Shown: piece after piece, positions 1 through 64,000 of the stretch | Layout: the number at the start of each line of letters is the position of its first letter | Position numbering within the stretch: position 1 is the stretch's first letter | Assembly: GCA_050287605.1 (NCBI GenBank) | Contig: JBNKCG010000026.1 | Location: 76,123 to 140,122 of the forward strand | Direction: 5' to 3' | DNA from: Gammaproteobacteria bacterium | GTDB lineage: Bacteria; Pseudomonadota; Gammaproteobacteria; QQUJ01 | Length of the DNA: 64,000 nucleotides | Position numbers and translations under genes: made by a program | The notes under the pieces: generated by a model | Database searches by the model: none | What the model was told of the DNA's origin: nothing | The model's input: only the letters and a program-made list of their open reading frames with translations

Positions 1-1459
1 GGTCCACTTCCAGCCCCAGCCGCTGAAACAACTCCGCGTTCTCCTCCGCCAGGTCCGCTTCGCGCCGCGCAACCGAAAGACGTTCCGGTACCAGCAGCGG
101 CTGGCTGGTGACCGCGGCTGACTGCCACGCCTCCTTGAGCCGCTCGTAGGTGATGCGCTCGTGGGCGGCGTGCATGTCCACAACCACCAACCCCGCAGCG
201 TTTTGCGCCAGGACGTAAATACCGTGCAACTGCGCCACGGCATACCCCAGGGGAGGTCCCACATCGGCGGCGGGCTGCGCTGACTCCTGCAACACCGGCG
301 CATCATCCACCGCCTGCAACGCGGCGTAGGCGGCGGCCTGATCGCGCACCGGCAACGCCATGCCTTGCTGACGCGGCACCGGGTACGCCGGGGTGGGCGC
401 AGCACCGGTTGGCCGCTCCCCGCTCGTGGCGGCAGCGGGTCGGGGCGGATCGGCCTCCGGACGCACCGCTCGCAACGCGCCGTGCACGGAAGCGAACAAA
501 AAGTCGTGCACCAGATTCGACTGGCGAAAACGCACTTCGTGCTTGGCGGGGTGGACGTTGACGTCCACCGCCGCAGGGTCCATTTCCAGGTAGAGCAGGT
601 AGGCCGGGTGCCGGCCGTGGTAGAGCACGTCCTGGTAGGCCTGGCGCACCGCATGCGTCACCAGCCGGTCGCGCACCATGCGCCCGTTGACGAAGAAGTA
701 CTGCAGATCGGCCTGGGCGCGCGAGAAGGTCGGCAAAGCAATCCAGCCGCGCAACCGCAGTCCCGCACCTTCCTGGTCGACCGCGACGGACTGTTCCAGA
801 AACCCGCCCCCGAACAGTTCCGCCACCCGCCGCTCACGATCCTGCGGCCGTTCCGCCGCCGGCATCTGCAGCATTGCGCGGCCATTGTGGCGCAGTGTGA
901 TGCCGGCGCCGTAGCGACTCATGGCGGCACGTCGCACTACGGTGTCAATGTGGGAAAACTCGGTCTTTTCGCTGCGCAGGAACTTGCGCCGCGCTGGCGT
1001 GTTGTAGAACAGATCGCGCACCTCCACCACGGTCCCGGCCGGCAACGCCGCTGGCTGCGGGGGCATCGGCTGGTGATTGGCACCGAGCACGATCTCCCAG
1101 CCACGTTCTGCGTCCGTTTCCCGGGACGCGAGGCGCAATTGGGCGATGGAGGCGATGCTGGCGAGCGCCTCGCCGCGAAAACCCAGGCTCGCCACCCGCT
1201 CCAACTCGTCGAGGCTTTGAATCTTGCTGGTCGCATGCGAACTCAGCGCCAGCGGCAGGTCGTCGGGGTGGATACCGCAACCGTTGTCGCGCACCCGGAT
1301 CAGTGCCACGCCCCCCTGCTCGATCTCCACGTCGATGCGTGTCGCGCCGGCATCCAGGCTGTTCTCCAGCAGCTCTTTGACCACCGAGGCCGGCCGCTCG
1401 ATCACCTCGCCGGCGGCGATCTGGTTGATGAGCTGCTGGGGAAGTTGGTGTATGCGCAT
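1..1459 (-). CDS. mutL: DNA mismatch repair protein MutL (3' end runs off the window)
   Basis: Manual translation from ATG at 1459: MRIHQLPQQLINQIAAGEVIERPASVVKELLENSLDAGATRIDVEIEQGGVALIRVRDNGCGI (GHKL ATPase), later GFRGEAL; lies directly downstream of amiB as in the conserved operon. Absent from the ORF track because the stop lies outside the window. Confidence 0.98.
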   Translation of the reverse strand, partial: MRIHQLPQQLINQIAAGEVIERPASVVKELLENSLDAGATRIDVEIEQGGVALIRVRDNGCGIHPDDLPLALSSHATSKIQSLDELERVASLGFRGEALASIASIAQLRLASRETDAERGWEIVLGANHQPMPPQPAALPAGTVVEVRDLFYNTPARRKFLRSEKTEFSHIDTVVRRAAMSRYGAGITLRHNGRAMLQMPAAERPQDRERRVAELFGGGFLEQSVAVDQEGAGLRLRGWIALPTFSRAQADLQYFFVNGRMVRDRLVTHAVRQAYQDVLYHGRHPAYLLYLEMDPAAVDVNVHPAKHEVRFRQSNLVHDFLFASVHGALRAVRPEADPPRPAAATSGERPTGAAPTPAYPVPRQQGMALPVRDQAAAYAALQAVDDAPVLQESAQPAADVGPPLGYAVAQLHGIYVLAQNAAGLVVVDMHAAHERITYERLKEAWQSAAVTSQPLLVPERLSVARREADLAEENAELFQRLGLEVD

Positions 1460-1505
1460 GCGACCCGTACGGATGGCGACAAACCGCCATTGTAGCGGGC
1501 CGTAG

Positions 1506-2819
1506 CTAGTTGGTCATGGTGACCGAGTCACGAGGGATGCGCAGCACCGTCCCCACCGACAGGACGTCGCCGTCCAGGCCGTTAGCCTCGCGCAGGCTGT
1601 GCAGGCTGACTTGGTAGCGGCGCGCGATCCCGGAGAGGGTCTCGCCATGGCGGATAACGTGCTTGCTCTGCGCGAGCAGCGAATCCGGCGGCGCCTTTTC
1701 GGCGAAGTAGGCGCGCACCCCCTCCATGATGGCGCGAGCGACCTTCTCCTGGTGCGCCGAACTGCGCAGATTACGCTCTTCGGTGGGGTTGGAAATGAAC
1801 GCGGTCTCCACCAGTACCGAGGGCACGTCCGGCGATTTGAGGACCACGAAACCCGCCTGCTGGATCCGGCGCGAGTGCAACCGCCCCACCTTGCCGAGGT
1901 TGTTGCGGATTTGGCCGGCCACCTCCAGGCTGTCCTCGATGGTCGCCGACTGGGAAAGGTCCAGCAGTACGGTCTTCAACAGATCATCCTTGTCTTCCAG
2001 ACTCACGCCGCCGATACGGTCGGCCGCGTTTTCCTGTTCGGCCAGAAAGGCGGCTGCCGCGTTGGACGCGCCACGCTCGGACAGGACAAAGACCGAGGAG
2101 CCGCGCGCGCGATGATCGTTGAAGGCATCGGCGTGGATGGAGATCAGCAGATCGGCCTTCGCCTCGCGCGCCTTGGCATAGCGATCCTTGAGGCCGATGT
2201 AGTAGTCGCCTTCGCGGATCATCAGTGGGCGCATGCCGTATTCCTGCTTGACCATGCGCTCCAGGCGCTGGGCGATCTGGAACACCACATCCTTCTCCCG
2301 CGTCCCCTTGCGACCGAGGGCGCCGGGATCCTCACCGCCGTGACCCGCGTCGATGGCCACCACGATCTCGCGCGGCCCTGCAGCGGTACTACTCTCCGCC
2401 CGCGTTACCTTGGGCACAACGCTGCCGCCTTGGGCATCGTAAAGATCGATCACCAGGCGATGGCCGTATTTCTCGTTGGGTTTGAGGAGGAAGCTCTTCG
2501 GCCGCACCGGGCCGCTGAGATCAAAGACCACCCGCAGGTCGTCGCCATTGCGGGGGGAGTAGCGAACCGAACGCAACAGCGGGGAATTGGTATCCGGCGT
2601 CGGAACGTCGGTGCTCAGTTGCGCGTTTTTCAGGTCAACCACGATGCGGTCGGGATTGCGCAGGGGAAACAGTGCGTGCTCCACCGGTGCGTCGATATCG
2701 AACACGATGCGGGTGTTGTCCGGCGCCGCCCACAGGCGGATGCCGTCGACATGCGCGGTCTGCGCCTGACCGAAAACGGGCAGCAGCAGAAGCAGCAGGG
2801 AGGCAAGGGTTCTTTTCAT
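1506..2819 (-). CDS. amiB: N-acetylmuramoyl-L-alanine amidase (AMIN + Amidase_3 + LysM)
   Basis: Signal peptide MKRTLASLLLLLLPVFGQA; IDAGHGGEDPGA, ISIHAD and SVLVETAFISN motifs; C-terminal LysM (HVIRHGETLSGIARRY). Start set at ATG 2819. amiB versus amiC naming rests on synteny. Confidence 0.92.
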   Translation of the reverse strand: MKRTLASLLLLLLPVFGQAQTAHVDGIRLWAAPDNTRIVFDIDAPVEHALFPLRNPDRIVVDLKNAQLSTDVPTPDTNSPLLRSVRYSPRNGDDLRVVFDLSGPVRPKSFLLKPNEKYGHRLVIDLYDAQGGSVVPKVTRAESSTAAGPREIVVAIDAGHGGEDPGALGRKGTREKDVVFQIAQRLERMVKQEYGMRPLMIREGDYYIGLKDRYAKAREAKADLLISIHADAFNDHRARGSSVFVLSERGASNAAAAFLAEQENAADRIGGVSLEDKDDLLKTVLLDLSQSATIEDSLEVAGQIRNNLGKVGRLHSRRIQQAGFVVLKSPDVPSVLVETAFISNPTEERNLRSSAHQEKVARAIMEGVRAYFAEKAPPDSLLAQSKHVIRHGETLSGIARRYQVSLHSLREANGLDGDVLSVGTVLRIPRDSVTMTN

Positions 2820-2930
2820 GCCGGTGCGTCGGTCGGTTCTTTGTGGCCTGTTATGGCACAGAACCACTTATTGCGCAAGTTTTTCCTGATAAAACGACAG
2901 GATAGCTGCTCTTTCTAGAAATCTCCTGAA

Positions 2931-3416
2931 TTATGAGTCCGCCGCCGCCATCCCCTGCTGCAGAGCGTTCAGCACCGCCTCGCCGCGCGCGCTGAGCGCC
3001 TCCAGCCTCGCTTCGCGCCCCGGCGTTGCATACTCCAGGCCGATGCTGATATCCGGCGGAGGCAGCCAGTCTCCACCCTTCTCGGGCCATTCGATCACCA
3101 CCAGCGCTCCCGGCTCCAGCAGGTCGCGCAACCCCAGGTACTCCAGTTCCTCCGGGTCGGCGAGGCGGTAGAGATCGAGGTGAAACACGCGTCGGCCCGC
3201 CACCTCGTAGGGTTCGATGAGCGTGTAGGTGGGGCTTTTCACTGCGCCGCGGTAGCCGAGGGCACGCAACAGACCACGGGTCAGAGTGGTCTTGCCGGTG
3301 CCCAGCGCACCGCTGAGATGTACCACCAACCCACCCCCGGTGACTGCCTGCGCGAGTTCCGTGCCCAGACCGTGCGTCGCCGCTTCGTCGGCTAAAGTCC
3401 GCACCCAGGCAATCAT
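2931..3416 (-). CDS. tsaE: tRNA t6A biosynthesis ATPase TsaE
   Basis: LSGALGTGKTT Walker A, VKSPTYTLIEPY, HLDLYRL, VIEWPE; start MIAWVRTL overlaps the nnr stop. Confidence 0.97.
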   Translation of the reverse strand: MIAWVRTLADEAATHGLGTELAQAVTGGGLVVHLSGALGTGKTTLTRGLLRALGYRGAVKSPTYTLIEPYEVAGRRVFHLDLYRLADPEELEYLGLRDLLEPGALVVIEWPEKGGDWLPPPDISIGLEYATPGREARLEALSARGEAVLNALQQGMAAADS

Positions 3417-4936
3417 GGCGGCCCCGGATTGACGGCCCGACGCAGATGGGCGAAGAGATCGGAGGCCAGCAGGCCGCGTTCGCCGTCGCGGGCAGCGCAA
3501 TCGGCAGCGTGCGCGTGAACCCAGACACCGACGCGCGCGGCCAGGCGAGGCACCACTCCCTGCGCCAGCAGGCCGGCGATCACCCCCGTCAGCACGTCGC
3601 CCATCCCGCCGCTGCCCATGCCCGGATTGCCCAGGGCGCACAGCCCCAGCGTGTCATCGCCAGCAGCCACCAGCGTGCCCGCTCCTTTCAACACCACCAC
3701 ACCGCCAAAGCGCGCCTGCAGGTGACGCGCCGCTGCAAACCGGTCCGCCTGGACCTCGGTCACGCTGCACCCGAGCAACCGCGCCGCCTCGCCCGGGTGC
3801 GGGGTCAATATCCAGCGTTCGCTGCGCTGCGGCCGCTCGGCCAACAGGTTGAGCCCGTCGGCATCCAATACCAGGGGCAGATCGCTCGTCAGTGTCGCTT
3901 CCAGCAGCTCGCGACCCCACGCGCCGCGCCCCATCCCAGGCCCCACAGCGAGCACCGACGCGCGCCGCAGTAGTGGCTGCAGGGCAGCGGCCTCTTCCAC
4001 ACCGTGGGCCATGATCTCCGGCTGGGTCATGGTCATCAGACCGGCGTGCGACTCGCGCGTCGCGACGCTGACCAGGCCCGCGCCGACACGCGCCGCGGCA
4101 CTGGCCGCCATGCGCGCAGCGCCCGCCATACCGAATTCACCTCCGACAACCAGCACGTGGCCGTGGTCGCCCTTGTGGCTGCAGCGCGCCCGCGGCGTCA
4201 GTGCATCGCGCACCTCCTCCTGGCCGATTCGTGTCACCTCGGCGCGCACCGCGTCGTACACCTGTGGCGGCACGCCGAGGGCGGCAAAGCGCACCGCGCC
4301 GGTATAGTCCGGCGCCAGGCCGGTGAACAGCCCCTGTTTGAGCCCGATGAAGGTGACGGTCAGGATTGCCTGAACCGCGATTCCCAAAGGCATGCCGGTA
4401 TCGGCGCTCAGCCCCGACGGGATATCGAGCGCCATCACCGGCTGGTCGCTGGCGTTGATGGCGGCAATGGCGGCGGCGTACTCGCCCTGCACCTCGCGCT
4501 CTAGACCGGTACCCAGCAGCGCATCGACGATGACACACGGACGCTGCAGTGCTTCCGGTTCGAAGCTGCGCACGCGGCCACCGGCATCGCGCCACCGCCG
4601 ATACATCAGCAGCGCATCGCCGCCCGGTTCGCGCGCCCCGCCTGGACGCAGCACGTCGACCTCAAGTCCCGCTTCGCGCGCAAGCCGGGCGACCACATAA
4701 CCGTCCCCACCGTTGTTGCCGCTGCCGCACACCACCACCACGCGTTGCGCCGACGGCCAGCGTTTCTGAAACGCGCCAAAGGCCGCCCGGCCGGCGCGCT
4801 CCATCAATTCGCTGCCCGGGATGCCGTACTCCTCGATGGCCACGCGATCCAATTCCCGCACTTGCGATGCACGATATAGCGCGCCGGGTAGTGCGTCGAT
4901 GGCTACGGATTGATGGGAACGAGACGGGGTGGTCAT
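3413..4936 (-). CDS. nnr: Bifunctional NAD(P)H-hydrate epimerase/dehydratase (YjeF/Nnr)
   Basis: CGSGNNGGDG, VDALLGTG, DIPSG, HKGDHGHVLVVGG, VLDADGL, LTPHPGEAARL, GGMGDVLTG. Confidence 0.96.
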   Translation of the reverse strand: MTTPSRSHQSVAIDALPGALYRASQVRELDRVAIEEYGIPGSELMERAGRAAFGAFQKRWPSAQRVVVVCGSGNNGGDGYVVARLAREAGLEVDVLRPGGAREPGGDALLMYRRWRDAGGRVRSFEPEALQRPCVIVDALLGTGLEREVQGEYAAAIAAINASDQPVMALDIPSGLSADTGMPLGIAVQAILTVTFIGLKQGLFTGLAPDYTGAVRFAALGVPPQVYDAVRAEVTRIGQEEVRDALTPRARCSHKGDHGHVLVVGGEFGMAGAARMAASAAARVGAGLVSVATRESHAGLMTMTQPEIMAHGVEEAAALQPLLRRASVLAVGPGMGRGAWGRELLEATLTSDLPLVLDADGLNLLAERPQRSERWILTPHPGEAARLLGCSVTEVQADRFAAARHLQARFGGVVVLKGAGTLVAAGDDTLGLCALGNPGMGSGGMGDVLTGVIAGLLAQGVVPRLAARVGVWVHAHAADCAARDGERGLLASDLFAHLRRAVNPGPP

Positions 4937-4941
4937 GAACG

Positions 4942-6105
4942 ATGGCTGAGGCGAACGGGAATCAGTGGCAAAATACCGCGAAACTCCGTTGCGAATCCAG
5001 CCGCCACTTGAACGCCTCCCACACACTTTCGCCCGCCGACGCTGCCGAACTCGCCGCGTGCATACGCGGCTGGGCACGCGAGCTCGGGTTTCAAGGGGTG
5101 GGATTCGCCGATATCGCCCTGAGCGACGCCGAGCAGCACCTGCAGCAGTGGCTGAAACACGGCTATCACGGCGCGATGGAGTACATGGCGCGGCACGGGA
5201 GCCTGCGCAGTCGGCCCGACGAACTGGTACCGGGCACGCTCAGCGTCATCAGTGTACGCATGGACTACTTGCCGCAGCCCATGGCGCGGGCCGAGGAGGT
5301 ACTGGCCGACAGCGAGCGGGGCTACGTCTCGCGCTACGCGCTGGGGCGCGACTATCACAAGCTGATGCGCAAACGCCTGCAGCAACTGGCCGAGCGGATC
5401 GAGTCGCGAGTCGGCGCATTCGCCTACCGCGCGTTCGTCGACAGTGCGCCGGTATTGGAAAAGCCCCTCGCCGGCAAAGCGGGACTGGGGTGGCAGGGCA
5501 AACACACCAACCTCATCGACAGCAGCAGCGGATCGTTCTTCTTTCTGGGCGAGATCTACACCGATCTGCCGTTGCCATCCGATGCGCCCGTCGCGGATCA
5601 CTGCGGCACCTGCCAGGCCTGCATCGACGTCTGTCCGACCCAGGCCATCGTCGCGCCCTACCAGCTCGATGCGCGCCTATGCATCTCGTACCTCACCATC
5701 GAACACCCGGGATCGATACCCGAAGCGCTGCGACCGGCCATCGGCAACCGCATCTACGGGTGCGACGACTGCCAGCTGGTCTGCCCGTGGAATCGCTTTG
5801 CGCGCCTCAGCGCCGAGCGCGGATTTGCTCCCCGCGACGACCTGGAAGCCCCGCAATTGGTCGAGTTGTTTCGCTGGAGCGAAGCGGAATTCCTGAAACG
5901 AACCGAAGGCAGCCCCTTGCGCCGACTGGGCTACCAGCGCTGGATGCGCAACATCGCGGTCGCGCTGGGCAACGCACCGCCCTCCGCGATTGCACACGAT
6001 GCGTTGACGGACGCCACAGAGAGTCGTTCGCCGTTGATCCGTGAACATGCCCGCTGGGGATTGCAGCGACAGCGAGAGAAGGGCGGCAACGAAACGCCCA
6101 CGTGA
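4942..6105 (+). CDS. queG: Epoxyqueuosine reductase QueG
   Basis: SRYALGRDYH, FVDSAPVLEK, CGTCQACIDVCPT and YGCDDCQLVCPWN Fe-S motifs; divergent from nnr as in E. coli. True start may be somewhat downstream. Confidence 0.96.
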   Translation: MAEANGNQWQNTAKLRCESSRHLNASHTLSPADAAELAACIRGWARELGFQGVGFADIALSDAEQHLQQWLKHGYHGAMEYMARHGSLRSRPDELVPGTLSVISVRMDYLPQPMARAEEVLADSERGYVSRYALGRDYHKLMRKRLQQLAERIESRVGAFAYRAFVDSAPVLEKPLAGKAGLGWQGKHTNLIDSSSGSFFFLGEIYTDLPLPSDAPVADHCGTCQACIDVCPTQAIVAPYQLDARLCISYLTIEHPGSIPEALRPAIGNRIYGCDDCQLVCPWNRFARLSAERGFAPRDDLEAPQLVELFRWSEAEFLKRTEGSPLRRLGYQRWMRNIAVALGNAPPSAIAHDALTDATESRSPLIREHARWGLQRQREKGGNETPT

Positions 6106-6107
6106 GG

Positions 6108-7214
6108 TCAGTCAGTCTCCGGGTCCTGCAATTCGTGATGCACCTCAATCACCGTTTCGCGGTTGGACATGAAGATCTCCACGCACAACGGATCGAAATG
6201 TTTGCCGGTCTCCGCCACCAGATAGGCGAACGCGTCCTTGAGTTTCCAGGGCTTCTTGTAAGGTCGCCGTGAGGTCAACGCATCGAACACGTCGGTGACC
6301 GCCACGATGCGCGCCACCATGGGAATGGCATCCCCCATGAGCCCCTGCGGGTAACCGGTGCCGTCGAACCGCTCGTGGTGGTTGAGGGCGATCACCGCGC
6401 CGGCTTGAAGGTATTTCGACGGGCTATCCTTGAGGATGTTGTAGCCGATGCGCGTGTGCTGCTGCATGAAGATCTTTTCGGCCGAGGTATAGCGGCCCAT
6501 CTTCAACAGAATGCCGTCGGGAACACCCACCTTGCCGATGTCATGCAGCGTCGCGGCCAGACTGGTTACCTCGCACTGCTCCTCGGGCAGCCCCAAATCC
6601 TCGGCGATAATGCTGGTGTAGCGCTGGACACGCAGCACGTGGTTGAAGGTCTCCTCGTCGCGGAATTCGCCGGCCTTCGCCAAGCGCAACAGGGTCTCGC
6701 GCTCGCGCTCGCGCACCTCACGCGTCGCGAACCGAACCTGCTCCTCCAGCCAGTCCGCGCGATCGCGAATGATGTGCTGCTGGTTGCGCAGCGTCAGCAG
6801 ATTGCGACAACGGGCCGCGCACTCGTGGCGGTCCACCGGCTTGGTAAGAAAATCCGTTGCCCCCGCCTCCAGCGCGCGATAGCGCACTTCGCGGTCTTCG
6901 ACGATGGTGACGATGACGACCGGAATATCGAAGCCGTTGGGCAGTTCGCGAATACGGCGAATGAATTCGATGCCGTCCATGTCCGGCATCTTGTAATCGG
7001 CGATGATGAGATCGGGTGTTTGATCGTGCATCCACTCCAGCGCTGGCGGGGCGCCGGCGAAGGTCACGATCTCCACGCTGCCGATGGTACGTTTGATGAT
7101 TTCGGCGAGTATCTGCCGGCTGGTCGCCTGATCGTCGACGATCACGACCCTACCGACGGCGCTACGCTTGCACGTGGCGTCTTCGATAGGCTGCGATAGC
7201 GCAGTTGTTTGCAT
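6108..7214 (-). CDS. Response regulator with HD-GYP c-di-GMP phosphodiesterase domain (RpfG-like)
   Basis: REC domain (VVIVDD, DLIIADYKMPDMDG, FLTKP) followed by LHDIGK and HHERFDGTGYP. Confidence 0.93.
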   Translation of the reverse strand: MQTTALSQPIEDATCKRSAVGRVVIVDDQATSRQILAEIIKRTIGSVEIVTFAGAPPALEWMHDQTPDLIIADYKMPDMDGIEFIRRIRELPNGFDIPVVIVTIVEDREVRYRALEAGATDFLTKPVDRHECAARCRNLLTLRNQQHIIRDRADWLEEQVRFATREVRERERETLLRLAKAGEFRDEETFNHVLRVQRYTSIIAEDLGLPEEQCEVTSLAATLHDIGKVGVPDGILLKMGRYTSAEKIFMQQHTRIGYNILKDSPSKYLQAGAVIALNHHERFDGTGYPQGLMGDAIPMVARIVAVTDVFDALTSRRPYKKPWKLKDAFAYLVAETGKHFDPLCVEIFMSNRETVIEVHHELQDPETD

Positions 7215-7446
7215 GAATTACCACCCGTCTGCCAGACGGCAACCGGAAATCTCGAAGGTGGGCCGGCGCCGCATGCCCTCCCCACCCTGAATCTTCAATC
7301 GCGACCACAGAGAACGCGGAGGAATTGGGGGATTATCGACCTCACATCCCGCGCTGGCAACGCCAAGCGGTGTATGATCAACTGATCACTAAGTAATGAT
7401 CGCAATTGTTGATTTGTCAATCACCCAGCCGCTGCGGGGGGCTACT

Positions 7447-8010
7447 TCAATTGCCCGCGTCGCCTCCCACCCTGAACAGCCGCTCACGGTAGTACTGCAA
7501 CTCACAGATCGATTCGTGGATATCGGCCAGCGCCTCATGCTTGCCAGCCTTGACGAAACCCGCTGCAATCTCGGGCGCCCAGCGCCTGGCCAACTCCTTT
7601 ACCGTACTCACGTCCAGGTTGCGGTAGTGAAAGAAAGCCTCAAGATCGGGCATCCAACGCGCGAGGAAGCGGCGGTCCTGGCAGATGCTGTTGCCGCAAA
7701 TGGGCGACTTGCCGCGGGGGATCCAATGGCGCAGAAACGCCAGGGTCTGCGCCTGCGCTTCCCCCATGTCAACGGCGCTGGCGCGAACGCGATCGATGAG
7801 TCCACTCCGACCGTGATGCAACGTATTCCACTCGTCCATCGCGGTGATCACCGCCTCGGGTTGATGGATCGCCAGCACCGGCCCCTCCTCCAGCACGTTG
7901 AGGTGGCTGTCGGTCACAATGGTGGCGATCTCGAGTATGGTGTCGCGGTCGGGTTCCAACCCGGTCATTTCCAGGTCGATCCAGGCCAGATTGTCGTCGC
8001 TGAGGGTCAT
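7447..8010 (-). CDS. orn: Oligoribonuclease
   Basis: [50 protein letters not shown]. Confidence 0.97.
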
Positions 8011-8137
8011 GCCGGGAACCTTGCGAAAAGCGGGAAGCGATTGTAGCAAGTGACGCGCACGCACGCGCGGTGAATACTCAGCACGTGACTTCGGGCAGGT
8101 TCTACACTGTGGGACAACGACAGAGGGAGACCACACC

Positions 8138-8476
8138 ATGACCGACCTGACACGCAAACGCTGTCGCCCGTGCGAAGGTGGCACCCAGCCCCTCGACGCC
8201 GAAACCGCCGACACCTTATTGGAACAACTGCACCCCGACTGGCAACTCGACTCACACACCGACGCCATCCGTCGCCAGTTTCGCTTCGCCAACTTTCACG
8301 ACACCATGGCCTTCGTCAACGCCCTCGCCTGGATCGCGCACCAGGAAGATCACCATCCCGACCTCGAGGTGGGCTACAATCGCTGCACCGTACGCTACAG
8401 CACACACGCCATCGGCGGTTTGTCCGAGAACGACTACATCTGCGCAGCGAAAATCGATGCCCTGTTTCACGACTGA
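8138..8476 (+). CDS. phhB: Pterin-4-alpha-carbinolamine dehydratase
   Basis: EDHHPDL and [21 protein letters not shown] motifs. Confidence 0.93.
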
Positions 8477-8515
8477 GCACCCGGCGACCCACTCATACCC
8501 CACACCGCACAGCGC

Positions 8516-9532
8516 ATGGCACAGCGGCGCCTGACCCGCCGCCAGGCGCAACACGTTAAGCGCATCCAGGAACGCCGCGTGGCGCGCGCCCAAGCACGCG
8601 CGCGGGCGACAGAGCACGACACCGACAACGACCGCCTCGGCCCGGAGGAACTCGGCCGGGTACTGGCCAACTTTGGCGCGTCGCTGATGGTGGAATCGGC
8701 GAACGCGAGGGTGGTGCGCTGCACCCCGCGCGCCAACCTTGCGCTCATCGTCAGCGGCGATGAAGTGGTCATGCAGCGTAACGACGAAACCGAAGGCGTC
8801 GTCACGGCGCTGCTGCCGCGGCGCACCGAACTCGGCCGCCCCGACTTCAGCGGCCGTCTCAAACCGCTGGCCGCCAACATCGATCGACTGGTAATCGTGG
8901 CCGCGTTGCAACCCACCCTCGACACCCATCTGATCGATCGCTATCTGGCCGCCGCCGAACTGTTGGGCGCAGCGCCACTGCTGGTGATCAACAAGATCGA
9001 CCTCGCCGACACCACCCAGCTCGACGCGCTTAAGACGCAGATCGCGGTCTACACGCAGATCGGCTATCCGGTGATCTATGCCAGCACCAAGCGGGCACAC
9101 GGACTCGACGAACTGTCCGCCGCCCTTGCCGGTCACGTCAGCATCCTGGTGGGCCAATCCGGCGTCGGCAAATCGTCGCTGATCCAAGCGCTGCTCCCCG
9201 ACCAGACGATCCGCATCGGCAAGCTTTCCGAGGCATCGGGACAGGGGCGGCACACCACCACCTCCACCATGCTCTACCATCTGCCCGGCGGCGGCGACCT
9301 CATCGATTCGCCGGGAGTACGCGAATTCGGTCTCTACGAAAGGGATGCCCAGCGTGTTGCAGAGGGGTTCGTGGAGTTGCGGCCCTATCTCGGCCACTGC
9401 CGCTTCCGCGACTGCCGCCACGACGCGGAACCGGGATGCGCTCTGCGCGCAGCGGCGCAAAACGGCGCGATCGATGCGCGCCGACTGGCCAGCTACTTAG
9501 CGCTAGCCAAGGAAGTTTCCGCTAGCGATTGA
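8516..9532 (+). CDS. rsgA: Ribosome small subunit-dependent GTPase RsgA
   Basis: INKID, GQSGVGKSS, GRHTTT, IDSPGVREF, Zn site CRFRDCRHDAEPGC. Confidence 0.97.
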   Translation: MAQRRLTRRQAQHVKRIQERRVARAQARARATEHDTDNDRLGPEELGRVLANFGASLMVESANARVVRCTPRANLALIVSGDEVVMQRNDETEGVVTALLPRRTELGRPDFSGRLKPLAANIDRLVIVAALQPTLDTHLIDRYLAAAELLGAAPLLVINKIDLADTTQLDALKTQIAVYTQIGYPVIYASTKRAHGLDELSAALAGHVSILVGQSGVGKSSLIQALLPDQTIRIGKLSEASGQGRHTTTSTMLYHLPGGGDLIDSPGVREFGLYERDAQRVAEGFVELRPYLGHCRFRDCRHDAEPGCALRAAAQNGAIDARRLASYLALAKEVSASD

Positions 9533-9600
9533 CGGCGGGCGCCGACAACCGACATCTGCCGTGTCGTATTCGCTGGCTGTCGCATCGCGGGCGCACCCGT

Positions 9601-10203
9601 CTACTCCATGGAACGCCGACCACTGAAGGCGTGCGACAGGGTGCCGCCGTCGATGTACTCCAACTCGCCGCCCAACGGTACGCCGTGGGCGATGCGCGTC
9701 GCCGTCACCCCGTGATGGGCAGCCAGCTCAGCGATGAAGTGGGCGGTTGCCTCCCCCTCCACGGTGGGGTTGGTGGCGAGGATCACCTCGTGCAACGCCG
9801 CTTCGCCGAGGCGCTCCTCCAACACGCTCAGACCCAGCTCCGCGGGACCGATGCCGTCCAGCGGCGAGAGGTGACCACCCAGCACGAAATAGAGCCCGCG
9901 GTAGTCGGTCGCCTGCTCGATGGCGTAGACGTCGGCCGGCGTCTCCACCACGCACAGCAGACCCGGGTCACGGCGCTGCGAGACGCAGATGGGGCACAGC
10001 TCCGCCTCGCTGAAGGTGCGGCAGCGCGTGCAACGTCCGACGTTGACCATCGCCTCCTCCAGCGCGTGCGCCAGGGCACGCCCGCCGTTGCGGTCGCGCT
10101 CCAGCAGATGGAAGGCGATACGCTGCGCCGATTTGGGACCGACGCCGGGCAGGCAGCGCAGCGCCTGGATCAGCCCGTCGATGAGCGGCGGAAATGCGGC
10201 CAT
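9601..10203 (-). CDS. recR: Recombination protein RecR
   Basis: [18 protein letters not shown]4 Zn finger, Toprim domain ([12 protein letters not shown]), [14 protein letters not shown]. Confidence 0.98.
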
Positions 10204-10216
10204 GGCGCAGCGCGGT

Positions 10217-10543
10217 TCAGAACGGCATCTTAAAACCGGGGGGCAGATCGAACCCGGCGGTGAAGCCGCTCATCTTCTCCTGCACCGTCTTTTCCACCCG
10301 CTGCACGGCGTCGTTGACCGCCGCAGCCACCAGGTCCTCGATCATCTCGCGATCGTCGTCGGCGAACAGCGACGGGTCGATGGAGACACGGCGCAGTTCG
10401 TGACGCCCGGTCATCACCACCTTCACCAATCCGCCGCCCGCTTCGCCGTTCACCTCCATGTTGGCCAGTTCCTGCTGGGCCTTCTGCATGTTGGCCTGCA
10501 TCTGCTGAGCCTGCTTCATCAACTTACCAATCTGCCCCTTCAT
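10217..10543 (-). CDS. ybaB: YbaB/EbfC nucleoid-associated protein
   Basis: MKQAQQMQ...[10 protein letters not shown]...[11 protein letters not shown]; sits between dnaX and recR. Confidence 0.96.
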
Positions 10544-10606
10544 GTCTGCTCCTCAATGGCGAATAGGGTGTGTGTCACAGCGCGCGGCGCCGGGGCGCCC
10601 CGCAGG

Positions 10607-12253
10607 TCAATGGGATTCGCTGAGCGGTCGGGTGGAACCCTCACGGATCTGCGCGGCAAATACCTCCTGCAGCGCCTGCACGTTGGGATCTTGGGCGACC
10701 GCCGCCTCCGCCTCGGCCTGGCGTTCGGCATTCTCGCGGGCACGCACCTGCGCCGGCGTGGCCTGCACGCCGGCACCGACGTCGATCTGTAACCGCAGCG
10801 CGGTGCCGAAATGGCTTTGCAGCGCCTCGGCCAGGCGTTTTTCCAATGAGTCGCTGCGCAGCTGTTCATGGGCCGGATCGAGCACCAAGCGTACCCGCCC
10901 GCCCTCGCGTCCGCCCCACGAGCAGTGCATGGCCAGCTCTTTGGCCATGCCGCCGACCCGCAGGTTGGCGACGACGCGCTGCCAATCGTCGTCGCCGGCC
11001 GGCTCAGCCGCCACGGGCGGCGGCATCGGCCGCTCGTCGTGGGCAGGCACCGGCGGCTGGGGGGGCGGTTCCGCCGCGGCCGCGGATCGTTGCGGTGCGC
11101 GAGCAGTGGGTGCTGCCGCCGTGGGAATCGTGCGCGGCGGCGCGTCGCTTGCGACCGGCTGCTCGCCGCTCTCCGGCCGAAAGGCCAGCATACGCAGCAA
11201 CACCATCTCGAACCCGCCGCGCGGTTCCGGCGACAGCGGCAAATCGCGCCGTCCGTTGAGAGCGATCTGGTAGAACAGCTGCACATCCTCCGCCGCGGCG
11301 CTTGCCGCCAGCGCCATCACCGCCTCGCGGTCGCCCAACGCGTCGTCAATAGCCGCCGGCACTACCTGCGCCAACGCCACCCGCTGCAGCACCGAGATCA
11401 CGTCGGCCAGCGCCGCGCCGAAATCGGGCGCTTGCATTGCCATGCGACCGATCTCTTCCATCAGCGCCTCGCCGTTGCCGGCGACCACCTGGCGCAGCAG
11501 CTCGAACACGTGGCGCTGATCGATGCTGCCGAGCATGGCGCGCACCTCGTCGTCGCGCAGCGCACCGCCACCGTGGGCGATGGCTTGGTCGAGCAGGCTG
11601 AGCGCATCGCGCATGCTGCCGTCGGCCGCGCGCGCCACGCGTATCGCCGCACCCGGGTCGGAGGTGATCCCCTCGCGTTCCAGGAGGGTTTGCAGGTACT
11701 CGGCAATCATCTCGGCGGGCAGCCGTTTGAGGCTGAATTGCAGACAACGCGACAGCACCGTCACCGGCACCTTCTGCGGATCGGTGGTGGCCAACAGGAA
11801 CTTCACGTGCGGCGGCGGCTCTTCCAGCGTCTTCAGCAACGCGTTGAAGCTGTGGGTGGAGAGCATGTGCACCTCGTCGATGAGGTAGACCTTGTAGCGC
11901 CCGCGCGTCGGGGCGTACTGCACGTTGTCCATCAGCTCGCGCGTGTCCTCCACCTTGGTGCGCGAGGCGGCGTCCACTTCGATCAGATCGATGAAGCGCC
12001 CCTCGTCCACCTCGCGGCAGGTGGCGCACTCCCCGCAGGGGCGTGAGCTCACCCCGCGTTCGCAATTGAGCGACTTGGCGAAGATGCGCGCCAGGGTGGT
12101 CTTGCCCACGCCGCGCGTGCCGGTGAACAAAAAAGCGTGGTGGATGCGATCGTTGTCCAGAGCGTTGACCAGCGCCTTGACCACGTGCTCCTGGCCCACC
12201 ATCTCGTCGAAGGTGCGGGGCCGCCACTTGCGTGCCAACACTTGATAGCTCAT
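10607..12253 (-). CDS. dnaX: DNA polymerase III subunit gamma/tau
   Basis: MSYQVLARKWRP, GTRGVGKTT, IDEVHML, LSRCLQF, Pro/Ala-rich linker, C-terminal tau domain. Confidence 0.98.
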   Translation of the reverse strand: MSYQVLARKWRPRTFDEMVGQEHVVKALVNALDNDRIHHAFLFTGTRGVGKTTLARIFAKSLNCERGVSSRPCGECATCREVDEGRFIDLIEVDAASRTKVEDTRELMDNVQYAPTRGRYKVYLIDEVHMLSTHSFNALLKTLEEPPPHVKFLLATTDPQKVPVTVLSRCLQFSLKRLPAEMIAEYLQTLLEREGITSDPGAAIRVARAADGSMRDALSLLDQAIAHGGGALRDDEVRAMLGSIDQRHVFELLRQVVAGNGEALMEEIGRMAMQAPDFGAALADVISVLQRVALAQVVPAAIDDALGDREAVMALAASAAAEDVQLFYQIALNGRRDLPLSPEPRGGFEMVLLRMLAFRPESGEQPVASDAPPRTIPTAAAPTARAPQRSAAAAEPPPQPPVPAHDERPMPPPVAAEPAGDDDWQRVVANLRVGGMAKELAMHCSWGGREGGRVRLVLDPAHEQLRSDSLEKRLAEALQSHFGTALRLQIDVGAGVQATPAQVRARENAERQAEAEAAVAQDPNVQALQEVFAAQIREGSTRPLSESH

Positions 12254-12327
12254 GGATCGCTCGGGGGTGTGGTCAAAAAGAGGGGCGATTATAGCGCACC
12301 TGCCGCGGCGCGACGGGCGGAAAGGGT

Positions 12328-12439
12328 GGCGGCCCATACCAGCCACACCCCGGCACACGAGGCCACTGCTGCCGCTGCTCCCTTCCGGGCCTGACGGGGT
12401 TCACAGTTTATCGTTGCGGGGGGACCGGCATGGTCCGCC
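12328..12439 (-). ncRNA. ffs: Signal recognition particle RNA (4.5S, small bacterial SRP)
   Basis: Reverse complement contains the conserved domain IV TCAGGCCCGGAAGGGAGCAGC; terminal stem GGCGGACCATGCC...GGTATGGGCCGCC; canonical position upstream of dnaX. Confidence 0.95.
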
Positions 12440-12478
12440 ATGGAACCGCGGGACCGGGAGCCCGGTCCGAGGGGGGCC

Positions 12479-12507
12479 TTTATACCCCAGCGCCTCACGA
12501 GTAACAA
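12479..12507 (-). promoter_or_regulatory. Sigma-70 promoter for ffs (TTGTTA-17-TATAAA)
   Basis: Minus strand ttgtta-ctcgtgaggcgctgggg-tataaa with 17-nt spacing, about 40 nt upstream of the mature SRP RNA. Confidence 0.7.
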
Positions 12508-12520
12508 GCGGGCTGGCACC

Positions 12521-13054
12521 TTACCGAGGAACGCGGACTTCGCGTTGACCCACCTCCCGGCCAATGCTGGGTGGCAACAGATCTTCAAGGAAAAAGGCCG
12601 ACAGCTCGGCACGCCCCGCGAGCCCCGACTTGCGGTAGATCTCCACGGCTTGCTGCCGCACCGTGCTCTGGCTTAGACCGGTGACCGCTGCAACCTCCTT
12701 GTGGCTCATCCCCTTGATCAGCAGCATAGCGGTTGTGCGTTCGCCCCCATTGAGTTCCCAGGCGGACAGCTGCTCGTCAATGGCCCGCGCCAAGCCTTCC
12801 ATGTACACCTGAGCGCGCTGCACATTGGCGCGCATGCGCGCAACCGACCGTTGGGAGTAGTACCAGCCGACGCCCAGGTAGAGCGCCGTGATCAAACACA
12901 GCAGCAAAAAGACCACCTCGGCGACCAAGTGAAGGTTGGGCGCGCGGATAGCTATGTCGAATACCAAGTCCAGCAAGCCGACAAGGGTAATGGCGAGCGA
13001 CAGGATTGCCAGCCAGAGCATTACCCGCCGGGTTCTCGCGATCTTGGTCATCAT
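12521..13054 (-). CDS. Membrane-anchored LuxR-family transcriptional regulator (2 TM helices + HTH)
   Basis: Two hydrophobic helices (VMLWLAILSLAITLVGLL; LVAEVVFLLLCLITALYLGVGW) followed by a LuxR HTH (LNGGERTTAMLLIKGMSHKEVAAVTGLSQSTVRQQAVEIYRKSGLAGRAEL). Confidence 0.85.
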   Translation of the reverse strand: MMTKIARTRRVMLWLAILSLAITLVGLLDLVFDIAIRAPNLHLVAEVVFLLLCLITALYLGVGWYYSQRSVARMRANVQRAQVYMEGLARAIDEQLSAWELNGGERTTAMLLIKGMSHKEVAAVTGLSQSTVRQQAVEIYRKSGLAGRAELSAFFLEDLLPPSIGREVGQREVRVPR

Positions 13055-13201
13055 CGGCTGCTCCCCCCACGATCACAGCGTCAGCAAGCGCCCACCGCGT
13101 GTCCCGGCGGAATCGGAGAAAGCTCAGGCCCAAGTCCCCGATAGCTCGAACCTTGATCCTGACCGCGTCACTGCGACAGGCAGTGCGGATGGCAACGCAC
13201 C

Positions 13202-13250
13202 GAACATCTGTTCGTTCCCCGGCAAATGAACATCTGTTCGTTCCCCGGCA
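13202..13250. repeat. Perfect 23-bp tandem direct repeat GAACATCTGTTCGTTCCCCGGCA x2, each starting with the palindrome GAACA-TC-TGTTC
   Basis: Copies at 13202-13224 and 13228-13250 (26-bp period), in the divergent intergenic region. Confidence 0.95.
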
Positions 13251-13384
13251 GTCGCCCCCGTTGATACAAGGTTCCAGTCACCCGCCGCACGGGTGACGTA
13301 CCAAACCATAACACAAGCACGAACGGCCAGGCACAAGCCCGGACCGCAAGGCAAAACACATATCAATCCTTAAGGAGGGGACCC

Positions 13385-14797
13385 ATGAACCGAACCACGG
13401 TATCACTGGTGTTGCTGGGGGCAATGCTGTTCGCCCTCGGCCTCGCCTGGCTGTTCAACGGTCAGGGGGTGGTCCGCAACGATCACGCCCGGCACATCCA
13501 CATCCCGGATCCGCTGCTCATACCGCTGCAGGTGCGCGCCGCCTACAACGGCGAGCGTATCTTCTTCCAGTACCGCTGGCCGTCGCAGCGGCCCGGCATC
13601 CACAACGACGTCTACAAATACGAAGGCGGCAAGTGGGTGAAGTACGGTGAATCGCAGCCCGGCCCGCAGGCGCACGTATTCCTCGAGGACCGGGTGGCCA
13701 TGATGGTCGACGACGGACATGTCCCCGAATTCGGTCACTACGGAGGTTACGTCGCCATCGGCAGCGGCCTGGACACCTTCACGCAGGCGGCTGAATCGCC
13801 GCAGGTGAAGGCCCACGACTACTTGGGCAAGGTCATGGGGCAGGCTGTGGTCACCAAGTACTTACCGCAAACCCGCCAGCGTCCGGAGGACTGGACCACG
13901 GTGGTCGACGAGCAGCGCCTGACGGCGCTGCGCAAGGCCGGGTACTTCCTCGATCTCTGGCACTGGCGCGCCCACCGCTCGAACGCGCTCGGCTACTCCG
14001 ACGATCAGAACATCGCGGAGCTGCGCGGCGGCGATCCGGGCAAAAACGGCTGGTCGACCAACTGGGACAAGGAGAAGAACCAGCCCAAGTACATGTTCGA
14101 TCCGCAGCGCACCGGCCGCTTCGCCAACAGCTGGGACGATCTGAGCAGCGGGCGCGTGGGGCAGGACGACTACTACTACCTGTCGGACGAGACCAAGGTG
14201 CCATTCGATCCCAACCACGCCTGGAAGGAGGGTGACGTCTTGCCGCTGCGGGTGTTGCGACCCTACGAAGGGTCGATGGCCGACATCCGCACCGTCGGCC
14301 GCGGCCGCTGGCGGGACGGGTACTGGGAAGTCACGCTGTCGCGCCTCATGGATACCGGCGACCCGCTGCACGACAAATCGTTCGAGGAGGGGCACGTCTA
14401 CAACCTCGCGCTCGCCGTGCATCGCAACGCCACCGGGCAGCGCTGGCACTACGTCTCCCTGCCGCTGACCATCGGCCTGGGTCTCGACGGCGACTTCCGC
14501 GCCGAACGTTTCACCGGCGACCAACCGCCATGGAGCCAGAACTGGCATACGGTGAAACTGTTCTACCCCGGCCAGGTCAACTGGCCCCTGCTCACCAGCA
14601 ACCGGCATCCCGGCAAACCGATGATCGACCGCGGCATCCCGGTCCGGCACTACCACAAGGAAGAGCAGCTCGCCCGCTACGGTATCGAAGTGGAATTCCT
14701 TCCCGAGATACAGCGGCAGTGGCGCATGACCCTGGTCACCGGGGTGCTCCTATTTGCCGGCATCGGCTTCGGCCTGCTCCGTCTGCAAACTCGCTAA
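13385..14797 (+). CDS. Ethylbenzene-dehydrogenase-gamma-like (EB_dh / DOMON-like heme b) protein, membrane-anchored at both ends
   Basis: LQVRAAYNGERIFFQYRW, EDRVAMM, DLWHWRAHRS, WEVTLSRLMDTG, YNLALAVH pattern; N- and C-terminal hydrophobic helices; strong RBS AAGGAGGGG. Confidence 0.75.
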   Translation: MNRTTVSLVLLGAMLFALGLAWLFNGQGVVRNDHARHIHIPDPLLIPLQVRAAYNGERIFFQYRWPSQRPGIHNDVYKYEGGKWVKYGESQPGPQAHVFLEDRVAMMVDDGHVPEFGHYGGYVAIGSGLDTFTQAAESPQVKAHDYLGKVMGQAVVTKYLPQTRQRPEDWTTVVDEQRLTALRKAGYFLDLWHWRAHRSNALGYSDDQNIAELRGGDPGKNGWSTNWDKEKNQPKYMFDPQRTGRFANSWDDLSSGRVGQDDYYYLSDETKVPFDPNHAWKEGDVLPLRVLRPYEGSMADIRTVGRGRWRDGYWEVTLSRLMDTGDPLHDKSFEEGHVYNLALAVHRNATGQRWHYVSLPLTIGLGLDGDFRAERFTGDQPPWSQNWHTVKLFYPGQVNWPLLTSNRHPGKPMIDRGIPVRHYHKEEQLARYGIEVEFLPEIQRQWRMTLVTGVLLFAGIGFGLLRLQTR

Positions 14798-14812
14798 CCG
14801 GAGGATTACGAC

Positions 14813-15427
14813 ATGGCACCGATTCATCACATCATGGCGCACTTCCCGATCGCGCTACTGAGTCTGGCTTTTCTTCTGATCCTGCTGCGTTCCCTGAACG
14901 TCGGTGATCTGGGCCGCCGCTTGGAATCCGCAGTCCTGATGTACCTTCTCGCACTGGGCATCGCCGGCGGCATCGCGGCCCTTATCACCGGTTTGCTCAT
15001 CTGGCCGCTGGATGCCACGCTGTCCTCGACTATGGGGCGCAACAAACTGCTGATGGCGACCTGGACGCTGTCCGTCTGGTCGCTCATCCTGCTACTTCGG
15101 TGGCGTGTAGGCGAGGCGATCTGGGCGGGGCAAAGCCGCTTCCTGCTACTCGGTTTAGGCGTGTTCGGCGCCATTCTCTTGGCCACAACCGGCACCCTGG
15201 GCGGCCACCTGCTGGGCTCGCCATCCCGCTTCTCGGGACTGCTGCACCAGTTCGGTTGGAGCGTCTACCAAACCTACTACGTGCCCACCTGGGTGCTGTG
15301 GATCATGATCGCAGCAAGCGGATCCGGGGTCGTCGCCGGGATGCTGGCCGGCGCAAACCGTGGTGTAGCGGTCCCAACTGCTGCGCGGAGCACGCTCGTG
15401 ACGCCCGAGGAACCCGCCGCGACGTAA
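14813..15427 (+). CDS. DUF2231-like membrane protein
   Basis: N-terminal HHIMAHFPIALL and TGTLGGHLL motifs; several TM helices; RBS GGAGGA. Confidence 0.65.
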   Translation: MAPIHHIMAHFPIALLSLAFLLILLRSLNVGDLGRRLESAVLMYLLALGIAGGIAALITGLLIWPLDATLSSTMGRNKLLMATWTLSVWSLILLLRWRVGEAIWAGQSRFLLLGLGVFGAILLATTGTLGGHLLGSPSRFSGLLHQFGWSVYQTYYVPTWVLWIMIAASGSGVVAGMLAGANRGVAVPTAARSTLVTPEEPAAT

Positions 15428-15770
15428 GCGACGGCGCGGCACCCGTCGCAGCCGCCGTTCGCAACCCGTCGATATCGTCCTGTTCCGGGAGGGCGGCAGA
15501 CAGCCACCCTCCCGGGACCCGTACCGAACGACGTGCGGGAGCACGCCGGCTGAGCGAATTCCCACCCCTGAAACCGCAGGACCGCTTCTTCCTCGGAACA
15601 CCGCCCTCGTGAACACTATGCACAGAATGGCCACAACGCCCGATAAAGCCCTTATGGGTAGAAACTGGCCAGCCCGCCAACACCCGTCTAGGCTTGGGCC
15701 ATCGCGTCGCCTGCACAAAACCAAATTCAACGCGCCGATACGTTATCCACGTCACTGAGGAGGACGATCC

Positions 15771-16748
15771 ATGAAAAAGCTCTACACCGCCGCTGCGGCG
15801 GTCGCGCTGTTGGCAGCCGCCGGCACCACCCAGGCCTTCGAACCCAGCAAACCCGAATGCATCGCTCCCGCCAATCCCGGCGGCGGGTGGGACTTCACCT
15901 GCCGCCAGTTCGGCAAAGTGGCGTTCGACCTGAAACAGACCCCCGGCCCGCTCCAGGTCACCAACAAAGCGGGCGGTGGAGGAGGCGTCGCTTTCGCGGA
16001 GGTGGTGAGCAAGCGCAACGCCGACAACGATCTGATCGTGGCGGCATCCACCGCCACCACCACCCGCCTCGCGCAGGGTTTGTATGCCGGCTTCAATGCC
16101 GATCAGGTGCGCTGGCTGGGTGCGCTGGGCGCCGACTACGGTGTCATTGCGGTCGCCAAGAACAGCCCCTACAACACGCTGGGCGAGCTAATGGCCGCCG
16201 TTCGCTCCGATCCCCGCTCCATCGGCTTCGCCGGCGGCAGCGCGGTAGGCGGCTGGGATCACCTCAAGGTACTGATCACGGCGCGAGCCGCGGGCATCCA
16301 GGACGTGCGCCAGATCAAGTACGTCGCCTTCCAGGGCGGCGGCGAGGCGGTGACCCAACTGGTGGGCGGCCACGTCAAGGCCTTCTCCGGTGACGTCTCC
16401 GAAGCACTGGGCTTCATGGTGTCGGGCGATCTGCGGGTCCTCGCGATACTCTCGCCCGAACGGCTTCCCGGACCGCTGGCCAACATCCCCACCGCCAGGG
16501 AGCAGGGCATCGACGCGCTGGGCGCCAACTGGCGCGGTTTCTACGCGCCGGGCGGCACCTCCGACGACGCCTACAACTACTGGTCGCAGATGATCCAAAC
16601 GGTCTACGCCTCTCAAGAGTGGAAGCAGGCGATGACCGACAACGGCCTGATGCCGTTCCGCATGACCGGTCCTCAGCTGACCGAGTTCGTGACCAAGCAG
16701 GTGGCGGACATCAAGGCGATCTCCAAGGATATCGGCTTGATCAAATGA
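15771..16748 (+). CDS. tctC: Tripartite tricarboxylate transporter substrate-binding protein
   Basis: Signal peptide; PANPGGGWDFTCR, GGGGG, QGGGEAVTQLVGGHV. Confidence 0.92.
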   Translation: MKKLYTAAAAVALLAAAGTTQAFEPSKPECIAPANPGGGWDFTCRQFGKVAFDLKQTPGPLQVTNKAGGGGGVAFAEVVSKRNADNDLIVAASTATTTRLAQGLYAGFNADQVRWLGALGADYGVIAVAKNSPYNTLGELMAAVRSDPRSIGFAGGSAVGGWDHLKVLITARAAGIQDVRQIKYVAFQGGGEAVTQLVGGHVKAFSGDVSEALGFMVSGDLRVLAILSPERLPGPLANIPTAREQGIDALGANWRGFYAPGGTSDDAYNYWSQMIQTVYASQEWKQAMTDNGLMPFRMTGPQLTEFVTKQVADIKAISKDIGLIK

Positions 16749-17182
16749 GGGTCTCGGACCGCCTGCTCGGTGCGGTCGGCCTGACTTTGGGTGTGGCGCT
16801 CGTGTGGGGCGCCACACTCATCGAGGTCGGCTTCATCGTCGACCCGCTGGGACCGAAGAGCTTCCCCACCATCATCGGCGGCGTGCTGATCGTCAGCTCG
16901 CTGTTCGTCCTGCTGATGCCCGACCCGGAACCGGAATGGCCCCGGCTGACGCGCATGCTGGAGGTGGTGGGCGCTATCGCGGTAATGGTCGGCTACGCGC
17001 TGGCGCTGGAGCCCGTCGGGTTCGTGCTCTCCACCGCCGTGGCGGCCGCGCTGCTGAGCTGGCGGCTGGGCAGTACGCTGCTGATGGCTGCCACTACCGG
17101 TATCGGCATTGCGGCGGGCATCTACGTCCTGTTCCATCTCGTGCTCGGCCTGTCGCTGGCGAAGGGGCCGTGGGGGTTTTGA
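16745..17182 (+). CDS. tctB: Tripartite tricarboxylate transporter small membrane subunit
   Basis: ATGA overlap with the tctC stop; DPLGPKSFP motif; about 4 TM helices. Confidence 0.88.
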   Translation: MRVSDRLLGAVGLTLGVALVWGATLIEVGFIVDPLGPKSFPTIIGGVLIVSSLFVLLMPDPEPEWPRLTRMLEVVGAIAVMVGYALALEPVGFVLSTAVAAALLSWRLGSTLLMAATTGIGIAAGIYVLFHLVLGLSLAKGPWGF

Positions 17183-17185
17183 GCC

Positions 17186-18712
17186 ATGGACATCTTTAGT
17201 TCACTCGCGCAGGGCTTCGACGTCGCCCTGACTTGGCAGAACATCGGGCTGGCCTTCCTCGGCTGCCTGCTGGGCACCATCATCGGGGCCATGCCGGGGC
17301 TGGGTCCCTCCAACGGCGTGGCGATACTCATCCCGCTGGCGTTCACCCTTGGCCTACCGGCGACGCCGGCGCTGATCCTGCTCACCAGCGTCTACTTCGG
17401 CGCCATGTACGGCGGTCGCATCTCCAGCATTCTGATCAACATCCCCGGCGACGAGCCGGCATTGATGTCGACCCTGGACGGCTACCCCATGGCCAAACAG
17501 GGGCGCGCCGGCGAAGCGCTGGCGCTCTCCGGCCTCGCCTCCTTCGTGGGTAGCTTTCTCGCCACCATCGGCGTGGCGCTGTTCGCCCCGCTACTGGTGC
17601 AGCTCGCGCTGCTGTTCGGACCGGCGGAGTACTTCGCTCTCTTCACTCTGGCCTTCGCCACCATCGGCGGGGTCTCCAGCGCCAATCAGGCGAAGTCGGC
17701 CATGGCCGCCGCGCTGGGGCTGGGGATCGCCATGATTGGCATCGACGGCTCCACCGGCGCCCAGCGCTACACCTTCGGTCAGATCCACCTGCTGGACGGC
17801 ATCGATTTCCTGGTGGCCATCGTCGGGCTGTTCGCCATCTCCGAGGTGTTCCTGTTCATGGAGCACAAGGGCGAGGGCTCGCCGGTGGGCAACAAGCTGG
17901 ATCGGGTCACCATCCCCTGGAACACCCTCAAGCGCTGCATCGGTTCCATGCTGCGCGGCAGCGGGATCGGCTTCGTGGCCGGCGTGCTGCCGGGCGCCGG
18001 CGCCTCGCTGGGCAGTTTCGTCGCCTACACCGTGGAGAAACGCGTCAGCGACCGGGAGCAGACCTTTGGCAAGGGCGACCCGCGTGGACTGGCCGCCCCC
18101 GAAGCCGGCAACAACGCCTCGGCGGGTGGCGCGCTGATCCCCATGCTCTCCCTGGGCGTGCCCGGTTCGGGCACCACCGCGGTCCTGCTCGCCATGCTGC
18201 TGACCCTAAACATCACCCCCGGGCCGCTGCTGTTCACGCAGAATCCGGACGTGGTGTGGGGTCTGATCGCCGCGCTGTTCATCGCCAACATCATGCTGCT
18301 GCTGATGAACATGCCGCTGGTGGGGCTGTTCGTCCGCGTGCTCCAGGTGCCGTCGCGAGTACTGATACCGACGGTGGCGATGGTGAGCTTCGTCGGCATC
18401 TACGGCATTTCGGGCAGCGCCTTCGATCTGTTGGTGATGATCGGTTTCGGCGTGGTGGGTTATCTGCTGCGCAAATTGGATGTACCGCTGGTGCCCGTCA
18501 TCCTCGGGACCCTGCTGGGCAACCAGATGGAGGACAACCTGCGCCGGGCGCTCACCATCTCCGACGGCGACTGGTTTGCCCTGTGGAGCAGTCCCCTGGC
18601 GCTGGGGCTGTGGGCCTTCGCCATCGCCGGCTTCGTGGCGCCCATGATCCTGGGCCACGTGGTGCGGCGCAAGATGAGCGTCGGGGTGCGCGAGATGAGC
18701 GACTCCGATTAG
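17186..18712 (+). CDS. tctA: Tripartite tricarboxylate transporter large permease
   Basis: GTIIGAMPGLGP, YGGRISSILINIPG, GLAAPEAGNNA, LGVPGSGTTAVLL. Confidence 0.95.
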   Translation: MDIFSSLAQGFDVALTWQNIGLAFLGCLLGTIIGAMPGLGPSNGVAILIPLAFTLGLPATPALILLTSVYFGAMYGGRISSILINIPGDEPALMSTLDGYPMAKQGRAGEALALSGLASFVGSFLATIGVALFAPLLVQLALLFGPAEYFALFTLAFATIGGVSSANQAKSAMAAALGLGIAMIGIDGSTGAQRYTFGQIHLLDGIDFLVAIVGLFAISEVFLFMEHKGEGSPVGNKLDRVTIPWNTLKRCIGSMLRGSGIGFVAGVLPGAGASLGSFVAYTVEKRVSDREQTFGKGDPRGLAAPEAGNNASAGGALIPMLSLGVPGSGTTAVLLAMLLTLNITPGPLLFTQNPDVVWGLIAALFIANIMLLLMNMPLVGLFVRVLQVPSRVLIPTVAMVSFVGIYGISGSAFDLLVMIGFGVVGYLLRKLDVPLVPVILGTLLGNQMEDNLRRALTISDGDWFALWSSPLALGLWAFAIAGFVAPMILGHVVRRKMSVGVREMSDSD

Positions 18713-19941
18713 CCGCGGCGCGGCGCACGCACGGCAACGGCCAACAGCGCCGCGCTGCCCAGCATCGCGGCGAAGATCCAGTACGCCAAGTCGTAGCTGC
18801 GCAACAGATCCTTGACGTAACCGCCCAGCAGGATGCCGGTGATGCCCGAGGCGCCGAAGGCGGTACCCACCATACCGTAGTTCACCCCCAGGTGACGCAG
18901 CCCGTAGAAGTCGGCCATCATCGCCGGCAACAGGGGGAAAAAGGCGCCGTAGAGCAGACCGGCCAGCGCAAACGCCCCCAGCAACTGCGGCTGCGTGCTG
19001 TAAAGCGACAGGCAGCCCACGTTAACGCCCTGCAACAGAAACACCGCCACCAGCGTGCGCCGACGGCCGATCCAATCCGAGACGTAACCGCCCAAGACAC
19101 GCCCGCAGGTACTGAACAGCGCGATGACCATTGGCGCCAGCACCGGGTTGAAAGTCTGCTGCTCCGGCACGCTCAGTATCTGCACGGCGTTGGCGATGAT
19201 CATCAGGCCCGGCGCCGCAGACAACACGAACATCACCCAGATCGCGTAGAACTGGGGCGTCATCAGCACCTCGCGCCAATCCCGTTCGCCGGATGCGACC
19301 GGCGTCGGGGCGGCGGATGTCTGCGCCCGCACCCCGGGAGGGCCGGGCGGCCGATACCCGTCGGGTGGATTGCGCAACACCATTCCCAGCAGCGCCACCA
19401 ACACGATGGTACCCACGCCCAACACGCGGAAGGTCCCCGCGATACCCAGCGCGCTCAGCAGGTAGCTAGTGAGCGGCGAGATGAACACCGCGGCCAAACC
19501 CACCCCCGCCACCACGATGCCCGCCACCAGCCCCTTGCGTTGCGGCGGAAACCACTTCAGCGCAGCCGGCACCGTGCCGGAATAGCCCACTGCGATGCCG
19601 CAGCCGCCCATCACGCCGTAGGTGAGGGCGATGGCCTGCGGGTCCTGGGAGAGCGATGAGATCAGCATGGCGCAGCCGAGCAGCAAGCCACCCGCCACGG
19701 CGACCACCCGGGGACCGTAGCTGTCCTGCACCCGGCCGGCGACGATCATGGTCAGCGAAAAACTCACGGTGGCGATGGCAAACGGCAGGCCGGCTTGCGC
19801 CTGGGTCCAGCCCCACTCCCGCGCAATCGCCTTGCCGATGACGCTCCACGAATACCACGACCCCAGTACGACGTTGATGGCCGCACCCGTAAAGACAATC
19901 CTCCAGCCGTACCACGGATAAAGCCGCTCTTGGGCACCCAT
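18709..19941 (-). CDS. OFA (oxalate/formate antiporter)-family MFS transporter
   Basis: GRVQDSYGPR, LKWFPPQRKGLVAGIVVAGVG, GRVLGGYVSDWIGRR, DFYGLRHLGVNYG; about 12 TM helices. Confidence 0.85.
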   Translation of the reverse strand: MGAQERLYPWYGWRIVFTGAAINVVLGSWYSWSVIGKAIAREWGWTQAQAGLPFAIATVSFSLTMIVAGRVQDSYGPRVVAVAGGLLLGCAMLISSLSQDPQAIALTYGVMGGCGIAVGYSGTVPAALKWFPPQRKGLVAGIVVAGVGLAAVFISPLTSYLLSALGIAGTFRVLGVGTIVLVALLGMVLRNPPDGYRPPGPPGVRAQTSAAPTPVASGERDWREVLMTPQFYAIWVMFVLSAAPGLMIIANAVQILSVPEQQTFNPVLAPMVIALFSTCGRVLGGYVSDWIGRRRTLVAVFLLQGVNVGCLSLYSTQPQLLGAFALAGLLYGAFFPLLPAMMADFYGLRHLGVNYGMVGTAFGASGITGILLGGYVKDLLRSYDLAYWIFAAMLGSAALLAVAVRAPRRG

Positions 19942-20132
19942 CCTCCCCTCCTATCTCCACACCCTGCGCCAATGCCGCAAGCCGCGCCTTCAGTCCACCT
20001 TGGCATCGCAGGATGCACTTAGTCAACGAATGCACTGTGCTACGTTTTGAAGTAGTAACCGCAACCCTGATCCGCCTCAGCCTCCCATTCAATTGACCGC
20101 GTAGTCCACCTGTACCCGGAAACTCCCCAACC

Positions 20133-20795
20133 ATGGATACCAGCACACCCGTCTCTGTCGACAAGGATCGCAGCGCGTTGCTGCTGATCGACGTCCAACC
20201 CGATTTCATGCCAGGCGGCCGCCTGCCCGTGGCCGACGGCGACCTGATCGTAGAACCCATCCGCGCCCTGATGATCGCCGGGCGCTTCCGCCACACCGTG
20301 GCCACGCAGGATTGGCATCCACCCGGGCACGTCTCCTTCGCCAGCAGCCACCCCAGCTGCCAACCCATGGAAACCATCGAACTCTACGACCATGAGCAGA
20401 CGTTATGGCCGGATCATTGCGTGCAGGGCAGCGCCGGTGCGCAGCTGCACCCCGCGCTGGCGCTGGAATGCGTAGACGCCATCATTCGCAAGGGCACCGA
20501 CCCGGCGTGCGACTCCTATAGCGGGTTTCGCAACAACTGGGACCGCAACGGCGAACGGCCCGCCACCGGATTGGCGGGCTATCTCAAGGAACTCGGCGTG
20601 CGCGATCTCTACCTGTGCGGACTGGCGCGCGACGTGTGCGTGAAATGGAGCGCCGAAGATGCCCAGGCGGCGGGGTTCACCACCTATTTGCTGTGGGACC
20701 TGACGCGCTCGGTAAACCCCGGCGGTGATGAGCCGCTACGCGACGTACTCACCCGGCGTGGGGTGCGGGTAATCGACTCGGGCCAACTGGGCTAA
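20133..20795 (+). CDS. pncA: Nicotinamidase/pyrazinamidase
   Basis: DVQPDF, QDWHPPGHVSF, WPDHCVQG, RKG..DSYSGF, GLARDVCV. Confidence 0.92.
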   Translation: MDTSTPVSVDKDRSALLLIDVQPDFMPGGRLPVADGDLIVEPIRALMIAGRFRHTVATQDWHPPGHVSFASSHPSCQPMETIELYDHEQTLWPDHCVQGSAGAQLHPALALECVDAIIRKGTDPACDSYSGFRNNWDRNGERPATGLAGYLKELGVRDLYLCGLARDVCVKWSAEDAQAAGFTTYLLWDLTRSVNPGGDEPLRDVLTRRGVRVIDSGQLG

Positions 20796-20909
20796 CCCGC
20801 ATATCGTACGGAGGGTCCGGGAGTCAGGGTCAATCTGGCAAAACCGCTTTGCGGCACACCCGCCGAAACTTGCCGCTGCTAAGGCCTGTTCACGCTACCC
20901 GAATAGGCG

Positions 20910-21794
20910 CTAGCTCACCAACCGCCCGGCGTTATAGTCGGCAATGGCCTGTGCGATCTCTTCGCGCGTGTTCATGACGAACGGCCCCCACTGCACCACG
21001 GGCTCGCCGATGGGCTGACCGGCAATCAGCAGCAGCCGCGACTCCGCCCTCCGCGCGACGAAGCGCACGCCGGAGGCATTGGCCGGATTGCTCAGAACGG
21101 CCAGCTCGCCGCGGCTCACGGCGCTGCCCTCCGTTCCCACCTGCACTTCACCCTCGAAAACGTAGACAAAGGCGTTGTGCCCTGCGGGAACGGCGTGTTC
21201 GAACTCGGCGCCGGGGGGTAACCCGATATCGACGTACAGCGGATTGGTCACGATGCCGCACACCGCGCCTTCGACCCCGTGCGAGGTGCCCGCGATCACC
21301 CTGACGTGCACACTGTCATCGCGCTCGTAAACCGGGATGCGGTCGGCAGCCAGATCCTGGTACCGCGGCGCATCCATCTTGTTTGCGGCGGGCAGATTGA
21401 CCCAAAGCTGAAAACCGCGCATCAGCCCCTCCTCCTGCTCCGGCATCTCGGAGTGGATGATGCCGCGCCCCGCGGTCATCCACTGAACGCTGCCGGGGCC
21501 CAGGTAGCCGCGATGGCCGGCGCTGTCCTGATGGCACATGGCACCGGCGAGCATATAGGTCACGGTCTCGAATCCGCGATGCGGGTGGTCGGGGAAACCG
21601 CCGATATAGTCCTGCGGCTGATCCGAACCAAACTCATCCAGCAACAGGAAGGGATCGAGCCGCACGCCGGCGCTGCTGTCGAAGATGCGCACCAGTCGCA
21701 CGCCCGCACCGTCGGAAGTTTCGCGGCCGCGGCGTTTGGATTCGACCTCGCGGGAGATCGTCGGCGGAGTATCGGCAGAGGTTGTCGCGTTCAC
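20910..21794 (-). CDS. Pirin family protein
   Basis: DPFLLLD, GFPDHPHRGFETVTY, QWMTAGRGIIHSEMP, GPFVMNT. Start codon uncertain. Confidence 0.93.
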   Translation of the reverse strand: MNATTSADTPPTISREVESKRRGRETSDGAGVRLVRIFDSSAGVRLDPFLLLDEFGSDQPQDYIGGFPDHPHRGFETVTYMLAGAMCHQDSAGHRGYLGPGSVQWMTAGRGIIHSEMPEQEEGLMRGFQLWVNLPAANKMDAPRYQDLAADRIPVYERDDSVHVRVIAGTSHGVEGAVCGIVTNPLYVDIGLPPGAEFEHAVPAGHNAFVYVFEGEVQVGTEGSAVSRGELAVLSNPANASGVRFVARRAESRLLLIAGQPIGEPVVQWGPFVMNTREEIAQAIADYNAGRLVS

Positions 21795-22142
21795 GGGACA
21801 TGCGCTTTCTTGATCGGCCTGGAATCGTGCCTCCGGCACCGCCCTGGACGGAAACGAAACGCCCTACCTCCCTGGCAGGTCGATGCGCACGCGGCCTGGC
21901 CGGCGCGGCGCCCAGGAATGAGTATAGAAGCTATCTCAGCATCCCTGCCTGCCGACCCGACGCTCCAATCCCTTGCATGCGTCGACGTCGGGCTCGACAC
22001 CGAGCAGGCCCCTGCAGATATTGACGACTTCGATCCCATGCGCCAGTGTTAGAACCAAGCGAAGAGATCGAGGCCCGGTTTCATCACAGTCCGTCGTGAT
22101 GAGAACACTGTGCGGATCAGCAGAGCCCCGGAGGAAAATACT

Positions 22143-22505
22143 GTGACGACAAAGCACGTGTGGTGGACGCTGACAGCGGCCATCGTTGCACTCTACGCCA
22201 GCACCCCGATGGCCGCACCACCGATGCCGGAGGTTGCCCGAAAAGCGGCCTGCACCTTGTGCCACAAGGTGGACAAGAAACTGATCGGCCCCGCATTCGC
22301 TTGGATTTCCGACAAGTACAAAAACGATCGCGCAGCGGGTAAAACCGCCATCATCAACCAGATCATCAACGGCGGCACCGGCAAGTGGACCCGCTACACC
22401 GGCGGCGTTCTCATGCCCTCTTACGGCGAGACCACGACCCCGGCACAGCGGAACGAGCTGGCGGACTTCATTCTCGGTCTCGATCCGGTCACTCCACCGG
22501 AGTAA
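22143..22505 (+). CDS. Monoheme class I cytochrome c (c551/c552-like)
   Basis: GTG start after GGAGGA; signal peptide; CTLCH, IGPAF, distal Met (LMPSY). Confidence 0.9.
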   Translation: MTTKHVWWTLTAAIVALYASTPMAAPPMPEVARKAACTLCHKVDKKLIGPAFAWISDKYKNDRAAGKTAIINQIINGGTGKWTRYTGGVLMPSYGETTTPAQRNELADFILGLDPVTPPE

Positions 22506-22600
22506 CGACCCATCACCCATGGGTGGGCAGCCCGCGCAAGAAAACGGGGCCAGCCGTGATCAAATTCGTGCCCCTTGAACCAACGCATCGACACAAGCGG

Positions 22601-22615
22601 TGGCGCAGAAATTGC
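22601..22615 (+). promoter_or_regulatory. Sigma-54 (-24/-12) promoter upstream of the octaheme cytochrome gene
   Basis: TGGCGC-AGAAA-TTGC matches TGGCAC-N5-TTGC with exact GG/GC spacing. Confidence 0.7.
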
Positions 22616-22786
22616 CATTTATCAGAATTACAGGTAATAATGCGCGCACAAAAACCAAGGGTGGCATAACAGGCGGAAACGGGGAGAGACAACGAAAGTC
22701 TCTCTGCTTTGTTCCGTTTCGGTTCATCTCCCTAGCGCTAGCTCCATGGAGCCAGCGTCGCGCGGAGATGACGGGAGTGCCGCCTG

Positions 22787-24445
22787 ATGTCCCCGATTTT
22801 CGCCCGCAACGCCTGGCGCCGGTTGGTCTTGTTGACCGGGCTTGCCTTAGTCGCCCCGCCCTCTTACGCCGCCGTTTCCGGCACGCCGGAACACGGGCCG
22901 CCGGCACACTCCTCGACCGCCAAACCCAGGAGCAACTCCACCGCCGACCATTCCCGGTTCGAGGAGTTGCAAGGCCCGTTCGCCAGCGGTCCCGAGGTCA
23001 CCAAAGCGTGTCTCTCCTGCCATACCGAGGCCGGCAAGCAGGTGATGAAGGATATCCACTGGACCTGGGAGTACACCCACCCCAAAACCGGCCAGAAGCT
23101 CGGTAAAAAACACTTGGTCAACACCTTCTGCACCAACGCGCGCGGCAACGAGGGCATGTGCGCGCAATGCCACGCGGGATACGGCTGGAAGGACGAAAGC
23201 TACGACTTCAGCCAGCAGGAGAATATCGACTGCGTGGTCTGCCACGATCGCACCGGCAGCTATTACAAAACGCCTACCACCAAGGGCAACGAGGCCTGCG
23301 CGGTAATGTTCGAAGGCCTGAAACCTATCGATCTGGCGCAGGTTGCCCAGCATGTGGGCGTCCCCGACCGTCAGGACTGCGGCGCCTGCCACTTCTTCGG
23401 CGGCGGCGGTGACGGCGTCAAACACGGCGATCTCGACTCGTCGCTGATCCACCCCGGCAAGCAACTCGACGTGCACATGAGCGAATCCGGCGCCGACTTT
23501 TTATGCACCGAGTGCCATCGCACCGTCTCCCACGAGATCGCCGGCAGTCGCTACGACATGCTGGCCCGTGACGAAACAGGCACCGGCAAGCCCGGCGAGC
23601 GCCGCCACGCTGCCAGCTGCGAATCTTGCCACGGCAACGTGCCACACCCGGGCGACGAGCTGACCGGCATCAAGCTCAACGATCACGTGGCGAAGGTGGC
23701 CTGCGAAACCTGCCACATCCCGACGTTCGCGCGCGGCGGGGTCGCCACCAAGGTCGATTGGGACTGGCGCACCGCAGGCCGTACGCGCGACGGAGCCGGC
23801 TTCTCGGAAGAGGGCTACGTGCAAGGCAACGGCGAGCATCGCCACACCTATCGATCCATCAAGGGCAGCTTCAAGTGGGATGAAAACGTGGTGCCGTACT
23901 ACGCCTGGTTCGACGGCGTGATGCACTACACCACCATCGACACCCGCTTCGATCCAGCCCAGGCGCCCATCGAGGTCAATCGCGTCAGCGGTTCGGCGGA
24001 CGACGCCAACGCACGCATCTGGCCCTTCAAGCGCATGCATACCATCCAGCCCTACGACAAGGGCAACAACACCCTGGTCTACATGCACTTGTGGGGCGAC
24101 GACAGCGACGCCTACTGGGGAAACTACGACTTCAACCGCGCCATCCAGCACGCCATGGCCGAGTTCAATCTGCCCTACAGCGGCGAGTACGGATTCATCG
24201 ACACCTACTCCTACTGGCCCATCAACCACATGGTGGCGCCCAAAGAGGACGCGTTGGGTTGCTCGGCGTGTCACGCCGCCGACAGCCGTCTGGCCGGTAT
24301 CAGCGGGATCTACCTGCCTGGACGCGACAGTCACAATCTACTCGACAAACTGGGCCTGCTAATGGTGTCCGGATCGCTGTTCGGCGTTTTCGGACACGCC
24401 TTTTTCCGATTCTGTTGTCGCAATAACAAAGGGGGGGATGCGTAA
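22787..24445 (+). CDS. otr: Octaheme c-type cytochrome, tetrathionate reductase (Otr) family
   Basis: Eight CxxCH motifs (CLSCH, CAQCH, CVVCH, CGACH, CTECH, CESCH, CETCH, CSACH); GKKHLVNTFC segment; HGDLDSSL; signal peptide; C-terminal TM helix. Confidence 0.9.
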   Translation: MSPIFARNAWRRLVLLTGLALVAPPSYAAVSGTPEHGPPAHSSTAKPRSNSTADHSRFEELQGPFASGPEVTKACLSCHTEAGKQVMKDIHWTWEYTHPKTGQKLGKKHLVNTFCTNARGNEGMCAQCHAGYGWKDESYDFSQQENIDCVVCHDRTGSYYKTPTTKGNEACAVMFEGLKPIDLAQVAQHVGVPDRQDCGACHFFGGGGDGVKHGDLDSSLIHPGKQLDVHMSESGADFLCTECHRTVSHEIAGSRYDMLARDETGTGKPGERRHAASCESCHGNVPHPGDELTGIKLNDHVAKVACETCHIPTFARGGVATKVDWDWRTAGRTRDGAGFSEEGYVQGNGEHRHTYRSIKGSFKWDENVVPYYAWFDGVMHYTTIDTRFDPAQAPIEVNRVSGSADDANARIWPFKRMHTIQPYDKGNNTLVYMHLWGDDSDAYWGNYDFNRAIQHAMAEFNLPYSGEYGFIDTYSYWPINHMVAPKEDALGCSACHAADSRLAGISGIYLPGRDSHNLLDKLGLLMVSGSLFGVFGHAFFRFCCRNNKGGDA

Positions 24446-25095
24446 TGGCGATCCGTACCGTGATGGTTTACAAGCGTTTCGAGCGCATCTGGCACTGGTG
24501 CCAGATGGCGCTGATCATGACACTGCTGTTCAGCGGTTTCGCGGTGCGCGGCATCCACTCGCTGCTGGACTTCCGCACCGCGGTGGTCGTCCACACAGTA
24601 GCCGCGATCACCCTGATCGTCATCTGGCTGTTCGCCACCTTCTGGCTGTTCACCACCGGCGACTGGCGCCACTATCTGCCCAAGAGAGAGGGATTGATCG
24701 CCGTGGCGCGTCACTACGCATGGGGAATCTTCCGCGGCGAAGAACACCCCTACCGCAAGCTCTTCTGGCGCAAACACAATCCGTTGCAGTCGTTGACCTA
24801 CATGCTGGTGAAAGTGGTGCTGTTTCCCGCCATCTGGGTCACCGGCATCCCCTACCTACTCTACGGGCTATGGCACGAAACCACCGGCCGCGGCTGGATC
24901 GAGCCCATCGCTTTCGTCCACGTGGGCGCCGCCTACGCCATCCTCGCCTTCGTCATCGTGCACGTCTACCTGCTCACCACCGGGCACTCGTTCGTCGATC
25001 ACGTCAAACCCATGGTGACCGGTTACGACGAAGTGGATCTTACCGAAGCGGAAGAGGCCTACCTGACGGAGACACGCATCGTGCCGATGAAATAG
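24445..25095 (+). CDS. Membrane di-heme cytochrome b (PhsC / Ni-hydrogenase cytochrome b-like)
   Basis: FERIWHW, VVVHTV, KHNPLQSLTY, AFVHV, VIVHVYL: four candidate heme His residues; TAATG overlap with the otr stop. Confidence 0.88.
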   Translation: MAIRTVMVYKRFERIWHWCQMALIMTLLFSGFAVRGIHSLLDFRTAVVVHTVAAITLIVIWLFATFWLFTTGDWRHYLPKREGLIAVARHYAWGIFRGEEHPYRKLFWRKHNPLQSLTYMLVKVVLFPAIWVTGIPYLLYGLWHETTGRGWIEPIAFVHVGAAYAILAFVIVHVYLLTTGHSFVDHVKPMVTGYDEVDLTEAEEAYLTETRIVPMK

Positions 25096-25257
25096 CGACT
25101 CCGGCACGGGCAACCTGGCGGCACACACTGGCGTTTGGCTGCCTTCGACTCGAGCCATGCGGCAGAAATTACTTGTACGCCCATAAAAAGTGTCGATCGC
25201 GAAACCGGTGCGGTTCGATTTAACCTAGTAAACCGACGACTCAGGGGGGGTCCAACC

Positions 25258-26715
25258 ATGGCACGTATCGTCATCCTCGGCGCGGGGATTTCCGGGCACA
25301 CCGTCGCCCGCTACTTGGGCAAGTGGATCGGGAAGCAGCACCAGGTCATTGTGGTCTCGCCCAAACCCACCTGGAACTGGATTCCCTCCAACATCTGGGT
25401 CGGCGTCGGGGAGATGACCGAGCAGCAGGTCACCTTCGCGCTCGAACCCGTCTACAAGAAGATCAACGTCGCCTTCCACCAGGCCAAGGCGGTCTCCATT
25501 CATCCCGACGGCGACGCCGAACACGCCAAACCCTACGTCACGGTCGAGTACACCGGCCAGGGCAAGGAGGGTCAGACCGCCGCCGTGGAATACGACTACC
25601 TGGTCAACGCCACCGGTCCCAAACTCAATTTCGGCGCCACGCCGGGGCTGGGACCGGAGAACGGCTATTCGATGTCGGTGTGCACACCCGCGCACGCGCT
25701 GGAGGCCAACGCCCAGTTGCAGAAGAACATCGAGGCCATGAAGGCCGGCGAGCAGCGCACCTTCGTCGTCGGAACCGGCCACGGGATGTGCACCTGCCAG
25801 GGCGCGGCCTTCGAGTACATCTACAACATCGACCACGCCATCCGCGCCGCGGGGGTACGCGACCGCGCGCGCCTCATCTGGATCAGCAACGAATACGAGC
25901 TGGGCGACTTCGGCATGGGCGGCGTCCACATCACCCGCGGCGGCTACATCACCAACGGCAAGGTATTCGCCGAATCGCTGATGGTGGAGCGCGGCGTGGA
26001 ATGGATCACCCGCGCCCATGTCAGCAAGGTCGAGCCGGGCAAGATCCACTACGAACAGCTCGACGGCACCCAGCACGAACTGGAGTTCGATTTCTCCATG
26101 CTCATCCCGCCCTTTTCGGGGGTCGGCATCAAGGCCTTCGACAACGCCGGGGGCGACATCACCGATCAGCTGTTCGCGCCCAACGGGTTCATGAAGGTCG
26201 ACGCCGACTACAACCCCAAGCCCTACGAGCAGTGGAGCAAAGCGGACTGGCCCAAGACCTACCAGACGCCCAAGTACAAAAACATCTTTGCCGTCGGAAT
26301 CGCCTTCGCGCCGCCGCATCCCATCAGCAAGGTGATGAAGAGCCCCGGCGGAACGCAGATCAGCCCCACCCCCCCGCGCACCGGCATGCCCTCGGCCACC
26401 ATCGGCAAGGCGGTGGCAAGCAGCATCCGCGACATGCTGGAAGGCAAGGCCGAACCGACCCACACCGCCTCCATGGCCGAGATGGGCGCCGCCTGCGTGG
26501 CCTCTACCGGCATGGACTTCTTCAAAGGTACCGCCGCGACCATGACGGTGTTCCCGGTGGTCCCCGACTACGAGACCTACCCCGAGTACGGCCGCGACAT
26601 GAACCTCACCTTTGGCGAGATCGGGCTGGCCGGGCACTGGATGAAGTTCATCCTGCACCACGTCTTCATCTACCAGGCGAAGCTGCGCCCAGGCTGGTCC
26701 GTCCTTCCGGACTGA
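25258..26715 (+). CDS. sqr: Sulfide:quinone oxidoreductase
   Basis: GAGISG FAD motif; SVCTPAHA, CTCQGAAFEY and GAACVAS cysteine positions equivalent to the SQR Cys triad; VGIAFAPP; PRTGMPS. Confidence 0.85.
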   Translation: MARIVILGAGISGHTVARYLGKWIGKQHQVIVVSPKPTWNWIPSNIWVGVGEMTEQQVTFALEPVYKKINVAFHQAKAVSIHPDGDAEHAKPYVTVEYTGQGKEGQTAAVEYDYLVNATGPKLNFGATPGLGPENGYSMSVCTPAHALEANAQLQKNIEAMKAGEQRTFVVGTGHGMCTCQGAAFEYIYNIDHAIRAAGVRDRARLIWISNEYELGDFGMGGVHITRGGYITNGKVFAESLMVERGVEWITRAHVSKVEPGKIHYEQLDGTQHELEFDFSMLIPPFSGVGIKAFDNAGGDITDQLFAPNGFMKVDADYNPKPYEQWSKADWPKTYQTPKYKNIFAVGIAFAPPHPISKVMKSPGGTQISPTPPRTGMPSATIGKAVASSIRDMLEGKAEPTHTASMAEMGAACVASTGMDFFKGTAATMTVFPVVPDYETYPEYGRDMNLTFGEIGLAGHWMKFILHHVFIYQAKLRPGWSVLPD

Positions 26716-26752
26716 TCGATCGCGCACCCGCACCGCATTCGAGGAGGCACCC

Positions 26753-26923
26753 ATGGCAGACGCGACCAACAAAGAACCCTACCAACAGGCCTATTACCCG
26801 CCGGTGCCCACCGGCTTCACACGCCACATGCGCCAATCGGTGGTCTGGCAGTTCATCCGCTTTTGGATCATCAACTACAAAATCTTCAAGCTGTTGACCA
26901 AATCCCACCGGCAAAAGGACTGA
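26753..26923 (+). CDS. 56-aa small protein cotranscribed with sqr (MADATNKEPYQQAYYPPVPTGFTRHMRQSVVWQFIRFWIINYKIFKLLTKSHRQKD)
   Basis: Manual translation; GAGGAGG RBS just upstream; fills the gap between the sqr stop and the terminator; below the ORF-track size cutoff. Confidence 0.8.
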   Translation: MADATNKEPYQQAYYPPVPTGFTRHMRQSVVWQFIRFWIINYKIFKLLTKSHRQKD

Positions 26924-26937
26924 TCCAGGTCGAACGC

Positions 26938-26964
26938 AAACGGGGCCGCAACGGCCCCGTTTTT
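26938..26964 (+). terminator. Rho-independent terminator (probably bidirectional) between the sqr unit and putR
   Basis: AAA-CGGGGCCG-CAA-CGGCCCCG-TTTTT. Confidence 0.88.
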
Positions 26965-27001
26965 GTTGGGTGGTGCAACGCGAGCGTCCCCGCCGCCAGC
27001 C

Positions 27002-27478
27002 TCACACCTGCGCCACACCCCGGTCTCTGACGCTCTCCATGGAAACGTAGGTGGAGGTGGCGGCCACATGGGGCAAGCAGGAGATGCCCTCGCTCAACAC
27101 CCGGCGGTACTCGCGGATATCCTGGGTGCGCACCTTTACCAGATAGTCGAACCCGCCCGCGATCATGTGGCACTCCTCCACTTCGGGGATCTCGCGCACC
27201 GCCTTGTTGAACGCCTTGAGCGCCTGCTCGCGGGTGTCGGACAGGCGCACCTCGATGAAGGCCACGTGCTCCAGACCGAGCCGGCTGGCCGACAGCTCCA
27301 CACGATACCCCGTGATCACTCCCTCCGCTTCCAGACGCCGCACCCGGGCCGCGACGGGTGTCTTGGAGAGACCGACCTTCTGGCCCAGTTCAACCATCGG
27401 AATGCGCGCGTTACGCAGCAGTTCGTTGAGGATGGAACGGTCGATCCGGTCCAGCTTGGGGGGGATGGCAGCACTCAT
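27002..27478 (-). CDS. putR: Lrp/AsnC-family regulator PutR
   Basis: LDRIDRSILNELLRNARI, VGLSKTPVAARVRRLE, ECHMIAGGFDYLVKV; divergent from putA. Confidence 0.85.
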   Translation of the reverse strand: MSAAIPPKLDRIDRSILNELLRNARIPMVELGQKVGLSKTPVAARVRRLEAEGVITGYRVELSASRLGLEHVAFIEVRLSDTREQALKAFNKAVREIPEVEECHMIAGGFDYLVKVRTQDIREYRRVLSEGISCLPHVAATSTYVSMESVRDRGVAQV

Positions 27479-27600
27479 GATTCAATTCCTAGTTCTTCCC
27501 GAAAATTTAGTCTAATTTCCTACTAATCCTTCGTCTACGTCCAAAAAACACGAATCTCTTCGCCTATGATGGTCCATACAACCAGCACAGGGCCGCAGCC

Positions 27601-30600
27601 ATGATTGACCTCGACCCCCGGTGGGACCGCAACAAACGGCGTGATGAGGCGGAACTGCTCCGCTCGCTGATCGCAACCGCCGCGCTCGACGATGCCGCCC
27701 GCGAGGCCATCGTCACCCATGCCGCCGGGCTGGTTGAACGCATCCGCCACGATGCGCGCCCCGGTCTGATGGACGTCTTCCTCGCCGAATACGGGCTCTC
27801 CACCGACGAGGGCGTCGCCCTCATGTGCCTCGCCGAGGCGCTACTCCGGGTGCCCGACGCAGCCACTATCGACGCCCTCATCGAAGACAAGATCGCTCCT
27901 TCCGACTGGGGCAAACACCTGGGCCGCTCCTCCTCGCCCCTGGTCAACGCCTCCACCTGGGGCTTGATGCTGACCGGCAAGGTGCTCGAAGAGAGCGGAC
28001 CGGGCGTGGCCGGTACGTTGCGCTCAATGATCCGCCGCCTCGGCGAGCCGGTGGTGCGCACCGCGGTGGGCACCGCGATGCGCGAGATGGGTCGCCAGTT
28101 CGTGCTCGGCGAGAACATAGGCGCAGCCATGAAACGGGCGCGTGCCAAAGAGGCCCAGGGGTTCACCTACTCCTACGACATGCTGGGCGAGGCGGCGATG
28201 ACCGCGACCGACGCCGAGCGCTACCAACAGGCCTACGCCGACGCCATTGCCGCTATCGCCGACGCCTGCACTGCGGACGAGATCGCCGCCAATCCCGGCA
28301 TCTCGGTCAAACTGTCGGCCCTGCACCCGCGCTACGAAGTGGCTAAGACTGAGCGCGTCATCAAGGAGCTGGTGCCGGTTTTGACGGCGCTCGCCCGACA
28401 GGCCGCGCGCGCCGGCATGGGCCTCAACGTCGACGCCGAGGAGGCCGACCGGCTGGGGCTCTCCCTCAAGGTCATCGAGGCGGTACTCGCCGATCCGCAA
28501 CTGGCGGGTTGGGAGGGTTTCGGCGTGGTGGTACAGGCCTACGGCCGGCGCGCCGGCGAAGTGATCGACGGGCTGTACGAGATGGCACAGCGCAACGACC
28601 GGCGCCTCATGGTGCGGCTGGTGAAGGGCGCCTATTGGGACACTGAGGTGAAACGCGCGCAGGTGGAAGGGTTGAGCGACTTTCCCGTCTTCACGCGCAA
28701 GGCGGCGAGCGACGTCAGTTACCTCGCCCACGCCCGCACGCTGCTGGGTCTTACCGACCGCATCTATCCGCAGTTCGCCACCCACAACGCCCACACCGTG
28801 GCGGCAATCCTGCACATGGCACGCGACATCGATCACGGCGCCTACGAATTCCAGCGCCTGCACGGCATGGGCGAAGCGCTGCACGACATCGTGCACAACG
28901 AGACGCAGGCGCGCTGCCGCATCTACGCGCCGGTGGGCGCCCACCGCGACCTGCTCGCCTACCTGGTGCGGCGGCTGCTGGAAAACGGCGCCAACTCCTC
29001 GTTCGTCAACCGCATCGTCGACGAGAGCGTACCCGCGCGCGACGTCGCCGCCTGCCCATTCGCGACGCTCGCCGCCCCACCCGGCCCCACCGAACCCACC
29101 CTGCAGACGGGCCCCCAGCTGTTCGCCCCGCAGCGCGCCAACTCGCGCGGTTTCGACCTGGCCGACGTCACCGTACTGACGCGCATCGCAACCGAACGTC
29201 CAACGCCGACGCCCTGGCGCGTCGAGCCGATACTCGCCGGGACGGTGGAGGGAATGGCGCCCGAGACGGCCTACAACCCGGCCACCGGTGCGCCCATCGG
29301 CGAGGTGGTCTGCGCCACTGCGCGCGATATCGACACGGCCCTGTCCGCCGCACGCTGCTGGGAGGCGCCGGTGAGCGAGCGGGCCGAGATCCTGCGCCGC
29401 GCTGCCGGTCTCTACGAAGAGAACTTCGGCGAACTCTTCGCCCTGCTCGCCACCGAGGCGGGCAAAACCCTGCGCGACGCCGTCGCGGAACTGCGCGAGG
29501 CGGTGGATTTCCTGCACTACTACGCCGCCGAGGCCGCGCACCTCGACGACCCGGCGCGCGGCCTGTTTACCTGCATCAGTCCGTGGAACTTCCCGCTCGC
29601 CATCTTCACCGGCCAGATCGCCGCGGCCCTGGCCGCCGGTAACGGCGTGCTCGCCAAACCGGCCGAAACCACGCCGGCCATCGCCGCCTGGGGTGTGCGG
29701 CTGCTGCACCAGGCCGGGGTGCCGCGCACCGCGTTGCAACTGCTGACCGGGCCTGGCCGCGTCATCGGCACCGCGCTCACGGCCGACCAGCGCGTCAACG
29801 GCGTCGCCTTCACCGGCTCCACCGCCACCGCACGTGCCATCCAGCGCGCCATGGCCGAGCATCTCGAACCGGGCACACCGTTCATCGCTGAAACCGGCGG
29901 ACTCAACGCCATGATCGTCGACAGCACGGCGCTGCCGGAGCAGGCGGTGCGTGACATAGTCGCCTCGGCCTTCCAATCCGCCGGCCAACGCTGTTCGGCG
30001 CTGCGCTGCCTCTACGTGCAGGAGGATATCGCGCCGACCATTCGCGAGATGCTGATCGGGGCCATGGATCAATTGGCCTTGGGCGATCCCTGGGAGATCG
30101 CCACCGACGTGGGCCCGGTCATCACGGCGGCCGCCCAGGCCGAGATTGCGAACTACGTGGAGCAGGCAGCCGCCCAAGGCCGGCTGATCCACCGACTGGA
30201 GCGCCCGCACACCGGCAACTTCGTGGCACCGGCGCTGATCGCGGTGGAGGGGATTGCCGACCTGGAGCGCGAGGTGTTCGGCCCCGTGCTGCATCTGGCC
30301 ACCTTCCGCGCCCGCGACATCGACCAAGTGATCGCGGCGGTGAATGCCACGGGCTACGGTCTCACCTTCGGTCTGCACACGCGCATCGACGACCGCGTCC
30401 AGACCATCGCCGACTCGGTGCACGCGGGCAACATCTACGCCAACCGCAACCAGATCGGCGCGGTAGTGGGCTCCCAGCCCTTCGGCGGCGAGGGGCTCTC
30501 CGGCACCGGCCCCAAGGCGGGCGGGCCACATTACCTGGCGCGTTTCACCCGCCGCACTGCCCCGCGCTACGAGGCGCAAGAGGATCGTCCCGCCGACATT

Positions 30601-31035
30601 CGGTCGGTCGTTACGGCGCTCGAGGCGGGTGCAAAAATCCGAAGCAAAACCCGCGCGCAACTGATGCCGGGGCCGACGGGCGAACTCAACCGCCTCAGCA
30701 CCGTGGCGCGGCCGCCGCTTCTCTGCCTCGGTCCCGGTGAAGCGACCGTACACGAGCAGCTCGTCGCCATCGAGGCACTGGGCGGCCGGGCGGTCGCAGT
30801 GAACGGGCGGTTACCGCCCGAGCAGCTTGCCACCCTCCCCGCCTTCGGCGCCGCGCTCTGGTGGGGCGACGAAGCGACAGGCCGCCAGTACGCGCAAGCC
30901 CTCGCCGCGCGGCAAGGTCCCATCGTCCCGTTGGTGACGGAGCGCCCGGACCCCGCGCATGCGCACTTCGAACGCCATTTGTGCGTCGACACCACGGCGG
31001 CGGGGGGGAACGCGAGTCTGTTGGCGGGGAAATGA
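27601..31035 (+). CDS. putA: Bifunctional proline dehydrogenase / P5C dehydrogenase PutA (no N-terminal RHH domain)
   Basis: GVALMCLAEALLRVPD, SYDMLGEAA, RLVKGAYWD, QFATHNAHT, RRLLENGANSSF, ISPWNFPLAIF, FQSAGQRCSA, PGPTGE, AAGGNASLL. Confidence 0.97.
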   Translation: MIDLDPRWDRNKRRDEAELLRSLIATAALDDAAREAIVTHAAGLVERIRHDARPGLMDVFLAEYGLSTDEGVALMCLAEALLRVPDAATIDALIEDKIAPSDWGKHLGRSSSPLVNASTWGLMLTGKVLEESGPGVAGTLRSMIRRLGEPVVRTAVGTAMREMGRQFVLGENIGAAMKRARAKEAQGFTYSYDMLGEAAMTATDAERYQQAYADAIAAIADACTADEIAANPGISVKLSALHPRYEVAKTERVIKELVPVLTALARQAARAGMGLNVDAEEADRLGLSLKVIEAVLADPQLAGWEGFGVVVQAYGRRAGEVIDGLYEMAQRNDRRLMVRLVKGAYWDTEVKRAQVEGLSDFPVFTRKAASDVSYLAHARTLLGLTDRIYPQFATHNAHTVAAILHMARDIDHGAYEFQRLHGMGEALHDIVHNETQARCRIYAPVGAHRDLLAYLVRRLLENGANSSFVNRIVDESVPARDVAACPFATLAAPPGPTEPTLQTGPQLFAPQRANSRGFDLADVTVLTRIATERPTPTPWRVEPILAGTVEGMAPETAYNPATGAPIGEVVCATARDIDTALSAARCWEAPVSERAEILRRAAGLYEENFGELFALLATEAGKTLRDAVAELREAVDFLHYYAAEAAHLDDPARGLFTCISPWNFPLAIFTGQIAAALAAGNGVLAKPAETTPAIAAWGVRLLHQAGVPRTALQLLTGPGRVIGTALTADQRVNGVAFTGSTATARAIQRAMAEHLEPGTPFIAETGGLNAMIVDSTALPEQAVRDIVASAFQSAGQRCSALRCLYVQEDIAPTIREMLIGAMDQLALGDPWEIATDVGPVITAAAQAEIANYVEQAAAQGRLIHRLERPHTGNFVAPALIAVEGIADLEREVFGPVLHLATFRARDIDQVIAAVNATGYGLTFGLHTRIDDRVQTIADSVHAGNIYANRNQIGAVVGSQPFGGEGLSGTGPKAGGPHYLARFTRRTAPRYEAQEDRPADIRSVVTALEAGAKIRSKTRAQLMPGPTGELNRLSTVARPPLLCLGPGEATVHEQLVAIEALGGRAVAVNGRLPPEQLATLPAFGAALWWGDEATGRQYAQALAARQGPIVPLVTERPDPAHAHFERHLCVDTTAAGGNASLLAGK

Positions 31036-31112
31036 GAATTGAACGCCGAGTGTCGTACCGACCATGGCGCAATGGAGACCGCGTCGGTTACGGTTTTCGT
31101 GGTCGCCTTGAC

Positions 31113-31606
<494 letters not shown>

Positions 31607-31726
31607 GAAAGCGAGCGCGACAGGGTAAACCAGACGGCGGGGGGTTGCAATGGCCATCCCGTTCGACTTCCCGGCCGGCAAGACAGGGGGCGCTGGGTTC
31701 GTTACCATCGACACTGAATCCACGGT

Positions 31727-32503
31727 ATGGAGTCGCCGTTGCCCCCCACCCTTCGCCCCCTTTTCTGCGCGACCACAGTGCTCGCGCTTGGCCTCACGGT
31801 AGCCGGAGTTGCCCGCGCAGGTTGCGACGATCCGCCTGGACCGGGCGTCAACTGGAGCGGCTGCGACAAACACGGTGTCAAACTGGACGGTGCGGACCTG
31901 CGCGGCGCGTTCTTCAGCCGCACCCGTCTGGAAGGGGCCAGTTTCAAAGAGGCACGCCTCGATGGTACCGACTTCCAGCTGGCCAAGCTAAGCGGGGCCG
32001 ATTTCACCGACGCGCGCCTCTACAAAGCCCGCTTTGTGGGCGCCGATCTGCAGCAAGCCAATCTCAATGCCGCCTCCGTTCACGAAGGTCGTTTCGAGCG
32101 CGCTGATATGCGCAACGCCCAGCTCGAAGGCACCCGCCTGAAGGGCGCCAATCTCTACGGCGCATCGCTCAGCAAAGCGCACCTCGCCCGCGCCCAATTG
32201 GACGAAGCCAACCTCGAGGAGGCCGACCTCTACCGCGCCGACCTGACCGGGGTGACGGCCCGCTCAGCCAACTTCACCAACGCGGTACTGGAGGATGCCA
32301 ACCTGGCGCAAGCCGATTTGCAGCGCGCACTGCTGCAGCGGGCGCGCCTGATGGGGGCCGACCTGCGCGGTGCCGATCTCACCCGTGCCAACCTGGTGGA
32401 TGCGGATCTCACCGACACCCGCCTGGAGGGCGCCAAGCTGGACAACGCCAGTTGGACCGACCGTCACCGCTGCCGACCCGGTTCGGTGGGCAGTTGCCGC
32501 TAA
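31727..32503 (+). CDS. Secreted pentapeptide-repeat protein
   Basis: Signal peptide; long A(D/N)LxxA-type pentapeptide run; Cys residues at both ends. Confidence 0.9.
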   Translation: MESPLPPTLRPLFCATTVLALGLTVAGVARAGCDDPPGPGVNWSGCDKHGVKLDGADLRGAFFSRTRLEGASFKEARLDGTDFQLAKLSGADFTDARLYKARFVGADLQQANLNAASVHEGRFERADMRNAQLEGTRLKGANLYGASLSKAHLARAQLDEANLEEADLYRADLTGVTARSANFTNAVLEDANLAQADLQRALLQRARLMGADLRGADLTRANLVDADLTDTRLEGAKLDNASWTDRHRCRPGSVGSCR

Positions 32504-33264
32504 CCGCCGGTCACTCGGTACCAGACCATCCCCAGCAGTTCGTGCAGATAGAGCCGGTTGCGGTACAACGCATCCGCCGACGGCAGCACCGCCGCCCAGC
32601 GCGACGTTTTCGGCGCTCGGGTATAGAACGCAGTGGGTGCGGCCAGCACCTGGAAACCCGCCTGTTCGAACGACCACTGAGCGCGATGCATGTGGAAGGC
32701 ATGGGTCACCAGCACGATGTGGTCGATGCCCTCGGCCCGCAGCAGATCGCGCGCCTTGCGGGCATCCTCGCGGGTATTGAAACTGCCGGTGGCAGCCCAG
32801 CGCACCGGCACGCCGAACTCGCTTTCGAGAATCGATCGCAGCCAGACCGAACTGTCCTCGCCCCGCCGATAGGGATCGGCGCCGATCACCGCCAGCGGCA
32901 GGCCCGTGTGCCGCTGTAGGTAGGCCGCGTAGCGCACCCGCTCCAGCTCGTTGCGACCCGAGGTGGTGGTCCCGTATTCCGGCGCCCGATAATAGGTGTC
33001 CGCGCTGATCACTACGATCGCCTGGGCACCGCTGGTCTTGATCTGGTCGGGAGTAACCGCCGGGGCGTCCTCCAGCCAGCCGGCCAACAACGGCGACAGC
33101 AGCGACGAGCTGAGAAGAAACAACGCTGCCCAGCCGACGCCGAACAACGTCCAACCGCCACGACGCCGCAACCCGAGCAACAGCACGCCCACGGCGATCA
33201 GCAGCAGTGGCCCCAGGGGTGGCATCACCAGATTTTCCAGAAAACGAGTCAGTGCAACGGACAT
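32500..33264 (-). CDS. YdcF/DUF218 (ElyC/SanA-like) membrane protein
   Basis: N-terminal TM helices; SFNTREDA, LVTHAFHMHRA, LHELLGMVWYR. Confidence 0.88.
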   Translation of the reverse strand: MSVALTRFLENLVMPPLGPLLLIAVGVLLLGLRRRGGWTLFGVGWAALFLLSSSLLSPLLAGWLEDAPAVTPDQIKTSGAQAIVVISADTYYRAPEYGTTTSGRNELERVRYAAYLQRHTGLPLAVIGADPYRRGEDSSVWLRSILESEFGVPVRWAATGSFNTREDARKARDLLRAEGIDHIVLVTHAFHMHRAQWSFEQAGFQVLAAPTAFYTRAPKTSRWAAVLPSADALYRNRLYLHELLGMVWYRVTGG

Positions 33265-33385
33265 GGTGGGCGCAGTTTAGCGGTTGCGCTCATCGACAGC
33301 AGCCCCCACCCACTGGCTTGTCTCGACACTCTCCTGCGGTTAGTCTGCCCCACTCCACCTGTCCGCCGTTGCCGAGCCCAATTCC

Positions 33386-35440
33386 ATGTCACCCCGCATC
33401 GCCCGCAGTGCCTGCCCCCACGACTGCCCCTCCACCTGCGCCCTGGAGGTGGAACTGGTCGACGAGCGCACCATCGGCCGCATCCACGGTGCGCGCGCCA
33501 ACGGCTACACCGCCGGCGTGATCTGCGCCAAAGTGGCGCGCTACGCCGAACGCGTCCACCACCCCGAACGGCTGCGCACGCCGCTGCGGCGGGTCGGCCC
33601 CAAGGGCAGCGGTGAATTCGAGCCGCTGTCGTGGAACGATGCCATGGACAGCGTGGCCGAGGCGTTCCTCCAGGCCGAGCAACGCTACGGCAGCGAGTCG
33701 ATCTGGCCCTACTACTACGCCGGCACCATGGGCCTGGTGCAGCGCGACGGCATCAACCGCCTGCGCCACGCCAAGCGCTACGCCGGTCAGCTCAAGACCA
33801 TCTGCTCCACCATCGCCCGCGCCGGCTGGACCGCGGGTGCTGGCGCCGTCCGCGGTCTCGACCCGCGCGAGATGGCCGACGCCGAGCTGATCCTCATCTG
33901 GGGCACCAATGCCGTTGCCACCCAAGTCAACGTCATGACCCACGTCGCCCGTGCGCGCAAAAACAGCGGCGCCCAGGTGATCGTGATCGATCCCTACTGC
34001 AACGCCACCGCCCAGGCGGCCGACCGCCACGTCGCGCTGCGCCCCGGCACCGACGGTGCCCTGGCCTGCGCCATGATGCAGGTACTGTTCGAGGAAGGTT
34101 ATGCCGACCGCGACTACCTGGCCCGCTACAGCGACGACGCGGCACGACTGGAGGCCCATCTCGCCACCCGCACCCCGGAGTGGGCCAGTACCGTCACCGG
34201 GCTGCCCGCCACGGAGATTCGCGAACTCGCCCGCATCTACGGACGCGCCAAGCACAGCTTCATCCGACTGGGCTACGGCTTCACCCGTTCGCGCAACGGC
34301 GCAGTCAACCTGCATGCAGTGAGCTGTCTGCCGGTCGTCACCGGTGCCTGGCAATACCGCGGCGGCGGCGCACTGTTCGGCAACGGTGCGCTCTACCACT
34401 GGGACACCACCCTCATCGAAGGCAAGGACGTCGCCGACCCCGACGTCCGCCAGCTCGACATGACCCGCATCGGCGCGGTACTCGGCGGCGATCAACGCGA
34501 CTTGGGCAACGGCCCGCCCGTCACCGCCATGCTGATCCAGAACACCAACCCGGCCGCCGTTGCCCCCGACCAGAACCGGGTCATCCAGGGGCTGGCGCGC
34601 AACGACCTGTTCGTCTGCGTCCACGAGCAGTTCATGACCGACACCGCGCGGTTCGCTGACATCGTGCTGCCCGCCACCACTTTTCTGGAGCATGACGATC
34701 TCTACCAGGGGGGCGGCCATACCTACCTGCAAGTGGGTTTGCGCGCCATCGAGCCGCTGGCCGAAGCGCGTTCCAACCACGAGGTGGTGTGCGAGCTGGC
34801 GCTGCGCGTCGGGGCCGAACACCCCGGCTTCCATATGAGCGCGCGCGAGTTGATCGATGCCACCCTCGCCGCCTCGGGTTGGCCGGCCATCGACGAGCTG
34901 GGCGAGTACCCTTGGCACGACTGCGCAGCGCCGTTCGAGGAGGCGCACTTCCTCAACGGCTTCGCGCATCCCGACGGGCGCTTCCGCTTCGCCCCCGACT
35001 GGCCGGCACTGGGCACCCAGGCCGAGGGAATGCCGGAGCTTCCGGATCACTGGGAGGTCACCGATGCGGGCGACACCGAACACCGTTTCCGTCTGGTCAC
35101 TGCGCCGGCGCGCAACTTCCTCAACACCAGCTTCACCGAAACACCCAGCGCCCAGCGGCACGAAGGCCGCCCCGAGGTGATGATCCACCCCGACGACGCG
35201 GCGACGCTGGGGATCGTCGATGGCACCTTGACGCGCATCGGCAACCACCGGGGCGAGATCCGCGTCCATGCGCGCCTCTTTGACGGGCTGCAGCGCGGCG
35301 TGCTGGTCGTCGAGAGCGTGTGGCCCAACGGCGCTTTTGCCGACGGGCGCGGCATCAACACCCTGACCAGCGACGACCCGGCAGCCCCCGACGGCGGCGG
35401 CGTGTTTCACGACACGGCGGTCTGGATCAGGCCCAAATGA
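33386..35440 (+). CDS. Cytoplasmic molybdopterin (bis-PGD) oxidoreductase of unknown substrate
   Basis: CPHDCPSTC...ICAK Fe-S motif, WGTNAV, IDPY, DIVLPATTFLE, C-terminal MPT-binding domain (VMIHPDDA); no TAT signal. Confidence 0.9.
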   Translation: MSPRIARSACPHDCPSTCALEVELVDERTIGRIHGARANGYTAGVICAKVARYAERVHHPERLRTPLRRVGPKGSGEFEPLSWNDAMDSVAEAFLQAEQRYGSESIWPYYYAGTMGLVQRDGINRLRHAKRYAGQLKTICSTIARAGWTAGAGAVRGLDPREMADAELILIWGTNAVATQVNVMTHVARARKNSGAQVIVIDPYCNATAQAADRHVALRPGTDGALACAMMQVLFEEGYADRDYLARYSDDAARLEAHLATRTPEWASTVTGLPATEIRELARIYGRAKHSFIRLGYGFTRSRNGAVNLHAVSCLPVVTGAWQYRGGGALFGNGALYHWDTTLIEGKDVADPDVRQLDMTRIGAVLGGDQRDLGNGPPVTAMLIQNTNPAAVAPDQNRVIQGLARNDLFVCVHEQFMTDTARFADIVLPATTFLEHDDLYQGGGHTYLQVGLRAIEPLAEARSNHEVVCELALRVGAEHPGFHMSARELIDATLAASGWPAIDELGEYPWHDCAAPFEEAHFLNGFAHPDGRFRFAPDWPALGTQAEGMPELPDHWEVTDAGDTEHRFRLVTAPARNFLNTSFTETPSAQRHEGRPEVMIHPDDAATLGIVDGTLTRIGNHRGEIRVHARLFDGLQRGVLVVESVWPNGAFADGRGINTLTSDDPAAPDGGGVFHDTAVWIRPK

Positions 35441-35523
35441 GAGCGTGATCGCGCGCCCGCGCCCCGACCCGAGACGCAGGCTACCCGCAGCAAAACCGCC
35501 CACCCGGTGTAATAATCAACCCT

Positions 35524-37203
35524 ATGGCCGAACACGACGAACCCCCACGACGGCGCCGGGCGACCGCCCGGCCACCAACCCAGGAAGCCACCCGCTTCGT
35601 CGCCGAGCTGCTCGGTGACCGTCCGCGGCGCGCCGACCTGCTGATCGAACACCTCCATCGCCTGCAGGATCAGGTCGGACATCTGACCGAGGATCACCTG
35701 CGCGCGCTGGCAAGTGAGCTCAAACTGGCGCCCGCGGAGATCTACGAGGTGGCGAGTTTCTACCACCACTTCACCCTGGTCCACGACGGCGACGCGGCGC
35801 CGCCGCGCCTTATCGTGCGCATCTGCGATTCGCTGAGCTGCACCCTGGCCGGTGCCGAGGCGCTCATCGCCCAGGCCACCGCCTACCTGCCCGCCGATGT
35901 GCGCCTGGAGCGCGTCCCTTGCGTGGGCCGCTGCCAGCATGCGCCGGTGGCGGTAGTGGGCACCAATCCGCTGCACCATGCCACGCCCGAGCTGCTGCAG
36001 GAGGCGCTGCATCACCGCGAGACCGAACCCGAGATCCCCGACTACGCCGATCTGCGCATCTACAGCACCGGCGGCGGCTACAAGACCTGGCAGCGCTGCC
36101 TGGAGGGCGAGCTGACGGTGGAAGGCGTCATCGACGCCCTGGAACAAGCAGGCCTGCGCGGCCTGGGCGGCGCCGGCTTCCCCGCCGCGCGCAAATGGCG
36201 GCTGGTGCGCGAGCACCCCGCACCGCGCACCCTGGTGGTCAACATCGACGAGGGCGAACCCGGAACCTTCAAGGACCGCCACTTCCTCGAATCCGACCCG
36301 CACCGTTTCCTCGAAGGGGCGCTGATCGCCGCCTGGGCGGTGGAAGCCGACGCCATCTACCTCTACCTGCGCGACGAGTACGCCACCGCGCGGCAGATTC
36401 TCACCAAGGAGTTGGAGTCGCTGCGCGAAACCTTCGACGACGAACTGCCCGCCATTCACCTGCGCCGCGGCGCCGGCGCTTACATCTGCGGCGAAGAGTC
36501 GGCGCTCATCGAGTCGCTGGAGGGCAAGCGCGGCCTGCCGCGCCAGCGCCCGCCCTACATCGCACAGCAGGGTCTGTTCGGCCACCCGACCCTGGAGCAC
36601 AACCTGGAGACCCTGCACTGGGTGCGCGACATCGTGGAGGGCAACCACGCCGCGCTGTGCGACGATGCCGGCCGCAGCCTGCGCACCTACTCGGTGAGCG
36701 GGCGGGTGGCGCAGCCCGGCGTCTACCGCGCTCCCGCCGGGATCAGCGTGCGGCAACTGATCGACGACTACGCCGGCGGCATGCTGCCCGGCCACACGCT
36801 CTACGCCTACCTGCCGGGCGGCGCCTCGGGCGGCATCCTGCCCGCCGGGCTGGCCGACCTGGCGCTGGATTTCGGCACCCTGGAGGAGTACGGCTGCTTC
36901 ATCGGCTCCGCCGCCGTCGTCGTGCTGTCGCAGGCGGATCGCGCCGTGGATGCCGCGCGCAACGCCATGCGTTTCTTCGCCCACGAATCCTGCGGCCAGT
37001 GCACCCCGTGCCGGGTAGGCACCGAAAAGGCGGTGCATTTGATGGAGGCCGCCGAGTGGGACGTGCCGCTGCTGGAGGAGCTGGCGCAGGCCATGCGCGA
37101 CGCCAGCATCTGCGGCCTGGGCCAGGCGGCACCCAATCCCCTGAGCTGCGTATTGCGCTATTTCTCCCACGAACTCAAACCGGGGTACGGCCATGCCGAC
37201 TGA
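35524..37203 (+). CDS. NAD-linked formate dehydrogenase beta subunit (NuoE+NuoF-like fusion)
   Basis: EVASFYHHF, CDSLSC, PCVGRC; GLRGLGGAGFP, NIDEGEPGTFKDR, YICGEESAL, ESCGQCTPCR, SICGLG. Confidence 0.9.
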   Translation: MAEHDEPPRRRRATARPPTQEATRFVAELLGDRPRRADLLIEHLHRLQDQVGHLTEDHLRALASELKLAPAEIYEVASFYHHFTLVHDGDAAPPRLIVRICDSLSCTLAGAEALIAQATAYLPADVRLERVPCVGRCQHAPVAVVGTNPLHHATPELLQEALHHRETEPEIPDYADLRIYSTGGGYKTWQRCLEGELTVEGVIDALEQAGLRGLGGAGFPAARKWRLVREHPAPRTLVVNIDEGEPGTFKDRHFLESDPHRFLEGALIAAWAVEADAIYLYLRDEYATARQILTKELESLRETFDDELPAIHLRRGAGAYICGEESALIESLEGKRGLPRQRPPYIAQQGLFGHPTLEHNLETLHWVRDIVEGNHAALCDDAGRSLRTYSVSGRVAQPGVYRAPAGISVRQLIDDYAGGMLPGHTLYAYLPGGASGGILPAGLADLALDFGTLEEYGCFIGSAAVVVLSQADRAVDAARNAMRFFAHESCGQCTPCRVGTEKAVHLMEAAEWDVPLLEELAQAMRDASICGLGQAAPNPLSCVLRYFSHELKPGYGHAD

Positions 37204-37222
37204 CCCGGAATCGCCTTTCACC

Positions 37223-37276
37223 GTAGGAGCGGCCGCCGGCCGCGAAGGACTTATCGCGAGCAGCGCTCGCTCCTAC
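37223..37276. repeat. GTAG-type REP doublet
   Basis: GTAGGAGCGGCCGCCGGCCGCGA...TCGCGAGCAGCGCTCGCTCCTAC: inverted GTAGGAGCG/CGCTCCTAC ends with internal palindromes. Confidence 0.7.
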
Positions 37277-37293
37277 AGCGGGTTTATTTCACG

Positions 37294-40038
37294 ATGAGTA
37301 TTGAATTCACCCTCGACGGCCAGCGCGTCACCGCGCAGGCCGGCGAAACCCTTCTCCAGGTCGCCCAGCGCCTGGGCACCGCCATTCCCCACCTCTGCTA
37401 CCGCGAGGGTCTGCGCGCCGACGGCAACTGCCGCGCCTGCATGGTGGAGATCGAGGGCGAGCGGGTGCTGGCCCCCTCCTGCCGCCGCCAGCCCGCCCCC
37501 GGCATGGTGGTGCACAGCGCCAACGAGCGCGCGCGCCGCGCCCAGCGCACCGTGGTGGAGCTGCTGCTCAGCGACCTGCCGCCCGAGCGGCCCGAAAGCT
37601 GGGGCGAGGTGGGCTACTGGGCGCACCAGCTCGATCTTGAAACCGGCCGATTCCCGCCGCGCGAACAGCCGGCGGCCGACGTTTCGCACCCGGCCATCGA
37701 CGTCAATCTCGATGCCTGCATCCAGTGCACGCGCTGCCTGCGCGCCTGCCGCGAAGTGCAGGTCAACGACGTCATCGGCTTCGCCCGCCGCGGCGCCCAC
37801 ACCCGCGTGGTCTTCGACATGGAAGACCCCATGGGCCACAGCTCCTGCGTCGGCTGCGGCGAGTGCGTGCAGGCCTGTCCCACCGGTGCGCTGCGCCCGG
37901 CCACGCTACGCGACGCCGTACCCGCGGCCCGAGCGGTGGATTCGGTCTGCCCCTACTGCGGCGTCGGCTGCCAGCTCACCTTTCACGTCGCCGACGAGCG
38001 CATCGTCGCCATGGAGGGGCGCGACGGCCCCTCCAACCGCGGGGGACGGCTGTGCATCAAGGGCCGCTTCGGCCAGGACTACGTACGCCATCCGCAGCGC
38101 CTCACCCAGCCGCTGATCCGCCGTACCGACGCACCCAAGAACCCGCGCCTGGCGGTGGACCCCGCCGATCCCTCCGCCGTGTTTCGCGAGGCCACCTGGG
38201 AGGAGGCGCTGGCGGTGGCGGCGCAAGGTTTCCTGCGCATCCGTTCCGACCACGGTCCCGGGGCGCTGGCCGGTTTCGGCTCGGCCAAAGGCAGCAACGA
38301 AGAGGCCTATCTGTTCCAGAAGCTGGTGCGCACCGGCTTCGGCACCAACAACGTCGATCACTGCACGCGACTGTGCCACGCCTCTTCCGTAGCAGCGCTG
38401 CTGGAGGGGCTGGGCTCGGGTGCGGTCTCCAACCCCGTGGCCGACGTGCAATACGCCGACGTGATCGTGGTGATCGGCGCCAACCCCACCGTCAACCACC
38501 CGGTGGCGGCCACCTTCATCAAGAACGCCGTCGAGCGCGGCGCCACGCTGATCGTGATGGACCCGCGCGAGACGGAGCTGGCGCGCCACGCCGAACACTT
38601 CCTGCAATTCCACCCCGACACCGACGTGGCGCTGCTCAACGCCCTGCTCCACACCATCGTCGAAGAGGAGCTGTTCGACACCGAATTCATCGCCCGGCGC
38701 ACCCACGGATTCGACGAGCTGCGTGCCCACCTCGCCCCCTACTCGCCGGAGGCGATGGCGCCCATCTGCGGCATCCCCGCCGAGACGCTGCGCACCGTTG
38801 CGCGCCGTTACGCCACGTCCAAGGGCTCGATGATCCTGTGGGGCATGGGCATCAGCCAGCACGTGCACGGCACCGACAACGCCCGCTGCCTGATCGCCCT
38901 GGCGCTGATCACCGGGCAGATCGGCCGGCGCGGCACCGGGTTGCATCCGCTGCGCGGCCAGAACAACGTTCAGGGCGCCTCCGACGCCGGCCTCATCCCC
39001 ATGGTCTTCCCCGATTATCAGCGGGTGGACGATGCGCAGGCGCGCGAGCACTTCGAGGCCTTGTGGGGCACCCCGCTCGATCCCAACCCCGGGCTTACGG
39101 TGGTGGAGATCCTCAACGCGGCACGCGACAAAACCATCCGCGGCATGTACGTGATGGGGGAGAACCCGGCCATGTCCGACCCCGATGCCGCCCACGCCCG
39201 CGAGGCCCTGGCCAGTCTCGAACACTTGGTGGTGCAGGACATCTTTCTCACCGAAACCGCCTACCTCGCCGACGTCGTGCTGCCCGCCTCGGCCTTCGCC
39301 GAGAAGAGCGGCACCTTCACCAACACCGACCGCCGCGTACAGTTGGGACGCCCCGCCCTGGCCCCGCCCGGCGCGGCGCGCCAGGACTTGTGGATCATCC
39401 AGGAACTGGCCCGACGGCTGGATCTGAAATGGGACTACGCCGACGCCGAGGCGGTGTTCGCCGAGCTGCGTCAGGCCATGCCCAGCATCGCTGGCATCAC
39501 CTGGCAACGGTTGGAGGCGCAATCGTCGGTGACCTACCCCTGCCGCCAGGAAGGCGATCCCGGCGACGAGGTGATCTTCATCGACGCCTTCCCCACCGCC
39601 GACGGGCGCGGCCGCTTGGTGCCCGCCGCGCTGTGCGGCGACGAAGAGCGACCCGACGACGCCTATCCCAACGTGCTGATCACCGGGCGCATCCTGGAGC
39701 ACTGGCACACCGGCTCCATGACCCGGCGCGCGGCGGTGCTCGACGCCGTGCAGCCGCGCCCCGAGGTGAGCGTCCATCCCGACGATCTGGCCGCACTGCA
39801 GAGCGGCGACGGCGAGCTGATTACGGTGGAGTCGCGGCGCGGCGCGATCACCGCCCACGCGCGCAGCGACCGCGGCGTCCCGCGCGGAACGGTATTCATG
39901 CCGTTCTGCTACTACGAGGCGGCGGCCAACGTGTTGACCAGCCCGGCACTGGACCCGGTGGCCAAGATCCCGGAGTTCAAATACTCCGCCGTGCGGCTGC
40001 GGCGCGGCGAACAGCCTCCGGCCGGCGCCGGGTACTGA
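37294..40038 (+). CDS. fdhF: Formate dehydrogenase alpha subunit (Cys-type)
   Basis: N-terminal 2Fe-2S and 4Fe-4S motifs (CIQCTRC, CVGCGECVQACP), CPYCGVGC, DHCTRLCHASS, PLRGQNNVQG, HWHTGSMT, PEFKYSAV. Confidence 0.95.
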   Translation: MSIEFTLDGQRVTAQAGETLLQVAQRLGTAIPHLCYREGLRADGNCRACMVEIEGERVLAPSCRRQPAPGMVVHSANERARRAQRTVVELLLSDLPPERPESWGEVGYWAHQLDLETGRFPPREQPAADVSHPAIDVNLDACIQCTRCLRACREVQVNDVIGFARRGAHTRVVFDMEDPMGHSSCVGCGECVQACPTGALRPATLRDAVPAARAVDSVCPYCGVGCQLTFHVADERIVAMEGRDGPSNRGGRLCIKGRFGQDYVRHPQRLTQPLIRRTDAPKNPRLAVDPADPSAVFREATWEEALAVAAQGFLRIRSDHGPGALAGFGSAKGSNEEAYLFQKLVRTGFGTNNVDHCTRLCHASSVAALLEGLGSGAVSNPVADVQYADVIVVIGANPTVNHPVAATFIKNAVERGATLIVMDPRETELARHAEHFLQFHPDTDVALLNALLHTIVEEELFDTEFIARRTHGFDELRAHLAPYSPEAMAPICGIPAETLRTVARRYATSKGSMILWGMGISQHVHGTDNARCLIALALITGQIGRRGTGLHPLRGQNNVQGASDAGLIPMVFPDYQRVDDAQAREHFEALWGTPLDPNPGLTVVEILNAARDKTIRGMYVMGENPAMSDPDAAHAREALASLEHLVVQDIFLTETAYLADVVLPASAFAEKSGTFTNTDRRVQLGRPALAPPGAARQDLWIIQELARRLDLKWDYADAEAVFAELRQAMPSIAGITWQRLEAQSSVTYPCRQEGDPGDEVIFIDAFPTADGRGRLVPAALCGDEERPDDAYPNVLITGRILEHWHTGSMTRRAAVLDAVQPRPEVSVHPDDLAALQSGDGELITVESRRGAITAHARSDRGVPRGTVFMPFCYYEAAANVLTSPALDPVAKIPEFKYSAVRLRRGEQPPAGAGY

Positions 40039-40050
40039 CCCGGGTCGGTT

Positions 40051-41244
40051 ATGGCGCTGATCGACTCCGGCCCCCTTCAGGGTTTCTACCGCCCCGACTA
40101 CCACGGCGCCAGCCTGGTGGACCTGATGGCCAGCGTGATCCGCGCTCGCGGCGGGCAATCGGCACACACCGGACTCGGCACGGAATTCGAGCAACGGCTC
40201 GGTGCGGCACGCCACGTGGTACTGCTGGTGATCGACGGCCTGGGTCTGGCGCAGCGCGGGCACTACCTGGCAGCGGGTGCCGGGAACGGGTTTTTGGCGC
40301 AACGCCCCGAACGCGAACTCTCCAGCGTCTTTCCCGCCACCACCGCCGCCGCGGTTACCACACTGATGACCGGCGCCAGCCCCGCCGAACACGGCATCCT
40401 GGGCTGGTTCCTCAACCTGCACGATCTGGGGGTGGTGAGCGCCATCCTGCCCGCCATCAGCCGCACCGACATGCCCATCTTCGACGCCGCGTTCCCGCTG
40501 GCCGATTACCTGGCCATCCCGCGCCCGATCGAATCCATGGCCGGGCCCCGCATCGCGCTCACCCACCGCTTCATCCTCGAAAGCCGTTTCTCCAACGCTG
40601 CCGCCGGCTGGAGCGAAACCCATGCCGTCGAGAGTCTCGCCACGCTGGAAGAGGCACTGACCCGGTTGGTCCAACGTCCCGACCCCACCTACTGCTACGG
40701 CTACTGGCCGGGGTTCGACGCGCTGAGCCACGAGTTCGGCCCAACCTCGGAACAGGCCTTGAAGCACCTGGGGGAGATCGACGCATTGCTGGGCCGGTTG
40801 CAGGAAGCGCTACGATCGCACGGCGCCGCCCTGCTGGTCACCGCGGACCACGGTTTCGTCGCCACCCCGCCGGAACAGCATGTGGATCTCAGCGCCATAA
40901 ACGGCCTCTACGACGATCTCGCCACCCTGCCCTCCGGCGACTCGCGCGCCGTCTCGCTGTTCGTGCGCCCTGCCCGCCTAGCCGCACTGCATGAGCGGTT
41001 GCGGGACTTCGGCGACCGCTTCGCGGTGGTTGAGGGCGAGGCCTTATTCGAGGCCGGCGTGTTCGGCCCCGGCGATCACCACCCCGCCCTGTACGGCCGG
41101 GTGGGCGACCTCGTTCTGCTGGCCCGCGGGGCGTGTTCGCTCAGCGCACCGCCGCGCGGGCGCCCGCCCCACCGCGTACCCGGCAGCCACGGCGGCATGA
41201 CCGAACCGGAGATGCGTATCCCGCTGTTTCACGCGGGTCCATAA
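40051..41244 (+). CDS. Alkaline-phosphatase-superfamily (nucleotide pyrophosphatase / type I phosphodiesterase) protein
   Basis: LLVIDGLG, SVFPATTAAAVTT, FDALSHEFGP, VTADHG, GSHGG. Confidence 0.85.
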   Translation: MALIDSGPLQGFYRPDYHGASLVDLMASVIRARGGQSAHTGLGTEFEQRLGAARHVVLLVIDGLGLAQRGHYLAAGAGNGFLAQRPERELSSVFPATTAAAVTTLMTGASPAEHGILGWFLNLHDLGVVSAILPAISRTDMPIFDAAFPLADYLAIPRPIESMAGPRIALTHRFILESRFSNAAAGWSETHAVESLATLEEALTRLVQRPDPTYCYGYWPGFDALSHEFGPTSEQALKHLGEIDALLGRLQEALRSHGAALLVTADHGFVATPPEQHVDLSAINGLYDDLATLPSGDSRAVSLFVRPARLAALHERLRDFGDRFAVVEGEALFEAGVFGPGDHHPALYGRVGDLVLLARGACSLSAPPRGRPPHRVPGSHGGMTEPEMRIPLFHAGP

Positions 41245-41357
41245 AACAGCGGCCGCCTCCAACGGAGAACGGCCGCCTCGTATCTGAGTCACCCTCTGCG
41301 CCGCCAATCCGGCTGTCGCAGGGCAACCCACACGTCACACACCCCACCGGGGAGCGA

Positions 41358-41915
41358 TCAGTTGGGGATCACCACCGTGTCGATGACGTGGATGATGCCG
41401 TTGCCGGTGGCGATATCCGTCTTGATGATGTTGGCACCGTCGACCTTCGCCCCGCTCGCCGAACTACCCACCGTCAGCATCGAGCCCTGCACCGTCTTGA
41501 GCTGGTTCATGCCCACCACCGCCTTGGCCTCCAAGCGCCCCGGTACCACGTGGTAGGTCAGGATCTGGGACAGCTTTTCCTTGTCGGCCAGCAGCGCCTC
41601 GACGGTGCCCGCCGGCAGTTTGGCAAAGGCTTCGTCCGTGGGGGCAAACACGGTGAACGGTCCAGGCCCCTTCAACACCTCCACCAACCCCGCCGCCTTG
41701 ACCGCGGCAACCAGGGTATTGAAGGAACCCGCCGCAACGGCGGCGTCCACGACATCGGCGTGCATTTCAACGGCACCTGTCTTGACCGTACCGTATTCGT
41801 GGTACGACTTCATGTTTCCGCCGGCCTGCGCCGGCGCGGAGATGGCCGCCGCGACCAACAGGCCTGCACCGGCAACCGTCGACAACGAAGTTTTGCGTTC
41901 GAATAACTTGACCAT
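41358..41915 (-). CDS. Secreted fasciclin (FAS1) domain protein
   Basis: Signal peptide; [42 protein letters not shown]; RBS GAGGAG. Confidence 0.95.
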
Positions 41916-41986
41916 TTTACGTCTCCTCAAAGTCTTTGGATCACACTTGGATTACTGTCGTCTCGGTTTGAAACAGCTGCAGTCAA

Positions 41987-42027
41987 ACCTTGGACATAAG
42001 TTATACATTACTTGTACAGATTGTCAA
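41987..42027. promoter_or_regulatory. Three tandem 11-bp CarH-type direct repeats overlapping a minus-strand TTGACA-16-TATAAC promoter for the fasciclin gene
   Basis: acctTGGACAt-aagtTATACAt-tactTGTACAg at 41987/41998/42009; -35 at 42022-42027 and -10 at 42000-42005 on the minus strand. Confidence 0.8.
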
Positions 42028-42151
42028 TACCATACTAAATAAATTGGGTAATAACCGCCTATTACCTGACATATTACACTGATATCATGGCATTAGTCGT
42101 CAGTTACTATTGATACAAACATTGTGCAATTTGTAAAATCAGCGCTCAGTA

Positions 42152-42179
42152 TTGACGGAAAAGATAATTCTTGTATAAC
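42152..42179 (+). promoter_or_regulatory. Sigma-70 promoter for carH-phrB (TTGACG-16-TATAAC)
   Basis: ttgacg-gaaaagataattcttg-tataac, about 28 nt upstream of ATG 42208. Confidence 0.65.
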
Positions 42180-42207
42180 TTTCATAACCCCTTATGCCGA
42201 GCACCCC

Positions 42208-43134
42208 ATGAATGCCACACCGGCCGTTGATGACGTCGATGACCTGAGCGAACGCGGGCTCTATCCCATTCGCACCGTTTCTACCCTCACCGGCGTCAAC
42301 TCGGTCACCCTGCGGGCCTGGGAGCGGCGCTACGCGCTGATCCAGCCACGGCGTACGGCGAAAGGTCATCGCCTCTACACGCAGCAGGACATCGATCGCA
42401 TCAACAGCATCCTGCAACTGCTGGACAGGGGCATACCCATCAGCCAGGTCAAACACCGCCTAACGGGCAACGCGCGGACCGGCGCCGCAGCCCAGGAGGC
42501 GGGACCTTGGGAGCAGTTCCAGCAACGCATGCTCAACGCGGTGGTGCGATTCGACGAAAGCGCCCTGAGCGAGATCTACAACGAAGCGCTCTCCATCTAC
42601 CCCATCGACCGGGTAACCCAGCGATTGATCATTCCGCTGCTGCGCACCCTGGGCGAACGGTGGGCATCCACCGAGGGCAGCGTGGCCGAGGAGCACCTTT
42701 TCGGCAGTTTCCTGCGCAACAAACTGGGCGCACGCTTTCACCACCAAGGGCGTCGCAACCACGGGCCCAGGCTGGTAGCGGCCTGCCTGCCGGGAGAACA
42801 CCACGAAGTGGGATTGCTGCTGTTCTGCCTCGCCGCGCTGGAGCACGACTATCAGATCGTGCTCCTGGGTGCCGACCTCCCCCTGGAGGAGCTGCCTACG
42901 GTCGTGCAACGCACCGCAGCCAGTGCCATCGTTCTGTCCGGATCCATGACCGTTCTGCCCACTGCACTGCAAGAGGGACTGACACGGCTGATGCAGCAGA
43001 TCGACGTACCGGTGCTCATCGGCGGGGAGACATCCATCGCGCATCACGACGCCATCGTGCGCGCGGGCGCCGTCCCGGTGGGCAACGACATCGCCCACGC
43101 GCTCCGCCAACTGGACGGACTGGCGGGGGCCTGA
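42208..43134 (+). CDS. Cobalamin-dependent photoreceptor/repressor of the CarH/LitR type (MerR HTH + B12-binding domain)
   Basis: MerR HTH (TLRAWERRY..PRRTAKGHRLY), W-x9-EH motif (WASTEGSVAEEH), ExHxxG motif (EHHEVG), LGADLP. Confidence 0.9.
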   Translation: MNATPAVDDVDDLSERGLYPIRTVSTLTGVNSVTLRAWERRYALIQPRRTAKGHRLYTQQDIDRINSILQLLDRGIPISQVKHRLTGNARTGAAAQEAGPWEQFQQRMLNAVVRFDESALSEIYNEALSIYPIDRVTQRLIIPLLRTLGERWASTEGSVAEEHLFGSFLRNKLGARFHHQGRRNHGPRLVAACLPGEHHEVGLLLFCLAALEHDYQIVLLGADLPLEELPTVVQRTAASAIVLSGSMTVLPTALQEGLTRLMQQIDVPVLIGGETSIAHHDAIVRAGAVPVGNDIAHALRQLDGLAGA

Positions 43135-43161
43135 CACCCCAGCCACGACGCCCCGAGCACC

Positions 43162-44607
43162 GTGTCCACAGCCATCGTCTGGTTTCGCCGCGACCTGCGA
43201 CTCGCGGATCACGCACCACTGCGCGCAGCATTGCGCGAGTCGGATAGCCTGGTACCGGTCTACGTCCACGACCCCCGTTGCGACGGATCGTGGGCGGCGG
43301 GAAGCGCATCGCGCTGGTGGTTGCATCACAGCCTGGAATCGTTGGATGCACAGCTGCGGCACCGGGGGTCACGCCTCGTCGTGCGCAGCGGAGACAGCGT
43401 GGAAAGCCTCGTCACCCTGGCCCAACAAACCGGCGCGACCCGCCTCTACTACCACAGCGTTCCCGAGCCGACGCAGGTGGCCCTGGAGCAGCGCATCACC
43501 GCACGGCTATCAGCCCTGGGTATCGCAGTTCACCGTTTTCGCGCAGCACTGCTCCACGATCCGGAGCGACTGCGCAGCGGAAGCGGCACCCCCTATCGCG
43601 TCTTTACGGCCTTCTGGACGGCCTGCCGACAGCTGCCGTCGCCCGGACGCCCGCTACCGGCACCGCGACAAGTACAGCCACTCCCGTCCGTCCTCGACAC
43701 AGCGTCCATTTCCAGCCTGGATCTGCTGCCGCGGACCCGATGGGATGGCGGTCTTGCAGACACCTGGCAACCGGGAGAACCGCAGGCGCTGCGGCTACTG
43801 AACACCTTTGCGGCATCCACCGTCGCCGGGTACCCCGACACCCGCGACACCCCGGCAGCCGCCGGCACCTCGCGGCTCTCCGCAGCACTGCACTTCGGCG
43901 AAATCACGCCGCGCCAAGCATTCGAATGCGTCCAAACCAGCGACGCCACACCCAGCGGCGCAGCGCAATCCTATCTGCGTCAGTTGGGCTGGCGGGAATT
44001 TGCCCACTACCTGCTGCACCACTTTCCGCACACCCCGGATCAGCCGTTGAACCCGCGTTTCCGCCATTTTCCCTGGCGCAAGCGGCACGACGACCTACTG
44101 AACGCCTGGCAGCGCGGCGCGACGGGGATCCCTCTGGTGGATGCCGGCATGCGCGAGCTGTGGCAGACCGGCGGGATGCACAACCGTCTACGCATGGTGA
44201 CAGCCTCGTTTCTCACCAAGAACCTGCGCATCCCCTGGCAGGCGGGCGCGCGCTGGTTCTGGGACACGCTGGTGGATGCCGACCTCGCCAACAACACCCT
44301 GGGCTGGCAATGGGTGGCCGGCTGCGGGGCCGACGCCGCCCCCTATTTCAGGATTTTCAATCCGGTGTTGCAGGGGATGAAATTCGACGCGGAAGGACGT
44401 TACGTGCGCCACTGGGTGCCGGAACTCGCCGCCCTGCCGGACCGTTGGCTGCACCGGCCGTGGAAGGCGTCGCAGAGGGTACTCGAATCAGCGGGTGTCA
44501 CGCTGGGGAGCGACTACCCACGGCCGGTGGTCGATCTGGCCGTCACCCGGCGTGAAGCCCTGATGGCCTACGATCGCATCCGGCAACCCCCGGTGCAGCG
44601 AACATGA
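43162..44607 (+). CDS. phrB: Class I CPD photolyase
   Basis: VWFRRDLRLAD, TSRLSAALHFGEI, WREF, TGIPLVDAGMRELWQTGGMHNRLRM, DADLANN, APYFRIFNP. Confidence 0.96.
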   Translation: MSTAIVWFRRDLRLADHAPLRAALRESDSLVPVYVHDPRCDGSWAAGSASRWWLHHSLESLDAQLRHRGSRLVVRSGDSVESLVTLAQQTGATRLYYHSVPEPTQVALEQRITARLSALGIAVHRFRAALLHDPERLRSGSGTPYRVFTAFWTACRQLPSPGRPLPAPRQVQPLPSVLDTASISSLDLLPRTRWDGGLADTWQPGEPQALRLLNTFAASTVAGYPDTRDTPAAAGTSRLSAALHFGEITPRQAFECVQTSDATPSGAAQSYLRQLGWREFAHYLLHHFPHTPDQPLNPRFRHFPWRKRHDDLLNAWQRGATGIPLVDAGMRELWQTGGMHNRLRMVTASFLTKNLRIPWQAGARWFWDTLVDADLANNTLGWQWVAGCGADAAPYFRIFNPVLQGMKFDAEGRYVRHWVPELAALPDRWLHRPWKASQRVLESAGVTLGSDYPRPVVDLAVTRREALMAYDRIRQPPVQRT

Positions 44608-45353
44608 CCTCCCTGCGCTACATGGGGGCCATCGTGCTGCTGGTCACGCTTGCGCCGCTACTGGCATTGCAGGGCCGGTACCTGCGCCGCCACGCCGTGC
44701 GTCTGCCGCCGGCCCGGGGCGAGCGCAACGGCATCGAACCGGGTGGACCGCCAGCCCTCGACCTCCTGGTCTTGGGCGAATCCACCGCCGCGGGGGTGGG
44801 TGTGTCCACCCATCGCGAATCCCTCGTCGGCCAGACGGCCATCGCCTTGGGCAGGCAACTGCAACGCGAAATCCGCTGGGAGGTCGCCGGTCTCAACGGC
44901 CTGACCGCGGGGCGCGCTGCAGCGACGCTGTTCCCCTGGGTCGAGCGACGCCGAGCAACCGTCGCGGTGCTGGCACTGGGCGTCAACGACACCCTGGCGC
45001 TGCGCACGCCACGGCACTGGCTGGCGCAGCTACGAGCGCTGATCGAGGGCGTACACGTCGAATTTCAACCGCAGCTCGTCGTGGTCTGCGCCATCCCACC
45101 GGTGGGCCGCTTCCCCGCCATCCCCCGTCCGCTGCGGACGTTGTTCGGGCTGGTGGCAGGTAGTCTGGACGCGGCGACCCGCGCGGCGTTGCGCGACCGC
45201 GGCGATATCCTGTACGTGCCCCTGCCCAGGGAGCTGCAAAGCAACCCCGAGTACATGGGCAGTGATGGGTTTCATCCGTCGGCAGCGGGGTACGCGGTGT
45301 GGGGTGGTCTGCTGGCCCGAGCCATCGCGGACCACGAGGTCAAAGTAAACTAG
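44604..45353 (+). CDS. SGNH/GDSL hydrolase
   Basis: LGESTAAG, LGVNDT, DGFHPS; ATGA overlap with the phrB stop. Confidence 0.88.
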   Translation: MTSLRYMGAIVLLVTLAPLLALQGRYLRRHAVRLPPARGERNGIEPGGPPALDLLVLGESTAAGVGVSTHRESLVGQTAIALGRQLQREIRWEVAGLNGLTAGRAAATLFPWVERRRATVAVLALGVNDTLALRTPRHWLAQLRALIEGVHVEFQPQLVVVCAIPPVGRFPAIPRPLRTLFGLVAGSLDAATRAALRDRGDILYVPLPRELQSNPEYMGSDGFHPSAAGYAVWGGLLARAIADHEVKVN

Positions 45354-45442
45354 GTCGCTTCCCCACAAGGATTCGGTACACGTAAAAACGGCGCACCGGT
45401 GGTCTCCGGTACGCCGCTATCGGGTGGGCGGATCTCCCCGCT

Positions 45443-47905
45443 TCAGTGGTCGTGGGAGTGATTGGCCGCCGAGTGCGGCTTCTTGCCCAGAATATTGGTC
45501 AGCGCCTGATCCAGCAGTGACTTCTCGTCGATCAGTTTGGCCGAACCGCGCCTAAACTCCAGGGCCAGACCCCTCTTGGTACGGTCGGTCACCTTCATGC
45601 CGTGGCGGTTGGTGAAGAGATAGCTGCCGGTGAGCGGGCTGATCCAGGAGAGCTTGCCGCGCAACGTGGTGCCGTCGGGGCGCGTGAACTCGATCCAGGT
45701 GCCCTTCTTCATGCGCTCGACGATTCCAAGGTAGCGCTCCTCGGAATCCGACTGCGGCTCGGGCGCCGGCTGCGGATCGCCGATGGTGATCTCTTCGATC
45801 TCCACCTGTGCCTGGTTTTCCCGCAGGTTCTCCATCAGCTCTTCGTAGCGCTGGCGCCGTTCTTCGGTCTGCTCTTCCTTGCGCGCCTCCTCCACGGGCT
45901 CCGAAAAGTCCGCGTAGGACATCACCTCTTCGGCGGTCAGTTCCTGTTCCGCGGCCAGCTCGGGAACGACCGACGCGATATCCAGCTTGTACGCTTCGAT
46001 ACCCGTCAGCTTGTCGCGTTCGGCGTCCATGGCCTGCTGCTTCTGATCGGCCTCGAACTGCGCCTGTTGAGTACGCCCGTCGCTCAGCGCCTGCGAGTGA
46101 CACAACTTGAGATCGGCCAGGAAGGCGTGACGTGACGCTTCGGGCATGGAGGCCATCTCCATGCCCTCCTGCAACCCTTCCAGCAACCAACCCAACGCAC
46201 CGACCAACCGCTGGCGTTCGCGATCAGTACGTTTGGGTTGCACGCTCCACAGCAAGGTATCCATGGTTTCGATGCAGCGCCGCCAGTTGTTGCCCTCTTC
46301 GCCTTCACGCAGAAAGTAGAGCAGCAACACCGTGTACCAGTGATCGCGCAGGAACTCGGCCACCGGCTGCGGCGGCGCCTGCTTGATGACGCGGCAGTCG
46401 ATCTCGTCGCGTACGATCACCTTGGCCATCATGACCCGCTCTTCGCCTTCCAACGCCTTGGCGGAGCGCTCCTCCACGCGTTCGGCGCGGTTTTGCTCGT
46501 GCTCCAGGTAGTCGCTGAGGCGATCGGCCAGCTCGGCAAACAGGGCGATGTCGTCGGAAAAATCGCGCAACACCGTCTCCACCACCTCTTCGACCTCGGC
46601 GTAGAGACTGCCTTCGGTGCGCGGCTCGCTCTCCTGCCAACCGGTGGCGGCACGCGCCACCGTATCCAGCAGCCGGCGCGAGGGATGGTTGCGCGAGGCG
46701 AAAAACGCCTTGTCGATGATGGCGACCTTGAGGACCGGGATCTGCAGGCGGCCGATAAGCGCCTTCATTGCCGGCGCAACGTTTTCGTTATCCAGGATGT
46801 AATCGAAGATCAGCGCAACGATGTCGATGGTCACACCGTCGGCGCGAACCAAGGGCTGCAGGTCCGGTGCGGACTTGATGTCACGCAAAACGTTGACCGT
46901 ACCGCTGACCAGTTGCCCCGCATCAAAGCTGCCGCTGAGACCGCCAACCCCCTGGCCGTGCTGCATGGCAGTCAAGGCATCCACCGCAGGGCCCAGCACC
47001 GCGGGAGCCAACGACACGCCACCCACGGGCGGAACACCGACAGCACCCGGGACGGCACCGGTCACGTAGTGCTGCAGCGCGTGGTAGAGGTTGATCTCGC
47101 CGCTGGTGTAGCCCGGCTGTTCGAATGCCCCGGACAAGTCGCTGGTTTGGGGTGGTGCGGCAGGCGTCATGGGCGGACGCTGGTAAGCGGGCCGTTTAAC
47201 CTGGTGGTTGATGACGGGAAGAATGTTGTTGTTGATCAGATACTGGTTGATCGCCAGGTAGAGTGCCTGCAAACCGGGGATCGCCAGCTTGTCGAACAGT
47301 TTCAGGACGATCAGTTTCGCTTTGACGTCGACGTTGATGTCGTGGCAAGCGTCGCGGAAAGCACCGCAGATCACCTCAGGACCGATGGGGTTGTCCTCGT
47401 TCTTGAGCTCTTTGCGACGCAGAATAAGTTGCAACCGCTGCTCCAGCTCGAACAGCTCCCGATGACAGGTGCTGCGTACCTTGCTGGCCATGCTGCTGGC
47501 GGCCAGCGACTCCTCCAGGTCTGCGTGTTCGATCAGGCTCAGGGAAAGACTGCTGTCGCCGGCATGCATCCCGGTGGTCGGGCTGTGCTTGCGCTTGACC
47601 ACCTCGGCGAAGCGCTCCATGAAGAGTTGGCGGGTGCGACGTTCGATCTCGCTGCGGCGGCGGCGTATCTCGCGCATGGCGTCGAAGTAAATCGTCTGTT
47701 CGGAGTCGCTGATCGCTTTATCAGCGCGTTCGAACAGCGTGTCATCCACTTTGTCCAGGGTCGCTGAGACAGCGCCGGTCAAGTATTCGGCAACACGATC
47801 ACGACATTCGGTAAGCACCCGCTTCGCCTCTATCGACCCGATGCCGCCCCGTTCACGATTGTAGCGGCGTAGATCCACGACTTTTCCCGTTTCGCCCGCA
47901 CTCAT
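45443..47905 (-). CDS. DUF1631-family protein
   Basis: Large helical protein with LIGRLQIPVLKVAIIDKAFF..HPSRRLLD and C-terminal GTWIEF..KLSWISP..YLFTN. Confidence 0.8.
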   Translation of the reverse strand: MSAGETGKVVDLRRYNRERGGIGSIEAKRVLTECRDRVAEYLTGAVSATLDKVDDTLFERADKAISDSEQTIYFDAMREIRRRRSEIERRTRQLFMERFAEVVKRKHSPTTGMHAGDSSLSLSLIEHADLEESLAASSMASKVRSTCHRELFELEQRLQLILRRKELKNEDNPIGPEVICGAFRDACHDINVDVKAKLIVLKLFDKLAIPGLQALYLAINQYLINNNILPVINHQVKRPAYQRPPMTPAAPPQTSDLSGAFEQPGYTSGEINLYHALQHYVTGAVPGAVGVPPVGGVSLAPAVLGPAVDALTAMQHGQGVGGLSGSFDAGQLVSGTVNVLRDIKSAPDLQPLVRADGVTIDIVALIFDYILDNENVAPAMKALIGRLQIPVLKVAIIDKAFFASRNHPSRRLLDTVARAATGWQESEPRTEGSLYAEVEEVVETVLRDFSDDIALFAELADRLSDYLEHEQNRAERVEERSAKALEGEERVMMAKVIVRDEIDCRVIKQAPPQPVAEFLRDHWYTVLLLYFLREGEEGNNWRRCIETMDTLLWSVQPKRTDRERQRLVGALGWLLEGLQEGMEMASMPEASRHAFLADLKLCHSQALSDGRTQQAQFEADQKQQAMDAERDKLTGIEAYKLDIASVVPELAAEQELTAEEVMSYADFSEPVEEARKEEQTEERRQRYEELMENLRENQAQVEIEEITIGDPQPAPEPQSDSEERYLGIVERMKKGTWIEFTRPDGTTLRGKLSWISPLTGSYLFTNRHGMKVTDRTKRGLALEFRRGSAKLIDEKSLLDQALTNILGKKPHSAANHSHDH

Positions 47906-48049
47906 GGTCTTCACCCGTCAGGACGCCGCGCGGCGGTGCACCGCGCTTTCGAATATATGTGTACCACTGATCAATTCCACAAAACGTGATAAGGCACTCA
48001 AATTTTTGGGGGTTATATAGGGTAGTCTCCCAATCAGGATTATCCATCA

Positions 48050-48949
48050 ATGACAGCGGGTGGTTCGATGAATCAAGCAACCGAACTGCGTAAGCAACAC
48101 CACCCAGAGATCGCGCGCCTCATCGAGGAGACCCGCGACCTGGTCTCTCCACCCGACGTGCACTTTGCGCTGCTGGAGGTCCTCAACGACCCCGCTTCCA
48201 CCAGCAGCGACATGGCCGAGGTGATCGCTCTCGATCCGGCCCTGACGGCCCGGCTGCTGCGCATCGTCAACAGTCCCTATTACGGCTTGGTGCGCCGCGT
48301 CGACACCATCTCGCGGGCGGTCACGATAATCGGCAGCAACGAGCTGTTCAATCTTGCGGTAGCTGTGTCGGCGACCTCGGTTTTCGCGCGCCTCCCCGGT
48401 TCGCTGGTCAATATGGACAACTTCTGGCATCACAGCGTCTACACCGCCATGGTGGGCCGCGAACTGGCCAAGATCTGCAACGTTCTGCACCCCGACCGTC
48501 TGTTCGTGGGTGGCATGCTCCACGATATCGGCAGCCTGCTGCTGTATAACGAACGCCCGGAGACCATGGCCGAACTCTTGCTGGTGGCGCAAGGCGACGA
48601 GGAGCTGATGTTCCACGCCGAACTAAACCGCCTAGGATTCAGCCACGCGGAAGTGGCCGCGGGAATTCTCGATCTTTGGCAACTTCCGCCGGTATTGTGT
48701 GCAGCGGTGGGCGCGCACCACACCCCGCTGGACAGTACCGAACCCACGCCCGAGGCGTGCATACTCTACGTCGCCGACTTCCTGGCCAATCGCTCCGAGC
48801 GCGGCGGTTTCGCTGCCGAAACCCAACCCAAGGGCACCATGGACGAAGCGGTGCTGAAACACCTGGGCATCGGCGCCAAAGAACTCGTCCCGGCAGCCGA
48901 AGCAGCAACGGCGAAGTTTGACGAGAGCATCGCGATGTTTTTGCCGTAA
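48050..48949 (+). CDS. HDOD-domain protein
   Basis: DPALTARLLRIVNSPYY, FWHHS, GMLHDIGSLLL, HAEVAAGILDLWQLP. Confidence 0.9.
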   Translation: MTAGGSMNQATELRKQHHPEIARLIEETRDLVSPPDVHFALLEVLNDPASTSSDMAEVIALDPALTARLLRIVNSPYYGLVRRVDTISRAVTIIGSNELFNLAVAVSATSVFARLPGSLVNMDNFWHHSVYTAMVGRELAKICNVLHPDRLFVGGMLHDIGSLLLYNERPETMAELLLVAQGDEELMFHAELNRLGFSHAEVAAGILDLWQLPPVLCAAVGAHHTPLDSTEPTPEACILYVADFLANRSERGGFAAETQPKGTMDEAVLKHLGIGAKELVPAAEAATAKFDESIAMFLP

Positions 48950-48976
48950 CGGCATGACGACGCTAATCTCAGCGTC

Positions 48977-49372
48977 ATGGACGGCGACCACTCGACACTG
49001 AAGCGTTTCATTCGCCACACCTTAGGGTGCGGATGCCCCGACGAGGTGCTGGATAAGATCGCGATCGATCGGCTATCCCCCACGCCCCCCGGAGGGCGGC
49101 CCATACTGCGCATAGACGTCGGCGGCCGCCTGTTGATCTACCTGGTCGACCGGCTACTTTCCGACGCCGCACTCGGCGACCTGCTGCTCAGCGGCGTCGC
49201 TGATCGCAACGAGCACGGCTTCAACCGTTTGCGGGTCGTACTGTGCCGCGACAGCAACACGTCGGACAATCACGGCCCGGACTCGACCCTGCCCTGGCCC
49301 AACGACGACAAGGTGCACGTCCACCGTCTGCCGCGCGATCAGATACCGCTTCAGGATCCCCACCCTGCGTAA
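48977..49372 (+). CDS. Hypothetical protein with a CGCP motif
   Basis: 131-aa ORF with protein-like composition (LGCGCPDEV, GGRLLIY, NRLRVVL, DDKVHVH). Confidence 0.6.
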   Translation: MDGDHSTLKRFIRHTLGCGCPDEVLDKIAIDRLSPTPPGGRPILRIDVGGRLLIYLVDRLLSDAALGDLLLSGVADRNEHGFNRLRVVLCRDSNTSDNHGPDSTLPWPNDDKVHVHRLPRDQIPLQDPHPA

Positions 49373-49459
49373 TCGTGCGCGCAGGTTGCGCCCGACCGCG
49401 CCCGCATCCGAACGCCCTGCAGCAACGCAGAGACCGCCACCACCTGGTCGCCTAAATGC

Positions 49460-49489
49460 AAAAGGCCCGGCAGAATGATTGCCGGGCCT
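49460..49489 (-). terminator. Rho-independent terminator of livK
   Basis: AGGCCCGGCA/TGCCGGGCCT stem followed by TTTT on the minus strand. Confidence 0.8.
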
Positions 49490-49517
49490 CTTGCGGACTG
49501 CAAATGCGCTGAGGGCG

Positions 49518-50615
49518 CTACTTCACGTAGTCATACTTGCCGTCGGTCCACTCGTAGACCACATAGCCGGGAGCGGTCACATCACCCTTGCCGTCGAAGC
49601 CAATCTTGCCCAACACGGTGTTGAACTGGCCCGCCTTGAGCGCCGAGATAATCTTGGCCGGCTCTACGGCTCCGGCTTTCTGCGCTGCCTGCGCCCAGGC
49701 CTGGATCGCGCCATAGGTGTAGAGCGTGTAGCCTTCGGGCTTGTAGTTCTGTGCCAGGAACTTGTCGACGATGGGCTTGGCTTGCGGGTTACGCGCCGGA
49801 TCGGGGCTGAAGGTCATCAGCGTACCCTCGCCGGCCGGACCGGTGATCGACCAATACTCGTCGGTCACCAGCGCATCGCCGGACATCAGCGTCGCATCCA
49901 TACCCTGCTCGCGCGCCTGACGGATGATCAGGCCGGCCTCGGTGTGATAGCCGCCGATGTAGATCAGGCCGATGTTGGCAGCCTTCATCTTGGACACTAG
50001 CGCCGAGTAGTCCTTTTCGCCCGCGGTGTAGGCCTCGTACATTGCCACCTTCTTGCCGCGCTTCTCGATCTGCGCCATGGTCTCGTCGGCCAGACCCTTG
50101 CCGTAGGCGGTCTTGTCCTGAAGGATGGCGATGTTCTTGCTGCCGAAGTGATCGACGATGTAGTTGCCTGCCACCACACCCTGCTGATCGTCACGGCCGC
50201 AAGTGCGGAACACGTTAGCAAGACCGCGTTCGGTCAGCTGGGGGTTGGTGGAAGCCGGCGAGATCTGCACGATGCCTTCCTCGGCGTAAACGTTGGAGGC
50301 AGGAATCGACGAACCCGAGCAGAAGTGACCGGCGACGAAAACCACGTTCTTATGCACGAACTGGTTGGCTACCGCGACGGCCTGCTTGGGATCGCATGCA
50401 TCGTCTCCCACTTCCAGCTTCAGTTTCTGACCCAGCACACCGCCCTTGGAGTTGATGTCCGCCACCGCCATCTCGGCGCCGCGCTTCATCTGCTCGCCGA
50501 ACGACGCATACTGACCGGTCATGGGTCCGGCCGTGGCGATCGTAATGTCCGCCTGTGCAGCGGTCACCAGACCCAGCGCAGCTGCGGTTACTACACCTAA
50601 CATTGCTTTCTTCAT
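49518..50615 (-). CDS. livK: Branched-chain amino acid ABC transporter substrate-binding protein
   Basis: AGPMTGQYASFG, DDACDPKQAV, GHFCSGSSIP, FRTCGRDDQQG, DKTAYGKGLA. Confidence 0.95.
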   Translation of the reverse strand: MKKAMLGVVTAAALGLVTAAQADITIATAGPMTGQYASFGEQMKRGAEMAVADINSKGGVLGQKLKLEVGDDACDPKQAVAVANQFVHKNVVFVAGHFCSGSSIPASNVYAEEGIVQISPASTNPQLTERGLANVFRTCGRDDQQGVVAGNYIVDHFGSKNIAILQDKTAYGKGLADETMAQIEKRGKKVAMYEAYTAGEKDYSALVSKMKAANIGLIYIGGYHTEAGLIIRQAREQGMDATLMSGDALVTDEYWSITGPAGEGTLMTFSPDPARNPQAKPIVDKFLAQNYKPEGYTLYTYGAIQAWAQAAQKAGAVEPAKIISALKAGQFNTVLGKIGFDGKGDVTAPGYVVYEWTDGKYDYVK

Positions 50616-50776
50616 GTTGGTTGCTCTCCTCTGGATTGCCTCTCTTGACAGCCGTCAACTGCAACGACTGGTTCTTGATGGCGGGTTCAGCGCTGGTCCA
50701 GATCCAATGCTAAACCCGTACCGTTGTAAGGACATCTCATACTCTAGCAGCCGGTCCGCAGACCGCAACCGCACCG

Positions 50777-51127
50777 TCATCGCGCCGCGGACTTGTAGCG
50801 GCAACTCCACGGTGATGTGCGCTCGTACAGCCAGGGATACTGGTACACCAGGCATTTGATGCGATTGACGCGGTACGCGGCCAGACCGTAGAGAACCAGC
50901 ACCGTCACGTCGATCAAAAAGCCGGAAAGCGACAGCAACGTGCCGCCGAACAAAGCGAAGATCAGGAACCGGCAAGCGAAGCCCAGCAATACGCAGTAGG
51001 CCACCGCCTGCCAGATCGGTTTCCAAGTGCTGGCCACCGCCGCACCGGTCATCCAGGCGGCAAACCCCATCAGCACGAACGTCACCGCGAAATAGACACC
51101 GCCGGTGGTCCCCAGAATCGCCTCCAT
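50777..51127 (-). CDS. Small membrane protein within the liv operon (DUF6867-like)
   Basis: Hydrophobic 116-aa ORF ending QYPWLYERTSPWS, between livF and livK. Confidence 0.75.
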   Translation of the reverse strand: MEAILGTTGGVYFAVTFVLMGFAAWMTGAAVASTWKPIWQAVAYCVLLGFACRFLIFALFGGTLLSLSGFLIDVTVLVLYGLAAYRVNRIKCLVYQYPWLYERTSPWSCRYKSAAR

Positions 51128-51129
51128 CG

Positions 51130-51843
<714 letters not shown>

Positions 51844-51878
51844 CGTCAGCTACCGTTTGCCGTAAACACGTTACACGA

Positions 51879-52739
51879 TCACCCCTGCTCCGGGCGCGAC
51901 GAGAGATCCTGAGTCACCACCGGTGGCAGCTCATCGGTCTCCTCTTCACCCAGGTAAGCCCGGATCACGTTGGGATCGTTGCGCACCTCCTCCGGTGAGC
52001 CGTCAGCGATCTTGCGCCCGTAGTCGAGCACCACCACGTGATCGGAGATGCCCATCACCACGCTCATGTCGTGTTCGATGAGCAGCAAGCCGATGCCCTC
52101 TTCGTCCCTGATCGACATCAGTAATTTGTTGAGATCCGCCGACTCGCGCGGATTGAGCCCTGCGGCCGGTTCGTCCAGGCAAAGAATCCTGGGGCGGGTG
52201 CACATGGCACGGGCGATCTCCAAACGCCGCTGATCGCCGTAGGGGAGGTTGCCTGCGTCCCAATCGGCCTTGTCGAGCAGATTGATGCGCTTTAGCCAAC
52301 TGGTCGCAAACTCCACCGCCTGCTTTTCCGCATTGCGATAGTGCTTCAGACCGAACAGTCCGCCGATGGTGTAGAAGGAATCGAGCATCAACTGGTTATG
52401 TTGAGCGACGATCAGGTTCTCCAGCACGGTCATCTGCGCAAACAGGCGGATGTTCTGGAAGGTTCGCGCCACACCTGCACGTGCGATACGAAATCCCTCC
52501 ATACGCTCCAGGTAGCGCGTCTTTTGGCCATCACGCAGCGTCAACCTGCCTTCGGTGGGGCGGTAGAACCCCGTCAAACAGTTGAACACCGTCGTCTTGC
52601 CGGCGCCGTTGGGCCCGATGATCGCGGTGATTTCGCGCTGCTGCGCTTCGAACGACAAATCGTCGATCGCCACCAGCCCACCGAAGCGCATAGTCAAGTG
52701 CTCCACCGTCAGCAACGGTGCCTCCGGCTGCGCGTTCAT
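51879..52739 (-). CDS. livG: BCAA ABC transporter ATPase
   Basis: GPNGAGKTT, RTFQNIRLF, LPYGDQRRLEIARAM, LDEPAAGLN, IEHDM. Confidence 0.96.
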   Translation of the reverse strand: MNAQPEAPLLTVEHLTMRFGGLVAIDDLSFEAQQREITAIIGPNGAGKTTVFNCLTGFYRPTEGRLTLRDGQKTRYLERMEGFRIARAGVARTFQNIRLFAQMTVLENLIVAQHNQLMLDSFYTIGGLFGLKHYRNAEKQAVEFATSWLKRINLLDKADWDAGNLPYGDQRRLEIARAMCTRPRILCLDEPAAGLNPRESADLNKLLMSIRDEEGIGLLLIEHDMSVVMGISDHVVVLDYGRKIADGSPEEVRNDPNVIRAYLGEEETDELPPVVTQDLSSRPEQG

Positions 52740-54064
52740 GCCCGCTCCTCCTCGGCGGCAGGCGACGGTGGTGGCGCAGGACCGTGCAAGCGGATGGTGG
52801 GATCACGCGAAGCCAGTAGCCCGCGCGGACGCCAGATCATGATCAACACCATCGCACCGCCGAAGGCCAACATGCGGAACTGGGCGAATTCGCGTCCCAG
52901 TTCCGGCAGCAGGATTAACGCCAACGCCGCGAGCACCACGCCGATCTGGCTACCCATTCCGCCCAGCACGACGATGGCGAGAATGGTTGCCGACTCGATG
53001 AAGGTAAAACTCTCCGGGCTGATGAAGCCCTGGCGGGTCGCAAAGAACGAACCGGCGAATCCGGCGAACATGGCGCCGATGGCAAAGGCCGTCAGCTTGG
53101 TGTTGGTCGGGTTGATGCCCAGCGAGCGGCAGGCAATCTCATCTTCGCGCAGCGCCTCCCAGGCACGGCCGATTGGCAGTTTGCGGATACGCAGGGTGAA
53201 GAAGTTGGTGATCAGCGCCAACATCAGAATCAGATAGTAGAGAAAGACCACGCGGTGCACACCCGCGTACTGGAGACCGAAAAACTGGTGAAAGGCGGTC
53301 TCGCCTTCAGCGGGAAAACGGGTGAAGTCGAGCCCAAAGAACGACGGCCGCGAGATTCCGGAAATGCCATCCGGTCCGTTGGTCACCGGATACCAGTTGA
53401 GCAGGATAATGCGGATCATCTCACCGAAACCCAGGGTGACGATGGCGAGATAGTCACCCCGCAACCGCAATACCGGAAATCCCAGCACCATACCGAAACA
53501 AGCGGCGAAAACACCGGCCAGCGGCAGACAGATCCAGAACGACCACCCAAAGTGGGTGCTTAGCAGCGCGTAGCTGTACGCCCCCACCGCGTAGAAGGCG
53601 ACGTAGCCCAGATCCAGCAGACCCGCCAGACCGACCACGATGTTGAGGCCCCAACCCAACATCACGTAAATCAGCACGTTCGTGGCGATGTCGATGGCGT
53701 AGCGGCTGGAGAAGGGCTCGGGCAGAAACGGCATCAAGAATGCGAAGGCCAGCGCCCCCATGACGATCCAGCCGACGTAGGGACTGACCACCGCAGCGGC
53801 CTTGGACATCAGCCCTTCGTCCTGGGTGACGGGTCGCTTCAGGCCGCGGTACAACCCGATCAACAAGCGCCCGAAGAACACGAACGCCACACCGTAGGCA
53901 ACCCAGTCGAACCGCGTCACCACGTCGAGTCCGCCGGTGACGTCCACCGTCTTAAACCCCACCAGCGGCAGCGCCAGCACGAAGGCGACGACGCCCGCCA
54001 GCACCGCGTCTTTCAGCACATGGGGAAGATCGATGGACCGTGGAATGGGATCGACGGCGGCCAT
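52736..54064 (-). CDS. livM: BCAA ABC transporter permease
   Basis: GLNIVVGLAGLLDLGY, LRGDYLAIVTLGFGE, GRAWEALREDEIA. Confidence 0.95.
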   Translation of the reverse strand: MAAVDPIPRSIDLPHVLKDAVLAGVVAFVLALPLVGFKTVDVTGGLDVVTRFDWVAYGVAFVFFGRLLIGLYRGLKRPVTQDEGLMSKAAAVVSPYVGWIVMGALAFAFLMPFLPEPFSSRYAIDIATNVLIYVMLGWGLNIVVGLAGLLDLGYVAFYAVGAYSYALLSTHFGWSFWICLPLAGVFAACFGMVLGFPVLRLRGDYLAIVTLGFGEMIRIILLNWYPVTNGPDGISGISRPSFFGLDFTRFPAEGETAFHQFFGLQYAGVHRVVFLYYLILMLALITNFFTLRIRKLPIGRAWEALREDEIACRSLGINPTNTKLTAFAIGAMFAGFAGSFFATRQGFISPESFTFIESATILAIVVLGGMGSQIGVVLAALALILLPELGREFAQFRMLAFGGAMVLIMIWRPRGLLASRDPTIRLHGPAPPPSPAAEEERA

Positions 54065-54065
54065 G

Positions 54066-54980
54066 TCACACCTTCTCCACTTCGGGCCGACCCAGCAGAC
54101 CGGTCGGTCGGAATATCAGTACCAGAACCAGAATCGAGAACGCCGCCACGTCTTTGTATTCGGTGGTGAAATAGCCCGACCAGAACGCCTCCACCAAACC
54201 CAAAATCAGGCCGCCCAACATGGCGCCCGGCAACGAGCCGATGCCACCCAGCACCGCCGCGGTGAACGCTTTCATGCCGGCGAGAAAACCGATGAAAAAA
54301 TCGACCACGCCGTAGTAGAGCGTCACCATCACACCGGCAACCGCCGCCAGCGATGCGCCCATGACAAAGGTCAGCGAAATGGTGCGGTCGACGTCGATGC
54401 CCAGCAGTCCTGCCATCTTCTGATCCTGTTCGCAGGCACGCTGGGCACGCCCCAACGCGGTGCGTCCGATGAGCAACGCAAACCCAACCATCAACACAAG
54501 GGTGAGTATCCAGATGAAGATCTGGATATAACTGAGCTGGACGACGAAATCATTCTCCTCGAAGAGGGTAAATCCACCCTGAATAACCGGCTGCAGCGGA
54601 CGCACCCGCGCGCCTTGCAGCAACTGGACGTAGTTCTGCAAAAAGATCGACATACCGATGGCGGAGATCAGCGGCGCCAGACGCGGCGCTCCGCGCAGCG
54701 GCCGGTAAGCGACGCGTTCCAACGTCCAGCCGTAGCAGGCGGTGAAGAACATGGCGACGATCAGCACGATGACCAGTGCCAACGGTACAAAGGTAATGCC
54801 AGCACCGCCGAGCAGCGTAAACGTGATGATCGACAGAAAGGCGGCGATCATATAGATCTCACCGTGCGCGAAATTGATCATTCCGATGATGCCGTACACC
54901 ATGGTATAGCCAATGGCGATCAGGCCGTAGATCATGCCCAGGGTCAGGCCATTGATGAGCTGTTGTAGAAAATAGGCCAC
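54066..54980 (-). CDS. livH: BCAA ABC transporter permease
   Basis: YGLIAIGYTMVYG, INFAHGE, KAFTAAVLGGIGS, RPTGLLG. Confidence 0.96.
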   Translation of the reverse strand: MAYFLQQLINGLTLGMIYGLIAIGYTMVYGIIGMINFAHGEIYMIAAFLSIITFTLLGGAGITFVPLALVIVLIVAMFFTACYGWTLERVAYRPLRGAPRLAPLISAIGMSIFLQNYVQLLQGARVRPLQPVIQGGFTLFEENDFVVQLSYIQIFIWILTLVLMVGFALLIGRTALGRAQRACEQDQKMAGLLGIDVDRTISLTFVMGASLAAVAGVMVTLYYGVVDFFIGFLAGMKAFTAAVLGGIGSLPGAMLGGLILGLVEAFWSGYFTTEYKDVAAFSILVLVLIFRPTGLLGRPEVEKV

Positions 54981-55633
54981 GACTAGAACTCCAGCGCGCG
55001 GCGCATGGCGCCGACCGAGGCGGATCGCGTACCAGCGGAACAGTGAGAAGAAGTAAAATCTACTGCAATAGTTTTTCTATTGACCGGTAACACCATACCG
55101 GCTCCTTTCCGGACCATCCCACAGATGCGCTGCGCCTCTGGACAGAGATCGGGAACCGCTCATGCTCCCTAAAACTGTCCACCCTCTCTCGATTAATTAT
55201 GATGAATCGTTGTTGCGTCGCAGCCGGGAGGCCGCAGATGGAGAAAGCAGCCTACCCTCATGACAGCGTCATAACAAGTCTTTCAATTATTATCGATCAA
55301 AGTCAAAAAAATCTGCGTAAAACTGCAATTAAACCCCGACCTTACAGAATATTTCATGGTGCAAGCCCTCAAATACGAAAAAATATCTTAACAAAATCGT
55401 AGGAATCCCGTTCACTCGGCGGACCCGCCGAGCGCCTCGAAACCCCAAAGACGAAACGCGATCACTTCGTCGCCCGGCTGCGGCAACCGACCGAGAGCCA
55501 CGATCGCGCCTCGCCATGTGGCGCGTCAATACAGGGTGGCATTGGTGGAGACGTACCGCTAGCTAGGGAACAGCGAGTTGAGTTGGAGTTAGTGGCCGGG
55601 GAGGAAGGGAGCCTCCCCGGCGAAGGTGTTGCG

Positions 55634-55858
55634 CTACGCTCGCTCCGTACGGTGCGAAGCGATGATCGCAGCCATCTTGTCTTTACAGTGCAGTTTTTCC
55701 TTCTTTAACCGGGCCAGCGTGAAATCGTCCAGGGGAAGGGTGCCGATTTCCGCTTCACGGACTTTGCCTTTGAGTTCGTGATGCAAATCGTGCAGCTTGC
55801 GGAAATTGACATCCGAGGCGAGCAGTTCCTCGACGATTTCCTGATCGTATTCGAACAT
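55634..55858 (-). CDS. YdcH/DUF465 small coiled-coil protein
   Basis: MFEYDQEIVEELL..NFRKLHDLH..LKKEKLHCKDKM; RBS GAGGAGG. Confidence 0.85.
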   Translation of the reverse strand: MFEYDQEIVEELLASDVNFRKLHDLHHELKGKVREAEIGTLPLDDFTLARLKKEKLHCKDKMAAIIASHRTERA

Positions 55859-56196
55859 CGCTACCTCCTCTAAATGGAAAGAAACCGGCCTCTGGAACAA
55901 CGGCAGACGGGAGCGGCCGCGCCCCCCTTGTCGATCCGTGGTGGCGGTCGACTCGGATTCGTCCGCCCGAGGTAAGGCCGTGCACAGCGTTGGGAGCGCC
56001 TGATTGGCTGGGAGTCGAGATTCAACTGAGTTGGTCCCACAACCTCAACCCTAGACCAATTCGCTGCCCTGGGCAATGGCTGGATCACCCACGGCGGCCC
56101 GGTGGTTGGGGACGCGAACCGCCCCCTCCTCGCTTGTCACGCCCCCGGCCACGGCCGATAATGACCGGCCGTTTTTTGCCGCCGATCCCGCGCCCG

Positions 56197-57072
56197 ATGC
56201 TGCTGCGCATACTCTCCATCGTCTTCCCCATCTTCGCCATTGTCGCAGCGGGCTATCTCTACGCGCGCTTGAAGAAACCGGACATCACCTTCGCCAACCA
56301 GCTCAATATGGACGTGTTCGTGCCGGCGCTGCTGTTCGGCGTGCTGTCGGCTAAGAATTTCGAACTCGGCCTCTACCAGCACCTGGCGATCGGCGCGCTG
56401 CTCGTAGTGCTCGGCTCGGGCTTGCTGGCGGTCCCGGTGGCGCGCCTCGCCGGCGTCCCGCTGAAGACCTTTGTTCCGCCGATGATGTTCACCAACTCGG
56501 GCAACATGGGACTGCCGCTGGCGGTTTTCGCCTTCGGCGAGCAGGCACTGCCGGCGGCCGTCGTGCTATTCATCGTCGAAAACGGCCTGCATTTCACTCT
56601 GGGCACCTACATCATGGATCACCGAGCCCATTGGCTGGACGTACTGCGCATGCCGATCGTGGTGGCGACGCTGGCCGGTATCGTGTTCAGCGTCACCGGC
56701 TGGACGCTGCCGCAGCCGGTCAACGTGACCATCGAGATGCTGGGTCAAGTGTCGATTCCGCTGCTGCTGTTCTCGCTGGGCGTGCGGCTCATCCACGTCG
56801 ACTTCAGCGATTGGCGCATCGGCCTGCTCGGCGCCGCGCTGTGCCCGCTCGCCGGCATCGCCATCGCGTGGCTGCTGCTGCAGGTGCTGACCCTGCCGCC
56901 CATGCAGGAGCGTCTGCTGCTGGTGTTCGGCGCACTGCCGCCGGCGGTGCTCAATTACGTGGTCGCCGAGCGCTACCGCCAGGAGCCCCAACGCGTCGCC
57001 TCCATCGTCATGCTCGGCAACCTGGCGAGCTTCGTCAGCATCCCCCTGGTGCTCGCCTTCGCGCTCGCCTGA
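56197..57072 (+). CDS. AEC (auxin efflux carrier)-family transporter
   Basis: NSGNMGLPL, GQVSIPLLLFSLG, LPPAVLNYV; multiple TM helices. Confidence 0.9.
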   Translation: MLLRILSIVFPIFAIVAAGYLYARLKKPDITFANQLNMDVFVPALLFGVLSAKNFELGLYQHLAIGALLVVLGSGLLAVPVARLAGVPLKTFVPPMMFTNSGNMGLPLAVFAFGEQALPAAVVLFIVENGLHFTLGTYIMDHRAHWLDVLRMPIVVATLAGIVFSVTGWTLPQPVNVTIEMLGQVSIPLLLFSLGVRLIHVDFSDWRIGLLGAALCPLAGIAIAWLLLQVLTLPPMQERLLLVFGALPPAVLNYVVAERYRQEPQRVASIVMLGNLASFVSIPLVLAFALA

Positions 57073-57073
57073 G

Positions 57074-57928
57074 ATGAGCGCCGCGACCGGCATCGCCGCG
57101 GACTATCTGGCACTGGTCGCCGAGGCGGCGCGGGCCACGGCGCTGCCGCGCATTCGCGAGGTGTGGATTCCGCCGCCGCACGACGACCCGGCGATCAGCG
57201 CCGAGTTCGGCGCGGTGATCCTCGACGACGGCAGCGTAGGGCTGATGTTCGTGCTGCTGGCCGATACACTGGCGCAGATCGGCGCGCGCTTTGATCCGGC
57301 GACGCTGGCGGGCGTGGACCCGGTGGAGCTGGCCGCCGGCTTCGCCGCTTCCGATCCGGTGCGCAAGGCGCTGGGACTGGCCGCCGTCAACGCCATCGGC
57401 CAGCACGTACTGGCCCGCTCCGGCTGTCGGCTGGACACCGCCACCGACTCCATCGCCGACATCGCCCCGCAGCCGGGCGATCACGTTGGCATGGTGGGCT
57501 ACTTCCCGCCGCTGGTGCGCCGGCTGCGCGAACAGGCCATCGCGCTCACGGTCATCGAACTCAAGCCCGAGCTGGTGCAACGCGAGGGCGCCTTCGAAGT
57601 CACCCTCGACCCCGCCGCCCTGGGCCGCTGCAACAAAATCCTCTGCACCAGCACGCTGGTGCTCAACGACTCGGTCGACCGCATGCTCGAGCACTGCCGG
57701 CACGCCGAGCGCGTCGCCGTCATCGGCCCCAGCGCCGGGTTTCTGCCCGATCCGCTGTTCGCGCGCGGCGTCGACACGGTGGGCGGCAACCAGGTCGTCG
57801 ACGCGGTGCAGTTTCTCGACCACTGCAACCGCGGTGAGGCGTGGGGCGCCAGCGCCCGCAAATACGGTTTACGCCGTGACACCTACCCGGGCTATCGCGC
57901 GCTGCTGGGAAGGCTCGCCGCGCACTGA
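57074..57928 (+). CDS. DUF364 / Rossmann-like domain protein
   Basis: ALGLAAVNA, VGMVGYFPP, VIEL, CTSTLVLNDS, IGPSA. Confidence 0.8.
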   Translation: MSAATGIAADYLALVAEAARATALPRIREVWIPPPHDDPAISAEFGAVILDDGSVGLMFVLLADTLAQIGARFDPATLAGVDPVELAAGFAASDPVRKALGLAAVNAIGQHVLARSGCRLDTATDSIADIAPQPGDHVGMVGYFPPLVRRLREQAIALTVIELKPELVQREGAFEVTLDPAALGRCNKILCTSTLVLNDSVDRMLEHCRHAERVAVIGPSAGFLPDPLFARGVDTVGGNQVVDAVQFLDHCNRGEAWGASARKYGLRRDTYPGYRALLGRLAAH

Positions 57929-57969
57929 GCGCGCCGGTCTGCCACACTCGGTGGCAGGAGGAGCCCGCC

Positions 57970-59198
57970 ATGCCCTACCGTCCCAGGCCGCGCGGCACCC
58001 GCGCGCCGCTGCCGCCGAGCCAGCTACTGCCCGTCGTGATCGCGCTGGCATGCGCCGGGTGCGCCGCGGGCAACCGCCCCGCCACCGCCGCCTTCGAGCC
58101 GCCCGCGCTACGACTGCAATCCGTCGCAACCGGGCTTCCGGCTATCACCACCGTCACCAATGCCGGCGACGACAGCGACCGGCTGTTTCTCGCCACCCAG
58201 CGCGGCCAGGTGCTGGAGTTGCACAACTCCAAGGTCGGCGCCATACCGCTGCTGGATCTCAGCGCACACATCACCTGCTGCGGGGAACGCGGACTGCTGG
58301 GTCTCGCTTTTGATCCGCACTTTCGCGACAACGGCGCCTTCTACGTCGATTACACCGACACCGACGGCGCGAGCGTGGTAGCGCGTTTCCGCCTCCCGGA
58401 GGGCGACAGCTCCGTGAGTCCGGACAGCGGCGTAACGCTGCTGCGCGTCGCCCAGCCCACCCCCATTCACAACGGCGGCGCGCTGGCCTTCGGCCCCGAC
58501 GGCCTACTCTATATAGCCCTGGGCGACGGCGGCCACTTCGGCAACGAGGCCGACCGAACCGGCAACGACCCCACGCACCGCGCACAGCGTCTCGATACCC
58601 TGCTGGGCAAGATCCTCCGTATTGACGCGAGCGCCGGCGGAGCCTATCGCATCCCCGCCGACAACCCCTTCGTCAGCACCGCCGGCGCCCGCCCCGAGAT
58701 CTGGGCTTACGGCCTGCGCAACCCCTGGCGCATGAGCTTCGATCCCGCCACGGGCGATCTCTTCATCGCCGACGTGGGGCCGTCCAACTGGGAAGAGATC
58801 AACCGCATGCCGCGCGGCAGCGCCGGCACCAACTTCGGCTGGAGCAACATGCTGGGACCCGACTGTTTTGCCGAGTTCCATTGCAATACCCGCGCCTACA
58901 CTCCACCCATCCTGGTATACGACCACAGCTCAGGCTGCGCGGTGATCGGCGGCTACCGCTACCGGGGAAGCGCCATCCCAACACTGAGAGGCGTCTACGT
59001 GTTCGGGGATTTCTGCAACGGCGCCATTCGCGGCGGAAAACCGGGGACGGACGGGCGCTGGACGCAGTTCCATCTGCTTTCGACCGCGCTGCACATCAGT
59101 ACCTTCGGAGAAGATGAAGCAGGCGAACTCTACATGGCCGACTACGGCGACGGGAACGGAGCGCTTTATCGACTCGAACCGGAGCCGGCAGATTCTCG

Positions 59199-59202
<4 letters not shown>
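57970..59202 (+). CDS. PQQ-dependent sugar (glucose/sorbosone) dehydrogenase family, probable lipoprotein
   Basis: GERGLLGLAFDP, HNGGALAFGPDG, LGDGG, GKILRID, YGLRNPWR, DVG..WEEIN; lipobox-like LACAGC. Confidence 0.9.
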
Positions 59203-60575
<1,373 letters not shown>

Positions 60576-60605
60576 GGTGATCTGAACTCGTTGCGGGTTG
60601 ACGCC

Positions 60606-60621
60606 CTCTACAATTGTAGAG
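60606..60621. promoter_or_regulatory. Perfect 16-bp palindrome CTCTACAATTGTAGAG between divergent fumC and acnA
   Basis: Read directly; near the centre of a 70-bp intergenic gap. Confidence 0.6.
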
Positions 60622-60645
60622 AGTCCCCACCCCCGGGAGCCGCGC

Positions 60646-63384
<2,739 letters not shown>

Positions 63385-63436
63385 ACGCACGAGCAGCCGC
63401 GCTAGCGGCCGGAACAACGGCAGGGAGGAGCCGCGG

Positions 63437-64000
63437 ATGAAGACCCACCTTACCGGCGTGAAAGAGACCCTGCTGCTGCCGCTGTGGGCACGCGCCAGGG
63501 AGACCCAGCGCCACGATCCCATCGTCGAAGACCCCACCGCGGTCGAGCTGCTGCGTCGCATCGACTACGACTTCCGGCGTTTCGACCACGACTGGAAGTC
63601 CCAGGTGGCGGTCGCGGTGCGTACCCGCATCCTGGACGATGCCGTGAAGCACTTTCTGGCGTCCCACCCGCAAGCGCTGATCGTCAATCTGGGGGCCGGC
63701 CTGGACAGCCGTTTTCAGCGCCTCGACAACGGCACCGTGCAGTGGTTCGAACTGGATCTGCCCGAGGTCATCGCCTACCGCCGCGACCACTTTACCGAGA
63801 CCGAACGCTACCGCTTCATCGCCTGCTCGGTCATGGACACGACCTGGCTGGCACGCATCGAGCGCAGCGAACGCCCGCGGCTCCTCATCGCGGAGGGACT
63901 GCTCATGTATTTCCCGCGCTTCGAGGTGCGCAATTTGCTGCGCCGATTGGCGAAGACGTTTCCCGGCGCCGAAATGTTGCTGGAGGTGCTTGCCTTCGGC
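63437..64000 (+). CDS. Class I SAM-dependent methyltransferase, LCM/O-methyltransferase family (runs off the window end)
   Basis: Manual translation MKTHLTGVKETLLLPLWARARE...RTRILDD...VNLGAGLDSRF...WFELDLPEV...IAEGLLMY; RBS GGAGGAG. Confidence 0.88.
   Translation, partial: MKTHLTGVKETLLLPLWARARETQRHDPIVEDPTAVELLRRIDYDFRRFDHDWKSQVAVAVRTRILDDAVKHFLASHPQALIVNLGAGLDSRFQRLDNGTVQWFELDLPEVIAYRRDHFTETERYRFIACSVMDTTWLARIERSERPRLLIAEGLLMYFPRFEVRNLLRRLAKTFPGAEMLLEVLAFG

Follow-up and report, generated by a model that had tools for sequence, protein, structure and literature searches.

A two-helix transmembrane LuxR-type regulator with paired palindromic sites, predicted to be its operators, beside divergent haem-protein genes

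A regulator of 177 residues, comprising two transmembrane (TM) helices and a LuxR-type helix-turn-helix (HTH) domain, lies beside divergent haem-protein genes, with a duplicated palindrome in the DNA between them. This raises the question of whether the palindrome is the operator of the regulator and, if so, how so small a membrane protein might perceive a signal and pass it to the promoter of its neighbours. We analysed the locus within a window of 64,000 nucleotides from a gammaproteobacterial contig (JBNKCG010000026.1), and all coordinates are positions in that whole stretch. The overall explanation that we consider probable is that this minimal TM regulator binds paired 7-2-7 sites, activates the haem-protein operon and senses its signal through a tetrad of residues in the membrane. 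The regulator gene and its parts are arranged as follows.

12521–13054, minus strand: regulator gene, 177 aa, two-TM one-component protein of the LuxR/GerE type (open reading frame, Pfam and NCBIfam scans, more than 3,700 homologues, AlphaFold2)
12947–13018, minus strand: TM helix 1, approximately residues 13–36, with D29 and D33 near its periplasmic end (hydropathy, AlphaFold2 helix 2–36, conservation)
12857–12937, minus strand: TM helix 2, approximately residues 40–66, with H42 and E46, running on into the cytoplasm as a linker helix that ends at residue 98 (AlphaFold2, hydropathy, conservation)
12581–12748, minus strand: four-helix HTH of the NarL/GerE type, residues 103–158 (profile matches to the PDB chains GerE and VraR, Foldseek)

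The protein has two hydrophobic segments, centred on residues 18–30 and 43–58 (19-residue Kyte-Doolittle means above 1.6). In its AlphaFold2 model (mean pLDDT 86.4) these form a helix spanning residues 2–36, a loop at 37–39 and an unbroken helix from 40 to 98. By model and hydropathy, the loop exposed to the periplasm is only about eight residues long. A net charge of +4 is found both N-terminal of TM1 and C-terminal of TM2, from which an N-in/C-in topology is predicted. The modelled HTH helices span residues 103–113, 118–125, 129–143 and 148–158, the third being the recognition helix (SQSTVRQQAVEIYRK). Neither Pfam nor NCBIfam matched a REC or autoinducer-binding domain, and the N-terminal 100 residues consist of the two TM helices and the linker helix. 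The architecture that the first-pass annotation had read here, a 177-residue protein with two TM helices fused to a LuxR HTH and neither of these domains, is therefore borne out by the reading frame, hydropathy, model and domain scans.

As modelled, the HTH is a member of the LuxR/GerE (NarL/FixJ-type) superfamily. The Pfam GerE model (PF00196) scores the window regulator at 19.2 bits, under its gathering threshold of 23.5, and HTH_23 scores it at 26.0 bits, above its own threshold; since most homologues carry a precomputed PF00196 match, the low GerE score is explained by this clade having diverged and not by another fold. A profile of the regulator family matches the GerE and VraR chains in the PDB (E = 1e-5 to 8e-4), and in Foldseek the C-terminal domain of the model superposes on the DNA-binding domains of NarL, DosR, VraR, LiaR and GerE (target TM-score 0.7–0.85, rmsd 1.6–2.0 Å). 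A related named family is NCBIfam NF047608, the ‘LIC13292 family transcriptional regulator’ of Leptospira, which is similar in length (166 positions) and matches residues 67–161, a stretch that runs from the last part of TM2 through the linker into the HTH. This match reaches 65.8 bits against a cut-off of 200, so the window regulator belongs to a related subfamily and not to NF047608 itself; we found no publication on LIC13292.

The homologues are numerous: a single search yielded over 3,700 proteins, clusters at 50% identity number approximately 1,000, and members are present in at least 587 species genomes. No member scored above the family cut-off in 14 model genomes, and we found no publication that describes a family with a two-TM Asp-Asp-His-Glu (DD-HE) hairpin and a LuxR-type HTH. 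This is a large uncharacterised group of minimal transmembrane transcription regulators, distributed over many bacterial phyla. We rejected the idea that the hairpin is a promiscuous sensor module placed on other outputs, as a profile search of 1.84 billion representatives returned almost solely the same architecture of roughly 110–240 aa.

The elements on the other side of the regulator start codon are as follows.

13200–13215, no strand assigned: operator site 1, regulator-proximal, a 7-2-7 inverted repeat CCGAACA-TC-TGTTCGT centred at 13207.5 (clade PWM 18.7 bits)
13226–13241, no strand assigned: operator site 2, EB_dh-proximal, ATGAACA-TC-TGTTCGT centred at 13233.5 (clade PWM 16.5 bits)
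13385–14797, plus strand: target gene 1, a 470-aa EB_dh protein with a DOMON-like haem-b domain (Pfam EB_dh 168 bits; conserved divergent partner in the close clade)
14813–15427, plus strand: target gene 2, a 204-aa DUF2231 membrane protein (Pfam DUF2231 31.5 bits; follows EB_dh in relatives)

The regulator and the divergent EB_dh gene are separated by 330 bp of intergenic DNA, which contains an exact 23-nt direct repeat, GAACATCTGTTCGTTCCCCGGCA, at 13202–13224 and 13228–13250. The copies start 26 nt apart and each carries CGAACA-TC-TGTTCG, so that re-reading the sequence upholds the earlier description of an exact 23-bp repeat of period 26 with the palindrome GAACA-TC-TGTTC in both copies. 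A repeat of this length did not arise once in 100 dinucleotide-preserving shuffles, with three mismatches permitted, and GAACANNTGTTC occurs in the window at the two repeat positions only, against an expectation of 0.02. No structured RNA accounts for the repeat, SRP RNA being the sole Rfam match in 11500–14000. Site 1 lies within the first copy and site 2 within the second, centred at approximately −69.5 and −43.5, respectively, from the predicted EB_dh transcription start. The copies also share 11 identical bases outside the motif (GTTCCCCGGCA), and because this flank is identical the second copy is best read as a recent 26-bp tandem duplication. With a spacing of 26 bp the two sites face opposite sides of the helix, whereas in three relatives the spacing is 21 bp, and it may be that the second operator copy, as a recent duplication, is not yet tuned.

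The comparison with related loci allowed us to separate the motif from its duplicated flank. The close clade comprises eight loci from unrelated contig contexts, with regulators 63–70% identical, all retrieved by exact-protein look-ups; a metagenome contig scan with the window protein alone returned only relatives of at most 49% identity. Wherever the contig extends far enough, the regulator is divergent from EB_dh and the DUF2231 gene that goes with it. Each locus has two CGACAAATGTTCGG-like sites: seven of the eight intergenic regions contain two (C)GACA-AA-TGTTC(GG) sites, and the eighth (L175) has one clear and one weaker site. In an unbiased k-mer count CGACAAA was present in 7/9 regions, against a shuffle maximum of five. 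The search for GNACA-N2-TGTNC pairs in homologous TM-LuxR loci that had been proposed with the first-pass annotation thus found them in nearly the whole clade, and the outcome named there as refuting, a neutral duplication with no conservation of the motif, is contradicted: the motif, unlike its flank, is both conserved and paired.

A related palindrome extends well beyond this clade. K-mer enrichment followed by seeded PWM refinement yielded the 7-2-7 consensus CATCCGnCA-nA-TGnCGGA upstream of the regulator gene in about 150 distant loci, the window half-site CCGAACA being a variant of the family half-site TCCGnCA. In the distant set (149 loci from many phyla, 35–59% identity; sites of at least 10 bits in the 250 nt that precede the regulator gene) one or more CATCCGnCAnATGnCGGA sites were present in 128 loci (86%), compared with 59 of 2,968 control windows (2%), and two or more in 60 loci (40%), compared with two control windows (0.07%). 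Of the upstream regions 28% contain the 8-mers ATGACGGA and ATCCGGCA, compared with 0.6% of controls. As the enrichment is found upstream of regulators across phyla whatever the neighbouring gene, the motif tracks the regulator and not a particular target.

Furthermore, the half-site co-varies with the recognition helix. TCCGnCA accompanies 63 of the 79 proteins with Arg or Lys at the third position of the recognition-helix ‘SERT’ segment and 9 of the 27 with other residues (Fisher p = 2e-5, kinship ignored), and with the close clade removed the counts are 63/79 and 2/18 (p = 8e-8, again ignoring kinship). The corresponding co-variation for the TGTTC-type half-site was not significant without the close clade (p = 0.11). 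An independent clade carrying ‘SEATVRQQ’ (L144, L161 and L165) has CGAACGGATGTTCG, which is nearly the site of the window. Taken from sequence comparison, the window regulator most likely binds as a dimer to 7-2-7 inverted repeats. The earlier proposal that the two copies are dimer sites serving the adjacent regulator gains support from the pairing, from the motif following the regulator gene and from the helix co-variation. Within the genome of the window, a clade PWM search located paired sites at this locus only and revealed no second regulon target; matches elsewhere were single, no commoner than chance, and mostly inside long reading frames.

The position of the sites relative to the promoter bears on the mode of action, and here one further element is needed.

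13262–13270, plus strand: predicted extended −10 element TGaTACAAG of the EB_dh–DUF2231 promoter, with a predicted start near 13277 (conserved spacing in the close clade)

A strict consensus scan of 12400–13500 found no sigma-70 promoter, so this element is drawn from conserved spacing: in seven of the eight close-clade loci a −10-like hexamer begins 31–32 bp from the centre of the target-proximal site, with 0–2 loci at any other offset. Family-wide, 13/41 share a single offset, and three or fewer fall at offsets away from that peak. Downstream of the regulator-proximal site no consistent −10 position was found in the close clade, the positions being variable. A target-proximal site some 31 bp upstream of the conserved element has its centre near −43, and no recognisable −35 hexamer is present at the EB_dh promoter. 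This predicted geometry resembles that of class II activation from a lux box, which in LuxR is centred near −42.5 and overlaps the −35 region, and suggests that the regulator activates the operon.

The alternatives to direct activation from the membrane have to be weighed against this geometry. A site over the −35 region is also a classic position for a repressor, and in many family loci the regulator-proximal site is 10–50 nt from the start codon of the regulator, which is typical of autorepression; in such a model the protein would block RNA polymerase and the signal would derepress EB_dh–DUF2231. We regard this as unlikely, since the combination of a missing −35 hexamer with an extended −10 (TGn) at a fixed distance in most close-clade loci is the signature of an activator-dependent promoter, the centre near −43 agrees with the lux box of LuxR, and the characterised transmembrane LuxR-type proteins DadR, CadR and HcdR are activators (PMC9734109). 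Nor does it seem probable that the hairpin merely holds the regulator inactive until regulated proteolysis frees a soluble HTH fragment to bind the sites. Such release is used by several membrane-tethered transcription factors and anti-sigma systems, but a periplasmic loop of this size offers a site-1 protease almost nothing, TM2 is continuous with the linker helix in the model, and the invariant charged tetrad points to ligand sensing and not to a signal for cleavage. As the regulator and its targets are alike membrane proteins, coupled transcription, translation and insertion could hold the locus near the membrane. Least credible of all, and in our opinion very improbable, is that the repeat has no connection with the regulator and is a neutral tandem duplication or the site of another factor such as a Cheo-box LexA. 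The shared non-motif bases do indicate that a recent 26-bp duplication took place, and CGAACATCTGTTCG in the repeat core fits CGAAC-N4-GTTCG, the Gram-positive SOS-box (Cheo-box) pattern. Set against this are the conservation and pairing of the motif, but not of the flank, in homologous loci, its association with the regulator gene and recognition helix across phyla, and the fact that the CGACAAATGTTCGG of the relatives violates the Cheo pattern. A LexA identity was rejected directly, as the region upstream of the host lexA has two CTG-N10-CAG boxes and no GAAC-N4-GTTC. We therefore infer direct binding by a membrane-bound activator as the reading to carry forward.

What such an activator would control is indicated by the company it keeps. 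The 98 upstream neighbours across the family include 22 DUF2231, 17 cytochrome b561, seven Haem_bd and four porin-like CxxCH proteins, almost all divergent, and no comparable haem-protein theme was seen among downstream neighbours. In 11 of 12 loci VIT1 lies behind b561, and in three others it lies behind the regulator gene. Across the family the usual divergent neighbours thus encode haem-b proteins of the membrane or periplasm (DUF2231, Haem_bd, and cytochrome b561 together with VIT1), which extends to the whole family the link to haem-protein genes originally drawn for this locus. A tblastn search for EB_dh/DUF2231 synteny in 160 distant loci gave zero matches; the absence of a conserved link was rejected, as Pfam identified DUF2231, b561 and Haem_bd genes in divergent orientation whose sequences have drifted beyond the reach of BLAST. 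A genome of the same genus contains an EB_dh–DUF2231 pair (51% and 37% identity) at another locus, with no regulator and no operator motif, so the operon is not strictly dependent on the regulator. That pair adjoins a decayed transposase-like (IS200/RAYT-type) reading frame.

The hairpin itself provides the best indication of where the signal might be read. Among 161 members, D29 is conserved in 99%, D33 in 99%, H42 in 98% and E46 in 99%, and the remaining hairpin positions show merely generic hydrophobicity. The window regulator has this complete tetrad, with Asp-x3-Asp where TM1 ends on the outer side and His-x3-Glu where TM2 begins there, and it seems probable from this conservation that these four residues read the signal at the periplasmic end of the hairpin. 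A tandem fusion of 408 aa (P0121) has the tetrad replaced and is unhelpful as a pseudo-dimer model. In the CDF transporter YiiP, two antiparallel TM helices form a tetrahedral DD-HD metal site (PMC7949119), and our best guess, by analogy with that site and from the VIT1 gene neighbourhood, is that the signal is a divalent metal, iron or manganese. In its fullest form this reading makes the tetrad an intramembrane, periplasm-facing Fe/Mn site and the family the smallest known transmembrane metal-sensing activator, driving extracytoplasmic haem-b electron-transfer modules (DOMON-like EB_dh with DUF2231, cytochrome b561 and Haem_bd) and VIT-type metal exporters from the membrane in many phyla, a proposal that we advance only tentatively.

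A non-metal signal, whether haem, quinone/quinol redox state, pH, or a co-regulated membrane cytochrome acting as a trigger partner in the manner of CadC–LysP, is also possible, if in our view doubtful. The target genes encode haem-b proteins, the first-pass annotation had suggested membrane redox or haem state or a DUF2231 partner, and quinone sites and proton sensors, too, have His, Asp and Glu near the membrane surface. Acidic residues pair poorly with haem propionates, however, and the candidate partner varies by clade (DUF2231, b561, Haem_bd or porin-like) whereas the tetrad is invariant, which points to a common small ligand. Moreover, the pattern of D-x3-D and H-x3-E on two antiparallel helices matches that of the metal site in CDF transporters (PMC7949119), and two distinct gene arrangements connect the regulators with VIT-family Fe/Mn exporters.

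Bringing these strands together, we propose the following mechanism for metal-responsive activation. A divalent metal would bind D29/D33 of TM1 and H42/E46 of TM2, as in the CDF DD-HD site, and the signal would pass through the unbroken helix of TM2 and the linker, which probably forms a coiled coil, to the HTH dimer. The regulator dimer would bind both copies of (C)CGAACA-TC-TGTTCG(T), 26 bp apart, with the EB_dh-proximal copy, around 43 bp upstream of the predicted start, covering the −35 region; this promoter has an extended −10 element but lacks a recognisable −35. The bound regulator could then activate the EB_dh–DUF2231 operon in the class II, lux-box-like manner, and the second copy may allow cooperative binding, may let the regulator control its own divergent gene, or may do both.

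The nearest experimentally characterised parallels are DadR, CadR and HcdR of Eggerthella lenta, shown to be transmembrane LuxR-type activators that sense catechol substrates (PMC9734109). They likewise lack a REC domain and join an N-terminal membrane domain directly to a LuxR-type HTH at the C terminus, and their genes adjoin, in opposite orientation, the redox-enzyme genes that they control (PMC9734109). These proteins of the Coriobacteriia have 10–12 TM helices in place of two, however, no relationship in sequence between their membrane domains and the hairpin is detectable, and they lack the operator and the Asp-Asp-His-Glu tetrad described here. In the window regulator the DNA-binding domain and the TM regions are parts of a single polypeptide, which places it structurally among the transmembrane transcription regulators (TTRs), 17% of which have two TM regions in a published survey (PMC10269533). 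ToxR, TcpP and CadC share this one-component plan (PMC10269533), but in them an OmpR-type winged helix stands at the N terminus, the TM helix is single and the sensor domain in the periplasm is sizeable, whereas the window regulator reverses the order, with the hairpin first and the NarL/GerE-type HTH last, and has essentially no periplasmic domain. LuxR and TraR have the same HTH fold and a dyad-symmetric operator, with a centre near −42.5 in LuxR compared with approximately −43 by conserved spacing here, but they are soluble and carry an acyl-homoserine-lactone-binding N-terminal domain that the window regulator does not have, and the lux box is a 20-bp palindrome of unlike sequence. The high-affinity sites of NarL are two inverted heptamers 2 bp apart, as are the sites proposed here, and the DNA-binding domain of NarL (PDB 1JE8) superposes with a target TM-score of 0.82–0.83 and an rmsd of 1.6–1.7 Å; NarL differs in being soluble and controlled by REC phosphorylation, and in its heptamer, TACYYMT as opposed to TCCGnCA or CCGAACA. 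Finally, YiiP/FieF presents an acidic pair at i/i+4 on one TM helix and a His with an acidic residue at i/i+4 on an antiparallel one, corresponding to D29/D33 and H42/E46 (PMC7949119), although this is an analogy of pattern and not homology, as the regulator is not a transporter and its tetrad lies close to the periplasmic end.

Transmembrane one-component regulators are common and few of them are understood, those of the LuxR type characterised so far having 12 TM helices, and a two-helix hairpin with four invariant charged residues, joined by a rigid helix to an HTH, is a pared-down version of the design that offers a simple system for examining how an intramembrane signal alters DNA binding. 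For the family as a whole the comparison predicts a consensus operator, its occurrence in pairs and its placing near −43 in the promoter, as well as one residue that sets specificity and a regulon built around membrane and periplasmic haem-b proteins together with VIT exporters. The poorly understood DUF2231/EB_dh and b561–VIT1 modules gain from it a candidate context in the redox handling of iron or other metals and, if the metal-sensing reading is true, these haem-b modules may correspond in bacteria to the CYBDOM ferric reductases of eukaryotes (PMC10784544, PMC10784552).

We propose with high confidence that the two-TM LuxR-type regulator encoded in the window binds the repeated sites in its upstream intergenic region and controls the divergent EB_dh-DUF2231 operon. 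The 330-bp region between the two transcription units contains a 23-nt direct repeat, GAACATCTGTTCGTTCCCCGGCA, whose two copies are identical and start 26 nt apart, and a 23-nt repeat did not arise by chance in any of 100 shuffles, with three mismatches permitted. The repeat, its period and the adjoining divergent haem-protein genes, as described in the first-pass annotation, are all present. On its 3' side the regulator gene is followed by a small SRP RNA gene, the start of which lies ~90 nt from the regulator stop codon, and then by dnaX.

12334-12430, minus strand: small SRP RNA gene (Rfam RF00169, 77.6 bits), between dnaX and the regulator
12521-13054, minus strand: regulator ORF, 177 aa
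13202-13224 and 13228-13250: the two copies of the direct repeat
13200-13215: site 1, regulator-proximal
13226-13241: site 2, EB_dh-proximal
13262-13270: predicted -10 element, TGaTACAAG
near 13277: predicted EB_dh start, with the centre of site 2 at -43.5 and that of site 1 at -69.5
13385-14797, divergent from the regulator: EB_dh gene (Pfam, 168 bits)
14813-15427, divergent from the regulator: DUF2231 gene

A Kyte-Doolittle scan (19 residues) places two hydrophobic segments in the regulator, with centres at residues 18-30 and 43-58, and the net charge is +4 both ahead of the first and past the second, which argues for an N-in/C-in hairpin whose periplasmic loop of ~8 residues is too short for a sensor domain. 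In the AlphaFold2 model (29 homologues as input, mean pLDDT 86.4) a helix at 2-36, a loop at 37-39 and an unbroken helix at 40-98 are followed by four short helices at 103-158. ORF, hydropathy scan and model thus confirm the 177-aa protein with two TM helices that had been annotated, as Pfam and NCBIfam scans do its lack of a REC or autoinducer domain; a quorum-sensing LuxR or a response regulator was rejected on the latter ground. The DNA-binding domain is of the LuxR/GerE type, with the caveat that Pfam GerE scores 19.2 bits on the window protein, under the gathering threshold of 23.5, while HTH_23 passes at 26.0 bits. The LuxR HTH of the first-pass annotation nevertheless stands, as the family profile matches PDB chains of GerE and VraR and the modelled C-terminal domain superposes on the DNA-binding domains of NarL, DosR, VraR, LiaR and GerE (target TM-score ~0.8, rmsd 1.6-2.0 Å, ~60 residues). 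The NarL structure 1JE8 is among the top fold matches of the model; high-affinity NarL sites have the same 7-2-7 layout as the regulator's probable operator, a layout that fits a dimer of NarL/GerE-type domains.

For the eight homologues nearest to the window protein (63-70% identity), exact-protein look-ups yielded contigs from unrelated samples with differing flanking genes, in which the regulator is divergent from EB_dh and then DUF2231 wherever the contig extends far enough (EB_dh 70-79% and DUF2231 58-73% identical to the window proteins). The intergenic regions of this close clade are unalignable except for one element, (C)CGACAAATGTTCGG, which is exactly what an unbiased k-mer count recovers (CGACAAA in 7/9 regions; 200 shuffles reached at most 5). 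Each region carries two copies, the second weaker in locus L175, as had been expected of homologous TM-LuxR loci, and the copies are spaced by 21 bp in three loci and ~110-125 bp in four, compared with 26 bp in the window. The window site, CCGAACA-TC-TGTTCGT, is the fully symmetric form of the element, those of its relatives being hybrids with one CCGACA arm and one TGTTCGG arm. The 11 non-motif bases common to the window's two repeat copies are unconserved elsewhere, which points to a recent 26-bp tandem duplication as the origin of the window's second site, in a lineage where paired sites are the rule. A LexA box was rejected as an identity for the window site, the host lexA carrying CTG-N10-CAG boxes.

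The ~150 more distant loci (35-59% identity) have no EB_dh near the regulator by BLAST, and one palindrome is strongly enriched in the 170-250 nt upstream of their regulators. CATCCG occurs in 69% of these regions versus 11.5% of same-locus control windows, and the 8-mers ATGACGGA and ATCCGGCA in 28% versus 0.6%. The refined matrix, CATCCGnCA-nA-TGnCGGAg, consists of two inverted heptamers with a 2-bp gap; at least one site of ≥10 bits is found in 128/149 upstream regions versus 59/2,968 control windows, and at least two in 60/149 versus 2/2,968. Sites lie mostly 10-70 nt ahead of the start codon, with inter-site spacings clustered near 22, 37, 43, 48 and 64 bp. The close-clade matrix, too, scores strong sites (≥14 bits) upstream of 6.6% of distant members (0.06% of controls). 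The palindrome thus follows the regulator gene rather than the target gene.

Site type also tracks the sequence of the recognition helix. Where the third residue of 'SERT' is Arg or Lys, 63/79 loci have a TCCGnCA-type half-site, compared with 9/27 where it is another residue (Ser, Ala, Gln or Thr; Fisher p = 2e-5) and 2/18 with the close clade excluded (p = 8e-8), in a test uncorrected for phylogeny. For the TGTTC-type half-site alone, the association with the helix loses its significance once the close clade is left out (p = 0.11). A separate 'SEATVRQQ' clade of homologous loci (L144, L161, L165) carries CGAACGGATGTTCG, nearly the window's site. Together, the close-clade pairs, the family-wide motif and the helix tracking provide good comparative evidence for the binding of the repeat by the regulator that the first-pass annotation had predicted. 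In the family alignment, the TM2-HTH linker of the window clade is missing 11 residues, or ~three helical turns, at window residues ~74-80, where the other members carry an ERDxWRxRA segment; this shortening coincides with the clade's altered operator half-site.

With the eight close-clade regions aligned at the midpoint of the EB_dh-proximal site, 7/8 show a -10-like hexamer (TAnAAn, in many cases with TGn ahead of it) that starts 31-32 bp downstream, compared with zero to two at any other offset; across the family the peak is 13/41 at one offset versus ≤3 away from it. This fixed offset would put the middle of the site at about -42 to -44, on top of the -35 region, which has no recognisable -35 hexamer; a strict scan returned no sigma-70 promoter at the locus. 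The lux box, at -42.5, and class II activators generally have a matching geometry, which favours activation of EB_dh-DUF2231, and with moderate confidence we read the regulator from these alignments as an activator rather than a repressor. Repression is a real alternative, in which the regulator would occlude the -35 region from the same position. Under activation, site 2 would support a class II-type mechanism at the predicted EB_dh-DUF2231 promoter, with the other site serving cooperativity, autoregulation or both. At the 5' end of the predicted EB_dh transcript lies a perfect 8-bp stem, GTCACCCG-CCGCA-CGGGTGAC (13278-13298, plus strand), which may stabilise the 5' end as a hairpin or form a further protein-binding site, and the presumed leader also contains an imperfect 20-bp tandem repeat, CACAAGCACGAACGGCCAGG / CACAAGCCCGGACCGCAAGG (80% identity; 13312-13351, plus strand).

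The neighbours of the distant regulators, taken as the nearest up- and downstream ORFs by a longest-ORF and GC3 rule and scanned with Pfam, are on the upstream side mostly divergent from the regulator (84 vs 45). The 98 upstream neighbours within 600 nt include 22 DUF2231, 17 cytochrome b561 (Ni_hydr_CYTB/DUF4405), 7 Haem_bd (PF14376) and 4 porin-like proteins bearing CxxCH at the N-terminus; 19 upstream-neighbour ORFs look spurious and are arginine-rich. The downstream neighbours, an internal control, yielded no recurring family of that kind in the Pfam scan. In the b561 group (Methylobacter, Methylophilaceae) a VIT1-family gene lies 0-49 nt past b561 in 11/12 loci, and in L144, L161 and L165, from another clade, VIT1 instead comes after the regulator itself, in the same orientation. 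These associations suggest a regulon theme of membrane or periplasmic haem-b proteins with a recurrent link to Fe/Mn export, which the window's EB_dh-DUF2231 pair fits. EB_dh is a haem-b domain of DOMON-like type, and by analogy its modules may be likened to the DOMON-cytochrome b561 fusions (CYBDOM) of eukaryotes, which are ferric reductases (PMC10784544, PMC10784552). The conserved two-gene operon of b561 then VIT1-family (Fe/Mn exporter-like) gene, divergent from the regulator, is seen in methylotroph loci L039, L055, L076, L124, L153, L174 and others. The four distant loci with the most window-like operators have, divergent from the regulator and all on the minus strand, a protein of ~430-495 aa that bears CxxCH at its N-terminus and matches Porin_4 weakly (L002:3135-4430, L006:3357-4727, L007:787-2274, L022:3339-4631), which may be an outer-membrane haem-c/porin fusion.

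Within the window's own genome, paired sites occur at this locus only; elsewhere the matrix finds just lone hits, in numbers that do not exceed chance and mostly within long ORFs. A same-genus genome has no TM-LuxR gene and carries its EB_dh-DUF2231 pair (51% / 37% identity) at a different locus without the operator motif, which marks the three-gene module as accessory, and its members were probably acquired together. Adjoining that same-genus pair (L184, G001:C3:91500-99500, ~4800-5500) are frameshifted reading frames whose sequence we read as that of a probable IS200/RAYT-type Y1 transposase in decay.

Conservation in the hairpin is confined to D29-x3-D33 on TM1 and H42-x3-E46 on TM2, which lie at matching depths towards its periplasmic end and are essentially invariant in 161 aligned members (D29 99%, D33 99%, H42 98%, E46 99%), the remaining positions being generically hydrophobic. 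The CDF transporter YiiP has a tetrahedral intramembrane Zn/Cd/Fe site (PMC7949119), in which an acidic pair (i/i+4) on one TM helix is combined with a His and an acidic residue (i/i+4) on an antiparallel one, a pattern the tetrad matches. Because of this likeness and the VIT1 linkage, a divalent metal is our best guess for the signal, held with low confidence; haem, quinone redox state, pH or a protein partner could be the signal instead. Were a metal sensed, it would on binding move the unbroken TM2-linker helix and thereby alter HTH dimer geometry. The homologue P0121 (408 aa) is a naturally occurring fusion in which two hairpin-HTH units stand in tandem; the His and Glu of its tetrad are substituted (e.g. 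...IDLSLAP...VRAAF...), and it may belong to a branch of the family that is degenerate or independent of ligand.

More than 3,700 homologues have a similar length, and a one-genome-per-species pattern scan confirmed at least 587 loci, those listed including Gemmatimonadota, Myxococcota, Bdellovibrionota, Eisenbacteria, Acidobacteriota, Spirochaetota and Nitrospirota as well as gamma- and betaproteobacteria. A profile built on the first 100 residues (hairpin and linker) and run against 1.84 billion proteins matched 1,036 representatives of 50%-identity clusters, almost all of them 110-240 aa in length, which argues that the hairpin serves this one architecture rather than being a sensor domain shuffled among proteins. 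The sole curated model resembling the family is the NCBIfam 'LIC13292 family', membership of which was rejected (65.8 bits for the window protein versus a cut-off of 200); no match in 14 model genomes exceeded that cut-off, and our searches found no literature on LIC13292, DUF2231 function or two-TM LuxR regulators. Transmembrane transcription regulators have been surveyed, 17% having two TM regions (PMC10269533), and the only characterised LuxR-type examples we found are DadR, CadR and HcdR of Eggerthella lenta, 12-TM activators (PMC9734109) that are alike in logic but unlike in sequence and size. The regulator therefore belongs to an undescribed, very widespread and minimal family within an already known general class, for which an operator, site pairing, a promoter position, a specificity residue, candidate sensor residues and a regulon theme can now be stated, all open to testing.

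Follow-up and report, generated by a model that had tools for sequence, protein, structure and literature searches.

Organisation of the locus

The window, by which we mean the whole stretch of 64,000 nucleotides of gammaproteobacterial DNA analysed here, carries five co-oriented genes on the forward strand at 22143-26923, and all open reading frames lie where a preliminary description of this DNA had placed them (Table 1). That description had named a cytochrome c, Otr, a cytochrome b, a sulfide:quinone oxidoreductase (SQR) and a small protein, closed by one strong terminator; profile and structure matches bear out the first four identifications, and the hairpin at 26938-26962 closes the set. 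The coupling of otr with the cytochrome b gene (cytb) is also there, the stop TAA of the former and the ATG of the latter overlapping as TAATG, and the gap before sqr measures exactly 162 bp (25096-25257). Five genes share one orientation by chance about once in 16, and co-orientation alone is thus not improbable. The signal above chance lies in two kept pairs, otr-cytb and sqr with the small gene, and not in the five-gene set.

Table 1. Genes and other features of the locus, in window coordinates
Feature	Positions	Strand	Remarks
Monoheme class I cytochrome c, c-551/c-552 (c8) type	22143-22505	+	N-terminal signal peptide; CTLCH haem site
Promoter-like site and hairpin with T-rich tail	22612-22705	+	cytochrome c-otr spacer, 281 bp
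Otr-family octaheme c-type cytochrome, 552 aa	22787-24445	+	signal peptide; eight CXXCH; C-terminal extension
Otr C-terminal transmembrane helix, about aa 520-545	24344-24421	+	invariant His537 and Arg541, basic residues after
Di-haem cytochrome b, PF01292 (PhsC/FdnI/HyaC type), 216 aa	24445-25095	+	start overlaps otr stop
Conserved non-coding block	25160-25228	+	inverted repeat CGAACC-N6-GGTTCG; candidate sqr promoter/operator
SQR, 485 aa	25258-26715	+	GxGxxG FAD site; Cys142, Cys180, Cys413
56-aa protein	26753-26923	+	Pro/Tyr-rich N-terminus NKEPYQQAYYPPVPT; long amphipathic helix (WQxxRFxxINxK...KSH)
Intrinsic terminator hairpin	26938-26962	+	11-bp GC-rich stem, 3-nt loop, into T-run

The first gene starts with GTG, 7 nt downstream of GGAGG, and its product belongs to PF00034 (E 8e-07), with c-551/c-552 as the closest PDB structures (E 3.5e-08). 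It adjoins otr only in the window and in two related loci, L001 and L166; this cytochrome c lies next to otr in none of 80 Otr genomes (the best 80 of more than 560 matches), nor in L167-L169. The protein would be a soluble carrier, linked to otr in the closest clade only. In the spacer that follows, a consensus scan picked out two putatively regulatory elements, a promoter-like TTGCCA-N18-AATAAT (22612-22641) and, at 22683-22705, a hairpin whose tail is rich in T. L001 has the TTGCCA...GGTAA block as well as a hairpin in the matching place.

The Otr-cytochrome b pair

Otr scores 609.8 bits against TIGR04315 (cutoff 375) and matches the Shewanella oneidensis Otr structure 1SP3 (E 1.3e-107) over query residues 59-502. 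The two proteins share the family, the eight CXXCH haems and the GGGGDxVKHGD lysine motif, which in the window reads GGGGDGVKHGDLD. Its lysine, K212, is invariant among homologues, and in 1SP3 we take K153 (counted along the chain) to be the lysine haem ligand of Mowat et al. 2004. Eight CXXCH motifs are present in 79 of 83 homologues. The alignment with 1SP3 stops at residue 502, before the C-terminal helix that, together with the coupled cytochrome b, distinguishes the window Otr from the soluble Shewanella enzyme. A hydrophobic tail of this kind (Kyte-Doolittle mean above 1.6 in a 19-residue window) occurs in 76/83 homologues, and H537 and R541 are invariant.

The cytochrome b is a PF01292 member (E 5.6e-21) that resembles PhsC, FdnI and HyaC, which anchor periplasm-facing oxidoreductases in the membrane, in its length of about 215 aa, its four predicted helices and its four conserved histidines, one in TM1, one in TM2 and two, 14 residues apart, in TM4 (H17, H50, H159 and H173, invariant across 80 homologues). 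None of the specific models claims it: the PhsC model NF011582 matches partially at 96.5 bits (cutoff 204), the hydrogenase cytochrome b equivalog gives 40.5 bits (cutoff 121.5), and the match to FdnI (1KQF_C) is full-length but weak (E 0.19). The partner here, a multihaem cytochrome c, takes the place of the Fe-S subunit with which PhsC, FdnI and HyaC pair; like FdnH and the hydrogenase small subunit, the window Otr carries a C-terminal helix.

The cytochrome b gene lies directly 3' of otr in 79/83 loci (about 77 of the 80 genomes with the best of more than 560 matches) and is the sole conserved neighbour of otr in a de novo clustering of neighbourhoods; in 59 of 80 loci its start touches or overlaps the otr stop. 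Judged by these sequences, otr-cytB is a two-gene unit, a pairing already known from the literature. In an orange Guaymas Beggiatoaceae, BOGUAY_2386 has predicted N- and C-terminal helices, lies upstream of what is named the cytochrome b subunit of a thiosulfate reductase, and reduces tetrathionate and nitrite in vitro (PMC6449678); in Thermosulfurimonas dismutans the cytochrome b TDIS_1883 was proposed to link the Otr TDIS_1882 to the membrane (PMC4911364). Both have the gene arrangement of the 79 loci, and their orthology is presumed from the published descriptions. Unlike in the window, neither is reported to adjoin an SQR or a c-551-type cytochrome.

From these features we infer the following complex. 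The octaheme Otr would leave the cytoplasm by means of its signal peptide and stay fixed by its C-terminal helix to the inner membrane's outer face, where it would dock on the four-helix di-haem cytochrome b (PhsC/FdnI type) that exchanges electrons with quinol. Electrons would most likely run from quinol through the haems b and the eight haems c to the lysine-ligated haem, and there to an acceptor in the periplasm; tetrathionate, nitrite and hydroxylamine are candidates for it, and sulfite a possible further one. Against this picture, deleting otr gives Shewanella no tetrathionate phenotype (PMC12949373); the soluble Otr there was reported to receive its electrons from CymA via STC (PMC4484225).

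SQR and the 56-aa protein

SQR aligns with 3HYV (E 3.3e-39) and 3SZ0 (E 2.9e-31), cysteines included: C142, C180 and C413, invariant among homologues, correspond in the enzyme of Aquifex aeolicus to Cys124, Cys156 and Cys347. With 485-aa proteins of Chromatiaceae it shares 75-86% identity, and several of these are named "sulfide:quinone oxidoreductase" or "sulfide-quinone reductase". The proteins come from sqrD-carrier genera (Allochromatium, Thiococcus, Thioflavicoccus and Marichromatium are named as carriers in PMC3368242), SqrD being known from Allochromatium vinosum (Alvin_2145) and Chlorobaculum tepidum and occurring in Chromatiaceae with intracellular sulfur stores, and the window protein has the canonical three-cysteine pattern. 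The enzyme is most probably of type IV (SqrD), an assignment made by elimination rather than by aligning it to a typed reference. A type VI enzyme (SqrF), likewise an SQR of purple sulfur bacteria, was rejected: TrSqrF of Thiocapsa roseopersicina has about 44 kDa, FAD at Cys121 and the redox cysteine 332 (PMC9666304), as against 485 aa and Cys142/Cys180/Cys413 in the window.

The last open reading frame has GAGGAGG 6 nt upstream and lies directly 3' of SQR in 74/74 loci that leave 200 nt or more for it (among the best 80 of more than 560 SQR matches), as well as in two complete or large genomes. Its substitutions follow a coding pattern (0.62 at position 3, 0.38 at position 1, 0.26 at position 2), and an AF2 model has a helix at 21-54 with pLDDT 82-91. 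It matches no Pfam or NCBIfam family, and its homologues are called "hypothetical protein" in their sources, save one "transposase-like protein". The sqrD gene and this one form a second two-gene unit, in which the flavoprotein would oxidise sulfide to polysulfide or S0 and reduce quinone, the small protein probably being its membrane-surface partner or anchor. The hairpin that follows folds stably (26920-26975, 56 nt: -27.8 kcal/mol, z = -3.75), a stability that 0 of 200 shuffles reached; the consensus scan missed it because its stem absorbs the first three T.

Linkage of the modules

A conserved linkage of otr, cytb and sqr, for which the preliminary description had suggested a neighbourhood survey, was not found on either side. 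An SQR of the window type adjoins otr in 0/80 Otr-homologue genomes (the best 80 of more than 560 matches), and neither Otr nor cytb occurs within 6 kb of SQR in 80 metagenome loci (again the best 80 of more than 560). Since the surveys cover these best matches, a recurrence in distant lineages is possible. Thiorhodococcus drewsii, Thiohalocapsa marina, Imhoffiella purpurea, Thioalkalicoccus limnaeus and Thiocystis violacea have both modules, at separate loci. The order otr-cytb-sqr-small is repeated only in L082, a 5.5-kb contig of a close relative (Otr 81% identical), which also shares the downstream asnC and putA with the window and therefore represents the same recent arrangement, not an independent recurrence. 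The next relatives (Otr 73-80% identical) have cytc-otr-cytb or otr-cytb alone; the former order is that of L166 and L001, and in L167-L169 otr-cytb sits between lipA and lipB.

Because neither the survey nor the relatives have a conserved five-gene linkage, the stretch is probably no dedicated five-gene machine but three modules, each conserved on its own, that are juxtaposed in this lineage. The modules would be 1) the c-551-type cytochrome c; 2) the membrane-anchored octaheme Otr with its cytochrome b; and 3) the type IV (SqrD-like) SQR with the 56-aa protein; all three link up with the periplasm and with the quinone pool. What the sequences show directly is the identity of the genes, the residues of catalysis and the two kept pairs; we infer the formation of a complex, the direction of electron flow, the substrate and the transcript structure.

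A 69-nt block before sqr is 86% identical to L082 in a spacer whose remainder is unalignable (162 vs 416 nt), which points to a separate control region for sqr; the block was not found upstream of sqr in more distant loci. Independent transcription of sqr, which the preliminary description had set against a common loop, is thus favoured, yet the consensus scan found no terminator-like site between cytb and sqr, and with the order repeated in L082 this makes co-transcription by read-through possible in this lineage.

Electron flow

The preliminary description had proposed a self-contained loop from sulfide to an acceptor. With potentials of about -270 mV for S0/HS-, +100 mV for ubiquinone, +200 mV for tetrathionate/thiosulfate and +340 mV for nitrite/ammonium, a path from sulfide through SQR, quinol and cytochrome b to Otr is thermodynamically possible, and this part of the proposal stands; its self-contained character is improbable, the linkage being unconserved among the best matches surveyed. 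Sulfide-derived quinol could feed Otr, as could quinol of any other source. A dedicated loop through the shared quinone pool is possible, and gene linkage gives it no support, because the modules stand side by side only in this lineage.

That the five genes form one operon here, SQR passing quinol to cytochrome b and Otr so that sulfide oxidation is coupled to tetrathionate or nitrite reduction, is unlikely. Co-orientation, the single strong end terminator, the lack of a terminator-like site between cytb and sqr, the matching order in L082 and the established use of the quinone pool by both enzymes all fit such an operon. The linkage is absent from both surveys of the 80 best matches and from the next closest relatives (Otr 73-80% identical), however, L082 adds no independent case, both long spacers hold conserved non-coding blocks, and adjacency confers no specificity of electron flow since the common quinone pool carries the electrons regardless.

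It is distinctly improbable that Otr works oxidatively, turning periplasmic thiosulfate into tetrathionate or oxidising hydroxylamine, with the c-551-type cytochrome c taking up the electrons for the reaction centre or an oxidase, and/or the cytochrome b handing them to quinone in the manner of FdnGHI or hydrogenase-cytochrome b complexes. PF01292 cytochromes b do serve both quinone-reducing (FdnI, HyaC) and quinol-oxidising (PhsC) enzymes, the hosts are mostly sulfur oxidisers, and a suitable cytochrome adjoins otr in the window, L001 and L166. But that neighbour is missing from the 80 surveyed genomes and L167-L169, reduction of ubiquinone (about +100 mV) by thiosulfate (about +200 mV) would be uphill, and characterised family members are reported to act in vitro as reductases whose thiosulfate oxidase activity is very low (PMC6449678, PMC12949373).

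Very improbable is an MccA/SirA-like, quinol-dependent sulfite reductase whose sulfide SqrD would reoxidise in a cryptic path from sulfite through sulfide to S0. In its favour, a 2026 study of Shewanella sp. ANA-3 found OTR to have no role in tetrathionate respiration, suggested sulfite reduction because a ttr otr mutant accumulated extra sulfite, and noted that the eight OTR haems superimpose on those of MccA (PMC12949373). That suggestion is indirect, however, and was made for the soluble Shewanella enzyme, and ubiquinol cannot reduce sulfite (sulfite/sulfide about -116 mV) without energy input.

Under the favoured reading of three juxtaposed modules, the 56-aa SQR partner is the newest item of the cluster; we met no mention of such a downstream partner in the SQR literature cited. 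A precedent for small SQR partners comes from A. vinosum, where the genes downstream of the type VI Alvin_1195, Alvin_1196/1197, were suggested to serve membrane attachment (PMC10892978).

Layout and identity of the five genes

The five ORFs of the preliminary description were all recovered on the + strand at 22143-26923, and the layout that it had reported was borne out: the coupling of otr to the cytochrome b gene (cytb) takes the form of a TAATG overlap of stop and start codons, the gap ahead of the flavoprotein gene (sqr) is exactly 162 bp, and a strong terminator, an 11-bp GC-rich stem with a 3-nt loop running into a T-run, follows the 56-aa ORF. The terminator fold (56 nt) has an energy of -27.8 kcal/mol (z -3.75; none of 200 shuffles was as stable), and the consensus scan missed it because its first T residues are taken up by the stem. 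The cytochrome c gene lies 281 bp from otr, a gap about which the preliminary description is silent.

Positions of the genes and associated elements in the window
Feature	Position	Strand	Remarks
Cytochrome c gene	22143-22505	+	GTG start, GGAGG 7 nt upstream
Promoter-like TTGCCA-N18-AATAAT, then about 40 nt on a hairpin with T-rich tail	22612-22705		cytc-otr spacer
Otr-family octaheme cytochrome gene	22787-24445	+	
Otr C-terminal membrane helix	24344-24421		residues about 520-545; invariant H537 and R541 near cytoplasmic end
Cytochrome b gene	24445-25095	+	
Cytochrome b loop H101-P-Y-x-K...K110-x-N112	24745-24780		residues 101-112
Conserved non-coding block	25160-25228		cytb-sqr spacer; 69 nt, 86% identical to L082
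Flavoprotein (SQR) gene	25258-26715	+	
56-aa ORF	26753-26923	+	
Terminator	26938-26962		

The cytochrome c scores above the PF00034 cutoff, and its CTLCH motif and LMPSY loop align with the CVACH motif and PMPP loop of the c-551/c-552 chimera 5XEC (E 3.5e-08), which assigns it to the class I cytochromes of the c-551/c-552 (c8) type. In L001 (GCA_050302035.1), a relative with the order cytc-otr-cytb, the cytochrome c gene is preceded by a tandem series of five or six paralogous ORFs (4072-7193), which encode 125-131 aa and match no Pfam family.

Otr scores 609.8 bits against TIGR04315 (cutoff 375; model positions 1-440 covered) and matches the Shewanella Otr structure 1SP3 with E 1.3e-107. Eight CXXCH motifs are present in the window Otr and in 79 of 83 homologues, and the Cys and His of all of them are invariant in the homologue alignment. 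The Otr segment GGGGDGVKHGDLD, outside any CXXCK motif, aligns with GGGGDAVKHGDLD of 1SP3, which holds Lys153; K212 of Otr is invariant in 21 homologues. Mowat et al. are said to have described Lys153 of Shewanella Otr in 2004 as an unusual ligand of the catalytic haem. Beyond the part that aligns with 1SP3, the window Otr and 76 of the 83 homologues carry a hydrophobic C-terminal helix, followed by basic residues, and this extension argues for a predicted topology in which a periplasmic enzyme is held by a C-terminal membrane anchor. The tail has its invariant histidine and arginine although the cytochrome b already supplies four His for two haems; a quinone site, a lipid contact and a further haem contact are candidate roles for these residues.

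The cytochrome b matches PF01292 over its full length (1-179 of 179) with 75.5 bits, against a gathering score of 30.1. Its H17, H50, H159 and H173, invariant in 79-80 of 80 homologues and placed as in the FdnI alignment, are the predicted ligands of two haems b. A single-sequence search against solved structures gave chance hits only, and a profile built from 14 homologues gave a weak match to FdnI along the whole length. The protein is under the equivalog cutoff for hydrogenase cytochrome b and also under that for PhsC (NF011582; 96.5 bits vs 204). No PhsA or PhsB is encoded in the window neighbourhood, the partner of the cytochrome b being Otr. Its identification as PhsC was rejected on the NF011582 score and on its having Otr for a partner instead of the molybdoenzyme PhsAB; it would be PhsC-like in its working, yet is not PhsC. 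The H101-P-Y loop lies outside the haem-ligand helices and is invariant in 80 homologues, and is a candidate quinone-site or docking element.

The flavoprotein carries the FAD-binding Rossmann motif GAGISG at residues 8-13 and matches the SQRs of Aquifex aeolicus and Acidithiobacillus ferrooxidans (E 3e-39 and 3e-31). C142, C180 and C413, invariant in 18 homologues, align with A. aeolicus Cys124, Cys156 and Cys347 and with the A. ferrooxidans cysteines, and we read the protein from these features as a genuine SQR. Many Chromatiaceae have 485-aa proteins that share 75-86% identity with it, and in that family only SqrD (type IV) and SqrF (type VI) have been reported (PMC10892978, PMC3368242). 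The SqrF of Thiocapsa roseopersicina is about 44 kDa in size, with FAD at Cys121, a redox Cys332 and a single short C-terminal helix (PMC9666304); type VI is ruled out for the window SQR, which has 485 aa and Cys142/180/413. Because it is Chromatiaceae-like, and unlike T. roseopersicina SqrF in size and cysteines, it is most probably the type IV SqrD, an assignment reached by elimination.

Linkage of the five genes

The linkage was surveyed from both sides. On the Otr side, with one genome per species and more than 560 relatives, the best 80 loci were searched by tblastn with the five window proteins: an SQR of the window's type, the small ORF or the cytochrome c occurred near otr in none of these 80 loci, and two weak matches (24-30% identity) are other flavoprotein genes. 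On the SQR side, the best 80 loci of a metagenome scan, with SQRs 63-81% identical, had no Otr, cytochrome b or cytochrome c within 6 kb of the SQR. Both modules are found on separate contigs in Thiorhodococcus drewsii, Thiohalocapsa marina, Imhoffiella purpurea, Thioalkalicoccus limnaeus and Thiocystis violacea. The order otr-cytb-sqr-small is present on the 5.5-kb contig L082 (Otr 81% identical), where asnC and putA follow as in the window; this is one and the same arrangement, found in a near relative whose flanks match those of the window, and L082 is the only other place where the flanking genes (pirin, isochorismatase, MFS, AsnC, PutA) were found around Otr or SQR. In two genomes with Otr 77-80% identical, cytc-otr-cytb is followed by feoB. 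The placing of sqr beside otr-cytb is thus a recent event of narrow distribution, and the link to cytochrome c is only slightly older.

The preliminary description had seen in these genes a self-contained redox loop leading from sulfide to an acceptor, and this interpretation is partly supported. The kinds of genes were as named; a conserved five-gene unit did not emerge from the survey (otr-cytb and sqr were linked in none of the best 80 genomes and none of the best 80 metagenome loci, with L082 the sole recurrence), and the self-contained loop has no backing from conservation. The members, which have become adjacent recently, are of known kinds: an Otr-cytochrome b pair bound to the membrane, a probable SqrD and a cytochrome of the c-551 type. 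Their order is not evidence of a sulfide-specific respiratory loop.

The otr-cytb pair and a proposed electron path

Among the best 80 of more than 560 loci searched by tblastn, cytb lies directly 3' of otr in all but those cut by a contig end, and in 59 of the 80 the start codon of cytb overlaps or abuts the otr stop. Clustering of the ORFs within 6 kb in 83 loci left Otr (83/83) and cytochrome b (79/83) as the sole conserved members; no other neighbouring family occurred in more than 13 loci, and most of the remaining clusters are shadow ORFs inside otr and cytb. At L167 (2689-6970) and L169 (1428-5684), whose Otr is 73-76% identical, otr-cytb stands alone between lipA and lipB, a placement that fits an insertable two-gene cassette. 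In another surveyed locus, L046, otr and cytb form a single ORF (about 8001-10274) with a truncated Otr membrane helix, the product of either a frameshift in the assembly or a natural fusion.

In the path that has the best support, the cytochrome b would oxidise quinol, electrons would cross its two haems b and enter the eight haems c of Otr, tethered at the membrane, and Otr would reduce a periplasmic acceptor. A parallel design is known from FdnGHI, hydrogenase-cytochrome b and PhsABC, where a PF01292 cytochrome b carries a periplasmic subunit that has a C-terminal helix. SqrD would put electrons from sulfide into the quinone pool, so that Otr turnover driven by sulfide is possible, although no more specific than with any other quinol source. 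A membrane link between Otr and cytochrome b was proposed earlier for Thermosulfurimonas dismutans (PMC4911364), and in vitro a Beggiatoaceae homologue, for which the same helices are predicted and which has a cytochrome b downstream, reduced tetrathionate and nitrite (PMC6449678). Within the Otr family, only Shewanella Otr and this homologue, BOGUAY_2386, have been shown to reduce tetrathionate, nitrite or hydroxylamine (PMC4484225, PMC6449678). The physiological substrate is disputed: Shewanella otr mutants are without a tetrathionate phenotype, and sulfite has been put forward (PMC12949373).

For annotation, otr-cytB is one two-gene module, a membrane-bound, quinone-linked Otr unlike the soluble Shewanella paradigm, and with more than 560 genome matches it is widespread in sulfur- and iron-oxidising Proteobacteria. 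An Otr that is natively membrane-coupled offers a cleaner system for the substrate question, with quinol as the donor.

A small protein next to SQR

The least expected result is the small protein, and the interest of the locus lies mainly there and in the membrane-coupled Otr. Among the best 80 metagenome loci, the small ORF is directly 3' of the SQR gene in all 74 that have at least 200 nt downstream, at a median of 29 nt from SQR stop to ORF start. It encodes about 52-56 aa, is also found at loci L163 (6001-6156) and L164 (6001-6165), and has the conserved sequence N(K/R)EPYQQAYYPPxPT...MRTxxxWQxxRFxxINxKMxxLxxKSHH. Differences per site are most frequent at codon position 3 (0.62), against 0.38 at position 1 and 0.26 at position 2, the substitution pattern of a coding sequence. 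The protein belongs to no Pfam or NCBIfam family, and naming sources call it 'hypothetical protein' throughout, except for one 'transposase-like protein'. It also adjoins a 484-485-aa SQR in Caldichromatium japonicum and in a Granulosicoccus genome, amid unrelated flanks. In the metagenome locus L093, the small ORF is directly followed by a further SQR-like gene of another kind (7693-8793; 33% identical over 428 aa).

AlphaFold2 gives the 56-aa protein an extended N-terminus and a single long helix (residues 21-54, pLDDT 82-91). The mean Kyte-Doolittle value of the helix is below 1; with such moderate hydrophobicity, a membrane-surface or protein-binding role fits better than a transmembrane one. 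A partner or anchor of SqrD is a plausible function, for which there is a precedent in Alvin_1196/1197, suggested to attach SqrF to the membrane (PMC10892978). More specifically, the protein might be an obligatory small subunit of type IV SQR, whose amphipathic helix at the membrane surface would bind the flavoprotein and serve in anchoring, in shaping the quinone site or in handing on polysulfide; we give this tentative reading somewhat less than an even chance. If it is true, the 'single-subunit' SqrD is a two-subunit enzyme, and work on recombinant SqrD without the partner may miss part of the enzyme. As a partner of SqrD, the small protein would form an unannotated family tied to an enzyme that is central to sulfide oxidation in purple sulfur bacteria and their relatives.

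Transcription and non-coding sequence

The consensus scan found no terminator-like site between cytb and sqr, so read-through from one to the other is possible. That the lineage has recently fused otr-cytb and sqrD into one sulfide-induced transcript is less likely, and we rank it below the reading of the 56-aa protein as a subunit. Conserved non-coding blocks occur in both long spacers, and we infer that these features favour three transcription units under separate control. The block in the cytb-sqr spacer, the rest of which cannot be aligned with L082 (lengths 162 and 416 nt), is a possible operator or promoter and includes the inverted repeat CGAACC-N6-GGTTCG; a search of the other 77 sqr upstream regions did not recover the block. 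Inspection by eye revealed no convincing sigma-54 promoter (TGGCAC-N5-TTGC) in this gap, and an Rfam scan of 21800-27200 with E up to 1 gave chance-level hits only. In the cytc-otr spacer, the promoter-like site and the hairpin both recur in L001 (about 7780-7900) with different stem sequences; the element could be a leader or attenuator, or the terminator of the cytochrome c gene. Upstream of sqr in several of the metagenome loci (L086-L089), at about 60-110 nt, there is a shared box like TTGATCCACATCTTTG or TTGATCTGCGTCTTTG, followed by TAGCGT; the box is a half-FNR/CRP-like site and is absent from the window.

The wider window

A sulfur-metabolism island was considered and rejected, the wider window containing ordinary chromosomal genes (among them dnaX, tctABC, putA, formate dehydrogenase-like genes and a photolyase gene). 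At 13385-15427, the gene for an EB_dh-domain protein (ethylbenzene dehydrogenase gamma-like, haem b) precedes that for a DUF2231 membrane protein; the two are possibly another periplasmic haem and membrane pair. The stretch at 33386-40038 encodes a molybdopterin oxidoreductase, a Nuo51-type flavoprotein and an Fe-S/molybdopterin subunit, and resembles an NAD-linked formate dehydrogenase.

Follow-up and report, generated by a model that had tools for sequence, protein, structure and literature searches.

Our goal was to understand whether a short open reading frame (ORF), directly behind a sulfide:quinone oxidoreductase (SQR) gene, is itself a gene and, if so, what its product might do for the enzyme. 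The locus is part of a 64,000-nucleotide stretch of gammaproteobacterial DNA, referred to below as the window. Note that, in the literature, SQRs are regarded as monotopic flavoproteins with a single subunit (PMC10892978). A universally linked partner would alter the way that type IV-like SQRs are expressed, purified, modelled, and annotated. The practical handle would be co-expression of both genes. Table 1 lists the features of the locus.

Table 1. The SQR gene, the small ORF, and their signals, in window positions.
Feature	Positions	Strand	Remarks
SQR gene, 485 aa	25258..26715	+	stop TGA 26713-26715
Shine-Dalgarno GAGGAGG	26741..26747	+	read directly; 5-nt spacer to ATG
Small ORF, 56 aa	26753..26923	+	ATG 26753, stop TGA 26921-26923
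Small-protein residues 6-20 (N-K-E-P-Y-Q-Q-A-Y-Y-P-P-V-P-T)	26768..26812	+	predicted extended N-terminus
Small-protein residues 21-54, kinked cationic helix	26813..26914	+	predicted from AF2 and conservation
Intrinsic terminator: 11-bp stem, CAA loop, U-rich tail	26938..26967	+	RNA fold

The original prediction described a GAGGAGG ribosome binding site and an ORF filling the space between the sqr stop codon and a terminator. Both are present. The Shine-Dalgarno sequence is correctly placed, and the ORF begins 37 nucleotides after the sqr stop codon and ends 14 nucleotides before an RNA hairpin. The product of the small ORF is MADATNKEPYQQAYYPPVPTGFTRHMRQSVVWQFIRFWIINYKIFKLLTKSHRQKD. The hairpin itself (26938-26962) has a G+C-rich stem of 11 bp and is followed by a U-rich tract. 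RNA folding returned a free energy of -27.8 kcal/mol, a stability that was not matched in 200 shuffles (z = -3.75). Direct folding thus recovered a structure at which a consensus terminator scan made no call, because A-U pairs in the stem consume part of the T-run. We conclude that the hairpin is a terminator closing the unit of sqr and small ORF. From the other side, a gene encoding an Lrp/AsnC-family regulator (27002-27478, - strand) converges on this terminator, which may act in both directions. The regulator gene is divergent from an ORF of 1144 aa (27601-31035, + strand), labelled PutA by eye. Neither Lrp nor PutA was found at any of 80 genome loci with the sqr-small ORF pair.

The size of the small ORF is, alone, weak evidence for a gene, since chance ORFs of such size are common in GC-rich DNA. 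Indeed, the surrounding 9 kb contain 79 ORFs of 30 aa or more. Absence of the small ORF from the ORF track may simply result from a cut-off of 60 aa. Hence, it is comparative conservation, rather than size, that identifies the ORF as a gene. At least 132 clusters, formed at 90% identity, were recovered when 5.8 billion proteins were searched. Their members are 51-83 aa in length and match the window protein at 60-88% identity; none has a name other than the label hypothetical. With each species represented by a single genome, relatives were detected in at least 211 species. When 1.84 billion representative sequences were then searched with a profile, 266 clusters (50% identity; lengths of 40-115 aa throughout) emerged, and a profile built from distant members added 460 further clusters at 90% identity. 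Across the family, the median length is 54 aa, with an interquartile range of 52-56 aa. Note that many members are from NCBI genomes where the protein has no accession or name. Hence, the gene is often left unannotated, and catalogues of small proteins would gain a named family. Two long proteins deserve mention. P0394 (475 aa), considered as a long family member, was rejected; by sequence it is an unrelated enzyme, and a clustering artefact. P0522 (401 aa) sits in another 90%-identity cluster of small proteins.

The pattern of substitution is that of a protein-coding sequence. Identity at codon positions one, two, and three is 80, 87, and 49% respectively (46 core codons, 79 loci). At the same loci, pS is 0.73 versus a pN of 0.16, with a median dN/dS of 0.12, and the annotated +1 frame is the only one open in 100% of cases. 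In addition, 93% of 168 loci have a Shine-Dalgarno-like motif, of at least 4 nucleotides, 5' of the small ORF start. The prediction that the ORF encodes a genuine protein is, therefore, borne out by homologues, selection, an open frame, and translation signals. A chance ORF, or an untranslated conserved element such as a terminator-proximal spacer, has a negligible probability by comparison. While the abundance of random 56-aa ORFs might be cited in favour, divergence at third positions with amino acids kept, a stable length, and a profile able to find the family across phyla all argue the opposite. We regard this reading as effectively refuted by the selection measurements and locus counts. 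Judged on these comparisons, the small ORF is a member of a real, broadly conserved, unnamed protein family under strong purifying selection at the protein level.

The family resembles nothing named in the resources searched. No Pfam or NCBIfam match was found for the small protein, and 45 members compared with Pfam, at E-values up to 10, gave none. Across all PDB chains, with the same E-value limit, the sole hit of a 45-member profile was LolA (E=1), which is irrelevant. Foldseek found no match for a model of the small protein. Likewise, we did not find a published description of the small ORF when searching for the neighbours of Alvin_2145, TrSqrD, and CT0117, or for an SQR small subunit; subscription journals were mostly outside that search.

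The upstream gene encodes a predicted SQR, as judged from motif, fold, and cysteines. The protein starts MARIVILGAG and has an FAD Rossmann motif, MARIVILGAGISGH, at the N-terminus (Pyr_redox_2, E=1.3e-11), with no N-terminal signal peptide. The best sequence matches in the PDB are the type I SQRs 3hyv (E=3e-39) and 3sz0. Residues Cys142, Cys180, and Cys413 align to Cys124, Cys156, and Cys347 of A. aeolicus SQR, and the three catalytic-type cysteines are kept in 156-157 of 157 clade members. The core of the AF2 model is well predicted (mean pLDDT of 75 overall). Top Foldseek matches to the model are 3hyv and 3t31 (TM 0.73/0.82), and the YjlC-Ndh entry 9a63 is also among the fold matches. Homologues of the SQR are uniformly 484-489 aa in length.

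The original prediction, of a generic SQR, was right about the enzyme and can be made more precise with respect to type. In type IV SQRs, Ala replaces Val, Leu, or Ile right before the third catalytic cysteine (PMC9666304). The equivalent pair, Ala412-Cys413, is found in 155 of the 157 clade members, and genera reported to carry sqrD (PMC3368242) harbour close homologues. Assignment to type VI (SqrF) was considered and rejected; the third cysteine is residue 413 here and residue 332 in TrSqrF (PMC9666304). Note that Thiocapsa has only SqrD and SqrF (PMC9666304, PMC10892978). A Thiocapsa roseopersicina homologue was found among our loci (L028) and, given the position of the third cysteine in SqrF, it is not SqrF. 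The SQR is most likely type IV (SqrD)-like, an assignment that draws on the Ala-Cys signature and on the genera in which close homologues occur.

The C-terminus of the SQR is unusually well conserved. Helix residues 456-470 have an entropy of 0.92, versus an average of 1.26 for the protein, and H460, W461, K463, F470, W480, and P484 are invariant in a clade otherwise down to 56% identical. In NDH-II, the sister flavoprotein family, the C-terminal amphipathic region is described as the most variable part of the protein (PMC13433803). In the AF2 model there is a single long C-terminal helix (452-474), with a pLDDT below 50 for residues 411-462, and the presence of only one such helix is a tentative prediction. 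Most SQR types have two C-terminal helices and only type VI has one (PMC9666304). Nine SQR positions discriminate loci with EPYQQAYYPP-type partners, and five of the nine are in the last 75 residues (binomial p ~0.007, not corrected for phylogeny). This clustering is suggestive only, since phylogeny confounds the comparison. Covariation between SQR and small protein (MI with APC, 158 pairs, Meff 51) is dominated by high-entropy positions and phylogenetic signal, and was uninformative; F464-Q11 and F464-Y14 are among the top 30 pairs, but are given no weight here.

The original prediction held that the small ORF should recur downstream of homologous sqr genes. This is what we observed. Wherever a locus could be evaluated (168 of 168), the small ORF is directly downstream of a same-clade SQR orthologue, and the gap between the two has a median of 29 nucleotides; this final count was made with a family HMM cleaned of P0248, a sequence discussed below. 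At all 80 genome loci found via the small ORF, the gene directly 5' of it, in the same orientation, encodes an SQR orthologue (72-86% identical). More distant members behave identically, with nine of nine traced to contigs following a Pyr_redox_2 gene of 482-489 aa. The SQRs concerned are, where measured, 57-63% identical to that in the window, and some of these contigs belong to MAGs of Ignavibacteriaceae, Leptospiraceae, and Acidobacteria. For the reverse test, metagenomes were searched with two SQR-specific peptide motifs, yielding 80 loci with SQRs 55-78% identical to that in the window. The small ORF is directly downstream in 77 of 77, and the other three loci stop at a contig edge. No stand-alone copy of the small ORF was seen among the 168 loci.

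The rest of the neighbourhood is not shared. In a census of neighbouring ORFs, the next most common family was present in, at most, 17 of approximately 90 loci. At one Ignavibacteriaceae locus (L088), genes on both sides are on the opposite strand. Hence, with no other widely common neighbour, sqr and the small ORF are a self-contained, co-oriented, two-gene cassette. The pair spans Gamma-, Beta-, and Zetaproteobacteria, as well as Ignavibacteriaceae, Leptospiraceae, and Acidobacteria. This invariance across phyla is strong comparative support for a dedicated accessory partner of the SQR, as was proposed for this locus. It also makes the small ORF a clean genomic marker for the SQR clade. The clade is widespread in sulfur- and iron-oxidising bacteria, organisms of importance for sulfide detoxification and sulfur cycling.

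The clade has been tied to the intracellular sulfur globules of Chromatiaceae (PMC3368242). It is equally present in the iron oxidisers Gallionella, Sideroxydans, Mariprofundus, and Ghiorsea (among loci L021-L080). Given this, and the occurrence in Ignavibacteriaceae, Leptospiraceae, and Acidobacteria, the correlation with sulfur globules is not general. Three types of neighbour were also recorded. At approximately 12 Gallionellaceae-type loci (for example L052:7124-8731), an ORF resembling cytochrome bd oxidase subunit I adjoins the sqr-small ORF pair. This would fit with quinol made by SQR being reoxidised by a bd-type oxidase. At L084, a rhodanese gene (2004-2447) is directly 3' of the small ORF and, at L082, a SelU/rhodanese gene (644-1759) is near the pair. 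Such sulfurtransferase neighbours are occasional and not conserved.

Among the 266 representative clusters, there is no natural fusion of a full-length SQR to the small protein. One candidate, P0248 (114 aa), was considered as a fusion between the SQR C-terminus and the small ORF, and rejected as a pseudogene at L086 that says nothing about interaction. A decayed sqr remnant (L086:4692-5345 and L087:106-450) is beside a cydAB-ybgT-ybgE operon; in this remnant, the SQR C-terminus is fused, in frame, to a truncated small ORF. The YbgT_YccB gene is visible in locus L086.

What form does the small protein take? In an alignment of 273 sequences, P19, T20, T23, R27, W32, Q33, R36, F37, I40, N41, K43, M/I44, S51, and H52 are near-invariant. 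Residues 6-20 are invariant in the proteobacterial clade, to which the EPYQQAYYPP motif is confined; family-wide, only Pro19-Thr20 is kept. AF2 predicts coil for residues 1-20, a helix from 21 to 28, a kink, and a second helix from 30 to 54, with pLDDT values of 88-95 in the helices. Thus described, a Pro/Tyr-rich N-terminus, predicted to be extended, precedes a cationic helix of 25 residues. The original prediction was of aromatic/basic helical periodicity, and amphipathic character, in the C-terminal half. The helix withstands scrutiny (pLDDT ~90 for residues 30-54), but amphipathicity is only moderate (muH 0.33, mean H 0.40) and a plain aromatic/basic amphipathic helix is not the best description. 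Conserved residues recur along the helix with a period of 100 degrees (shuffle p=0.02), on a face approximately 113 degrees away from the hydrophobic one. The simplest reading of this pattern is that one face of the helix makes a specific protein contact while another, variable and hydrophobic, would meet lipid.

To judge from its composition, the helix is not a typical transmembrane segment, and it is not a signal peptide either. As a criterion for the former, we required a stretch of ~19 residues with a Kyte-Doolittle score of at least 1.6. The best 19-mer has a score of 1.05 in the window protein and a median of 1.16 across the family, in which only 8% of members reach 1.6. The helix is cationic and moderately hydrophobic and, furthermore, the invariant residues R36, N41, and K43 are inside it; this is the basis for our conclusion. 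There is no twin-arginine motif with a hydrophobic core: R27 is the only invariant arginine upstream, and R24 varies between R, L, and K. The original prediction listed several functions. A sulfur-product channel or carrier is unsupported, as no cysteine is conserved in the 273-sequence alignment. An extra membrane-interface element, or anchor, is the listed function most consistent with the anatomy of the protein.

We infer, from the coupling of the genes and from selection acting on the protein, that this SQR, a type of enzyme described as having one subunit, probably functions together with a small helical protein that has no name. On balance, we favour a permanent subunit, docked on the C-terminal membrane and quinone domain of the SQR. 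Binding would occur at the membrane interface, with a fixed stoichiometry between partner and SQR. The extended N-terminus of the partner, with the P-T motif and, in proteobacteria, EPYQQAYYPP, would run along the SQR surface. The invariant face of the helix (R27, Q33, R36, F37, I40, N41, and K43) would pack on the C-terminal helix and tail of the SQR. On the enzyme side, the contacts would come from the single C-terminal helix and the tail, with H460, W461, K463, F470, W480, and P484. The variable hydrophobic face, with many Lys and Arg residues, would touch lipid. Together, the two helices might form, or stabilise, the membrane-binding surface and the entry to the quinone pocket. In type I SQRs, the corresponding surface comes from two C-terminal helices within a single chain.

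A paralogue bears on what such a partner does. The SQR encoded at L082:3501-5144 is 59% identical to that in the window, and two of the catalytic-type cysteines are replaced (C180 by Y, C413 by F). The small ORF is nevertheless kept, 30 nucleotides downstream. This suggests that the role of the partner is independent of cysteine chemistry, and argues for a structural function rather than a catalytic or regulatory one.

We also put forward, as possible rather than probable, a stronger proposal. Type IV SQRs may be obligate two-component enzymes, in which the invariant helical face of the small protein and the single C-terminal helix of the SQR together build the quinone pocket and membrane-binding surface. 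If so, the flavoprotein alone should be inactive or mislocalised. The literature searched contained no report on the biochemistry or structure of a type IV SQR, and an obligate partner would explain why this type has resisted biochemical study. Partner-assisted quinone access, recently described for oxidoreductases that depend on helical membrane plugin (HMP) proteins, would then have evolved a second time, independently and in minimal form.

The closest parallel is with those systems. In B. subtilis, Ndh docks via its C-terminal domain on the HMP partner YjlC, and a menaquinone pocket is predicted between one helix from each protein (PMC13433803). SQR genes are the commonest neighbours of HMP genes (PMC13433803). 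YjlC-Ndh, and the HMP partners of ForCE and HucSLM, share with the sqr cassette a monotopic flavoprotein with two dinucleotide-binding domains and a small helical partner encoded adjacently. In both cases, the docking site is, or is proposed to be, the C-terminal membrane and quinone domain of the enzyme; in HMP systems, a helix of the partner is predicted in the quinone pocket. As expected of an HMP gene, the small ORF is adjacent to, and co-oriented with, a gene for a quinone-linked oxidoreductase (168 of 168 loci). However, neither the sequence similarity nor the multi-helix size and fold of HMP proteins is evident (median 54 aa, one kinked helix). The phylogenetic ranges also differ. HMP proteins are enriched in Firmicutes and Crenarchaeota (PMC13433803), whereas the small ORF family is found in Proteobacteria, Ignavibacteriaceae, Leptospiraceae, and Acidobacteria. 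We propose, by analogy, that the small protein may work like an HMP-type partner; it is not a demonstrable member of the group.

Other systems are instructive for their differences. The type I SQRs of Aquifex aeolicus (3HYV) and Acidithiobacillus ferrooxidans (3T31) are single-chain monotopic enzymes. They have the same fold, FAD-binding motif, three cysteines, and C-terminal amphipathic region for membrane and quinone. Unlike the SQR in the window, each chain has two C-terminal amphipathic helices and there is no partner gene. The window SQR is ~55 aa longer, and a low-confidence prediction gives it one long C-terminal helix; its gene is invariably followed by the small ORF. CydX/YbgT proteins of cytochrome bd are ~40-55 aa, encoded at the operon end, easily missed in annotation, and needed for the complex. 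The likeness to the small ORF is that of a tiny protein encoded at the end of an enzyme operon. The difference is that CydX-type proteins are single-pass transmembrane helices on integral subunits, whereas the small ORF helix is too polar and its partner would be a monotopic flavoprotein. Finally, in Allochromatium vinosum, Alvin_1196 and Alvin_1197 are downstream of the type VI gene sqrF and have been suggested to mediate membrane attachment (PMC10892978). Compared by description only, these are unlike the small ORF; they are linked to type VI, missing from Thiocapsa bogorovii (PMC10892978), and not obligate.

The main rival to a permanent subunit is a transient factor for assembly, targeting, or insertion, which is not part of the mature enzyme. 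Such a protein might deliver FAD-loaded SQR to the correct membrane face, or fold the C-terminal domain. We consider this unlikely. Note that the genomic coupling fits equally well, since strict operon linkage is also expected for a dedicated chaperone. Furthermore, the SQR is without an N-terminal signal peptide while purple sulfur bacterial SQRs are predicted to face the periplasm (PMC11267869), and active SQR is reportedly difficult to obtain by heterologous expression (PMC9666304). Conversely, the family has neither a twin-arginine motif nor a hydrophobic, signal-like core, and the conserved helix face, alongside the invariant C-terminal helix of the SQR, points to a lasting and specific interface.

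A further explanation is that the small ORF encodes an independent membrane-active or regulatory peptide, for instance one that tunes SQR activity or acts in sulfide stress, that is merely co-transcribed with sqr and forms no structural complex. A cationic helix, encoded behind its own Shine-Dalgarno sequence, would be compatible with this, and co-transcription alone is no proof of binding. Three observations make the idea improbable. First, pairing holds at 168 of 168 loci, across phyla, even where all other neighbours differ. Second, the small protein co-diverges with SQR and, when the latter is 57-63% identical, only the core signature is kept. Third, the small ORF persists beside the SQR paralogue missing two catalytic cysteines.

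Membership of the HMP family itself is very improbable. By this account, the small protein would be a reduced and remote relative of YjlC, ForE, and HucM, oligomerising into a lipid- and quinone-filled scaffold to which SQR docks. Most HMP genes adjoin SQR genes, NDH-II docks via its C-terminal domain (PMC13433803), and the SQR model retrieves 9a63 as one of its fold matches. However, the profile comparisons with PDB and Pfam (both to E-values of 10), and Foldseek, returned no similarity to HMP proteins. Equally, a protein of 52-56 aa, with one kinked helix, is unlike the tetrameric multi-helix tube of YjlC and the 132-site HMP alignment (PMC13433803).

The original prediction also raised the possibility of a bridge, coupling SQR to an octahaem Otr and cytochrome b pair, and this has only the faintest chance of being correct. 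The sole point in favour is adjacency in the window, where otr (22787-24445) and the cytochrome b gene (24445-25095) are upstream on the same strand. Homologues of neither gene are present in the examined flanks of 160 loci (80 genome and 80 metagenome), and the bridge is already refuted as a general function.

The Otr region has features of its own. The two ORFs (22787-25095, + strand) encode an octahaem cytochrome of the tetrathionate reductase family (TIGR04315, E=3e-183) and, next, a PhsC-like cytochrome b561, the ATG of which overlaps the otr stop codon. The pair resembles a quinol-linked Otr module. Immediately 5' of otr is an ORF for a mono-haem cytochrome c of 131 aa (22110-22505, + strand), with a CTLCH motif and a match to PF00034. 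Further upstream (13385-18712, + strand), a protein with an EB_dh (ethylbenzene-dehydrogenase-type haem) domain is encoded with a DUF2231 membrane protein, followed by the tricarboxylate transporter genes TctC and TctA.

Follow-up and report, generated by a model that had tools for sequence, protein, structure and literature searches.

A 292-bp intergenic region (41916-42207) separates two divergent genes in the 64-kb stretch of DNA analyzed here, which we refer to as the window. The region is AT-rich, with a GC content of 37% compared to roughly 65% for the genome. A gene for a fasciclin (FAS1) protein lies to its left, and a gene for a B12-binding regulator of the MerR type, followed by two further genes on the same strand, lies to its right. 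The features of the locus are:

41358..41915, minus strand: fas, encoding a single-domain FAS1 (fasciclin) protein of 185 aa (Pfam PF02469, 3.2e-39)
41987..42019, plus strand: predicted CarH operator of three tandem 11-bp direct repeats, nnnnTnnACAn (motif scan and published consensus)
41991-96, plus strand: first direct repeat (DR1), TGGACA, starting at 41991
42002-07, plus strand: second direct repeat (DR2), TATACA, starting at 42002, 11 bp after DR1
42013-18, plus strand: third direct repeat (DR3), TGTACA, starting at 42013, 11 bp after DR2
42024..42029, plus strand: fourth, pseudo-repeat TCAATA with one mismatch, keeping the 11-bp register and lying over the -35 element; the triple counted from 42002 scores 11/12
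42000..42027, minus strand: predicted sigma-70-type fasciclin promoter TTGACA-16-TATAAC, -35 from 42027 to 42022 and -10 from 42005 to 42000
42112..42128, plus strand: near-repeat pair GATACA-N5-TGTGCA, one mismatch in each, upstream of the carH -35 element
42152..42179 (region to 42188), plus strand: carH promoter TTGACG-16-TATAAC, a module of the fasciclin-promoter type
42208..43134, plus strand: carH, 308 aa, MerR-type DNA-binding domain, B12-binding four-helix bundle and Rossmann-like domain (Pfam, structure match)
43162..44607, plus strand: phr, photolyase-family gene directly after carH (Pfam DNA_photolyase and FAD_binding_7)
44604..45353, plus strand: GDSL/SGNH hydrolase gene, its start overlapping the phr stop by 4 bp (Pfam, ORF positions)

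The carH product carries all sequence hallmarks of CarH and, judged by these, is a CarH-type regulator and a predicted class I LitR photoreceptor-repressor. Its N-terminal region matches Pfam MerR_1 (2e-17, residues 19-85) and aligns with the DNA-binding domain of Thermus CarH. The B12-binding four-helix bundle is recognized as B12-binding_2 (PF02607, 51.3 bits, cutoff 23) while B12-binding (PF02310) scores 29.4 bits, just below the gathering cutoff of 32.1. Residues 13-273 match Thermus thermophilus CarH (3whp, 5c8d) at about 7e-35 (6.5e-35). In CarH, Wx9EH makes room for the upper-axial adenosyl group, while the lower-axial His ligand comes from ExHxxG. A preliminary description of this DNA had attributed both motifs to the regulator and both were found: Wx9EH reads WASTEGSVAEEH (W152-x9-E162-H163) and ExHxxG reads EHHEVG (E197-x-H199-xxG). 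They occupy the same alignment columns as the Thermus CarH motifs and are invariant in 21 homologues. The best-scoring NCBIfam model is the CarH equivalog NF052513, yet it reaches 157.5 bits against a cutoff of 400 bits, which marks the protein as a divergent family member and not an equivalog of reference CarH.

The genes downstream of carH point to a small operon. The best NCBIfam matches of the phr product are cryptochrome/CPD-photolyase models, all below cutoff, and carH-phr synteny is kept in relatives. Given the 4-bp overlap with the phr stop, the carH-phr operon probably extends to the GDSL/SGNH hydrolase gene as a third, uncharacterized and light-regulated member; this gene follows carH-phr in all syntenic relatives with enough downstream sequence.

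The intergenic region contains a complete match to the CarH operator consensus. Published CarH operators consist of tandem 11-bp nnnnTnnACAn repeats overlapping the -35 or -10 element, and arrangements of three direct repeats and one pseudo-repeat are on record (PMC9304148). Repeat numbers differ, with three in the case of Thermus CarH and either four or three and a pseudo-repeat in the case of Bacillus CarH, while myxobacterial CarH still binds operators with one or two repeats and pseudo-repeats (PMC9304148). The triple at 41991, 42002 and 42013 matches all 12 of 12 specified positions, and our motif scan agreed with the preliminary description that the three TnnACA elements stand in exact 11-bp register. 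It is the single match to (TnnACA-N5)x2-TnnACA on both strands of the window. No perfect triple arose in 100 dinucleotide shuffles of the 64-kb window. Because the intergenic region is AT-rich, significance was re-tested at local composition, and one perfect triple was obtained in 20,000 mononucleotide shuffles of the 292-bp region (P ~5e-5).

The repeats are superimposed on a predicted promoter aimed at the fasciclin gene. The TTGACA-16-TATAAC promoter named in the preliminary description (TTGACAATCTGTACAAGTAATGTATAACTTATGTCCA) was recovered by a scripted count on the minus strand with a 16-nt spacer; our consensus promoter scan demanded a final T in the -10 element and consequently did not list it. 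The -10 element is overlapped by DR2 and the -35 element by the pseudo-repeat, with DR3 in the spacer and DR1 where transcription is expected to start. The repeats are located 76 bp upstream of the fasciclin ATG, and the transcription start is predicted near 41993. A plus-strand promoter over the repeats, which would make them a carH operator, was looked for and none was found, the sole plus-strand consensus match being at 42110-42139. The 78-nt fasciclin leader contains no RNA element detectable with Rfam at gathering thresholds.

The carH promoter itself is poorly provided with repeats in the window. Only its central repeat is intact (TATACA, minus strand, 42172-77), giving a dr-DR-dr arrangement that scores 6/12. 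Upstream of the carH -35 element, a TnTACA-N5-TGTACA pair on the carH sense strand is kept in all seven syntenic lineages described below, including the two that lack the fasciclin gene (L087 3032-3048; L094 956-972; L085 4818-4834; L091 2559-2575). Its counterpart in the window, the near-repeat pair at 42112-42128, coincides with a promoter-like TTGATA-18-TAAAAT match. The pair may represent an auxiliary CarH site.

Seven syntenic lineages with 68-88% CarH identity were compared. The divergent fasciclin gene is present in five of them and absent from L085/86 and L091-93. In an alignment of the five lineages, the operator and promoter block is the best-conserved stretch of the intergenic region. 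TGTCAA and GTTATA, corresponding to the -35 and -10 hexamers, are invariant, DR2 is nearly so (4/5 lineages), and DR1 and DR3 drift. The sequence AACCTTG at 41986-41992, just past the fasciclin -10 element at the start of the leader, is likewise invariant in the five lineages and is not required by the CarH consensus. The repeat scores of the two divergent promoters are:

Window: fas promoter 12/12, carH promoter 6/12
L090 (closest relative): fas promoter 12/12 (perfect triple), carH promoter 7/12
L087: fas promoter 10/12, carH promoter 8/12
L083: fas promoter 9/12, carH promoter 9/12
L094: fas promoter 9-10/12, carH promoter 12/12 (perfect triple)

The fasciclin operator is thus eroded in three of four syntenic relatives (L087, L083 and L094). 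As the repeats erode while the hexamers and AACCTTG stay, part of the conservation reflects the promoter and leader and not CarH contacts, and conservation is no proof of selection on every repeat. The reciprocal scores suggest that repeats turn over between two promoters sharing one regulator. An extra ORF of 123 aa, with no Pfam matches and no counterpart in the window, follows the fasciclin gene in one of these lineages (P0005; L081-L084, 3302-3673).

The layout of the fasciclin promoter recurs at the carH promoters of distant relatives. For this comparison, representative genomes provided 80 carH loci, the CarH proteins being 43-61% identical. Sites scoring at least 11/12 were found nearly exclusively within 400 bp upstream of carH; 22 of the 80 loci possess such a site there, in 20 cases on the strand opposite carH. 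Read on the sense strand, these carH promoters show TTGACA, a short gap, TGTnnA-N5-TGTATAA, another short gap and TGTACA, and those of L002, L015 and L071 are nearly superimposable on the fasciclin promoter of the window. This shared layout identifies the fasciclin promoter as a carH-type promoter-operator module. A few 11/12 triples are located far from carH (L042 8248-8275; L050 2543-2570 and 2771-2798; L021 5712-5739) and may represent further regulon promoters.

The gene pair, as distinct from the operator layout, is not general. Within 4 kb of carH, a FAS1 gene is present in 0 of the 80 loci taken from representative genomes, and the link thus does not characterize this CarH clade as a whole. 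General carH-fasciclin synteny is ruled out: the arrangement holds only in the window's own clade (5/7 lineages) and recurs separately elsewhere. Such recurrences were found from the FAS1 side. As a search for FAS1 homologues was swamped by two-domain planctomycete FAS1 proteins, an alignment of syntenic orthologues was used for the metagenome scan, which provided 80 metagenomic loci with the closest FAS1 relatives (median length 3.8 kb, many incomplete). Ten of these 80 encode a CarH/LitR-like protein within 3 kb. Full MerR and B12-binding proteins are found in four of the ten (L105, L107, L110, L145) and an HTH_17 and B12-binding protein in L157; in L097, L156 and L158 CarH-like N-termini are cut by contig ends, and L114 and L153 encode MerR proteins with an unrecognized C-terminal domain. 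In a rough control, the carH query matched nothing else in the window; across the 80 genome loci, with 668 kb of sequence in total, only three carH paralogues were found beside carH itself. With one or two carH genes per genome, we infer that well under 1% of random 4-kb loci would be expected to contain one.

The organization of these neighborhoods varies. In the GC-rich contigs L105 (288-1794) and L107 (about 1360-3296), the FAS1 gene precedes a co-oriented carH, and the gap of 40 bp in L105 suggests a fas-carH operon. The two genes are divergent in L145, L156 and L153. Between them, L156 contains a perfect TTGACA/TCTACA/TATACA triple and L153 an 11/12 site together with TGTACA-N16-TGTACA. 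In L110 (810-6268), carH is divergent from an array of orf178, the FAS1 gene, a polyprenyl synthase gene (crtE-like) and an amine oxidase gene (crtI-like), with clusters of TnnACA repeats (10-11/12) next to carH; the FAS1 gene is thus situated inside a carotenoid cluster. Photolyase-family genes are present in four further metagenomic FAS1 loci (L099, L117, L147, L172). One of these, L099 (160-3405), encodes a photolyase, GTP cyclohydrolase I (folE) and an HTH_3/cupin regulator divergent from FAS1, a set that resembles a light regulon without CarH. The MerR-HTH regulators beside FAS1 in L114 (1824-2894) and L153 (95-1129) share a C-terminal domain of roughly 250 aa with a conserved CECPxHL motif. 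The HTH is the only part of them recognized by Pfam and NCBIfam, and they may belong to a non-B12 LitR class (possibly class III).

The fas product is a single-domain FAS1 protein that is probably secreted. The FAS1 domain is complete (PF02469, 134 bits, profile positions 2-123 of 123), and the N-terminus reads as a putative Sec-type signal peptide ending in AQA that is conserved in orthologues. The protein also matches TGFBIp, periostin, Fdp and MPT70. Among relatives with a solved structure and a single domain, the closest is 1w7d (1.6e-37), a beta-Ig-H3/fasciclin chain of 137 residues that we take to be Rhodobacter sphaeroides Fdp, the length fitting mature Fdp. A relationship to AstaP, the carotenoid-binding secreted FAS1 protein of green algae, is also detectable (PDB 8c18, 4e-13) and is much more distant than that to Fdp.

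CarH/LitR regulons are usually described as comprising carotenoid genes and photolyase. In a full-text literature search, we found no link of fasciclin to CarH or LitR. FAS1 proteins do occur among genes responding to light or singlet oxygen. Among the genes listed with the RpoE regulon of R. sphaeroides is RSP_1409 (beta-Ig-H3/fasciclin); photooxidative stress raises its expression by a log2 fold change of 2.8-4.5 and induces photolyase as well (PMC7074977). This protein, RSP1409, is Fdp, an adherence-associated FAS1 protein (PMC7561615). For an Azospirillum brasilense fasciclin under RpoE-ChrR, a role in photooxidative stress and flocculation is quoted (Dubey et al. 2021, cited in PMC10949492). 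In addition, mpk83 and mpk70 of Mycobacterium kansasii are light-induced (PMC9861118) and sll1483 of Synechocystis is induced by 1O2 (bioRxiv 10.1101/2023.09.22.558817). Class II LitR regulators encoded beside photolyase drive small light-inducible regulons including phrB, folE and ufaM, and no fasciclin gene is named in that paper (PMC9758184).

The system combines features of several known circuits. Similar to the class I CarH/LitR systems of Thermus thermophilus, Bacillus megaterium and myxobacteria, it has 11-bp repeats, three and a pseudo-repeat, over a core promoter next to carH and a regulator with a MerR domain, a B12-binding module and the Wx9EH and ExHxxG motifs. It differs from them in its predicted target, the gene of a probably secreted FAS1 protein instead of carotenoid genes or carH itself, and in its host, an uncultured gammaproteobacterium. 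The -35 element falls within a sense-strand repeat in Thermus and Myxococcus, whereas the repeats here are antisense with the middle repeat over the -10 element, a layout common to the carH promoters of this proteobacterial clade. With the FAS1 proteins under RpoE(sigmaE)-ChrR in Rhodobacter (Fdp) and Azospirillum, the fas product shares a single FAS1 domain and, putatively, a signal peptide, but those are controlled by an ECF sigma/anti-sigma pair sensing singlet oxygen and not by a predicted B12-dependent light-sensing repressor. The class II/III LitR systems of Pseudomonas and Burkholderia likewise have a MerR/LitR-family regulator encoded beside photolyase; in contrast to the regulator described here, theirs is without a complete B12-binding module and relies on LOV partners or unknown sensing.

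Overall, the hallmarks of the regulator, the fit to the operator consensus, the carH layout of relatives and the recurrent FAS1 neighborhoods agree with the proposal of the preliminary description that a CarH operator sits on the fasciclin promoter, making fas a predicted direct target. We assign a probability of roughly 75% to the reading that AdoCbl-bound CarH blocks the fasciclin promoter in the dark and frees it on illumination, with FAS1 being co-induced with photolyase. In the dark, CarH bound to the operator would span the -35 element, spacer, -10 element and transcription start, and we propose that RNA polymerase would be excluded because all core promoter elements are covered. In the light, photolysis of the Co-C bond would cause the CarH oligomer to fall apart and leave the DNA. 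The freed near-consensus promoter would then fire, so that light would induce both the fasciclin gene and the divergent carH-photolyase-GDSL operon. Binding of CarH, repression of fas in the dark and its induction by light are predicted. By analogy to Rhodobacter Fdp and the Azospirillum fasciclin, a role of the protein in photooxidative-stress protection or aggregation is suggested.

One rival reading concerns the divergent operon. The repeats could be a CarH site mainly for carH-photolyase-GDSL, for example auxiliary to the weak site at the carH promoter 170 bp away, with any effect on fas being secondary or absent. Self-regulation is the commonest arrangement in the family, the carH promoter of the window has a single intact repeat, and the two promoters score reciprocally across the lineages as if one pool of sites served the region. 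Against this, the triple sits exactly on the -35 element, spacer, -10 element and start of a minus-strand promoter, 134 bp upstream of the carH -35 element, no plus-strand promoter overlaps it, and its geometry relative to fas is the geometry found relative to carH in relatives. A repressor bound at the triple would block fas transcription regardless, and we consider a site dedicated to the carH operon unlikely.

Alternatively, the conserved block could be a promoter and leader, or the site of another regulator, with the TnnACA periodicity a by-product of a promoter rich in TGTATAA and TGTACA and no CarH binding. This would account for the invariant positions being the two hexamers and AACCTTG and not every T and ACA, with DR1 and DR3 drifting. 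However, a perfect triple is very unlikely to arise by chance, this periodic motif also clusters upstream of carH across dozens of unrelated genomes, and CarH tolerates pseudo-repeats (PMC9304148), all of which makes an explanation without CarH improbable. A chance match in AT-rich intergenic DNA, finally, would be favored by the 37% GC content, which raises the frequency of T/A-rich hexamers; we rejected it on the shuffles of both the whole window and the AT-rich intergenic region. The single success in 20,000 composition-matched shuffles, the perfect triple in L090 and the family-wide layout render coincidence exceedingly improbable. An operator acting on the fasciclin promoter is our preferred reading.

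Two further claims of the preliminary description went too far. It had presented the fasciclin gene as a main light-induced output, but light presumably also regulates the carH-photolyase-GDSL operon, three of the four syntenic relatives have an eroded fasciclin operator and two further lineages lack the gene. It had also proposed an unrecognized role in envelope photoprotection, which is overstated since FAS1 proteins are already documented in the photooxidative or light regulons of Rhodobacter, Azospirillum, M. kansasii and Synechocystis. What appears to be new is the control of FAS1 by CarH.

With a direct CarH operator predicted at the gene of a probably secreted FAS1 protein, the CarH/LitR regulon would reach the cell envelope. 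FAS1 proteins would also be a point where unrelated light-stress circuits meet, one built on a B12 photoreceptor-repressor and the other being the singlet-oxygen switch sigmaE-ChrR. This convergence is the best current argument for a real photoprotective function of bacterial FAS1. The recurrent neighborhoods with photolyase, folE and crtE-crtI represent concrete leads to that function. More broadly, secreted single-domain FAS1 proteins could be a core output that bacterial responses to light and singlet oxygen have conserved whatever the regulator, wired in different lineages to CarH/LitR, sigmaE-ChrR or others, and their job could be to bind or shuttle carotenoids or oxidized lipids in the envelope instead of mediating adhesion. 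We regard this generalization as doubtful at present. Under it, the wiring may be CarH/LitR at this locus and in L105, L107, L110, L145 and L156, sigmaE-ChrR in Rhodobacter and Azospirillum, and another regulator in L099. A carotenoid-binding role is hinted at, speculatively, by the fas-crtE-crtI genes beside carH in L110 and by the distant relationship to AstaP. In practical terms, a compact near-consensus sigma-70 promoter with a full predicted CarH operator resembles the parts employed to control gene expression by light.

Elsewhere in the window, twenty predicted genes scanned at 22.8-26.7, 27.0-27.5, 31.7-37.2 and 48-63.4 kb are ordinary housekeeping genes with no other light-related genes among them, and the annotated part of the window contains neither an rpoE-chrR pair nor carotenoid genes. 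No cobalamin riboswitch was found in the window with Rfam at gathering thresholds; the sole Rfam matches are a bacterial small SRP RNA (12334-12430, minus strand) and one tRNA (31519-31606, minus strand). Downstream of the light operon lies a large gene of the DUF1631/PacR family (45443-47914, minus strand), its NCBIfam score of 281.8 bits being below cutoff. An HDOD-HD gene (48050-48949) comes next, and both are kept at this position in relatives.
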